Positions 1-37,888 of a stretch of 37,888 bases of DNA are shown one piece after another. A program made the translations under genes and the position numbers. The notes beneath the pieces were generated by a model. That model saw only the letters and a program-made list of their open reading frames with translations, did no database searches and was not told the DNA's origin. The stretch spans positions 1 through 37,888 of the forward strand of contig CALCOQ010000255.1 of the NCBI GenBank assembly GCA_937897005.1, in the 5' to 3' direction. This stretch comes from an uncultured euryarchaeote (lineage in GTDB: Archaea; Thermoplasmatota; Poseidoniia; Poseidoniales; Poseidoniaceae). Within the stretch, counting starts at the first letter, position 1; each line of letters opens with the position of its first letter.

Positions 1-1
1 A

Positions 2-1378
2 CCCTCGTCGGCTGAAAATGGAACAACCGTGTTCTTCAGCGGCACCGCCTCAGACAGCGACGGTAGCATCGTGGCCTACCGGTGGGAATCATCGATTGAC
101 GGGGAACTGAGTACGGAGGAGGATTTCAGCCTCACCGGCAACCTCTCGCTTGGGCATCACGCCATCACGTTCCTAGTGCAGGACAACGACGGGGCGTGGA
201 GCAGCCCTCAGGGAAGCGGTGAAAACGGTTCTGTTCCGGGAATTTCACTCTGGGTCTACGCAGTGCCGATATCGATTGCCGGGGATAATGTCTCAACGAC
301 CACCGAAGTGCCAATCCAGTTCAACGGGCAGGGAATCGATGAGGACGGTAGCATCGCAAAGTACGAGTGGGATTTCGATGGCAACGGGGTTTACGACTGG
401 TCATCGACCGAGAACGGACTGACCACTTACATCTACAACAATGAAGGAACCTACACAGCAGTACTGAAGGTCACCGATGATGATGGCCATACAGCCACTG
501 ATTCACTCGTAATCACAGTCGCTGATGAGGTTGAGGAAGAAGGCGACGGATTCCTCTCCAACATAGCGCCGTTGGCCGCCATGGGCACCGTCGCCGTGGT
601 CGCGGTGGTCTTGATGATTCTAGCCGGTATGAGATTGTCCAAGAAGAGAGAGGATGACTCCGAAGACTTGGAAAAGGTGGCACAGAATTCTCAGAAGAGT
701 GGGCTGGGCTCCCGAATTCTGATGGGTCTCATCGGCTTCCTGATGTCACTTGTCATTGCAGCGGTCTCACTCTGGCATAGGTTCGAGATATCGAGCCTCG
801 ACTTGAGTGAAGACTCCCTCGCGCCGATTCGGGATTCGATAGGGACCCTCTCGACCCTGCTGTCATTGGTTATCGTCCTCGCGCTTGTGACTTTCATCTG
901 TTCGATTCTCACCTTCATCGGATTGGGATTCTCAAAGAAGGCACTGCTTGGCAGTAGCACGATCATGCTCGTTGTTCTGCTGGCATGCGTGTGGATGGAG
1001 TGGAGCATCGTCCAAACCTTGTTTGGAGATAATCCCGAAAACACCACTGATTGGCGAAGGAACCTCTCGACGATGCCACCGACACTCTTCGCTTACTGCA
1101 ACCTTGCAGGGTTGGCAGTCATGGCGTTGATTGCTCGGCTCAGTCGGGCAAAACCAGAGAGTACGCACGAAGAGGTCCAGCTGTCCCAAGAGGACGACTT
1201 CACTGAAGAAGTACCCATCTCCCCATCAACCGTGGAAACATTCCCCCTCGATTCTTCTGCACCACCTGCTGATGCGAGTGGTGAGTGGAGGGATGGCTAT
1301 GAATGGGTGGAACATCCTGCTGGCAGTGGAGAATGGTATTGGCGAGATGCAGGCACTGGTGAGTGGGTCAAACATTGA
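2..1378 (+). CDS. PKD-repeat surface protein with multi-pass membrane module; 5' end cut by the window edge
   Basis: The frame is open from nt 2, with no stop before the GTG at 29. PKD-like repeats are present (FFSGTASDSDGSIVAYRWESSIDG; AKYEWDFDGNGVYDW...GTYTAVLKVTDDDGHT). About 5 hydrophobic helices follow, then a Trp-rich tail GEWRDGYEWVEHPAGSGEWYWRDAGTGEWVKH. Confidence 0.8.
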   Translation, partial: PSSAENGTTVFFSGTASDSDGSIVAYRWESSIDGELSTEEDFSLTGNLSLGHHAITFLVQDNDGAWSSPQGSGENGSVPGISLWVYAVPISIAGDNVSTTTEVPIQFNGQGIDEDGSIAKYEWDFDGNGVYDWSSTENGLTTYIYNNEGTYTAVLKVTDDDGHTATDSLVITVADEVEEEGDGFLSNIAPLAAMGTVAVVAVVLMILAGMRLSKKREDDSEDLEKVAQNSQKSGLGSRILMGLIGFLMSLVIAAVSLWHRFEISSLDLSEDSLAPIRDSIGTLSTLLSLVIVLALVTFICSILTFIGLGFSKKALLGSSTIMLVVLLACVWMEWSIVQTLFGDNPENTTDWRRNLSTMPPTLFAYCNLAGLAVMALIARLSRAKPESTHEEVQLSQEDDFTEEVPISPSTVETFPLDSSAPPADASGEWRDGYEWVEHPAGSGEWYWRDAGTGEWVKH

Positions 1379-1518
1379 ATGGGGCCCCCTCTGTACTGAT
1401 GGGTAGGTACTGAAGTACTCTACAAAGGAAGACACAATTGGTTCTAGAAGTGATATGATATAATCTGTGAGTTGATGAGAGATGGTTGATTGAGTAGAAT
1501 ATCCAAGTCTTCTTTGAT

Positions 1519-2631
1519 TCATGATGGGGACGGCCATGAAGGTGTGGGCCAGCCCAGACCTTTCCTGCTCCAACAACGCACCACGTCTCCACCCCAATCA
1601 AATTCATTGACAACCTCCAGGTCATTCGCTCTCAGATCCTCATTTGAAATTCCAAGCGGGACTCCCTGTTTGAATCGATGGTCGGTACTGATCAACACTG
1701 CTCGGTCCACCAGCCCCGCTCCAAGGAAATGCTTAGCAGTGCTTGGTCCACCCTCAAGCAATACTTCTTGGAAACCCTGGTCTCCTAACATTCTCAATAC
1801 CGCTTCTGGTGAGATGAAGCCATCTTCATCCGGGGCCATTCTTTTCGACCAATCAACCTCGTTCTCCTGAGAATGAAGAACAAGTGTTTCGTGCTCATCA
1901 TTGAGTAATCTGCAATCATGTGGAATGCGTAGAGTTCGGTCCATCACCACTCTGAGTGGCTGTTTTTCACTCTCAATTCTACGAATCGTCAAAGCGGGAT
2001 CATCCCGCTGTACCGTCTCAACTCCAATGATGATGGCATCTACCTCTTTCCTCAGATGATGTACTGCATCAAGTGATTCGACAGAAGTGAAACGTTTGGA
2101 GTCAGCAGCAAGGTCATCCACATTTCCATCAAAATCCATCGCTACCTTGAGCGTCACCAACGGACGCAGATTCTCACACCAGTGCAAGAAGGGTTGCATC
2201 TGAAAGGCTGCTTCGTCCAGTAACAATCCCTCTCTCACAACAATTCCTTCGTTTTCCAGAACATTGATTCCATTCCCACGAACTGTTGGATTAGGATCGC
2301 GATGAGCGATGACCACTTCCTTGATACCCGCCCACATCAAAGATTCCGTGCAAGGAGGTGTTCTACCGTGGTGATTGCAGGGCTCAAGGGTGACATATGC
2401 AGTACTCCCATTTGGAGAATGGCCCTTTTCCTCAGCATCGTGTATAGCCATCTGTTCAGCATGTAGCCCTCCTAGATGATCATGCCATCCTTCGGCTATG
2501 ACCTTTCCATTCTTGACCAAGACACATCCAACGAGGGGATTGGGGCGTACTTTGCCTCTACCTCGCTCTGCGACCTTGATGGCATGAGCCATGAACGACA
2601 TCTCCTCGGAAGACCACGACATGAGATTCAC
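1519..2631 (-). CDS. ribD: bifunctional riboflavin biosynthesis protein RibD (pyrimidine deaminase + reductase)
   Basis: The N-terminal half has the cytidine-deaminase zinc motifs HAEQMAI and PCNHHGRTPPC. The C-terminal half is reductase-like (TLKVAMDFDGN, IIIGVETVQRDDP, VLLEGGPS). The start may instead be the Met at 2598. Confidence 0.85.
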   Translation of the reverse strand: MNLMSWSSEEMSFMAHAIKVAERGRGKVRPNPLVGCVLVKNGKVIAEGWHDHLGGLHAEQMAIHDAEEKGHSPNGSTAYVTLEPCNHHGRTPPCTESLMWAGIKEVVIAHRDPNPTVRGNGINVLENEGIVVREGLLLDEAAFQMQPFLHWCENLRPLVTLKVAMDFDGNVDDLAADSKRFTSVESLDAVHHLRKEVDAIIIGVETVQRDDPALTIRRIESEKQPLRVVMDRTLRIPHDCRLLNDEHETLVLHSQENEVDWSKRMAPDEDGFISPEAVLRMLGDQGFQEVLLEGGPSTAKHFLGAGLVDRAVLISTDHRFKQGVPLGISNEDLRANDLEVVNEFDWGGDVVRCWSRKGLGWPTPSWPSPS

Positions 2632-2700
2632 CTCTCCGAGCGGCCCGCCCCTGAAGAGGACATCGACTCATTCAAGACTCGACCGCCTCCTGCACATTGT

Positions 2701-3735
2701 ATGGGTGTAATGCACTGCATCATCAATCCCGTAGGGCGTGATGGCAGTACTGGCAAACGTTGGCCGACCATCCTTTCACGGTTGGAGTCCGGGGGCTGGG
2801 ATGTAACAGCCCACATCACCGAAAGAGTCGGACACGCAACGGAAATCGCATGGAGACTACGACAGGAATTCGAAGAACTGAACGAAAAGCCACTGCTGGT
2901 TGCCGTTGGTGGTGATGGGACGGTTCACGAAGTGGCAAGTGCCCTGAGGGGAAGTGAATTCATTTTGGGAATCATTCCCACAGGTTCTGGCAACGATATG
3001 GCGATGGCGCATGGCCTACACAGAAAGAAGCTGGATCTATCGATTGAAACACTGACCCATGGTGTTGACCGAGATGTCGGTGCTTTGAGATTAGAAGGGC
3101 TGCCTGCCCCTTCTGTGAAGGGATATCCTGCTCCCGAAGCACGTGAATGCGATGGTCCAGTGGAAGAAGAGGGAAAAGTGGTAAGATGGGTATTCCTCGA
3201 ATCTGATGGTGGAGTGACCTCGATGACCAGCCGAGCGAAACTCACGCGCGGCAAGTGGATTCGTGGCAGTCTGAAATATACCTATCTCGGTTTGACCGAG
3301 GTGCTGCGATGGAAGAAGAAGATGGCTTGGGTCAAGATTGACGATGAGGAACCGATGAAGGGAGACCTTTCGGTCATGGCTTTCACCATGAGTGAGACTT
3401 TTGGTGGTGGCTATCGCGTTTGTCCAGGTGCCAACCCTACAAATCCCCATGGACACTTGATAATCGGATTCAATCTATCAAAATTGAAGATGATTCGACT
3501 GATGGGGCCACTGCGTAAAGGGACTCATATTGGAAGATTCAACATCGAATACAGAAATGCAAAGAGGCTACAGATCAAGGCGCTCGATAGCGATGGTGAA
3601 GTGAGCGATGGACCTCATTCTCCAATACTGTATATCCAAGCAGATGGAGAGCCATGCATTCAAACTCCAGCGACCTTGGAATTCCATCCCCAACAATTGA
3701 GGGTTAGAGGAGCTCAGGTCGTAGCTTGGGAATGA
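2701..3735 (+). CDS. diacylglycerol-kinase-catalytic-domain lipid kinase (YegS/BmrU-like)
   Basis: Hallmark motifs LLVAVGGDGTVHEVASAL and GIIPTGSGNDMA. I chose the ATG at 2701 (MGVMHCIINP) because the track ORF start at 2476 would overlap ribD by 156 nt. Confidence 0.75.
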   Translation: MGVMHCIINPVGRDGSTGKRWPTILSRLESGGWDVTAHITERVGHATEIAWRLRQEFEELNEKPLLVAVGGDGTVHEVASALRGSEFILGIIPTGSGNDMAMAHGLHRKKLDLSIETLTHGVDRDVGALRLEGLPAPSVKGYPAPEARECDGPVEEEGKVVRWVFLESDGGVTSMTSRAKLTRGKWIRGSLKYTYLGLTEVLRWKKKMAWVKIDDEEPMKGDLSVMAFTMSETFGGGYRVCPGANPTNPHGHLIIGFNLSKLKMIRLMGPLRKGTHIGRFNIEYRNAKRLQIKALDSDGEVSDGPHSPILYIQADGEPCIQTPATLEFHPQQLRVRGAQVVAWE

Positions 3736-5205
3736 TCAAAACGAGAAGTCAGAGAAGTCATCATCATCTGACACCGAAGGCTTTCTCCTTTTCGGCGCTT
3801 CTTGTGGTTGTTGTTGTCCACCACTTTCTTGACGTGCCTGTCGCTTTTTCTGTGGAGGCCCTCGTGAACGTGCTTGTTGCTCACTTCGCGGAGGTGTTCT
3901 TTCACGCCTTGGTGGAGAGGAACTTTCTCTGACTGGAGGAGCCGCCTGTTCTCTCCTTCCACCACCACCGCCCGGTGGAGCCCTTGCCGCAGGTTGTTGA
4001 CCACCAACGATACTGTCAACCAGACCCGAAGAGGCTTGAATATCCTCGAGTTTCTCATCCATATCAATCGCTTCATCGGTCACCAGAACTGAACCACCGC
4101 TCATCTCAACCGTACTGGAAGAAATGCTCGGGCCTGATTCGAGAATATTGTCAAGGCTGAATCCCTTGATATCCTCCTCCGCAACCTTCGAAGTCGGGCG
4201 GCTGCCACCCTTGCTGCGCTTTGACTTGGTTATCTCAAGTCCATCTTCTCGCGCATCCTTGATTTCTTTCTTGATACCTTTAGCCTTGGAAACACGCTCT
4301 TCACCAAGCAACATCGAAGCGGCAGAAGCAGCGCTCTTGCGCTGCATTGCTGTTGAGACACCAAACAGAACAAAGGCGCCACCGCCACCAATAGCCATCA
4401 ATGAGATCATGTACATCCATCGACCTATTATTGGAACATCTCCATTGACCCATTCATCCGAACTTTCACCAGACATGGAGATGATCATATCTTCACCTAA
4501 CTGAATCTTCTCAACAAGGAAGACTTCACCTCCAGGTCCCTTTGACAATCGACATTGGATATCCTCAGGCACCTTTCCTCCAATTTTCAATGCGTTTCCG
4601 AGAGAGCTGTTCTCCTCTTTGGTAAGGAAATAACCCGTCATCCTTACTGGAGTATGCCAATCGAATGCATTCAATCCAAAGAGAATATTCTCATTCGCAG
4701 GAATCAATCCTAGTGTCATGTATCCTGTGTTCTTGTCTAATTTCGGTTCACCCAATGTTCTCGGGGCCAAAGGATTGGCCTTACCACCGGTAACAGGGTC
4801 GCCGAAATCCTTGACATCAACCCTCAATGCATTAGCAGGTAATATCCCCAGAGCCATATCAAAAGACATCAATTCGATGATGGCTACAGTAGTGACACCC
4901 ATCAAAAGGTCATCATCGTCCCCGGCCTCATCCGCACTCCATGAATAGTGATGGAATTGGGACAACCATCCTTCGACGACAAAGGCCTCACTATCATTAC
5001 CGCAACCCGTCTTGGTCGCTGTCATCGAATGTAAAGTACCACCTTCCGTCAATCTAGAATCAATGGTGACCTGTGAATCGTTCACTTTCACCGTGATTTC
5101 CCCTGATTCATCGCCCCATTCTGGCATGTTGGAGCCAACACAACCAGATAACGGTGCGAACAGCATGACCAACATGACCGCAATTACCACTCGGCGGGTC
5201 CGCAT
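3736..5205 (-). CDS. hypothetical lipobox-type membrane protein with a long disordered cytosolic tail
   Basis: Signal-like N-terminus MRTRRVVIAVMLVMLFAPLSGC, with an alternative GTG start at 5253. There is one internal TM (WMYMISLMAIGGGGAFVLFGV). The ~199-aa tail is rich in Pro/Arg/Gln and ends in DDDDFSDFSF. I recognised no family. Confidence 0.6.
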   Translation of the reverse strand: MRTRRVVIAVMLVMLFAPLSGCVGSNMPEWGDESGEITVKVNDSQVTIDSRLTEGGTLHSMTATKTGCGNDSEAFVVEGWLSQFHHYSWSADEAGDDDDLLMGVTTVAIIELMSFDMALGILPANALRVDVKDFGDPVTGGKANPLAPRTLGEPKLDKNTGYMTLGLIPANENILFGLNAFDWHTPVRMTGYFLTKEENSSLGNALKIGGKVPEDIQCRLSKGPGGEVFLVEKIQLGEDMIISMSGESSDEWVNGDVPIIGRWMYMISLMAIGGGGAFVLFGVSTAMQRKSAASAASMLLGEERVSKAKGIKKEIKDAREDGLEITKSKRSKGGSRPTSKVAEEDIKGFSLDNILESGPSISSSTVEMSGGSVLVTDEAIDMDEKLEDIQASSGLVDSIVGGQQPAARAPPGGGGGRREQAAPPVRESSSPPRRERTPPRSEQQARSRGPPQKKRQARQESGGQQQPQEAPKRRKPSVSDDDDFSDFSF

Positions 5206-5314
5206 TAGTTGCCCGAGGCGCGGCCTGATTTGAAAAACAATCGTTTGCTTCACTTCTCAAAAGAGCCCTGTTAACCTGCGTATTGAAGACCGGTCAGGGG
5301 CTCGCAGTGCCATT

Positions 5315-5396
5315 GCGGAGATCGCATAGCCTGGTATTGCGCCGGATTTGAAATCCGGTGGTGTACGCCGCGGGAGTTCAAATCTCCCTCTCCGCG
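5315..5396 (+). tRNA. tRNA-Ser (anticodon UGA), class II with long variable arm, no encoded CCA
   Basis: Hand-folded cloverleaf. Acceptor stem GCGGAGA/TCTCCGC has 7 bp and the D stem has 3 bp. Anticodon stem is CCGGA/TCCGG with loop TTTGAAA (anticodon TGA). The variable arm is 13 nt, the T arm is GGGAG-TTCAAAT-CTCCC, and the discriminator is G. Confidence 0.9.
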
Positions 5397-5397
5397 C

Positions 5398-6594
5398 TCA
5401 TTCTCGCCTATTCTGAAGCGCTATGGCGGCCAAAATCATGGTGACCAGAGAGAGAAAAATCCCTGCAGCAGGGGTTGAATGGTCATCTTCATGATCTCCA
5501 TCTTCTGTCAGCAGAGTGTTGACATCGCCCACTAGATTCTCTGCAGGCCATTCATCACCGAGAAAAGCGATGCGTCTGTCTAATTCTTCATCAAGAATGA
5601 ATGTGATTGTATTGTGCCCAACGGTGTAATTGACTATCTCCACCTCTTCATGACCTGTCTCTTCCTCATGGGAATGAGAGTCTTCCGATTGATTTGAATC
5701 CGTTTCATTATCATCAGTCTCGTGACTATGAGAATGCGCCAGTGCAGAAGTTGGGTCAGGAAGTGCAGAGATATCCGAAATATTGGCTGCCCAAGCGATA
5801 TGTGTCATTTCATTCACCTCAAGAGAATCAATACCGACCGAAGATTCTTCCCAGACAGTATTGCTCATATTCCAAATATACAGCTTCCACCACCAAGAAT
5901 AGTCATCTGGAACATCGCTCCCATTGATTCCTTCAACGCTGTGCCCCCATTCCTCATGATACGAATAATTGAGTGAAACATTGCTTGTATTCAATGCCAT
6001 GGTCGTCAGATTCCATCCCGTGGAGTTCTCAGCCATCATATCAGCCATCACTCCATGCAACTCTGTGGAATTATCTGGATAAAGTATCGAAACATGATTC
6101 ATGCTGACTTCGGTATGTGATTCAATGAATGTCCTGTCAACAAGAATACCGAAATTAGACCATACCTGCTCCAAGTCTTCTCTAGTGCCGGAAAGGTGTG
6201 GCCAATCGACCATGTGAATATCTGCATATTCAGACATCCGTTCCTGAGTATCATACTCAGGGTCCAAAGTCACTGAGACGAAGTGCACATCATTCTCCAT
6301 CTTGTCGCCAAGGTCTGTCTCAACCTGCCTCAATTTTGAAGTGATCAAAGGGCAGGTGTCCGTACATCGAGTAAAAATAAAACTGACCACCACAAGGTCT
6401 CCTTCCAGACTGGAAAGAGTGAAATTCTCTCCATCTTGATCGATGAGGGTGAAATCACCAGCATTGCCATTGGCCAATGGAGTCCCGTTGTAGTGCTCAC
6501 CATGGATATCTTCGGATGGAGAACCTTCCAGACATCCAGCCATACTGGCAAACACCAACATCAAACCGATCAGAAGGCCACGAACAAGCAACAT
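5398..6594 (-). CDS. sco1: SCO1/SenC-family copper chaperone with a large sequon- and His-rich extra domain and a C-terminal TM anchor
   Basis: Thioredoxin-fold CxxxC motif (FIFTRCTDTCPL), a downstream conserved-His strand (NYTVGHNTITFILDEE), a lipobox-like signal (LMLVFASMAGC) and a C-terminal TM (IFLSLVTMILAAIAL-QNRRE). It is the last gene of the cox cluster. The start is uncertain: 6594, 6660 or 6675. Confidence 0.75.
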   Translation of the reverse strand: MLLVRGLLIGLMLVFASMAGCLEGSPSEDIHGEHYNGTPLANGNAGDFTLIDQDGENFTLSSLEGDLVVVSFIFTRCTDTCPLITSKLRQVETDLGDKMENDVHFVSVTLDPEYDTQERMSEYADIHMVDWPHLSGTREDLEQVWSNFGILVDRTFIESHTEVSMNHVSILYPDNSTELHGVMADMMAENSTGWNLTTMALNTSNVSLNYSYHEEWGHSVEGINGSDVPDDYSWWWKLYIWNMSNTVWEESSVGIDSLEVNEMTHIAWAANISDISALPDPTSALAHSHSHETDDNETDSNQSEDSHSHEEETGHEEVEIVNYTVGHNTITFILDEELDRRIAFLGDEWPAENLVGDVNTLLTEDGDHEDDHSTPAAGIFLSLVTMILAAIALQNRRE

Positions 6595-6647
6595 CTTGCC
6601 ACCTACTCCAAGGCCTTCGATATGAAAATTACCCTGATATGTTGCTC

Positions 6648-7031
6648 TTACTTGAGCCATGGAGGAAGACACCAACTTGGTAGTTCATCAACTCCCCCAG
6701 GATTGGAAAGGCCAATGCCATACAACATCAGCATCACGAAGAACAGTGGGAAGACTGCAGTCTTGGTGTAAATGAAAGGGTCGCCTTTCAAATGCATGAA
6801 AAAGCCTGCAATTCCGTAAACCTTGATCAATCCAACTCCAATGAGAATCGCCCAGGTCAACAGCTTTGCATTCTCCAATGTAGTATCAAAGACTTTTACC
6901 CAATCAATGTAAACCGCGGCTACTTCGATGACGGTCAATACCATCAGAGCGATGAAATTCCAGAAATAGATATCTTTGCCAGTCTTGTCCATTAGCCACT
7001 TTTCCAGTCCAGTTGCTGCATGTTCTCCCAT
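6648..7031 (-). CDS. coxD: small cytochrome oxidase subunit IV (prokaryotic COX4 / CoxD-like)
   Basis: A 127-aa protein with 3 TM helices and the GFFMHLKGD motif typical of prokaryotic subunit IV. It lies directly downstream of coxC. Confidence 0.6.
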   Translation of the reverse strand: MGEHAATGLEKWLMDKTGKDIYFWNFIALMVLTVIEVAAVYIDWVKVFDTTLENAKLLTWAILIGVGLIKVYGIAGFFMHLKGDPFIYTKTAVFPLFFVMLMLYGIGLSNPGGVDELPSWCLPPWLK

Positions 7032-7043
7032 TCAAACACCTCC

Positions 7044-8186
7044 TCAATACAGATAAAACGCGGGGAATATAGCAACCCAAGCCAAGTCAACGAAGTGCCA
7101 GTACAGGCCAAAGTACTCTATGCTCTGTGAGTTTTCAGGTTGCCAGCCATCATTGTGGGCCTTGAAACAGAAGAAGCAGAGGAAAATCAAACCAACGAAT
7201 ACGTGGAAACCGTGTGCCCCTGTTGAAACATAGAAGATGGAACCAGCCAGGCTGGATTTGACAGTGAAGTCTTCGCCATAGATGAGGTGCTCCCATTCAA
7301 TGAGTTTGAAAATCAGGAAAAGAGTCCCAAGAGCCAGTGTTGCCAGCAGATTGTTTCGAACTGCTCGACGTCGGTCTGGCATCCACATGCGGATCCACTT
7401 GTTCTTTGAAGGGATGAACTCCTGCGCCTTGGCTGACTTCAGGGCAAGCACAACGGTGTAGGAAGAGAGAATCAGAGCAAATGTGTTGATCGCTCCAGGT
7501 AATAAAGTCATGAAACTATGAGTCACGTATTCCGATGCGACTATGACATAATTCTCAGAACATGTGGGGAGGGCGCTTCCAGATTCAAGCATTGAATTAC
7601 ATTCTTCATTCCAGTGGGTCGACCACCCCATACGCATCCGTAGATACGAACTGAAGAATGAACCGAAGATCAACACTTCTGACATCAGGAAAACCCACAG
7701 TCCGACCTTGCGCACATCCTGACCCTTGTATGGTTGGCCAAGGGATTTCATCTCGTCCTTTCCATCATTGGGATAATCCTCTCTCCACCAGTTGAAAGCA
7801 CCGAGGAAGATGACCAACAATCCGAATCCAAGAATAGTGTACGACTCCACGAAACCATAGAGGAACAACATCGTTCCAACACCGATGATGATAGGTGAGA
7901 ATGAGCCGTGGTGGCCGTATGCATCATGGCCGTGGTCATCAGATCCATGATCATCGCCACCTCCTGCTTCGACTGAACTGTTGACCAGACCTGCTATCAC
8001 TCCCATCATTCCATAGAGTCCAATGAGAATGGTTGCTACACGACCTCCGGTCCAGATAGCATGTGAATGAGTAACTGAATACCCGATGAATGAAAGTGTA
8101 AGAACCCCACCCGCTACGCCAAGAAGCAACAGGCCAAGGCCGACACTACCCATCCATGGGCTTTCTTGATGTGAATTGGCGCTCAT
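7044..8186 (-). CDS. coxC: heme-copper (aa3-type) oxidase subunit III with an N-terminal extension
   Basis: Subunit III signatures are FGSFFSSYLRMR, GAHGFHVFVGLIF and YWHFVDLAWVAIFPAFYLY. It overlaps the coxA stop by 4 nt. Confidence 0.85.
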   Translation of the reverse strand: MSANSHQESPWMGSVGLGLLLLGVAGGVLTLSFIGYSVTHSHAIWTGGRVATILIGLYGMMGVIAGLVNSSVEAGGGDDHGSDDHGHDAYGHHGSFSPIIIGVGTMLFLYGFVESYTILGFGLLVIFLGAFNWWREDYPNDGKDEMKSLGQPYKGQDVRKVGLWVFLMSEVLIFGSFFSSYLRMRMGWSTHWNEECNSMLESGSALPTCSENYVIVASEYVTHSFMTLLPGAINTFALILSSYTVVLALKSAKAQEFIPSKNKWIRMWMPDRRRAVRNNLLATLALGTLFLIFKLIEWEHLIYGEDFTVKSSLAGSIFYVSTGAHGFHVFVGLIFLCFFCFKAHNDGWQPENSQSIEYFGLYWHFVDLAWVAIFPAFYLY

Positions 8187-10483
8187 TCTTTCGCCTCCTT
8201 TTCACCGATCATCCACATTTTCTTCACGCCCCTGATGAATGCTCCATCCCGATGAGCCTCTGTGTTGGCATCCTTCTGGATAGGAATCTCTGCAAATGAT
8301 GGAGTTGGTGGAGGTGAAGTCGTAGACCATTCAAGTGACCATCCACCCCAAGGGTCTGGTCCAGCGGGATCTCCACGCTTCTGGCTGTAAATCATGTTCC
8401 AAACCATGATCAATTGTGACAAACCGAAGACGAATGCCCAAATCGTGATTGAAGAATTCAATTCTCCATATCCGGATTCAATCGTATACGAATGAGTCCT
8501 CCGAGGCATCCCCATGATGCCAAGATTGTGCATTGGCCAGAAAGTGGCATTATAAGAGATGAAAGAAGTCAAGAAATGTATCAGTCCAAGTTTCTCATTC
8601 ATCTTACGGCCGGTCCATTTCGGGTACCAGTAATAGAATGCCGAAAACAGACCGAACACCACTCCTCCAACGAATACATAATGGAAGTGAGCGACCACGA
8701 AATATGTGTCATGGAAGTACATATCCAATCCAGCGACTGGGAAGAACATTCCAGAGATTCCTCCCAATGTGAAAGTGATCAGGAATCCTAAAGCCCACAA
8801 AGTATGGGTCTTGAACACCAAGGCCCCCCCCCATAAAGTCGCCAACCAATTGAAAATCTTGATTCCAGTTGGAATCGCCACCAACATGGTGGCTGCCATC
8901 ATCAAGAACCTCAATTGTGGATCCATTCCACTGGTCAACATATGATGCCCCCAGACGATGAAACCAACAACGCCGATACCCGCCATGGCGTAAACCATTG
9001 ATTTGTAGCCGAATATTGACCTTCTGGCGCTGGTGGCAAGCACTTCAGAGACCACTCCAAAAGCAGGAACAACGACCACATACACTTCAGGATGACCAAA
9101 GAACCAGAACAAGTGTTGGAACAGAACCGGATCTCCGATATTGGTCGCAAAGAAGACAGAGCCAATGGTTCGGTCGAGGAACATCATGACCACCCCGATG
9201 ATGAGTGCTGGAAGAGATAGGAAGAGCATGAACATCGAGATTAGGATACTCCAAGAGAACAGAGGCATCTTCATCCAACTCACCCCATGACCGCGCATGG
9301 TCAGGAAGGTGGTGATGAAGTTGACACCAGACAGGGTCGATGAAGCACCCAACATTATCATTCCAGCAATAAACAAAGTAGTACCCGGATTGGAAGACAT
9401 GTCCCCGCCTCCAGTTGAAGTTGCATATGGGGGATACATGACCCAGGTGATATCTCCAGCCTCTCCACTGAAGATACCCGCATACAACAAGAATGCTGCG
9501 AATGGCAGCATCCAGAATCCCAGTGCATTGACACGCGGGAATGCAAGGTCCTGAGCACCTATCTGAAGTGGAACGATGTAGTTGGCGAAGCCTGCTATCA
9601 TTGGCATTGCCGCAAGGAAGACCATCGTTGTCCCGTGCATGGTGAAGTACGAATTGTATTCTTTTTCAGTCAAGAAGTCGTTCATTGGCGTAGCGAGTTG
9701 CAACCTGAACAACAAGGCCAATAGCCCTCCTACCAAGAAGAACAGTAATCCAAAGTTGAGATAGAGCAACCCCACTCCTTTGTGGTCGGTAGTCGTCAAC
9801 CAGCCTTTCAACCAACCCCAGAAATTGCCCATGTTGAACCCTTCAGGATTACGTGAATAGAACACATACATCGCTGCCAATCCCATGAGAGTGAGGACCA
9901 GAAGAATAGCGGTCATCAGCACGACCATGGCTCGCTTGGCGTCAACGGTTTCTTCAATCGGTCCAGCATTGAGGCCTGCAACCTGATATGTTGCGCCGTT
10001 GTATCCATCACCAGAATTACCGGTTACGCCATTGGCATTTCCATTCACTGCATTACCCCAAAGGGTGAATTCAGCAACCTTGCTATCGTCAGCGGGAGCA
10101 GTCCATGAGACTTCCCATGAACGTTGGTCATTGCCAAGTTCAGTGTGTGTCAATCCACCTTCCACCACCTGGACCAATGTTTGATCGAAATCCAAGGTTC
10201 CACCATTGATCAACAGTCTGAAACCACCCATATTGGCAGTCTCGGATGCACCTGGGATATCGGAATTTGAAACCGTGATCGTCAGATTGTATACTGCACT
10301 TGCATTGAAAGTATCTGGAAGCCCCGAAATGGATACTTCGGTTCCACTCTCCTTGGTATGGCAGAAACAACCACTGTCATCAGCAGTGCTTCCAATGCCG
10401 CCTGGTGTCGCTTGGAACTGAGGAGTGGCTATCAGGGCGATACCGATTATCGCCAACAGGAGAATCGCTCTTCGACGCATCAA
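8183..10483 (-). CDS. coxA: heme-copper oxidase subunit I fused to a ~225-aa N-terminal extracytoplasmic domain plus an extra TM
   Basis: Subunit I motifs are TTDHKGVGLLYL, FFGHPEVYVVVVP, HHMLTSGM and VVAHFHYVF, with 12 or more TM helices. The N-terminus has an RRR signal-like peptide and a soluble domain. It overlaps coxB by 4 nt. Confidence 0.9.
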   Translation of the reverse strand: MMRRRAILLLAIIGIALIATPQFQATPGGIGSTADDSGCFCHTKESGTEVSISGLPDTFNASAVYNLTITVSNSDIPGASETANMGGFRLLINGGTLDFDQTLVQVVEGGLTHTELGNDQRSWEVSWTAPADDSKVAEFTLWGNAVNGNANGVTGNSGDGYNGATYQVAGLNAGPIEETVDAKRAMVVLMTAILLVLTLMGLAAMYVFYSRNPEGFNMGNFWGWLKGWLTTTDHKGVGLLYLNFGLLFFLVGGLLALLFRLQLATPMNDFLTEKEYNSYFTMHGTTMVFLAAMPMIAGFANYIVPLQIGAQDLAFPRVNALGFWMLPFAAFLLYAGIFSGEAGDITWVMYPPYATSTGGGDMSSNPGTTLFIAGMIMLGASSTLSGVNFITTFLTMRGHGVSWMKMPLFSWSILISMFMLFLSLPALIIGVVMMFLDRTIGSVFFATNIGDPVLFQHLFWFFGHPEVYVVVVPAFGVVSEVLATSARRSIFGYKSMVYAMAGIGVVGFIVWGHHMLTSGMDPQLRFLMMAATMLVAIPTGIKIFNWLATLWGGALVFKTHTLWALGFLITFTLGGISGMFFPVAGLDMYFHDTYFVVAHFHYVFVGGVVFGLFSAFYYWYPKWTGRKMNEKLGLIHFLTSFISYNATFWPMHNLGIMGMPRRTHSYTIESGYGELNSSITIWAFVFGLSQLIMVWNMIYSQKRGDPAGPDPWGGWSLEWSTTSPPPTPSFAEIPIQKDANTEAHRDGAFIRGVKKMWMIGEKEAKE

Positions 10484-11433
10484 GCACCACCGCCACAGGA
10501 CTCCAATTTACTGTCTGGATTCGCCACCACAGTGATTTGTCCTGTCATATATGCATGCCTCATTCCGCAATATTCTGCACAGACGACATCAAAGGTTCCA
10601 GTTTCATATGGATGGAAATAAATCATCGTTTCGATGGTTGGGACAATATCTTCCTTGACCCCCCATTCAGGTAAGAACAATGCATGAAGAACGGCATCAG
10701 CTTCACCCAACCTTTCACTGGTCATGGTCATCTTGATGTCTCTATCACAAGGAACGAAAACCTCTCCAGAACTTGCAGTCTGGGCGGAATACCTGACGTA
10801 GGAGTAGACTTGCAAGCCGTCTTCATCAGTGATGGTCAAGGAAAACATCTCGTGCAGGTCCACGATGGTGTTCTGGGTTGCTAAGCCTGAACTGATATTG
10901 AATTGGCCATTGGCTGGTCCATTGGTCCATATTGCCGTGAGATTGACATCCATGGTACTGGTTGAAACCAGAATCGTGCCTTCTGAGACACTCAAGTGGA
11001 TTGGATATGGAAGACCATCGGCCACTTCTTCGATGACTATCGGTTCAGTGTAGGTGAATGCCCAGTTCCATTGAGTTGCTGTGACCTCGACGATGAATGC
11101 TTCCTCGTCACTGGGGGGGTTTCCCCATGCATCATACAAGGATGTCCAAGACAATACACAGAGCCATGCTACAAGAATCGATGGAACAACTACCCAAGCG
11201 GTCTCCAATCGAAGATTATCTCTCTCTTTTGGAAATGTTCCCGGCTCGAGTTTCTCCAGAGTCGATTCATCCACCATTCCCTGACGGAATCTAAGAATTG
11301 AATAAATCATCCAAACAAAAACAATCAATCCCACGATAATTGACCAGAACATGAATTGGTTGTACAGAGTCTTCCAGGCGAGTTCCTCGGTTGCCATAGT
11401 ACTCCCAATCGCTGGCGAGCGACAGCCGCTCAT
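10480..11433 (-). CDS. coxB: heme-copper oxidase subunit II (CuA cupredoxin) with an internal insertion
   Basis: Two N-terminal TM helices. The CuA ligand set is AVLHALFLPEW ... CAEYCGMRHAYM. An alternative start is the Met at 11397. Confidence 0.85.
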   Translation of the reverse strand: MSGCRSPAIGSTMATEELAWKTLYNQFMFWSIIVGLIVFVWMIYSILRFRQGMVDESTLEKLEPGTFPKERDNLRLETAWVVVPSILVAWLCVLSWTSLYDAWGNPPSDEEAFIVEVTATQWNWAFTYTEPIVIEEVADGLPYPIHLSVSEGTILVSTSTMDVNLTAIWTNGPANGQFNISSGLATQNTIVDLHEMFSLTITDEDGLQVYSYVRYSAQTASSGEVFVPCDRDIKMTMTSERLGEADAVLHALFLPEWGVKEDIVPTIETMIYFHPYETGTFDVVCAEYCGMRHAYMTGQITVVANPDSKLESCGGGA

Positions 11434-11552
11434 GAACGTTTGCTCATCACCTCTACGAGGTGGGGTGAGAATTGAGAAATATCTTCAACCCAAAAAATCA
11501 TGCTGAGAAATTGCTGAGAAGAGGCATCCACAAGTACTTCACACGAATCAAG

Positions 11553-11879
11553 ATGGCCATGGCTGATGCCTCGATAGCACTCTCTTCTGGCCAAGGGATG
11601 GTGAAGTTGGATATTGAGGTTCAACCCGGAGCAAAGCGAGAAGGAATCACTGGGCTGAATGAATGGCGCAACAGATTACAGGTCGCAGTACGAGCCTTGC
11701 CTCAGGACGGTGAAGCGAATGATGCGGTGTTGGATCTGTTGTCAGAGAATCTAGATATTCCTGTAAGTTCGTTGGAATTGACCAACGGTCAAACATCCAG
11801 ACGCAAAACAGTCTCCATCACGGGCCGTGGACTTGAGGAGATTCATCAACGGCTCACAGAGATTCTTGAGGGGATATGA
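11553..11879 (+). CDS. DUF167 (YggU-like) protein
   Basis: The pattern KLDIEVQPGAKREGITG...LQVAVRALPQDGEANDAVLDLLSENL...LTNGQTSRRKTVSI matches the YggU family. I chose the internal ATG at 11553; the track ORF begins at 11472. Confidence 0.6.
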   Translation: MAMADASIALSSGQGMVKLDIEVQPGAKREGITGLNEWRNRLQVAVRALPQDGEANDAVLDLLSENLDIPVSSLELTNGQTSRRKTVSITGRGLEEIHQRLTEILEGI

Positions 11880-11958
11880 GTTGTCTCTCGATGAAAAGCG
11901 TAAGAGGAGGCGAAAAAGCCATTTCAGTAACGGAAACAATGGCGAAGAACGCAAGCGT

Positions 11959-12405
11959 ATGGCTGCCGAAGTTCTAGCCGAAGCACGAAAGAGGAATCGA
12001 CCTGCAGAACTCGGTGGTTCAGGATGCCCAATCCTGGTCGAAGGAAAGAGGGACAAGGCAGCCTTGCTCTCATTATCATTTGAAGGTGAATTGGAGTTGG
12101 TCAATCGAGGTTGGCCGCTGGAGAAATTGGCCGGATGGTTCGCCCAACGTCTGCAACACAAGAATCCAATCGATGCGAAGGAATCAATCATTCTACTGAT
12201 GGATTGGGACCGTACAGGAGGCAGGTTACAGAATGACCTGCGCAGAAGGCTGAGAGCATTTGACATCAGTGTTGATGAATACACACGTCAGACATTGATG
12301 CGGGTACTGAAACCGGAAACCAGAGTTGTCGAGGACCTGCACAGCATGGCCGAAGAATTGCTACCATTACTGGAAGAATTGGACCCTTCAAAAGAATCAG
12401 AATGA
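11959..12405 (+). CDS. small Toprim-domain protein (RNase M5 / small-primase-like, COG1658-type)
   Basis: The Toprim Glu is in PILVEGKRDKAAL and the DxD is in ILLMDWDRTGG. The start is uncertain (track ORF 11827; Met at 11959). Confidence 0.6.
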   Translation: MAAEVLAEARKRNRPAELGGSGCPILVEGKRDKAALLSLSFEGELELVNRGWPLEKLAGWFAQRLQHKNPIDAKESIILLMDWDRTGGRLQNDLRRRLRAFDISVDEYTRQTLMRVLKPETRVVEDLHSMAEELLPLLEELDPSKESE

Positions 12406-12422
12406 TGGTTCAACAATAGCGG

Positions 12423-12881
12423 TCACTCGAATGGAGGAGTAACCGTTGACTCTTTCACCGTGTTCAATACCACGTGGGTGAAAGAGCGAATTATCCCATC
12501 TACAGAGAAAACCTTCTTGGTCAAGTCATTCAATTCCTCTCTGTTCCGTATTCTCGCCATGGCGATGCTGTCGAAATCACCTGTGACATCGTAGACCGAA
12601 AATACCCTTGGATCTGAAGCGATTCTCTGTTGCACATCCATCATCCTTCCTTTCTCAATCCTCAAACCGACGATGACACACATCTCCCAACCGATGGCGT
12701 GGGGGTCGAGGTCAACACTCCAGCCACGCACAACCCCTCTCTCCTGTAATGACCGCAAACGACTGGAGGCAGTTCCAAGAGCAATGCCAACGGCGGAAGC
12801 GAGAGTTCTAAGGCTCGCCTTCGGCTCTTTCAGCAGTTCAAGTATCATCTTCTTATCAATCTCATCCAGCTCCATCTCCAA
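12423..12881 (-). CDS. lrp: Lrp/AsnC-family transcriptional regulator
   Basis: N-terminal HTH (LDEIDKKMILELLKEPKASLRTLASAVGIALGTASSRLRSLQERGVV) followed by a RAM/AsnC-type ligand domain. Length is 152 aa. Confidence 0.85.
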   Translation of the reverse strand: MEMELDEIDKKMILELLKEPKASLRTLASAVGIALGTASSRLRSLQERGVVRGWSVDLDPHAIGWEMCVIVGLRIEKGRMMDVQQRIASDPRVFSVYDVTGDFDSIAMARIRNREELNDLTKKVFSVDGIIRSFTHVVLNTVKESTVTPPFE

Positions 12882-13013
12882 TTCACCTCCGGCTTGGAAT
12901 TGCTATTCCGACCAAGTGGGCTCTTGAACGTTCGCACAATCTTGGTCAGTGAAATCGAACGCCTGCCAACTGAATTGCTGAAATCTGGCCGCTAATACCA
13001 ATATCGTTCATTA

Positions 13014-14345
13014 TCATCCTCGTGGCGCCATGAGACTCAGATCCATGACCCAATTACCATAGGTCTCAACTTCAAGGGAGAAACGAATGACGACAGGCTC
13101 TTCGATGTCTTCAGGAATGCCTTTGATCTGCAATCGTATAGAGTGCTCGGAATCAGCTTTCAATTCACTGAGGTCCACTCTCTTCTTCATCTTCCATGGA
13201 TCACTTATCTCCACCTTTCCCATCCTGGCAGAATATTTACCGATTCTGATATCAAGACTCGCTACCAATCGTAATTCTTCAGAATCGCCGTCCTGGTCAT
13301 CATTCAGAAGCCTGCCAGTTATCCTTGGCAGCGCACCCTCTCTCTGTTTCTCTGTGAGGATGATGATGATGACACAGATAATGGCGAATGTCAGGAAGCC
13401 GATTCGGGGCAAGGCTTCATTCATAGAAGTCCCTTCCCACATCGTTGGGAGATTCATTTCAGTCATAGCGAGGACCACAGATGGTTCCGATGGAGGAGGG
13501 GCCTCTCCTGCAGCACCCCCTTCGGCCACTGCGTGACCTGCAAGAAACGCCACCAGACCCCAACGTTGGGAATCATCAGAATTTATCCTGATTCCAGCAG
13601 CCTCAAGATGTTCAAAGCTGAAACCTGAAACCAGATGAGTGACATTTCCCGCCCTCTTGGAAAAAGCCTGAGTAGCGGTCCATTCCCTGACCACATGTGG
13701 TGGACGAACGCCCTCGTTCCATACTTCAGGATACCATTCAACCAATGCGATATTCAGTATCACATCAGAAGAGAGATTGACCAAGGGCTTGAAATCACTT
13801 TCAATATCTATCTCATCAACTATATCGTCTCCATCAATATCGATGAGAGTGACCTCAAGAGGTAGTTCAGCCGCTACCACACCTCCTGCATCTGGAGTGG
13901 TTCCATTCAAAGCCAAGCCGGCACGTACCGGATTGAAAGCAGGCCCATCTTCAATTCCTTCCAACCTTTGGAAATCAACCCTGATCGCTGGAACCTGTGC
14001 ACTCAATTCATCTGCCCTGAAGTTAGAGTCGCTATTGGACAGTGGGTCATTGGAATTGATACTTGGATGCCAAGACAGCCATACCATACCCTCATCCTTA
14101 TCCATGCTCAATGCATTATCCTCCTCAAACTGGTTGCATTGGTTGATATCGGAATTACAGAACCATTCGATGAGGGGAGCCGTAGCACCATCATCGGCCA
14201 CACTCTTGCTTGCTAGAATGTACCTATCCACTGAGACTTCTCCCTGTGCATCAACAACTGGAATCAATAGCATCAACAAGATGATTGGAACCAAAACGTG
14301 AGAGCGCTGGATACCGTCCATCAAACTCGGCAGAACGTTTCTCAC
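13014..14345 (-). CDS. hypothetical type-I membrane protein
   Basis: N-terminal signal/TM (VLVPIILLMLLIPVVDA), an acidic ectodomain, a TM (IGFLTFAIICVIIIIL) and a ~110-aa cytosolic domain. It overlaps the upstream methyltransferase gene by 4 nt. I recognised no family. Confidence 0.55.
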   Translation of the reverse strand: MRNVLPSLMDGIQRSHVLVPIILLMLLIPVVDAQGEVSVDRYILASKSVADDGATAPLIEWFCNSDINQCNQFEEDNALSMDKDEGMVWLSWHPSINSNDPLSNSDSNFRADELSAQVPAIRVDFQRLEGIEDGPAFNPVRAGLALNGTTPDAGGVVAAELPLEVTLIDIDGDDIVDEIDIESDFKPLVNLSSDVILNIALVEWYPEVWNEGVRPPHVVREWTATQAFSKRAGNVTHLVSGFSFEHLEAAGIRINSDDSQRWGLVAFLAGHAVAEGGAAGEAPPPSEPSVVLAMTEMNLPTMWEGTSMNEALPRIGFLTFAIICVIIIILTEKQREGALPRITGRLLNDDQDGDSEELRLVASLDIRIGKYSARMGKVEISDPWKMKKRVDLSELKADSEHSIRLQIKGIPEDIEEPVVIRFSLEVETYGNWVMDLSLMAPRG

Positions 14346-15946
14346 GATGAATCCTCTGCCCTTTGGACAGCCTGAGCCAACAATATCTTCCTCTCAGCCT
14401 CATTGACCATCAAGGTGAGATAAGCACCTGCCCATACTGGCAGACCCGGGTGGTTCTCTGAACTGAGGATGACATATCCTTGCATGGAATCGTTGTTCTT
14501 GTTGTCAACCTCACCTTCCTCAAGAATCTGTTGAATGAATGAATCTGCAACAGATTCAGTATTACTGATCAGTCGTTCAAGTATTGGTCTTGCTTCAGAA
14601 CGCGGCCTGATTCCATCCTTACCGGGTTGGAAGGCGGTGATACCAGCATGGATGACATTCAGAGGTGTCCATTGTTTTCCTGGTGAAATCCTTCTCCGTT
14701 TCACAGTACGAGGTTGTTCCCATAACCACTCTTTGGCATCGATTGAAGATAACGAGTATTTCTTTCCACGTCTCCACCACGAATAGTAGTCATTCTCAGA
14801 CATGCCCCAACGGTTCTTGATCTCTGAAACCTCACTCGAATTCGCAATAACTGGAAGATGATGGTCTCTATCTCGAGCATCATTATTCTTCATTTCCTCT
14901 CTGGGAATCTTCGGTATCATCGCTCGGGCAGTATCTTCATCGGGGAGTCGATGTTTGAGTCTAGCAAGGAAGAATCCTCCACTATCATTGTCCTCAGGAG
15001 CAACTCTGACCGTGCCCTTCAAGGTTTCATCGCTCCAGTTGAATTTTTCATTTTCCCAATTGGAGATTCCTTGTCTTGAAGTCAGGCCAGGAAACATTGT
15101 TTCTGAATCAATTGGTTCCAATTCCATGTATTCCAGTTCACTGAGTATCTGATACACCACTCCCTCATTCTCAACCGGATCAAATGAACAAGTGGAATAG
15201 ACAAGCCGGCCACCTGGGCGTAACAAGGCACAGGCTCGTTTTAGAATATCCACCTGCAATCTGTTCAATCCAGATGCTGATTCTGGTTTCCAGTTCCACC
15301 AAACATGCTTGTTCTTACGCATCGTGGCACTACCAGTACAGGGAACATCGACCAATATGGCATCAAAACCCGGATCGGGTACCGAAGGGAAGTGCCTTCC
15401 ATCATGACGGGTGAGAATGATATTCGACAAGCCGATTCTTCCTCGATTGCTGACCAGGGTGTTCAACCTTGAAGATGAAACGTCATTGGCCACCAAGACG
15501 CCGGTATCGTGCATCGATTCACTCAACTGAGTGGTCTTGGAACCGGGTGCGGCGCATATATCGAGTATCCTCTCTCCATGCTCTGGTTCTAAGCAGATGA
15601 CTGGTAACATGGAAACGGCTTCCTGGCGCGTCGTTCTTCCTGTTTCATGAAGAGCGATATACAACTGTTCATGTTCCTCAGGGATCGAACCTCTTGGCCA
15701 AGACATGGTATATGCTGAACCACCAGGAAACCAAGATATCGGTTCTGCACCCATCTGTTCAAGCATCGCTCTGGTATTTTCAACATCTGATCTCAATGGA
15801 TTTAGTCGGACGGTTTCCGGCAGTTCGCGAGTCGTATACGTGAACCAATCCTCCATGGAATGGCCTGTTTCCATCGCCAAGACTGCCAATGCACTGTCCT
15901 TGACCTCTTCAATGCTGACCACGGCACAACGGCGAAGCCATCGCAA
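14342..15946 (-). CDS. NOL1/NOP2/Sun-family RNA cytosine-C5 methyltransferase (RsmB/RsmF/Trm4-like)
   Basis: SAM-binding site ILDICAAPGSKTTQL. Catalytic Cys motifs are ILVDVPCTGSATMRKN and GGRLVYSTCSFDPVENE. A ~200-aa C-terminal domain follows. Confidence 0.85.
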   Translation of the reverse strand: MRWLRRCAVVSIEEVKDSALAVLAMETGHSMEDWFTYTTRELPETVRLNPLRSDVENTRAMLEQMGAEPISWFPGGSAYTMSWPRGSIPEEHEQLYIALHETGRTTRQEAVSMLPVICLEPEHGERILDICAAPGSKTTQLSESMHDTGVLVANDVSSSRLNTLVSNRGRIGLSNIILTRHDGRHFPSVPDPGFDAILVDVPCTGSATMRKNKHVWWNWKPESASGLNRLQVDILKRACALLRPGGRLVYSTCSFDPVENEGVVYQILSELEYMELEPIDSETMFPGLTSRQGISNWENEKFNWSDETLKGTVRVAPEDNDSGGFFLARLKHRLPDEDTARAMIPKIPREEMKNNDARDRDHHLPVIANSSEVSEIKNRWGMSENDYYSWWRRGKKYSLSSIDAKEWLWEQPRTVKRRRISPGKQWTPLNVIHAGITAFQPGKDGIRPRSEARPILERLISNTESVADSFIQQILEEGEVDNKNNDSMQGYVILSSENHPGLPVWAGAYLTLMVNEAERKILLAQAVQRAEDSS

Positions 15947-16006
15947 ATGAGTCTATGCAAGTGACGGAGGGGGCTTATTGATGAATTGAAACTTCACCCA
16001 CGCATC

Positions 16007-17419
16007 ATGGCGACCGGACTGTTGACGCCAGAATGGCCCGCTTTCCTTTCTCTTCTGAGCGCGGCATTCCTTCCATTCTGGCCGATGATCCATATGCGAT
16101 TTGATGATGAGCATCATCCCATCTGGGGTAAGATTGACCGGATTCTTCCGTGGTTACCTGGTGTCTTCATCGGATTGGCGCTCCTCTTCGATATCATTGC
16201 TCACCTCAGCTACAACACCGGTCATCAGCGTGTGATTGCCAGACTGGATGCAGAAATGTCTCTATTCAGCAGATTGGCGGTCTCCTTGTCTGGGTGGACA
16301 TCATGGGCCTTGCTGCTGATGCTCGGACTCGGACTACATCTTGCAGTAACTTCCACAGTTCTCGATGAAGGAGGGAATATTGCAGGAGATAGCCACCGTA
16401 TGCATGATGGAGTCCTCATTCTGTTCGGAATATTCTGGGTGATGTTGTTGTTTGCACTGTTACCTCCTGACCCATTTCCATCTGCTGATGGTTTCATCAC
16501 TCCGGAAGAAGTTCCCTTTCCTCCCTCATTGTGGAGTGTCATGTTGATGGCTCCCACAATATTGCTTGCTGGTTGGCTGATTGGTTTTGGCATTCTCCAT
16601 CTCGCAGATGTGACTTGCCCCGCCAAGTGGCCCGAAACCATCTCCAGACCTCATTCTGGAACTGGATGGTTCGTGGCTCTGCCAATCGTCGCTATTCTAT
16701 TTGGTTTCTCGATGGTCGATCTGAATACCATGTCTGATGGAATGGCGATGTCTGACCTCATTCTAGATGCAACACACGGAACACGTACGGCTTTCATGTT
16801 GGCTTTCTCAATCACCCTGGTATTGGGTAGTTGTGCACTTCAGGTAGCGGCTGTCTCTGTTCATAGAACGAGAATAGGCAGCGATCGGTGGAAGGGGCTT
16901 GTGGCAACATTCAGTCACTCCCTTTTCTGGATACTGATCGGTGGATGGTGCTTGCTGGCAGGACTCCCTGGAGTTGATGCCTCATGGGGGGCAATCGCCC
17001 TGTTGGCTAGACTCGCAACCCCCTTGATATTGATAGGAGCTGTTGGGATGCTACTGCCATTGATAGGATTTGATGAACGTCCAAGAGCTGAGATATGGGG
17101 TTGGACAATGATGCTTATGCTAGGTGCTCCTGCTCTTGCACTATGGGAGCCGCGTTCGGCTTTTCTCGCCTTGACACTGCTTCCAGCATTGTCTTTCACT
17201 GCAATCATTCCACCATTGTTTGAGACTGATGTCCGACTTTCCTCGGAAAGAAGGAAAAGATGGATATGGATAATTCTAGTGACTGAAACCCTGATCTTCA
17301 TCAGTTTAGTCCTTTTTGCCATCGATAGCATTGGATTGATTGCAGTTCTCCCCGGATTGATGTTCAGCACCCTGATTCCGGGAATGTTGGTACATGCATG
17401 GCCAAATCATGTTGATTGA
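16007..17419 (+). CDS. hypothetical polytopic membrane protein (about 12 TM)
   Basis: A long ORF made almost entirely of hydrophobic helices. I prefer the ATG at 16007 to the TTG at 15986. I recognised no family. Confidence 0.55.
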   Translation: MATGLLTPEWPAFLSLLSAAFLPFWPMIHMRFDDEHHPIWGKIDRILPWLPGVFIGLALLFDIIAHLSYNTGHQRVIARLDAEMSLFSRLAVSLSGWTSWALLLMLGLGLHLAVTSTVLDEGGNIAGDSHRMHDGVLILFGIFWVMLLFALLPPDPFPSADGFITPEEVPFPPSLWSVMLMAPTILLAGWLIGFGILHLADVTCPAKWPETISRPHSGTGWFVALPIVAILFGFSMVDLNTMSDGMAMSDLILDATHGTRTAFMLAFSITLVLGSCALQVAAVSVHRTRIGSDRWKGLVATFSHSLFWILIGGWCLLAGLPGVDASWGAIALLARLATPLILIGAVGMLLPLIGFDERPRAEIWGWTMMLMLGAPALALWEPRSAFLALTLLPALSFTAIIPPLFETDVRLSSERRKRWIWIILVTETLIFISLVLFAIDSIGLIAVLPGLMFSTLIPGMLVHAWPNHVD

Positions 17420-17487
17420 CGGCAATTTCAGAAAGGTCGTTCAATACGCCTCAAGATTTCTATCATTCCCTAACTATTATCAATGCA

Positions 17488-17880
17488 ATGAATGGCATGG
17501 TCGCTCGGGAATCCAGTATTCCCAGGATGGGATGGAAGATGGGAAGAGCCTTCAGAGAAGGAATATCAGATGAGAAAAAGGTGCGATTTCATCAAAGAAT
17601 ATCGCAGATGATGAACATTGGTGGACGGGCAAGAAGAAGTAAAGCGGACGAAGGTCCCCGTGTCAGAGTGCCAGCGATGATCACTGTTGAAGACGAAGAA
17701 TGGATCTGGGAACAGGTGAGTGCTGACGTACTGGCCTCACTATCTCATAGATTGATGATCCAAGATGCTGACGGTAACGCTCAGCCCCTAGGGTGTACTG
17801 CAGATTTCGATACCGCTCTAGCATTAGCCAAGGAAATGGCAAGTGAAGGTGAAGTCATCCTCATCGAACCCAATCTCTGA
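17488..17880 (+). CDS. hypothetical protein
   Basis: The ORF has coding-like composition. I chose the ATG at 17488 because the track start at 17416 is a TTG overlapping the previous stop. No motif recognised. Confidence 0.4.
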   Translation: MNGMVARESSIPRMGWKMGRAFREGISDEKKVRFHQRISQMMNIGGRARRSKADEGPRVRVPAMITVEDEEWIWEQVSADVLASLSHRLMIQDADGNAQPLGCTADFDTALALAKEMASEGEVILIEPNL

Positions 17881-17919
17881 ACCCACGGGTTCAATAGGAA
17901 GCAGGATTCTCCATCTTCG

Positions 17920-18204
17920 ATGATTAAGGAATTGATTCCATTAACAGAAGAAATGCTGCCATATTCACCTGAGGAAGGATTGAATGTCGCGGTGGACGGG
18001 CAACCTGCCCGATGCTGGAAATCATTCCGAGGATGGGGGAGTGAAAAGATAGTGATATTGTTTGATGAGGACCATCACAGATGGAGCGATGGGTTCACGA
18101 CCAAGTACTACGAATTCAGAGCACCGGGTAAGATGCATTGGGGTTTCGACGGTGGGGTGATGGAAATCTTCGTCATTCCTTCAGAAGGTACTGAAGAGGA
18201 ATGA
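17920..18204 (+). CDS. hypothetical small protein
   Basis: A 94-aa ORF in the same orientation as the upstream gene. No motif recognised. Confidence 0.4.
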   Translation: MIKELIPLTEEMLPYSPEEGLNVAVDGQPARCWKSFRGWGSEKIVILFDEDHHRWSDGFTTKYYEFRAPGKMHWGFDGGVMEIFVIPSEGTEEE

Positions 18205-18218
18205 AGTCGTGTTTCGCA

Positions 18219-18422
18219 TCAAAAGATGCCGAAGAACCACTCAAGGACGCCATGATTGGCAAGATAAACAACTGCTGACAGAATGATACATGCAGCATAT
18301 ATCTGACCTTTGGTGAAATGCCATGCATCCTCCGATTCCTCATCGAAATATCGAATCAGACCAGCAGCTTGTTGGATGCCACTGCCATCCTTCTTCTTGC
18401 TTTTCTTCACCGCCATGGTCAA
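18219..18422 (-). CDS. secG: preprotein translocase subunit Sec61-beta (archaeal SecG)
   Basis: The basic N-terminus, the conserved AAGLIRYFDEE motif and a single C-terminal TM (IYAACIILSAVVYLA) fit the archaeal Sec-beta pattern. Length is 67 aa. Confidence 0.75.
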   Translation of the reverse strand: MTMAVKKSKKKDGSGIQQAAGLIRYFDEESEDAWHFTKGQIYAACIILSAVVYLANHGVLEWFFGIF

Positions 18423-18475
18423 CCAGCGTGCCGGCGAAATGCCATCCCTATTTCAACGCGACGGGAATCCGGCAA

Positions 18476-19492
18476 CTACTCTTCTCCGTCTGTTGTCAGG
18501 TCAATATATGGTATTTCAGCCTCAGAACCCACTTTCTCAAGCGTCAACAGGTCCTCAGCTTCTGCACCCGTCTCCTGTGGAAGAGATTCGTCCACTTCCG
18601 CCACAGAGTCCTCGAATTCCTCTAGAGCCGGAGCGGAGGCGAAGACTTCCTCGAATTCAACATCTTCAGCACTGACCGAATGAAAAATCACCGCTTCATC
18701 CTCTTCCTCAAAGACTTGATGCCTGACTTCCTTCTCAGGATCTGCTTCGATGAGAGCAGTGTCGATTCTTGCAAACGCTCTCTCTAATGCTGCGGCATTG
18801 TCCTCATGTAGTGCTTTGGAGGAGACGTCTACATCTCTCAATGCTCTCTCTATCGCTGCTGCAGCAGAACGCCTATCGAAATCAGGAAATTCATCCTTGC
18901 CTAAACCAACCAGTTTCTTCTTCATCTCAGCTATTCTGCTCTCTCTCTTCTCAATCTCAAGCCTCAATGCAGTCCTGCACTGATTCATATGTCGATTCCA
19001 TTCTTCTGAATGGGCCTTGGTATCCATACCTGTTACTCTTGCCCATTTCTTTCTTCTCATCGGCTCCCACAATGGACGCCCCATGGCAGAACAAAGGTCC
19101 AGAACCAGTCTACACCTCCTTTCTAATGGCCCCCTGATGATTATCTGATTGAGGAATGACGATGCTAACAATCCCAAACCCCAGTATGGCCTGCTCGCAA
19201 CTTCAACCCAAACAACCTCGTCCCCAAATTCAATTCTCCATCTCTGTTCATCAAAACCCGGTAACTCCACGATCCTTGGTGGAGCATGAGCGCCGAATAC
19301 TCGCATCAACATTGCCATGACATCTCCAAGGATGATCGAACCACTGGCTGAAGGATGGTTGGCTGGACGGAGAATGCCTGTTTCTCCATTCATTTCTATT
19401 CCAAATTCATCTTTGGCCTTTCTGACCTGTGCCCACAGTACAGTCTTCACTGCATCGAGTGTGGATGGAGGTGGAGTCTCGTCCTCTGGCAC
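18476..19492 (-). CDS. hypothetical protein with a coiled-coil segment and highly acidic C-terminal third
   Basis: A 338-aa ORF with a coiled-coil-like LRLEIEKRESRIAEMKKKL segment and an acidic tail (EEEDEAVIF...EFEEVF...EEFEDSVAEVDE). No family recognised. Confidence 0.5.
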   Translation of the reverse strand: MPEDETPPPSTLDAVKTVLWAQVRKAKDEFGIEMNGETGILRPANHPSASGSIILGDVMAMLMRVFGAHAPPRIVELPGFDEQRWRIEFGDEVVWVEVASRPYWGLGLLASSFLNQIIIRGPLERRCRLVLDLCSAMGRPLWEPMRRKKWARVTGMDTKAHSEEWNRHMNQCRTALRLEIEKRESRIAEMKKKLVGLGKDEFPDFDRRSAAAAIERALRDVDVSSKALHEDNAAALERAFARIDTALIEADPEKEVRHQVFEEEDEAVIFHSVSAEDVEFEEVFASAPALEEFEDSVAEVDESLPQETGAEAEDLLTLEKVGSEAEIPYIDLTTDGEE

Positions 19493-19594
19493 ATCCTAAG
19501 GACACTGATGATATTCATCATGCTTGTGCCTAAAAATTTGATTCTTAGGGCCATATTCAAATCCGCGAACCTTCACGTCGCCTCCGGTGTGTTG

Positions 19595-20194
19595 ATGGCC
19601 AAGAAGAAATCTCCCGCAAAGAAGACTGGTGGAGCAAATAGGTCTGCAGCAGCGAAGAAAGCAGCGGAGACGCGCAAAAAGAATGCGGCTGCTAAGAAGA
19701 AAGCGGAAGAAGCAGCCGCTCGAAAGAGGAAGGCCACAGCGAAGAAAGCGGCAGAAACCAGACGAAGGAATGCTGCTGCCAAGAAGGCGGCGGCCGAAAA
19801 GAAGAAGGTGGCGGCGGCAAAGAAGGCGGCTGAAACATCCAAGAAAAGAGCGGCAGCGGTTGCGAAGAGGAAGAACGATGCAAAGAAAGCCGCGGCTACG
19901 GCTAGAGCAAAGAAGATTGCTACTACAACTCCAGCAATTCCCAAAGAAAAGAAAGAAACTCAAAAAAAGGCCGCAGCAAAGAAAACTCCAGCCAAGAAGA
20001 GTCCTGTAAGAAAGAAGGCAACTCCGAAAAAGGCTGCAGCAAAGAAAAGTCCTGCAAGAAAGAAGGCAACTCCGAAAAAGGCTGCAGCAAAGAAAACTCC
20101 AGCCAAGAAATCGGCTCCTGATGAGCGGGCGAAACTCAAGGGCCCCAGCGTCCAAGACATCATCGATCGTGCGAAGCTAAACAAAACAAATTGA
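19595..20194 (+). CDS. Lys/Ala-rich histone-H1-like / HC2-AlgP-like repeat protein (candidate nucleoid protein)
   Basis: Starts at ATG 19595 (MAKKKSPAKK...). Three AKKAAET(R/S)(K/R)(K/R)xAAA repeats are followed by KKATPKKAAAKK(S/T)PA(R/K)K repeats. An SD-like GGTG lies about 6-9 nt upstream. The long ORFs on the opposite strand are mirror artefacts. Confidence 0.6.
   Translation: MAKKKSPAKKTGGANRSAAAKKAAETRKKNAAAKKKAEEAAARKRKATAKKAAETRRRNAAAKKAAAEKKKVAAAKKAAETSKKRAAAVAKRKNDAKKAAATARAKKIATTTPAIPKEKKETQKKAAAKKTPAKKSPVRKKATPKKAAAKKSPARKKATPKKAAAKKTPAKKSAPDERAKLKGPSVQDIIDRAKLNKTN
19964..20107 (+). repeat. imperfect 48-nt tandem repeat (about 3 copies) inside the Lys/Ala-rich gene
   Basis: Units 20012-20059 and 20060-20107 are identical over their first 37 nt (aagaaggcaactccgaaaaaggctgcagcaaagaaaa). 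A more diverged copy precedes them at 19964-20011. Confidence 0.8.
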
Positions 20195-20389
20195 AGCGCA
20201 CGAATCCTTCATGGACCGTAGGTTCAATGCAAAGGTATGCCAAGAAGGAAGTACGGCCGTTTAAGGAAGGTCGTTGAACTTCCACCAAAAGGGAATTGTT
20301 CACGCTGTAGAACCGGAAAGTTCTGCCCTATCACCGGTCACGTCGGCAATCAAGTCTCACCCTCAAGAAAATGGCAAGGCCCAGACAAA

Positions 20390-21520
20390 TCAATCAAACA
20401 CATCAGGAAGAGGGATTGAATCAGCCTCGATGATCGGAACTTCTTCCACGGGGTTCTCATCGGCTTCAAGTGCCTTCTTTTTCTCTTCAAGGGCATCTCG
20501 AAGTGTCTGTGCTCTCCTGTAGACTTCCCGCAAGGTCTGATCGCCAATCTCCAGATACACTCTGGTGGTTGAGATGTTGGCATGTCCCAGCAATCGCTGA
20601 ATCGAAACCAGATCCGCACCCCTCTCTAGTAATCCGGTAGCGAAATTGTGGCGTAACACATGCGGAGTCAGCCTCCCTCGAGGTAGACCTGCTTGCTTAC
20701 CCAGTACATTCATCAATTTCTGGATTGAACGTGGTGTCAGCCGACCTCCCCTGTTATTGAGAAGTAATGCGCTATCCTCGTGTTTGTTACGATCTTCTCT
20801 TGAGGGATTCCACAGATTGATCGCCCTGATCGTCTTATCAGTGAACAGGACCATTCTGTCTTTGTTACCTTTACCTCCAACAACGCGAGCACTGTAATCT
20901 TCAACATCGATATCATATTCATCAAGATTACACAATTCACTCACTCGCATCCCAGTATCCAACAAGATGGTGATGATGATGTTGGCAACTGGGTTCTCCC
21001 AGTTCGCTGCGGTTCGTAGAACAATCTCCAGTTCATTTCTGTTCAATGTGCGGGGTAGCCTCTTACCGCGGTGTGGACGACTGATGTGGTCTGGCATGCT
21101 ATGGCCAAGCCAACGCAATAAATGCCCCGCAGCAGCCAATCTGGCATGTACTGTAGACGGTTTCAATTGATTCAGGGATTGCTGCCAAAGTTCCAATCTA
21201 CCGGTATGAGTGGCGATTCGGATATGCAATTCCTCAACAGTGAGGGAAACCGCCTGGTCTCTAGACAAGATGATCTCGCCTGGTAAGGCAGTCTCTATCA
21301 AACGTCGAACCCCAATAAGATACGATTTGCTGGTGTTCTCACTCTTACCTTCTGTCTGAAGTTGTTGTTGCCAACATCCCAACCAAGGTAGTGAAGATAT
21401 TCGAGCCAAACGCTGTGGTAGATTTGGGGGAGGGGGGTCTTTCGATACCCCGTTATCCTTATCGGCATCCAAGAATGACTGGCGCCTCTCATCAAGGCCT
21501 CTGAATCCCCTATCGCGCAT
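20390..21520 (-). CDS. xerA: tyrosine recombinase (XerA/XerC/XerD-like) with N- and C-terminal extensions
   Basis: Catalytic signature DTGMRVSEL (R), GKGNKDR (K), HVLRHNFAT (HxxR), LLGHANISTTRVY (H, Y). Confidence 0.85.
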   Translation of the reverse strand: MRDRGFRGLDERRQSFLDADKDNGVSKDPPPPNLPQRLARISSLPWLGCWQQQLQTEGKSENTSKSYLIGVRRLIETALPGEIILSRDQAVSLTVEELHIRIATHTGRLELWQQSLNQLKPSTVHARLAAAGHLLRWLGHSMPDHISRPHRGKRLPRTLNRNELEIVLRTAANWENPVANIIITILLDTGMRVSELCNLDEYDIDVEDYSARVVGGKGNKDRMVLFTDKTIRAINLWNPSREDRNKHEDSALLLNNRGGRLTPRSIQKLMNVLGKQAGLPRGRLTPHVLRHNFATGLLERGADLVSIQRLLGHANISTTRVYLEIGDQTLREVYRRAQTLRDALEEKKKALEADENPVEEVPIIEADSIPLPDVFD

Positions 21521-21650
21521 ACTAACGCCTCCTTCAATCGCCGTAGCGAGTGCATCCCTACCCCCGGAGGGGTACTGCCCACCAAGGGTATCACATCAAG
21601 AAGCCTTCGTTGAATGCCGACTCCGGCAATCGAAAATCTGGAATCCTTCT

Positions 21651-22856
21651 TCAACCCAGACCCACTGAATCGAATTGGTCCTTGGTATCCAATGCTCTGG
21701 AGGACTGAATGCTGTTTGTGACTGTTTTCAACGCTGCTCTCAATATCTTGGTCTGACCATAGAAAATGACCACATCGTCATACCTCAATTGAGTATGTGG
21801 ATCTGGATTCCATACCAATTTATTATCTCTCGATAGAGCAAACACAGGAATGGCATCCTTCATGGTGGATGGAAATACCTCTTCAATCGTCTTTCCAATG
21901 AGTGGGAGATGGTTGCGTAGATGCAAGGAAAGCGCTCCTTGTCCAGGCTGGGTTCTCATCAACTGGGCCATATCAATATCAGCAAAATCGTGATCATCCA
22001 TGATGAATTCAATGATTTTCGCCGCTACATTCACCCCACTTGCTTTCTCAATACCCTCTAGACCTGGGGAGGAGTTGACTTCGAGTACAAGCGGGCCATC
22101 GGAGCCTTCGAGTAAATCCACTCCAGCGACTTTCAACCCCAATACTCTGGCTGCGCGTTTTGCAACCTCCTCATATTCCAATGGCAGGTCTATTGGCTCC
22201 ACTACCCCATTGAGATGGAAATTAGAACGAAATTCACGGCCGCGACTTCTGCGTCTCATGCTGGCGACAACCGTGTCACCCACCACCAATGCCCGAACAT
22301 CTGTACCGTGGCTCTCAGCGATATATTCCTGGATCAACACTGCTTTTCCAGTCAACAACAATGCTTCAACCAGATTCTTTGTCTCTCTGAAAGTATGGCG
22401 AAGAAATACACCATGCCCTTGAGTTCCTTGAGTCACTTTAACCACTACTGGTAGTCCACCTACATCATCAATGGCATTCTCAACATCCCTGAGATCTCTG
22501 ACATATGCGGTCTTTGGAATCTCGATCTTGTTCTTGGCCAGTAATTGGCTGGCTCGAAGTTTATCTCTGCTTTGAATGATTCCTGAACTTGAATTTGCAG
22601 TATATATTCCGAGTTGCTCGAACTGTCGCATCAATGCAACCCCATGATCAGTGATTGAATGGCCGATTCGCGGTAGCACTACATCATGCGAAAAATGCCT
22701 GCCTTTATGCAGAATCTGGACCTTGTCCTCAGCAATCATCAACGAGAATTGCAAAGGGTCAAGAACTTCGACATCACAATTCCGTTTTCTGGCTTCTTCA
22801 ACCAGTCTCCGGGTGCTGTAAAGGCGCGGACCGCGCGACAATATTGCAAGTCTCAT
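21651..22856 (-). CDS. rimK: RimK-type ATP-grasp alpha-L-glutamate ligase fused to a C-terminal RCK_C (TrkA-C)-like domain
   Basis: The N-terminus MRLAILSRGPRLYSTRRLVEEA..EVLDP is RimK-like. ATP-grasp motifs are PVVVKVTQGTQGHGV, VLIQEYI, GVDLLE and VLEVNSSPGLEGIE. Residues ~305-378 (LPLIGKTIEEVF...VFALSRDNKLVWNPDPHTQLRYDDVVIFYGQ) fit the RCK_C pattern. Confidence 0.8.
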   Translation of the reverse strand: MRLAILSRGPRLYSTRRLVEEARKRNCDVEVLDPLQFSLMIAEDKVQILHKGRHFSHDVVLPRIGHSITDHGVALMRQFEQLGIYTANSSSGIIQSRDKLRASQLLAKNKIEIPKTAYVRDLRDVENAIDDVGGLPVVVKVTQGTQGHGVFLRHTFRETKNLVEALLLTGKAVLIQEYIAESHGTDVRALVVGDTVVASMRRRSRGREFRSNFHLNGVVEPIDLPLEYEEVAKRAARVLGLKVAGVDLLEGSDGPLVLEVNSSPGLEGIEKASGVNVAAKIIEFIMDDHDFADIDMAQLMRTQPGQGALSLHLRNHLPLIGKTIEEVFPSTMKDAIPVFALSRDNKLVWNPDPHTQLRYDDVVIFYGQTKILRAALKTVTNSIQSSRALDTKDQFDSVGLG

Positions 22857-22953
22857 CGAAGTAAACCGTACACCCCTCCCATTTCAAATCAATCCAACAA
22901 TATTGTCATTTGTCTTGAAAAGTCATGAGATTGGATTATACGTGCCTTTCAAG

Positions 22954-24048
22954 ATGAAGTCTGTGCTCCGAGGGGCCATGCCGCCCGCTTGGGGACCATC
23001 AGATGGGCCAGGAGGGCCTCCTCCAGGTACACGCCCGGGGATGACTGGCCCCGGAGGACCTCCTCCAGGTTCAGCCATGAATCAAGACGACCAAGGCTCA
23101 GAGATGGGTATCGAGAATTTGCGTTCCACGGTCAAGAAGGCACGATGGAATGTATTCATGTATCTTGGAATTGCAGCGATGATGTTCGCATTTGCATTGA
23201 TTCCACTGCCCGTTCCTGCTCCTTGGGATGATGAAACAGAATTGACTGACGATGTTTCAGGAGGGGAATTGCAGCAAGAATTACCATATCTGTTCGGAAT
23301 GCCGGTTGATGGGAGAGATGCTACTGATGTGAGATTGGTGCTTGAAGTAGTGCCAAAGGATGGAGGCACCTTCCATGTACATGTGATTGAAGCACACTGT
23401 GGAACCAACACTATCACAAATGAACTGATTGAATTTGAAACCGCGATTGCAAAAAATGAATCATTTGACAGCACCCACCGACTCTATGTTGATTCTATTC
23501 CTGCTAAGAGCTATGAAATGGAATTCAAACTCGACCCTGGTGGATATTGCCTCGTGGTAGAATACGAACACCCTGTCGGCCATTCTTTGGGATCATTGGA
23601 AGTCACTGCTTCGGTCTACGGCTTGAGAGAGATAGGTGGTGGGCTGGGTGGAATCGCATTGCTTTGGGCCACTTTCGGATTCATCGGTGCTCAACGGAAA
23701 GGCAAGATACTGAAAGAAAAGACCTCGGTTCATCGCGGTTCGATGAGTGTTGAAGAGGAAGTCATGGAGGAGACTACTCAAGCCATCATCACTGCTGGCC
23801 CAGGGAGTCCTCCAACAGAAGACCTGCCGATGGAGAGTGCGTATGCCGCTCAACCAGCGCAGCAGCCAGCACCAGCGCAGCAGCCAGCACCAGTACAACA
23901 GATGCCACCTGCCTACGCTCCGGTGAGCACACTGAACTACATTGAATCTGGAGATGGATACCACTACATCCTGAGGGATGACAACTCCTTTGATCCTCAA
24001 CCTTACATCAAGCAATCAGATGGCACTTACGTGCCATTCTCAGGTTGA
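22954..24048 (+). CDS. hypothetical two-TM membrane protein with Pro/Gly-rich N-terminus and PAQQ-repeat tail
   Basis: ATG at 22954. The N-terminus is GPGGPPPG-rich. TM helices are FMYLGIAAMMFAFALIPLPV and GGIALLWATFGFIGA. An 18-nt tandem repeat at 23863-23898 encodes QPAPAQ/QPAPVQ. No family recognised. Confidence 0.55.
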   Translation: MKSVLRGAMPPAWGPSDGPGGPPPGTRPGMTGPGGPPPGSAMNQDDQGSEMGIENLRSTVKKARWNVFMYLGIAAMMFAFALIPLPVPAPWDDETELTDDVSGGELQQELPYLFGMPVDGRDATDVRLVLEVVPKDGGTFHVHVIEAHCGTNTITNELIEFETAIAKNESFDSTHRLYVDSIPAKSYEMEFKLDPGGYCLVVEYEHPVGHSLGSLEVTASVYGLREIGGGLGGIALLWATFGFIGAQRKGKILKEKTSVHRGSMSVEEEVMEETTQAIITAGPGSPPTEDLPMESAYAAQPAQQPAPAQQPAPVQQMPPAYAPVSTLNYIESGDGYHYILRDDNSFDPQPYIKQSDGTYVPFSG

Positions 24049-24143
24049 GTTCGTGAATCGGCTATCCAACCCCCCTGTTGCTTGTTCTTATTGGGCGAGC
24101 CTTCAAAGGGTCCCAGCGGCGCCTGATTATCACAGGTCAGAAG

Positions 24144-26288
24144 ATGACAGCCAACTCGACATTGACCGTTGCCGCCCTGAAGGCGCTATGTAGGGAGAAG
24201 GAATTATCCCTAGCGGGAAGAAAGGCCGAACTTGTGAATCGGTTGTTGAAATATGGAGCGAGTAGAGAAGAGATCGGACTTCAACCATTGAGTGAAGAAA
24301 CTCTTGAAGAAGATGACATCGTTGAGGATGAAGAAGGATTGTTACTCCTTGAAGACGATGAGGATGTTGCTGTTGAGGCAGAATCCGAGACAGAAGAGGA
24401 TGAAGAGGTTCTCGAAGCAGAAGTGTTTGAAGCGGAAATGATTGATGATGACGTGATTGAAGCAGATGTGATAACTGCCGATGTCAAGGAAAAGGTTCGA
24501 GAAGATTCAGCGGACCGCACCACCGTCTCCAGTGCCCGCAGTAGATTCGTTTCGGATGGGCCCGTGTTTGATTGGAAGAAGAGTGGGGCTCTGGTGTTGA
24601 CTCTCGTGCTTCTCGGTGCGGGAGCATGGTGGTGGTTCAGCCTTGAGGCTGAGCCCTTCACTCCAGATCCTCTACGTCATGGAGATAGAATGGAATTCGC
24701 GGTAACGGGAGGAGGGCTCGTGGCAACCGAGGATTACGCTTCCAAGGTCTTCGAATGGTTCGGTTCAGAAGATGACGTGTGTGCATTGAATGTGGTATTC
24801 TCAGGCAGTGGTAGTATTGCAGTGACTGAAGGAGGTGCTGCTGATATCTCTGGAGAAATGAATGATGACAGATTAGGTTCAGTCAGTCAGGTTGGAGAAA
24901 ATGGATATTCCTGGCTGACTATGGAAAAGGAGTTACTGTATGATTTTGATGATGTACAGATTTCTCAAAGTGAAAAATCAAGTCAACTTGGATGTCTGGA
25001 GATGCCTTCCGTCAATGCCCGTATGGGAATTGATTGGACAGAATGGGTCGAGCTCAGCAGTGAGAAAAGTATTCGCTCTGAATTTGGCTACGAGTTGACA
25101 CACCCGGATGGGCATCTGCAGGGGGACTTCACAACCTTCGGGTTGAGCGGTTTCTTGGATTCATTGGATTCGGTTGGACTTGGTGCTTCGATGACCTTTG
25201 CACCATTACAGATCCATGAAGTGCTAGGGAACACGATGATTGATGAAAATGCAGCAGGAAATGTTTCAGGCTGGTCCTGGCAAGTGACTGGAAGTGAAGA
25301 GTTCGGCGAAGAGACAGCATGGAAGATACTCTTCAGGAACAAGGATCTAGAGGATAATTGCTTAGGCCATGCAACCATACATATCCTTGCAACACCATCC
25401 TCTCCTTGGGCGATCAGTCAATCCACAGACCTGTTGATAACTGGAGAAGATTCGAGTGATTGTGGGACATTGCAAGAGATATTGGGCGACTATGCGATGC
25501 CTGATGGAAGATTGGAGATGAAGATGACGATAGAGAAGACCAACATCAAACGCGGGGAACATCTAGTTGATCTAGGATACTCGTATGATTCCAAACCGGA
25601 TATCTCTTCCACAAGGCCCCCGTCTTCAGAGATGCTGGATTGGCATCTTGACAGGCATATGCCCGATGTATCCAGCAAACGCAGTCACACTCTTGAGATG
25701 GCTGTCAGTTGTGTTGGAAATGCCTCGAGCGGAGGTAACGAGGCTGAAGTCGCTCTACGAGACTATGATGCATACATCTGGAGAGCACGCGATAATCGCT
25801 CAGATGAGGGAGTGACAGAATGGAATCTCAGTTGGTTGGCAAGTGATGACACCAGTGGATGGGTGAAATTCGATGTCTCCGGAACTGGCGGAAGTGAAGG
25901 AAATTGCACATATATCGATTCAGGGGCATATGATGAGGAAGCACCTGATCATAACCGAGATGCCATTCCCGAGACTCCATCTCTAGGTTGGATGGAGACT
26001 GCAAGATGGTTGAATGGTGAGACCTTTCCAGAATTCAGTGGCGCCACAGGAATGGCTGCCATCAACGGTGAATGGAGGAGCGACATGAGACTCGGGGTGT
26101 TGGTAGCAACAACAGGTATTGAATTGCCCTCATCACTTGATTTCCTGCCGCTTAATGATGCGGGCAGAGTGACGATTGATGGAGTCAGGACCTGGGAAGA
26201 AGGAGATTGGTCCCACACCTTCTCATTCGTAGCAGATGCCAGCGATGGTGGAATGGTTGGCTGGTCTCATATACGTTCCAGTGACTGA
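24144..26288 (+). CDS. membrane protein with N-terminal SAP/HeH (Rho_N-like) motif, acidic linker, single TM and ~540-aa ectodomain
   Basis: LTVAALKALCREKELSLAGRKAELVNRLLKYG fits the SAP helix-extended-helix consensus. An Asp/Glu-rich linker follows, then a TM (ALVLTLVLLGAGAWWWF) and a large acidic domain. I chose the ATG at 24144; the track start at 24078 is a non-ATG start. Confidence 0.65.
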   Translation: MTANSTLTVAALKALCREKELSLAGRKAELVNRLLKYGASREEIGLQPLSEETLEEDDIVEDEEGLLLLEDDEDVAVEAESETEEDEEVLEAEVFEAEMIDDDVIEADVITADVKEKVREDSADRTTVSSARSRFVSDGPVFDWKKSGALVLTLVLLGAGAWWWFSLEAEPFTPDPLRHGDRMEFAVTGGGLVATEDYASKVFEWFGSEDDVCALNVVFSGSGSIAVTEGGAADISGEMNDDRLGSVSQVGENGYSWLTMEKELLYDFDDVQISQSEKSSQLGCLEMPSVNARMGIDWTEWVELSSEKSIRSEFGYELTHPDGHLQGDFTTFGLSGFLDSLDSVGLGASMTFAPLQIHEVLGNTMIDENAAGNVSGWSWQVTGSEEFGEETAWKILFRNKDLEDNCLGHATIHILATPSSPWAISQSTDLLITGEDSSDCGTLQEILGDYAMPDGRLEMKMTIEKTNIKRGEHLVDLGYSYDSKPDISSTRPPSSEMLDWHLDRHMPDVSSKRSHTLEMAVSCVGNASSGGNEAEVALRDYDAYIWRARDNRSDEGVTEWNLSWLASDDTSGWVKFDVSGTGGSEGNCTYIDSGAYDEEAPDHNRDAIPETPSLGWMETARWLNGETFPEFSGATGMAAINGEWRSDMRLGVLVATTGIELPSSLDFLPLNDAGRVTIDGVRTWEEGDWSHTFSFVADASDGGMVGWSHIRSSD

Positions 26289-26297
26289 GGGGTATGA

Positions 26298-26687
26298 ATG
26301 GCGAGAAAACTAGGGCGCGGTCTGGATGACCTGCTTGATGACAATGATGTCGACCTGCCATTCCTTTCAGCTTATGGAGAAGCATCAGGAGAGCATATCG
26401 AGGGTTCTCTGATTGCTACCGACCCACAAGAACTCCATGATGCAATGATGAGACACATGGATGGCAATATTCCAGAAGAATTCAAAATTGAGGTTGCCGA
26501 AGACGGAGTACTCCTTGATGTGAGTGGAGAGAATTCCTTGCCACTGGTGCCTTCAGATCTAGCGATGCCGGGATTCGAGAATGGGATGTTGTCCGATGAC
26601 AGAAGATCTGCCAACGTATTGATCACGGCTTGGGGTATCGAAGTCCGCAGGTTGTTGGACCGACTGTCAGAACACGCTTCACTTTGA
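26298..26687 (+). CDS. small acidic protein with a ParB-like N-terminal LGRGLxxLL peptide
   Basis: A 129-aa ORF starting 9 nt after the preceding stop. Its N-terminus is MARKLGRGLDDLLDDND. The remainder is acidic and I recognised no ParB/Srx or HTH domain. Confidence 0.55.
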   Translation: MARKLGRGLDDLLDDNDVDLPFLSAYGEASGEHIEGSLIATDPQELHDAMMRHMDGNIPEEFKIEVAEDGVLLDVSGENSLPLVPSDLAMPGFENGMLSDDRRSANVLITAWGIEVRRLLDRLSEHASL

Positions 26688-27311
26688 ATCACGAGGCACG
26701 ACTGCTGCTGCGATGATCATTGCTCCACCAGCCAGCATACTGATGGCTGGAAGAAAACTGGATTCATCGTCATCATTCGAAGATCCGTCATTCTCATCAT
26801 TCGATGGCCCATCAGGACAATCCTTGCCCCCCCACTCATCGGAATCGATATCATACCAGCATGAACTCCAAGCCTTGGCATATCCGCTTGGCGGATATTC
26901 TTCAGATTCTCCATCATCATAATCCAATGCAACTCTCCAATTCACATATGCATGGTCATCGATCGTGACCCAAGAAGTAGACCATGTTTGATTGTCGAAT
27001 GATGGTTCCGCGTCAACCCACTCTGGTGCATAACACACCCCTTCGTTAGTGCACATCTGCTTGAGGATACGAACGCTGGTGTTATTATTTGCAGCGGACT
27101 CTTCAAGAGAAATTGAAATACTCCACGTCGATTCATCTGCAACTTCTTTCGAATGACTGATGTTTGAGATTGGAGAAAATTCGAGTTCCGGTTCAACATC
27201 AACTCCTCCGGCGGCAGACACAGTGCTGCTGAAACACAGTACCAACAATGTGCTGAGCAACACCACGACGGGCTTCGACATGAACACCCGGGGAACATCA
27301 TGGGTTTTCAA
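26679..27311 (-). CDS. hypothetical secreted acidic protein with C-terminal TM anchor
   Basis: Signal peptide (VVVLLSTLLVLCFSSTVSA), a Trp/Asp-rich domain and a C-terminal hydrophobic segment with a short charged tail (FLPAISMLAGGAMIIAAAVVPRDSK). Its 3' end overlaps the convergent gene by 9 nt. Confidence 0.55.
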   Translation of the reverse strand: MKTHDVPRVFMSKPVVVLLSTLLVLCFSSTVSAAGGVDVEPELEFSPISNISHSKEVADESTWSISISLEESAANNNTSVRILKQMCTNEGVCYAPEWVDAEPSFDNQTWSTSWVTIDDHAYVNWRVALDYDDGESEEYPPSGYAKAWSSCWYDIDSDEWGGKDCPDGPSNDENDGSSNDDDESSFLPAISMLAGGAMIIAAAVVPRDSK

Positions 27312-27330
27312 TCAAACGCTGATAGGATTT

Positions 27331-27840
27331 TCAAAACTCCATGTTCCACAATTCGTCTCCAATCCAATGCAAAGTCTTCACCGCCTTGCCGCTCGTTGCC
27401 TCAACCATTTCTTCAGCACTCAAGCAGGCCCATCCAAGTGCCAATGGGCGCTTATGCTCTTGGTCTCTTATCCAAACAAGGTCGCCTTCCACTATCTCCT
27501 CATGGGCAGCATGAATCCCTGCAGCCATACAATCTGCCCCATTCATCAAGAATGGTGTGGCTCCTCTGTCCACCTCCAACCATCCTCTCATAGGAGTATT
27601 TGCCAATAATCCTCTGAGCGTCAAGGAGGCCACTAACTCACCATCTTGATTCTCAATCTCCACCGTATGCGGTTCCTTGTCCACAATCATCAATCTCCAA
27701 GGGCCATATTCTGCAATCTCAAGAAATGCATCATCGAGATTCAAATCAACACCCAAAGATTCTTCCAATGCAGCGAGAAGTGGGGCGACCTGCTTACGCC
27801 TCACCGGTCGACGTTTACGTACAACCCAATCCTTGCCCAT
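27331..27840 (-). CDS. PUA-domain RNA-binding protein (MCT-1/Tma20-like, COG2016-type)
   Basis: The C-terminal PUA pattern is VDRGATPFLMNGADCMAAGI...EGDLVWIRDQEHKRPLALGWACLSAEEM...GKAVKTLHWIGDELW. I chose the ATG at 27840 because the track start at 27954 would overlap the divergent gene. Confidence 0.7.
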   Translation of the reverse strand: MGKDWVVRKRRPVRRKQVAPLLAALEESLGVDLNLDDAFLEIAEYGPWRLMIVDKEPHTVEIENQDGELVASLTLRGLLANTPMRGWLEVDRGATPFLMNGADCMAAGIHAAHEEIVEGDLVWIRDQEHKRPLALGWACLSAEEMVEATSGKAVKTLHWIGDELWNMEF

Positions 27841-27933
27841 GTTCCTACCTGAAGGATTCCATTGATGAGGATGTCCATTGGAATGATGACATAGTGGGGT
27901 ATGACTCAAATCCGCGGCCCGCCTCCAAGGTGT

Positions 27934-28269
27934 ATGGATATCCACGAATTCCATGAAAACCGTGAACGTAGAATGGACCTGCTGATGTCAGAAGAACATC
28001 GAGGTATCAAGAGATTCCTCGCTCTGGATAGTGGCGCTTACCGCGATGATGCTCTCGATGGTAGAACCAAGGAATTGTTGGGACTCGTTGCATCGACTGT
28101 GTTGCGTTGTCAGGAATGCATCACCTATCATGCTGAAAAATGTCTTGAACGCGGATGGTCGAAGGATGAATTGCTCGACGCACTGAATGTCGCGTTGATA
28201 GTGGGGGGTTCCATCACCATCCCGCATATCCGAGAAGTCTGGGAAACAATAGCCCAGATAGATGAATGA
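27934..28269 (+). CDS. carboxymuconolactone decarboxylase / AhpD-like family protein
   Basis: CMD-family core LDGRTKELLGLVASTVLRCQECITYHAEKCLERGWSKDEL with the CxxC(x3)H motif. The start is uncertain: 27901, 27934 or 27973. Confidence 0.7.
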   Translation: MDIHEFHENRERRMDLLMSEEHRGIKRFLALDSGAYRDDALDGRTKELLGLVASTVLRCQECITYHAEKCLERGWSKDELLDALNVALIVGGSITIPHIREVWETIAQIDE

Positions 28270-28952
28270 ATGGAGGAATTCTTCTGGCAACGATTTGGTG
28301 TGCAATTCGTACCTATGCTTCTCATGCTGATGAAATGGGAGAAAGTAGTCTAACAGTACCGCAATTCTTTCTCAAACCAGAAGCTGCATTGTTGTCTTCT
28401 CCACTTGATGACCCACAGTGTATAGATATCATTGATGACGAAACGATTCAGCATGAAGTTGAACTCGTCCTCAGACTCGGACGAGATATTGACCAAGGAG
28501 AAGATGATGAGAAATTGGCCTCTGCAGTCGATGCAGTTTGTATCGGAATCGATCTAACCAACAGGCCTGCTCAATCGCGACTGAAGGCGAAAGGGTTGCC
28601 TTGGACTCGTTCCAAAGCATTCCGCAGGTCGGCGATCATTGGAGACTGGTATGAGTTGGAGGGAGATGACATCCACAGTCTCAAACATGGGTGGACTTTG
28701 GAACTCAAGGTCAATGAACAGAATAGAATGAAGGCTGGAATTGTAGAAATGACCTCTAATCCACTTGAATTATTGTCGGCTTTGAACGAGTGGGCGCCAT
28801 TGAAAAAAGGCGACCTGCTCTTCACTGGAACTCCCGCAGGTGTGGACTGGCTGAAGGATGGAGATGTCGCTGTTGCAAGGCTGAACGATGCAGATGGTCG
28901 CCTCAAAAGTTGCTTGGCCGTTGATTTCATCATACCCTCAGAATTGAAATAG
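28266..28952 (+). CDS. fumarylacetoacetate hydrolase (FAH) family protein
   Basis: FAH-family pattern: HEVELVLRLGRD, GIDLTNRPAQSRLKAKGLPWTRSKAF and GDLLFTGTPAGV. An ATGA overlap joins it to the upstream gene. Confidence 0.75.
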   Translation: MNGGILLATIWCAIRTYASHADEMGESSLTVPQFFLKPEAALLSSPLDDPQCIDIIDDETIQHEVELVLRLGRDIDQGEDDEKLASAVDAVCIGIDLTNRPAQSRLKAKGLPWTRSKAFRRSAIIGDWYELEGDDIHSLKHGWTLELKVNEQNRMKAGIVEMTSNPLELLSALNEWAPLKKGDLLFTGTPAGVDWLKDGDVAVARLNDADGRLKSCLAVDFIIPSELK

Positions 28953-28987
28953 GGATGCTGAGTCGGCGCATCCCCAGAGGGTTCATC

Positions 28988-29368
28988 ATGGCACAGTGGC
29001 ATGGCGTTTCGCGAAGAAAATCTACCGGCGGCCGCAGGGTCAAGGCTCGAGGAAAGAGAAGTACTGAAATCAGCAGTGAAAAACAACTGGCTCTCATCGG
29101 CGAATCGAAGAGAAAGATCTATCGCAATACTGGAGGAAACACTCTCGTTAGAGTACTCATGGAAGACAAAGTGAGTGTCAGCAACCCAAAGACTGGGAAG
29201 ACCGAGATGACCACCATCAAAACAGTGGTTGAGAGTCCGGCAAATCCGAATTATGTCAGGCGAAATGTACTCACTAAAGGAGCAGTCATCGACACAGAGA
29301 TGGGCCATGTGCGCATCACCAGTCGACCCGGTCATGATGGTGTCATCAACGGCGTTCTACTGGTTTGA
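28988..29368 (+). CDS. rps8e: 30S ribosomal protein S8e
   Basis: The N-terminus MAQWHGVSRRKSTGGRRVKARGKR and the internal NTGGNTLVRVL and NPNYVRRNVLTKGAVI match the archaeal S8e pattern. Confidence 0.85.
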   Translation: MAQWHGVSRRKSTGGRRVKARGKRSTEISSEKQLALIGESKRKIYRNTGGNTLVRVLMEDKVSVSNPKTGKTEMTTIKTVVESPANPNYVRRNVLTKGAVIDTEMGHVRITSRPGHDGVINGVLLV

Positions 29369-29429
29369 AGACCAGTTGTTCTCAGGCGTGGCCTTCAAGG
29401 CAGCCGCCCCCACCCGATGAGTGAGAAAC

Positions 29430-29900
29430 ATGGCACACAATCCTGACCGCATCATTCTTTGGCCGGGATACTTCAATTCTCGTTCCTCGAGAAGAAATGG
29501 TCGTCGCGTGGGTGTGGATTGTTCTGTCAAGAAACCAGACCTTGAAGGTCTTGCATGGGCCGCACGCCAAGCTGGTGTCAAGAAAATGAAACGGGAGGAC
29601 AGTATTTCTCATCCAAAGAGACCCTGGGACAAGGAAGGAAGGCTATGGGTCTCCAGAACTGCAGCTGAATCGGACCTTGGAACTGGAAAGAAAGAAGAAA
29701 TTTTACAGATAATTGGACACAAATGGCGTGAACTCAATGTCCAACGCCAGAACGAAGAAGAGGAGGCAAACAGGAGAGGACCTCGAACTGGGGATAAACG
29801 AGCAAGGGCACAGCGAAAGACAAGTGGTGCTGCAAAACAAGCCGCGGCCCGAGCCCAGAAGAGCAGGCAACAACGCGGGCGTAAAAAATGGAAAAATTGA
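29430..29900 (+). CDS. srp19: signal recognition particle protein SRP19 with a basic C-terminal extension
   Basis: IILWPGYFNSRSSRRNGRRVGVDCSVKKPDLEGLAWAARQAGV aligns by eye with archaeal SRP19 (compare IIWPSYIDKKKSRREGRKVP...). The ATG at 29430 lies within the track ORF, which starts at the GTG at 29421. Confidence 0.8.
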   Translation: MAHNPDRIILWPGYFNSRSSRRNGRRVGVDCSVKKPDLEGLAWAARQAGVKKMKREDSISHPKRPWDKEGRLWVSRTAAESDLGTGKKEEILQIIGHKWRELNVQRQNEEEEANRRGPRTGDKRARAQRKTSGAAKQAAARAQKSRQQRGRKKWKN

Positions 29901-30011
29901 CGGATTCAGGGTTATTGTACTGATTTCGAACTTTGTGATGATTCTCCCCACCATAATGCCGACATAACCTTGAATGGTGTGCAATGCACCCCTTCGCGAA
30001 GGGGGGGGCGT

Positions 30012-31199
30012 ATGAGTGAGCAACTTGCAGTGAGTGGGGTTGAACAATCTTCTCAGGAGCCTCTCCTCGATTCACAAACTGAAGAGAAGAGTTCTGTACT
30101 GTTCGTTTCTGCTTCAGATGTTGAACGGCATACCTACTGTCCATTGTCCTGGCATTTGTCTCGTCAAGGCGTGAATGCTTCAGGAGAAGGTGTGCAAGAA
30201 GGTATCACCAAACATTCTGAAATCAATGAGCAGATGCTTGAGTATCAAAATGCTCGTTCAGACTTGAGGCGTCAAATAACCATCTGGACCTGGTGGTTCG
30301 GTATCATCATCGCATATTCCATCGATGCTGTGGCGTTCTTTTCATTGACAAGTGCATTCCCCCCAACTGACCTCGCCAGATATCTGGTGTTACTCGCGTT
30401 AGTCTGGCTGGCCCTTTCTATCACATTGATCTTGGTTCCATGGAGAGAATGGTTCGGATGGGACACTCCAATACAATCTCTGGAGAAGGGCCTCAAGGTC
30501 TGGGTTGAAGAACATTCGATCACGAGTGTCATTCAGGGTCCTGACTTCGAGGGAGGGTGGACCAAAGGAGGGCGAATCGAGGCTTCTTTGATGCTAGGAG
30601 CGATTGTGTTGACAATCCACGGAGTAGCTTTGTGGGGGGTGAAGAACCGAGAACAGGCTGGGTTCATTCTATTGATGGTCGCAATGCTCTGGACTCTTTT
30701 CTCCTCATGGAGGTTACAGCAGGCACTGGTGGCTGATGTTGTGGCAAATCACTCCATTGGAGAGACAGGACTGAAAGATGGTTCAGAAGTTGTGTTCAGT
30801 GATGAGGGTGGAGATGCGGGGATTCTCATTGATGAAGAACTCGGATTACGAGGGAAACCAGACCAAATCATCGTTGTTGATGGTGATTTCATTCCACTTG
30901 AACAGAAGACTGGCAGGATTCCAAAGAGCCCTTTTGCATCGCATAAGATGCAATTATTGGCATATCTGAAATTGATTGATGCCAACACCTCAATTCGTCC
31001 ACCTTATGGGGTACTGAGATATGGCAAGGATGAGTTGCATCAAATTGATTGGGACGAAGAATCTGAACAGACATTGATAGACTCGGTGCATGAAATTCAA
31101 CGATTGATGCGTGAAGGAGGGGCGACACGGAATCATGAGAGACCTGGAAAGTGTAAGAATTGCTCACGTAGACACGGTTGTTCAGAATCACTCGTCTGA
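30012..31199 (+). CDS. Cas4/DUF83-like PD-(D/E)xK nuclease with 4-Cys cluster motif, interrupted by a four-helix transmembrane insertion
   Basis: Motifs in ORF-track numbering: HTYCPLSW (C57), GITKHSE, LGLRGKPDQIIV (D298), PLEQK (E311/K313), QLLAY and CKNCSRRHGC (CX2CX5C). Four hydrophobic helices lie between residues ~103 and 247. The ATG at 30012 follows a G8 tract. Confidence 0.7.
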   Translation: MSEQLAVSGVEQSSQEPLLDSQTEEKSSVLFVSASDVERHTYCPLSWHLSRQGVNASGEGVQEGITKHSEINEQMLEYQNARSDLRRQITIWTWWFGIIIAYSIDAVAFFSLTSAFPPTDLARYLVLLALVWLALSITLILVPWREWFGWDTPIQSLEKGLKVWVEEHSITSVIQGPDFEGGWTKGGRIEASLMLGAIVLTIHGVALWGVKNREQAGFILLMVAMLWTLFSSWRLQQALVADVVANHSIGETGLKDGSEVVFSDEGGDAGILIDEELGLRGKPDQIIVVDGDFIPLEQKTGRIPKSPFASHKMQLLAYLKLIDANTSIRPPYGVLRYGKDELHQIDWDEESEQTLIDSVHEIQRLMREGGATRNHERPGKCKNCSRRHGCSESLV

Positions 31200-31259
31200 A
31201 TGCGTCTTTCCAGATATTGCTCTCGCAACTGTGATAGAGGTGCTCATCATCAGAGGTTC

Positions 31260-31631
31260 ATGCAAGAGTATTGCATCAAACTACCAGACAAACCCGGCCA
31301 GATGGCTGACTTGTGCGAAGCATTGGCTGCAGAAAATATCAACCTCCTGACCGCCACTGCATTGACAGCCACAGGTGCAGTTGTTGCTCTGGTCACCGAT
31401 GATGAAGTAGGAACCACAGGAGTTCTAGACCGCCTTGGACATGAGTATCATGTCAGTGAAATACTGTTGGTGACAATGCCTCACCAACCTGGTTCGTTGG
31501 CAGCATTATCGCGTACAATGGGTAATGCTGGCATCAATATCAATTCAATATACATCATGAGCAAGGATGATGACAAGGCAGTCATCGCTTTCACTGCTGA
31601 CGATGTAGAGGCAGCACGTGAAATGATTTGA
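31260..31631 (+). CDS. ACT-domain protein (tandem ACT-like halves)
   Basis: The two halves are IKLPDKPGQMADLCEALAAENINLL...VALVTDD and VTMPHQPGSLAALSRTMGNAGININSIYI...AVIAFTADD. I chose the ATG at 31260; the track start is 31200. Confidence 0.65.
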   Translation: MQEYCIKLPDKPGQMADLCEALAAENINLLTATALTATGAVVALVTDDEVGTTGVLDRLGHEYHVSEILLVTMPHQPGSLAALSRTMGNAGININSIYIMSKDDDKAVIAFTADDVEAAREMI

Positions 31632-32678
31632 TCAAACCATGTTCAATGGGAGATTGAGTTGCACTTTGTGCAACCATCCAAATGGGTCTTGAGCCAACTC
31701 GGTCTGTACTCCAGTCAAAGCATTATACAGTTCTCTTGTTATCGGAGCCACATTACCATCCATGTAGACCTTCTTCTCCTCTTCATGGGTGATGGAACCT
31801 ATCGGGGAGATGACTGCTGCCGTCCCGCAGCAGAATGCCTCATCAGACTGCATGGCAAATTCCGCGCTGACCTTGGTCTCTGTTACTTCATATCCACGAT
31901 GTCTGGCCAATTGAATGATTGAATCGCGGGTGATTCCAGGCAGGATGGTTCCTGTCAACTCTGGAGTATACAGATGCTTGTCCTTGACACAGAAGAAATT
32001 GGCAGCACCAACCTCTTCAATATTCAAATGCTCAACAGCATCAAGATAGATGACCTCAGCATATCCATTCTTCTTTGCATTCTTGGAAGGCATCATCCCC
32101 GGAGCATAATTGCCTATTGCTTTGACACCGCCTGAGCCACCGGGGGCTGCTCTATGGAACTCATCAGAGATCACTAATTCAATGCTCGTCAATCCGCCCT
32201 TGAAATAGGGCCCAACAGGGGTCACGAATACGCAGAAGGTGTAGGAAGGTGATGGTGCAACACCCATTATCGGACCAGTCCCCCAAAGTACCGGTCGTAC
32301 ATACAATGCCCCTCTACCTGATGGTGGGATGAAATGAGAATTGGCCGCGACCACCTGTTCAACAGCATCGATGAACATTGATTCTGGGACTGGCGGCATT
32401 CCAAGACGTGCAGCTCCTCTCTGGAAACGACGGGCATTCTCATCCGGTCTGAACAGAACCACATTGTTCTGGACGGTGCGGTGTGCTTTCATCCCCTCGA
32501 ATATTCCCTGTCCATAATTGAGAACACCTGCTGCCGGATCAATCTCAAGATTACCATATCTTCTCATCTCACCAGGATGCCAAGGCTGTCCAAGTTCGCA
32601 TTCTGCGACATACATGTAATCGGTCTGAGTCAAAGAAAAAGTCAGTGAATCCCAATCGATGTCGGCCGCGCCTTCCAT
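31632..32678 (-). CDS. ilvE: branched-chain amino acid aminotransferase (fold type IV)
   Basis: Motifs are GIFEGMKAH, RFQRGAARLGMP, YVRPVLWGTGP, EEVGAANFFCV and LTGTILPGITRDSI. I chose the Met at 32678 (MEGAADIDWDSLTF); the track ORF extends to 32801. Confidence 0.85.
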   Translation of the reverse strand: MEGAADIDWDSLTFSLTQTDYMYVAECELGQPWHPGEMRRYGNLEIDPAAGVLNYGQGIFEGMKAHRTVQNNVVLFRPDENARRFQRGAARLGMPPVPESMFIDAVEQVVAANSHFIPPSGRGALYVRPVLWGTGPIMGVAPSPSYTFCVFVTPVGPYFKGGLTSIELVISDEFHRAAPGGSGGVKAIGNYAPGMMPSKNAKKNGYAEVIYLDAVEHLNIEEVGAANFFCVKDKHLYTPELTGTILPGITRDSIIQLARHRGYEVTETKVSAEFAMQSDEAFCCGTAAVISPIGSITHEEEKKVYMDGNVAPITRELYNALTGVQTELAQDPFGWLHKVQLNLPLNMV

Positions 32679-32833
32679 CCTGACTCCCCCTATGACGCAA
32701 CCGCCCAAAGGCCAACTGCGACTGTCCATGAGCCTCGGGCTTTCAATGCTTGCTTCTACTTCATCAGACCCCAATATTGAGCCTCGATTGCCAAGGTTCA
32801 TGTTTCATCGACACTCAACATCACTCGGTGGAC

Positions 32834-35473
32834 ATGGCTGATTGGAGCGGTGATATCGCAATTCTGAGTGTGCGATGGCCCGAACATCAGAATATTGATT
32901 CTCCAAGCACAGTAATAGAGATATGTGGCCGTTCCCGAAATGGGCTTTCAGTCATTGCATTTATCAGTGGCTTTACACCAAGTATCGAGATATCTATACC
33001 AGGAATCTGCAAGAACGCGAATGATCTGCCCAACGATATTGAACACCGTCTTGAATCAGTGAAGAACATGGATGGTGTTGTCGTTGTGCAAGAGCCCGTC
33101 ATCAAATGGACCGACCTTGGAGAAAAGAAACATTGGCGGATTGCGATTGAACAACCATCCATGGTTTATAGATTGAGAAAGAAATTGAAAGAACGATGGA
33201 CTTTGAGCAGTGCTGACATCCCATTCGGAAATCGATTGTTTCTCGATATGGACATTGGGCCTCACATTCACATCTCAGGTGAATTGCTGCATTCTGTAGA
33301 ACAACCTGGAGATGCAGATGCCATCAGAAAAAGAGGAGGAACGGGCGTATACCCTGTTGATATCATCATCTCAACCGATAAGAATGGAATCACCACCATC
33401 GAACCCTTCCAGGCTCCATGGGTGCTGTTCTCATTCGACCTTGAGACAAGTATCGAGAACGATTCCATCCTCTGTGCAGCTGCTACTCTGGAAACATTGG
33501 CCCCGGATATGGATGAACCGGTGCAAGAGGTCCACACATTCGTTGGTGAAGAAGAATCGATAATGCGTGAATTGACACAACTGGTCCGAGACCGCGACCC
33601 AGATATCATCACCGGATACAATATCGATAATTTCGACCTTCCTCGAATCAACAACAGGATGGATGCACACTGTCGTGCAAAAGATATTGAGAAGAAAATG
33701 AAGTTATTTGGGTGGGGGAGAGTACCCGCGAATTCAGAAGAATGCAATCGTAATAGACAGGGGCTCTTGCCAAAACGCGCATCGACTCGAGCCTGGACCC
33801 TCGGGGGCAGGGTGGTGATGGATGCATGGTGGCAGGCGCGCAGTGTCCTACGTCCGCGCCGTGAAACGCTGAAATTCGTCTCAGAACTATTGTTTCCTGA
33901 TGATGAAGAATTGCGTAAAATGGATGTTGACGCTTCAAAGATGGACGAAGAATGGGCTGCAAGACCTGAAGTGGTTCTTGAGTACTGTGCTCGAGACTCG
34001 ACTTTACCACTACAGATACTGCGCAAGATCCAAGCGACCAGACGTAAGGAAGCAATCGCCGCTGTGGCCAAGGTGCCATTCGAAACTGCTGCCAATGGCA
34101 CTACCAGTCAATTGCTTGACAGTCTGGTCATCAGATTGGCTGAAACAAGAAACGTCGCTGTACCGATGACCGGAAGTGCTGCAAAGAAAGAAGGTCAAAT
34201 CACTGGAGGATACGTCCATGATGTGGAGGCTGGAATGCATCCATGGATCGCAGTGCTTGATTTCAAATCGATGTATCCCTCGATAATGATAGGCAACAAT
34301 ATCTGTCACACGACCAGAATTGATCCATCTCACCCCATACAACCTGCTGAAGGTGAATTGGTGCACATATCTCCAACCGGAGCACGATTCCGCAACAAAG
34401 AGGAGAGAGAAGGATTGGTCCCTTTCCTCCTGCAGGACCTGATGTCACAAAGAGACCTGCACAAAACAGCGATGAAACAGGCAAATGCTGATGGTGATGC
34501 ATCGGGGTTTGCATTCCATGACCAGATGCAATATGCTGTCAAGATCATGATGAATTCTTTCTACGGGGTCTTCGCTTCTGGATTCTACAGGTTCACTCAC
34601 CGAGACCTAGGTTCATCGATCACAGCATGGGCGAGACGCAACATAAAGGGAATCATACAGCGGTTGGAAGATGAAGGACACCACGTGGTATATTCAGATA
34701 CTGACTCTATTTTCGTCAGAATTCCAGTAGATGCTGATAGCCCTACCGCGCCTCCTGAAAAGGGAAGTGAAGATGAAAAGAAATGGACGGCAGCAATGGA
34801 GGAGATGTTGCGCTTCGGTGAAGAAACTGCTGAACGTTTCAGTGAAGAATCTGCGGTACTTGAATTCGAGACCGGGCTTTCAGCATTCTTCTCACATGGA
34901 GCCAAGAAACGATACGTTGGGAGAGTGGTCTGGCCCAGTGATGACCTGATGATCAAAGGATATGAGACTCAAAGGACTGATTCCTTTGAAGTATTGACAA
35001 AAGGGATGCAGAGAATGTTTGAATTGGTTCTGGATGGAGACGAAAAGGCTGCAATAAAACTGGCAAGAGAACAGATTGAGAAAGTAAGGAATGCCGAGGT
35101 AGTAGCAGAAGAATTGGTCATCTCCAAGCTGTGCAAAGGAGAATTCAGAAAGGACGGGAGTATAGATTTCAGCAAACATTACGCTAACCCGAATGGACAG
35201 GCACAGGTTCAGGCTGCTGGCAAACGTATCGAAAGAAATCTTCCTTTCACGCCAGGGATGAAGATTGGATTCGTGGTCACGAATGCGAGAAAACGTCCTA
35301 TGGTGGTGGAACCTTGGAATGAAGCAGAAGAAGATGGAGGCATCGAAGAATATGATGCTGTATTCTATGCTGAAAGACTTGCAACCGCCTTCGGAAGAGT
35401 ATGCGAGGCCTTTGGATGGAGTGCTGATGAATTGATGAAAGGTAATCGTCAATCATCACTTTTCTCATTTTGA
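32834..35473 (+). CDS. polB: family-B DNA polymerase
   Basis: Exo I is FSFDLETS, Exo II is GYNIDNFDLPRI and Exo III is YCARDSTL. Pol motif A is VLDFKSMYPSIMI, motif B is KIMMNSFYGVF and motif C is VVYSDTDSIFV. The C-terminus is QSSLFSF. Start is the ATG at 32834. Confidence 0.9.
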   Translation: MADWSGDIAILSVRWPEHQNIDSPSTVIEICGRSRNGLSVIAFISGFTPSIEISIPGICKNANDLPNDIEHRLESVKNMDGVVVVQEPVIKWTDLGEKKHWRIAIEQPSMVYRLRKKLKERWTLSSADIPFGNRLFLDMDIGPHIHISGELLHSVEQPGDADAIRKRGGTGVYPVDIIISTDKNGITTIEPFQAPWVLFSFDLETSIENDSILCAAATLETLAPDMDEPVQEVHTFVGEEESIMRELTQLVRDRDPDIITGYNIDNFDLPRINNRMDAHCRAKDIEKKMKLFGWGRVPANSEECNRNRQGLLPKRASTRAWTLGGRVVMDAWWQARSVLRPRRETLKFVSELLFPDDEELRKMDVDASKMDEEWAARPEVVLEYCARDSTLPLQILRKIQATRRKEAIAAVAKVPFETAANGTTSQLLDSLVIRLAETRNVAVPMTGSAAKKEGQITGGYVHDVEAGMHPWIAVLDFKSMYPSIMIGNNICHTTRIDPSHPIQPAEGELVHISPTGARFRNKEEREGLVPFLLQDLMSQRDLHKTAMKQANADGDASGFAFHDQMQYAVKIMMNSFYGVFASGFYRFTHRDLGSSITAWARRNIKGIIQRLEDEGHHVVYSDTDSIFVRIPVDADSPTAPPEKGSEDEKKWTAAMEEMLRFGEETAERFSEESAVLEFETGLSAFFSHGAKKRYVGRVVWPSDDLMIKGYETQRTDSFEVLTKGMQRMFELVLDGDEKAAIKLAREQIEKVRNAEVVAEELVISKLCKGEFRKDGSIDFSKHYANPNGQAQVQAAGKRIERNLPFTPGMKIGFVVTNARKRPMVVEPWNEAEEDGGIEEYDAVFYAERLATAFGRVCEAFGWSADELMKGNRQSSLFSF

Positions 35474-35516
35474 CAAGATTGTAAAGAACCAAAGCACTGC
35501 ACACTATCCGAAATAC

Positions 35517-37031
35517 ATGGTCGGTGAATTATCTCCTGATGGTCAGTTAATGTGGGATGGAAATCAATGGGTTCCAAATCAAGGCCCAGGAGTGCAGGAT
35601 GTGGCAAACATGGCCAACACACAGGTCGGGGTTACACAACAGCCAGCGATGGAGCAACCAGTGATGGGACAGCCAGCGTCAGGACAGCCAATGATGCAAC
35701 AAGGTGGAATCGATCCAATGACCGGTGGAATCGCTGGAGACCCTGCTGCAGGAATGTGGGCACCAGATGGTTCAGCAATGAGTGGAGGGGGCAAAGGCAA
35801 ATTGTTCGCCATAGCCTTGATTGGAATCGTTCTCACTTCAGGCGTTGGTTGGGGAACATATGAATTCGTGATCGACCCGATGCTCGATCCAGACCCTTAC
35901 AGCAGAGAGCAATTCGTTGAACACGCTCTTGCTCAACCAACGATGGAGGAAGTGATGGGGGGAGAAGTGAAGGCATGGTCATGTGAAGTGGATTTAAGCC
36001 TCTCAGAGGTTGAAGACGAACTCTTGGGCTCTTTCAGCGTTGATATGAAAACCAAATTGTATGCCAGTGAAACTGCAGCAAGAGCTGACCTCGATATGAC
36101 CATCAGAACTGAATCTCTTCCACTTCCCGTGAAGATGGATGTCTGGTTGAGTGAAAGTGAAATGGCTGTGAATATGATGGGGGAGGCGAGTGTTACAACA
36201 TTCAACTCATTGGGAGGTGAACCTGCGACACTACTGTTCGCAGATGATGAAGCGATGTTCGCTGAGACCATTCCATTCTGTTTCCTGAATCATGAAATCG
36301 CTGAGGCGGTCAGTGAAGATTCAGGCATTTCATTCTTCTCGGAAGCTGAACGTTTTCCTGACGAAGATGGGGAAAGGGCTGTAAGAGTCGATGTGGAATA
36401 CGAATTAGATGGAGAAGAACTTTCCATCTCGATGTATTTTGATGAAGATGACCAATTGATTGGTGGCAAAGCATCTAATTCCAGTGGAATGAGTCTGTTG
36501 ATGAAGTTGGATAACGGTGCAGTCTCTGAACCATCTTGGTTGTCTGGAGCAGATGACAGTCCGATGCCACTGGAACTGGAGGAAGGCATCTGGAGCAACT
36601 ACAGCCATCGTAACTATTCCGTGAAAACACAATACAATACAACATTCGAAATGACTGGGGTTGATATCGTACTCTATTCAGAAGTATATGATGAGGAAGA
36701 GATGGAAGATATTCTAGTGACAGACCACAACATCGGCTCCTTGACCAATATTTTAACCCAAAATGCCACACTACAGATCACTGACGAATATGGATCTTCA
36801 AATTGTACCTTCAATTATACGGACAACGAGCCGTTGAATCTGATTTCAACAGGAGATGAAATTGAAATGGATTGTGAAGGAGATGCCGAATTATATGAGC
36901 TTGAACTTGGCTTGTCTTCTGTACTTGGAATTGCACAGCCTATGGAGATGGAACTGTCGTGGATCTCCCCTGTGTTAACGCTCATCTCCGTTCTTGGAGC
37001 GGCCCTTGTATTGGTCAAAAGACATCACTGA
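35517..37031 (+). CDS. hypothetical membrane-anchored acidic surface protein
   Basis: N-terminal SPDGQLMWDGNQWVP motif, a Gln/Met/Pro-rich linker, a TM (LFAIALIGIVLTSGVGWG), a ~370-aa acidic ectodomain and a C-terminal TM with basic end (ISPVLTLISVLGAALVLVKRHH). Confidence 0.55.
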   Translation: MVGELSPDGQLMWDGNQWVPNQGPGVQDVANMANTQVGVTQQPAMEQPVMGQPASGQPMMQQGGIDPMTGGIAGDPAAGMWAPDGSAMSGGGKGKLFAIALIGIVLTSGVGWGTYEFVIDPMLDPDPYSREQFVEHALAQPTMEEVMGGEVKAWSCEVDLSLSEVEDELLGSFSVDMKTKLYASETAARADLDMTIRTESLPLPVKMDVWLSESEMAVNMMGEASVTTFNSLGGEPATLLFADDEAMFAETIPFCFLNHEIAEAVSEDSGISFFSEAERFPDEDGERAVRVDVEYELDGEELSISMYFDEDDQLIGGKASNSSGMSLLMKLDNGAVSEPSWLSGADDSPMPLELEEGIWSNYSHRNYSVKTQYNTTFEMTGVDIVLYSEVYDEEEMEDILVTDHNIGSLTNILTQNATLQITDEYGSSNCTFNYTDNEPLNLISTGDEIEMDCEGDAELYELELGLSSVLGIAQPMEMELSWISPVLTLISVLGAALVLVKRHH

Positions 37032-37094
37032 TTCACTGATTCTTACTCTTTTTAGCGAATCCTTGATGGCTGGCGGATTCCCGAGAAGATAGTG

Positions 37095-37888
37095 ATGAAG
37101 CCTGTTTCCAGCCTTGCTACGATTCTGCTGGCGCTGCTGTTCATCGCATCATCGATGGCTGGATGTATCTTTGAAAGTGATGATGCAGAGCCTGATTCCA
37201 ATCTTGAAGCAATATTTGATTGGACACCAAAAACGTCCATTCAAGCAACAACCACTCAGGTTTCCTTCAATGGTAATGCCTCAATTCCAAATGATGGTTC
37301 TCTAACATATAGGTGGGACTTCAATGGAGATGGAGATATCGATGCCTCTGGAGACAAAGTTTTGAACATCTATGCTAATCCTGGAACATTCGAAGTCATT
37401 CTGACGGTCACCGACGGATTCAGCGAACATAGCAAGAGTAAGGAAATCATCATCATTCCAAAAGATGCTGTGAAACCTGTTGCAAACAGCGGTTCCTTGA
37501 ATCCTGATTCCGATTGTGACGGTGATGAAGCGCCTTCTGGAACCGTCCAAGGCGACGAATTCTATTTGATATACATCTGTGAGCCGGACAAGGATGCTGG
37601 AGATCGAACGACCAGAGTGACCACAAGTGTGACTCTAGATGGAAGTGGGAGCGACCCCGGTAGCACCAATCATTACATCACCAGCTGGAGCTGGGATTTG
37701 AACATCGATTTTGACAGCGACGGAAATGGCGTTGAAGATGATGATGAAGATGAGACAGGAGATGTCGTTGAATTGTCTGACCTGCCGATTGGTGAATCGC
37801 ATATCTCACTCTTGGTGACCAACAATGAGGGGCACACCGATTCAATGAGTGCATGGGTATTCGTTCATTACAAGGGCGAGTGGGATGA
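37095..37888 (+). CDS. PKD-repeat lipobox-type surface protein, 3' end cut by the window edge
   Basis: This ORF is not in the supplied track because it has no stop. My hand translation from the ATG at 37095 stays open to the window end. It begins MKPVSSLATILLALLFIASSMAGC and carries PKD-like motifs (VSFNGNASIPNDGSLTYRWDFNGDGDID...GTFEVILTVTDG; TLDGSGSDPGSTNHYITSWSWDLNIDFDSDGNG). Confidence 0.75.
   Translation, partial: MKPVSSLATILLALLFIASSMAGCIFESDDAEPDSNLEAIFDWTPKTSIQATTTQVSFNGNASIPNDGSLTYRWDFNGDGDIDASGDKVLNIYANPGTFEVILTVTDGFSEHSKSKEIIIIPKDAVKPVANSGSLNPDSDCDGDEAPSGTVQGDEFYLIYICEPDKDAGDRTTRVTTSVTLDGSGSDPGSTNHYITSWSWDLNIDFDSDGNGVEDDDEDETGDVVELSDLPIGESHISLLVTNNEGHTDSMSAWVFVHYKGEWD

Follow-up and report, generated by a model that had tools for sequence, protein, structure and literature searches.

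Canonical Cas4 proteins (PF01930/COG1468; SSO0001, 4IC1; Pcal_0546, 4R5Q; type I-C Cas4, 8D3L; Cas4-Cas1, 7MI5) are about 200 aa long and carry a shared, ordered set of motifs, namely an N-terminal cysteine, a histidine in the motif-I helix, D...ExK, QxxxY and C-X2-C-X5-C. The same order is present in a 395-aa protein encoded in the 37,888-nt stretch of Poseidoniaceae DNA analyzed here (the window). Unlike canonical Cas4, this protein exhibits four transmembrane (TM) helices within the fold, lacks a cas1/cas2/CRISPR context and scores below the cut-off of the TIGR00372 model. The solo-Cas4 of Methanosarcina mazei resembles it in being a euryarchaeal Cas4-family protein with four conserved cysteines encoded away from cas operons, but is a soluble oligomer of ~318 kDa which binds a [4Fe-4S] cluster and has no membrane segments (PMC12501428). 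As the cluster cysteines of the M. mazei protein are not needed for activity (PMC12501428), conserved cysteines do not prove a catalytic role for the cluster. The nuclease domains of Dna2, AddB, MGME1 and RecE have the PD-(D/E)xK subfamily fold in common with the window protein; however, these are soluble enzymes, helicases are fused to Dna2 and AddB or cooperate with them, and MGME1 is devoid of a cluster.

ComEC serves as a channel plus nuclease in DNA uptake. Like the window protein, it is one chain with both a polytopic membrane part and a nuclease domain, and it handles DNA at the membrane, but its metallo-beta-lactamase nuclease domain lies outside, its channel is a dedicated competence domain, and the two proteins share no homology. 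The concept of a nuclease domain kept at the cytoplasmic membrane face is also found in SNIPE of E. coli, a membrane-bound anti-phage nuclease whose tether protects against self-cleavage and holds the enzyme where it can cut DNA during injection (PMC13190303). SNIPE is not homologous: it is a patchy bacterial defence gene encoding a GIY-YIG nuclease with DUF4041 and a single, poorly conserved N-terminal anchor, whereas the anchor described here is an internal, highly conserved multi-helix insertion in a lineage core gene. The closest non-archaeal relatives of the C-terminal half are uncharacterized bacterial “one helix + half Cas4” proteins (~170–185 aa, e.g., in Anaerolineaceae; P0244–P0268), which match it at E ~1e-22 to 1e-24. 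Features in common are the membrane helix, the Y-x-D linker, G(K/R)PD, ExK, QxxxY and C-X2-C-X5-C, but the bacterial proteins have only one helix, at the N-terminus, and no N-terminal Cys/His part.

A literature search for membrane or transmembrane Cas4 found no description of such an architecture, in line with the initial annotation of the locus, whose author was aware of no membrane-integrated Cas4-like nuclease. In the solo-Cas4 survey by Hudaiberdiev et al. (2017; PMC5704561), the word “transmembrane” does not occur and the single “membrane” is unrelated. The nearest literature items, SNIPE and a Mycoplasma Cas4-like/DEDD fusion, are both unrelated to the window protein. Family members are nonetheless already present in databases under the automatic labels “Cas4” or “CRISPR-associated protein Cas4”.

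The gene forms a complete open reading frame (Table 1), and a 99% identical homologue (P0001) also comprises 395 aa. Residues are numbered here from the ATG at 30012; those of the initial annotation are 14 higher because its counting began at an upstream TTG at 29970. The Cas4 motif set is complete, with C43, G64/H68, D284, E297-x-K299, Q314xxxY318 and C381-X2-C384-X5-C390. All of these residues are invariant in 22 marine group II (MGII) homologues and, apart from E297 and Q314 (each at least 90%), in 82 sequences including non-MGII Thermoplasmata, and the four cluster cysteines (C43, C381, C384 and C390) are invariant in every alignment made. Each motif of the Cas4/DUF83 set originally named is thus present and invariant or nearly so in both alignments. 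The interval between motifs I and II, put at ~215 aa in the initial annotation, measures 216 residues from H68 to D284, as opposed to 37 from H62 to D99 in SSO0001, and four hydrophobic helices lie within it; they span nt 30276–30719, close to the originally proposed ~30276–30710, whose end corresponds to aa 233. The register of aa 29–88 agrees with the N-terminus of Cas4 4R5Q, and the Y262-x-D264 motif in the linker is at least 90% conserved (82 sequences). Due to its position upstream of the ATG, the G8 tract lies outside the open reading frame; the orthologous locus L012 lacks it and has GGGAG in its place.

Table 1. Coordinates of the nuclease gene, its predicted parts and adjoining features in the window.
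Feature	Position (nt)	Strand	Basis or remark
G8 tract, Shine-Dalgarno-like position	30001–30008	+	4–11 nt upstream of ATG
Nuclease gene, complete ORF, 395 aa + stop	30012–31199	+	ATG 30012, TGA 31197–31199
Variable N-terminal tail, aa 1–28, predicted disordered	30012–30095	+	pLDDT <50 at residues 1–26; mean pairwise identity 27%
N-terminal nuclease part, aa 29–88	30096–30275	+	SASDxERHxYCPLSW, GxxKH motif-I helix
Cluster Cys C43 in SASDxERHxYCPLSW	30138–30140	+	invariant
H68 in motif-I helix GxxKH	30213–30215	+	invariant
Predicted TM hairpin 1: TM1 aa 89–113, short outside loop, TM2 aa 121–143	30276–30440	+	hydropathy, helix counts, charge, AlphaFold
Predicted cytoplasmic loop between hairpins, aa 144–187	30441–30572	+	K+R-rich; pLDDT <50 at residues 170–185
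Predicted TM hairpin 2: TM3 aa 188–209, short outside loop, TM4 aa 215–236	30573–30719	+	hydropathy, helix counts, AlphaFold
Predicted cytoplasmic continuation of TM4 helix and linker, aa 237–270	30720–30821	+	AlphaFold helix 213–252, then strand 259–263
C-terminal nuclease part, aa 271–395	30822–31196	+	Pfam, NCBIfam and PADLOC Cas4 matches; pLDDT 88–97 at 271–370; Foldseek
Motif II GKPD, D284	30861–30863	+	
Motif III ExK, E297/K299	30900–30908	+	
QLLAY	30951–30965	+	
Cys triad C381/C384/C390	31152–31181	+	
Downstream ACT-domain gene	31200–31631	+	abuts nuclease stop (TGA-ATG); syntenic neighbour in paralogue’s locus

The intact protein matches the Pfam families Cas_Cas4 (PF01930; 40.2 bits vs. 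a gathering score of 22.7, E 4.9e-10), over aa 280–390 only, and PDDEXK_1 (PF12705; 31.3 bits vs. a threshold of 22). When the insert was removed in silico and the halves were joined, a check suggested by the initial annotation, these scores rose to 43.8 and 37.4 bits, respectively, with PDDEXK_1 now reaching the N-terminal helix and covering the region of aa 29–88. In five insert-deleted homologues, PDDEXK_1 aligned end to end (profile positions 1/2–247 of 247). The TIGR00372 cas4 equivalog score is 56.1 bits, below the 65-bit cut-off. PDB searches at the sequence level, using the protein, its joined halves or the family profile, returned weak Cas4 matches only (E 0.02–1.5), besides matches to human Timeless over aa 301–354 that were disregarded as chance. 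An AlphaFold model based on the 82-sequence alignment (pLDDT 78.6, pTM 0.67) contains helices at residues 59–114 and 213–252, and the pLDDT of its Cys-triad segment is only 63–70; a model based on the 22-sequence alignment was too poor (pLDDT 62.7, Foldseek best E 0.09). The best Foldseek matches of the 82-sequence model are the Cas4 structures 8d3l_J (E 2e-5, rmsd 3.9 over 146 columns) and 7mi5_A (rmsd 2.0 over 119 columns), both with probability 1.00. Further matches include Dna2, AddB, MGME1 and RecE (E 4e-5 to 4e-3), so that the Cas4/RecB-type fold sought in the model was recovered, with Cas4, Dna2 and MGME1 as its best structural relatives. Profile matches, catalytic motifs, the four cysteines and the predicted RecB-like fold assign the protein to the Cas4 family, and binding of an Fe-S cluster and nuclease activity would be expected from its sequence.

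Within the insert, the Kyte-Doolittle 19-residue means of the four hydrophobic segments reach 1.57–2.73, and lysine and arginine are more abundant in the N-terminal flank, the loop between helices 2 and 3 and the C-terminal flank than in the loops between helices 1 and 2 and helices 3 and 4. Helices were counted in 302 family members, restricted to the insert region from the N-terminal Cys to motif II; counting was used because a crude hairpin HMM missed many divergent hairpins. The counts were 2 (10 members), 4 (247) and 8 (42) and hence even in 299 of the 302, the three non-fitting members (counts of 3, 7 and 0) being apparent artefacts of the threshold or of motif parsing. High hydropathy, the K+R bias, the even counts and confident AlphaFold helices all support the earlier designation of the segments as TM helices. 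Hydropathy and charge counts predict an integral membrane protein with an even helix number and N-in/C-in topology; the K+R distribution fits this topology, and the initial annotation had already noted that an even number brings the chain back to the same side.

Hairpin 1 is homologous to hairpin 2 (hhalign probability 98.1%, E 7e-14, in A2), and on this comparison the insert helices are built from a repeated hairpin module. Searched alone against Pfam, the insert matched no significant family (best E 2.2). Within MGII, conservation along the protein peaks in TM4, with a mean pairwise identity of 75%, as compared to 57% for TM1 and 68% for the C-terminal nuclease half. Invariant polar residues comprise D105 in TM1, located mid-membrane, as well as E190 and H203 in TM3, the latter also mid-membrane. 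In the loop between the hairpins, which is much shorter in non-MGII relatives (~18 aa), the motifs PWR (P143–R145, across the TM2/loop boundary) and FxGGW (179–183) are invariant in MGII. That the sequence of the membrane helices is so well conserved points to a role beyond anchoring; they may contribute to oligomerization, partner binding or gating.

Homology searches recovered 582 homologues, mostly full length, and a profile search yielded 1247 matches at E ≤ 0.001, the weak end of which includes canonical soluble Cas4. The protein is not a singleton but one member of a large family. The archaeal and viral survey suggested by the initial annotation identified 410 loci in species-representative genomes and, in a scan of IMG/VR, no viral copies. 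Among the 80 listed loci of these 410, essentially all belong to Poseidoniales, and rpS2 is the upstream neighbour in 71. The family is spread throughout Thermoplasmatota, where relatives outside Poseidoniales have 2, 4 or 8 membrane helices, and the membrane-inserted design is conserved across the whole phylum. Three MAGs carry both a window-type and a main-type copy, and a neighbour-joining tree places the window type within MGII, beside the clade of the co-resident copies. The window gene is a lineage-specific paralogue located between srp19 and the ACT gene, with a local GC content equal to that of its flanks, and the family constitutes a solo Cas4 of Thermoplasmatota which is inherited vertically. 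A distribution this wide, with fixed synteny and strong purifying selection, is atypical of defence genes and agrees at least equally well with a housekeeping function.

The housekeeping neighbours recognized previously (rps8e, srp19, an ACT gene, ilvE and polB) were identified as genes for S8e, SRP19, an ACT protein, a class IV aminotransferase and a family B DNA polymerase. No CRISPR array or cas gene was found in the window, nor any cas gene at 14 related loci with called genes from five lineages. In PADLOC, the C-terminal half matches Cas4 models; nearly all matches are to Cas4 or Cas4-Cas1 fusion models (listed as Cas1b/Cas1g), and the others are to DruK, a generic PD-(D/E)xK model, and, in one marginal case, to Cas8b (E 0.002). 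None of the three flanking proteins tested had a PADLOC match, consistent with the original statement that neither cas1/cas2, a CRISPR array nor a defence gene is nearby. Lying outside cas loci and mobile elements (housekeeping context, no relatives in IMG/VR), the gene qualifies as a solo-Cas4. With its sub-threshold TIGR00372 score and no adjoining cas1/cas2 or array, it does not qualify as a CRISPR-adaptation Cas4, nor is it marked as an anti-phage system by a non-Cas4 PADLOC match or by defence neighbours. The adjoining ACT gene was considered as an operon partner and rejected because the abutting start is not conserved (gaps of 25–55 nt in L011 and L012) and in other lineages the nuclease gene has other neighbours; the ACT gene is probably not a functional partner.

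Taken together, the protein is likely a CRISPR-independent integral-membrane Fe-S nuclease of the Cas4/Dna2 type, with a cytoplasmic catalytic domain acting on DNA ends at the membrane. This corresponds to the membrane-embedded Cas4-type nuclease originally proposed, for which four of the five suggested computational tests were run in some form, none of them refuting it. Two TM hairpins, copies of one module, would interrupt the nuclease fold after the motif-I helix (H68) and before the first strand of the catalytic sheet (D284), and because the helix number is even, both nuclease halves would stay on the cytoplasmic side, where they are predicted to reassemble into one domain. In the model, the motif-I helix passes without a break into TM1, and the helix of TM4 extends on into the cytoplasm, a continuity which would place the active site on a two-helix stalk ~3 nm below the membrane. 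The enzyme would work without CRISPR and cut or resect DNA ends at the inner membrane face. A role on DNA ends at the membrane is probable; the substrate would most likely be DNA entering the cell, e.g., virus or other foreign DNA, and the membrane tether would keep the nuclease off the chromosome. SNIPE sets a functional precedent for a tethered nuclease which cuts incoming DNA while sparing the chromosome (PMC13190303).

Other readings of the same evidence differ in how well they account for the membrane part and the genomic context. A core function in housekeeping DNA-end processing at the membrane, be it in repair, recombination or chromosome segregation/resolution, rather than in defence, is possible though on the unlikely side. 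It is favored by the fixed position beside rpS2 across Poseidoniales, the occurrence throughout Thermoplasmatota and the finding that the gene never lies in a defence island at MGII loci, as well as by the repair nucleases Dna2 and MGME1 among the structural relatives. Moreover, a second predicted nuclease (TPD, PF14811), for which a PDB search found no match, is encoded directly upstream in 5/5 loci of the 331-aa type, and RNase HII is nearby in L007 and L010. However, to our knowledge no repair pathway needs a polytopic membrane nuclease, the neighbourhoods examined contain no helicase or ATPase partner, and no conserved operon supports a particular pathway because neighbours differ between lineages. 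A true CRISPR-adaptation Cas4 acting in trans with cas1-cas2 encoded elsewhere would explain the database name and the PADLOC Cas4 matches of the C-terminal half, yet it is highly improbable given the lack of cas genes and arrays in the window and of cas genes among those called at 14 related loci, the score below the equivalog cut-off and inheritance with housekeeping synteny. The chance that the protein is an artefact, either a chimeric, misassembled ORF or one whose insert is a soluble helical bundle, is negligible: nothing besides the unusual architecture hints at it, and the number of loci, the unchanged GC content, hydropathy peaks up to 2.7, the even repeat number and the positive-inside pattern contradict it. 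On these sequence grounds the concern about misassembly raised in the initial annotation is effectively refuted, since hundreds of full-length homologues and conserved synteny exclude a chimera.

Two further readings assign a more active part to the membrane helices. By analogy to ComEC, the protein could be a DNA-uptake or foraging device in which oligomerization lets the hairpins form or line a conduit, with imported DNA being processed by the cytoplasmic nuclease, a doubtful proposal overall. SSO0001 is reportedly toroidal. Soluble Cas4 proteins form large ring-like oligomers, as illustrated by the ~318-kDa M. mazei solo-Cas4 (PMC12501428), the membrane helices of the present family are as conserved as the catalytic domain and include the invariant mid-membrane D105 and H203, and the gene start is overlapped by a giant surface protein carrying lamin-tail domains (LTDs) at 3/3 loci of the 8-helix type. 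LTDs occur in extracellular nucleases such as ExeM (PMC6085458). Conversely, there is no sign of oligomerization or of a pore, some members have two helices only, an LTD partner occurs in just one subgroup, and no ATPase or pilus genes are adjacent. A more elaborate variant is improbable; here, the protein would assemble into a ring like the soluble Cas4 toroids, and the hairpins with their mid-membrane Asp/His/Asn would constitute a membrane conduit above a ring of nuclease active sites, which takes in or intercepts and processes crossing DNA, in some lineages together with lamin-tail surface proteins. Very unlikely, finally, is a membrane-stress sensor coupled to a nuclease, in which perturbation, e.g., by infection, triggers degradation of cellular DNA in abortive infection or programmed death. 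The conserved membrane module with its polar residues and the lineage-specific duplication would suit such a sensor, and Kiwa is said to set a precedent for membrane-embedded defence sensors; a suicidal effector is, however, hard to reconcile with a syntenic, phylum-wide core gene, and the gene has no conserved toxin-antitoxin or regulator partner.

In the surface ocean, few microbes are as abundant as the uncultured marine group II archaea, little of whose DNA-handling or antiviral machinery has been characterized. If the ring-conduit reading were true, Thermoplasmatota, marine group II archaea among them, would gain their first candidate apparatus for DNA translocation or entry surveillance. 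As for the likely reading, a widely conserved CRISPR-independent membrane Cas4 nuclease would represent a new cellular location for this enzyme family and a clear case of TM hairpins built into the fold of a soluble enzyme, the helices coming in modular numbers of 2, 4 or 8. It would also mean that the label “CRISPR-associated Cas4” misleads in thousands of database entries, and the long-standing question of solo-Cas4 function would gain a concrete, testable candidate in DNA processing at the membrane.

As judged by profile, motifs and predicted fold, the nuclease belongs to the Cas4 family; its genomic context classes it as a solo-Cas4, a Cas4-family protein outside cas loci, and the tests for a CRISPR-associated Cas4 were negative. 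Every motif listed in the initial annotation, whose residue numbers are those used here plus 14, is found in the reading frame: the N-terminal cluster cysteine (C43 in HTYCPLSW), the motif-I residues G64/H68 in GITKHSE, D284 of motif II (GKPDQ), motif III (E297-Q-K299), QxxxY (Q314LLAY318) and the C-terminal cysteine triad (C381KNC384SRRHGC390). A longer frame could start at TTG 29970; the ATG start is preferred because P0001, the nearest homologue at 99% identity, also has 395 aa, and because aa 1–28 are variable and predicted to be disordered. The G8 tract ahead of the start is not conserved at the orthologous locus L012.

Coordinates of features in the window and at related loci
Sequence	Feature	Position	Strand	Remarks
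Window	Membrane-inserted Cas4-family ORF	ATG 30012 – TGA 31199	+	395 aa
Window	G8 tract	30001–30008	+	4–11 nt upstream of nuclease ATG; Shine-Dalgarno-like position
Window	Aerobic respiration cluster	5398–11433	-	SCO1/SenC, COX3, COX1, COX2
Window	ORF block without Pfam match	15986–20194
Window	Lys/Ala-rich repeat protein	19355–20194		tandem repeats 19636–20110
Window	Tyrosine recombinase (Phage_integrase)	20390–21520	-
Window	SAP-domain protein	24078–26288		736 aa
L014	Inserted gene	4969–5877		302 aa
L007	TPD gene	6200–6976
L008	TPD gene	4513–5289
L010	TPD gene	6233–6943
L091	TPD gene	3197–3943
L092	TPD gene	3211–3972
L009	Giant surface protein gene	3870–7001
L093	Giant surface protein gene	1–4023
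L094	Giant surface protein gene	1–4068

The Pfam model Cas_Cas4 matches aa 280–390 (profile positions 53–158 of 160) with 40.2 bits (gathering score 22.7), and PDDEXK_1 matches the intact protein with 31.3 bits. The NCBIfam cas4 equivalog model yields 56.1 bits, under its cut-off of 65, and the protein is therefore a family member that this curated standard does not accept as a true CRISPR Cas4. The expectation that the joined halves would match such profiles was borne out: deletion of aa 89–256 in silico raises Cas_Cas4 to 43.8 bits and PDDEXK_1 to 37.4, the latter match now spanning the junction and entering the motif-I helix. Insert-deleted homologues from the 2-, 4- and 8-helix subgroups match PDDEXK_1 end to end in five of five cases (profile 1/2–247 of 247). 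Furthermore, the family profile pairs the N-terminal VSASDLERHAYCP-LSW with VSPSIINDFEYCPRLLW of the Cas4 structure 4R5Q, which is the correct register for a stretch that is not significant alone. In PDB sequence searches, a likeness of aa 301–354, around QLLAY, to human Timeless repeatedly ranked over Cas4 (E 0.004–0.065) and was judged to be chance.

An AlphaFold model from 22 sequences is poor (pLDDT 62.7), whereas one from 82 diverse family members has a pLDDT of 78.6 (88–97 over aa 271–370, about 80–90 over the four membrane helices) and a pTM of 0.67. The predicted fold is Cas4/Dna2-like, with the type I-C Cas4 8d3l_J as top PDB match (E 2e-5, rmsd 3.9 Å over 146 columns), an rmsd of 2.0 Å over 119 columns to the Cas4 part of Cas4-Cas1 (7mi5_A), and further matches to Dna2, MGME1 and RecE. 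One confidently predicted helix (aa 59–114) connects the motif-I histidine directly with TM1, and another (aa 213–252) leads from TM4 back to the cytoplasmic portion.

The four hydrophobic segments proposed initially are recovered by hydropathy at aa 89–113, 121–143, 188–209 and 215–236, where 19-residue Kyte-Doolittle means peak at 1.57–2.73. The transmembrane reading draws on hydropathy, AlphaFold helices, the distribution of Lys and Arg (K+R) and helix counts, which are indirect but consistent. The counts are the most telling: if both nuclease halves must share one membrane side, an even number is needed, and 299 of 302 full-length members hold two (n=10), four (n=247) or eight (n=42) helices between the N-terminal cysteine and motif II. 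Counts of three, seven and zero occur in one protein each, namely an MGII (marine group II; Poseidoniales) member of the otherwise four-helix type, a case with probably one missed helix, and a motif-parsing failure. In the 247 four-helix members, K+R per 15 residues is enriched in the N-flank (3.1–3.4) and loop 2–3 (3.9–6.5) and low in loops 1–2 (0.6–1.4) and 3–4 (0.9–1.1); the C-flank is enriched in non-MGII members (3.4) but not in MGII (1.1). An Fe-S enzyme that lacks a signal peptide would be expected to be cytoplasmic, from which we infer an N-in/C-in topology. The finding is real, and its original structural reading, a Cas4 fold with inserted membrane helices, is supported.

In the 331-aa relatives from non-MGII Thermoplasmata, hairpin 1 aligns to hairpin 2 with an hhalign probability of 98.1% (E 7e-14), scores which are inflated by the compositional bias of membrane helices although the register is specific. 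The eight-helix proteins comprise four hairpin units. A polar residue sits mid-membrane in the first helix of every hairpin: Asn in most relatives, D105 and H203 in the MGII proteins. Conservation of the membrane helices within MGII is on a par with that of the enzyme, with mean pairwise identities of 75% (TM4) and 57% (TM1) compared to 68% and 57% for the C- and N-terminal nuclease halves. Such constraint would not be expected of a mere anchor. In contrast, the membrane-targeting region of SNIPE, a membrane-bound anti-phage nuclease of E. coli, is its least conserved part (PMC13190303).

A word-indexed search returned 582 homologues; among the 120 listed, nearly all measure 381–447 aa and the few named ones are Candidatus Poseidoniaceae or marine Euryarchaeota. 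An exhaustive profile search returned 1247 representatives at E≤0.001, whose weaker matches include canonical soluble Cas4, and 539 at E≤1e-10. Named members belong to Thermoplasmata, Thermoplasmatales, Methanomassiliicoccales, Candidatus Thermoplasmatota and Candidatus Poseidoniia (2-helix forms) and are always labeled “Cas4,” “Dna2/Cas4 domain-containing” or hypothetical. The label “Cas4” is also borne by a bacterial family of about 170–185 aa (P0244–P0268, e.g., Anaerolineaceae), in which one N-terminal membrane helix precedes the C-terminal Cas4 half only, with motifs II and III, QxxxY and C-X2-C-X5-C present and neither the N-terminal Cys nor the His.

Species-representative genomes contain 410 loci, and the 80 listed are essentially all from Poseidoniales. 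Two contigs titled Yoonia sp. (L020) and Deltaproteobacteria bacterium (L048) carry typical MGII copies (51% identity to the query) and are probably mis-binned or contaminants. The place of the gene is fixed across these 80 loci: rpS2 lies divergently upstream at 71, a 185-aa lipoprotein convergently downstream at 73, and a CARDB protein of roughly 940 aa next after it at 65. Other lineages have different neighbors. All five loci of the 331-aa type encode, directly upstream on the same strand (gap 24–57 nt), a TPD (PF14811) protein with a PD-ExK-like TPD...ESK pattern, which we take to belong to the CDIN1/C15orf41 family of predicted nucleases. At all three 8-helix loci, a gene upstream overlaps the nuclease gene start and encodes a giant surface protein of at least 994 aa with a C-terminal membrane anchor; the L009 protein has two lamin-tail (LTD) domains (Pfam PF00932, E 5.5e-25), and those of L093 and L094 have homologous C-terminal parts with at least one LTD-like repeat.

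Proteins closely related to that of the window (71–85% identity) occur, among the loci listed, in only three species-representative genomes (L011, L012, and L014), which share with the window the order FAA hydrolase, rps8e, srp19, nuclease gene, ACT, ilvE, polB. The same MAGs hold, on other contigs, an ordinary MGII copy of about 50% identity adjoining rpS2 (pairs L011/L018, L012/L021, and L014/L017). In a neighbor-joining tree without support values, the window type branches within MGII, and its sister clade is the one containing the co-resident copies. This placement points to a lineage-specific duplication; that all three bins are contaminated is, strictly speaking, conceivable. The paralogue keeps all catalytic and cluster residues. 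At L014, srp19 and the nuclease gene are separated by an inserted 302-aa gene. It starts with the leader peptide and upstream sequence of the nuclease gene (MNGMYCAPKERGDMVSEQ vs. MNGVQCTPSRRGGRMSEQ), and the 5′ region thus appears to have been duplicated around the insertion.

Elsewhere in the window, the tyrosine recombinase gene adjoins the ORF block that contains the repeat protein; 15986–21520 may represent an integrated element, and no tRNA gene adjoins it. The 736-aa protein has a single recognizable feature, a SAP DNA-binding domain at its N-terminus (PF02037, E 1.4e-8), which is unusual in an archaeon. The respiration cluster is in keeping with aerobic heterotrophy in a marine group II archaeon.

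The Cas4-type catalytic and cluster motif set is under strong constraint, and the inserted membrane helices are conserved and even in number. The two nuclease halves would assemble in the cytoplasm upon a two-helix stalk, 21 helical residues (about 3 nm) separating H68 from the start of TM1. On the model of Cas4, Dna2 and the M. mazei solo-Cas4 (PMC12501428), the enzyme would bind an Fe-S cluster and cleave DNA in a metal-dependent manner, and the tether may restrict its substrates to DNA at the membrane.

Processing of foreign DNA at its entry point is the most likely role, though a tentative one; the same tether and entry-point logic has been demonstrated for SNIPE, which is bacterial and unrelated (PMC13190303). 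Core-gene behavior fits a housekeeping role in repair or segregation almost as well, and we regard that role as plausible if rather unlikely. A part in DNA uptake or as a conduit is kept alive by the conserved hairpins and the LTD-bearing neighbor, and seems improbable. As first reported, CRISPR context is absent: no array was found in the window and no cas genes among the called genes at 14 related loci. CRISPR linkage is lacking, and a role in CRISPR adaptation is very unlikely. IMG/VR yielded no relative of the nuclease. Inheritance is vertical and the gene matches its flanks in GC content; an artefact is likewise very unlikely.

A phylogenomic Cas4 survey does not mention transmembrane forms (PMC5704561), and no description of a membrane Cas4 was found in the literature searched, which does not prove that other papers or arCOG/COG annotations lack one. 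The family is already in databases, and its architecture is, as far as could be determined, undescribed. This unusual architecture, of putative function, is widespread in an ecologically dominant and poorly understood archaeal group.
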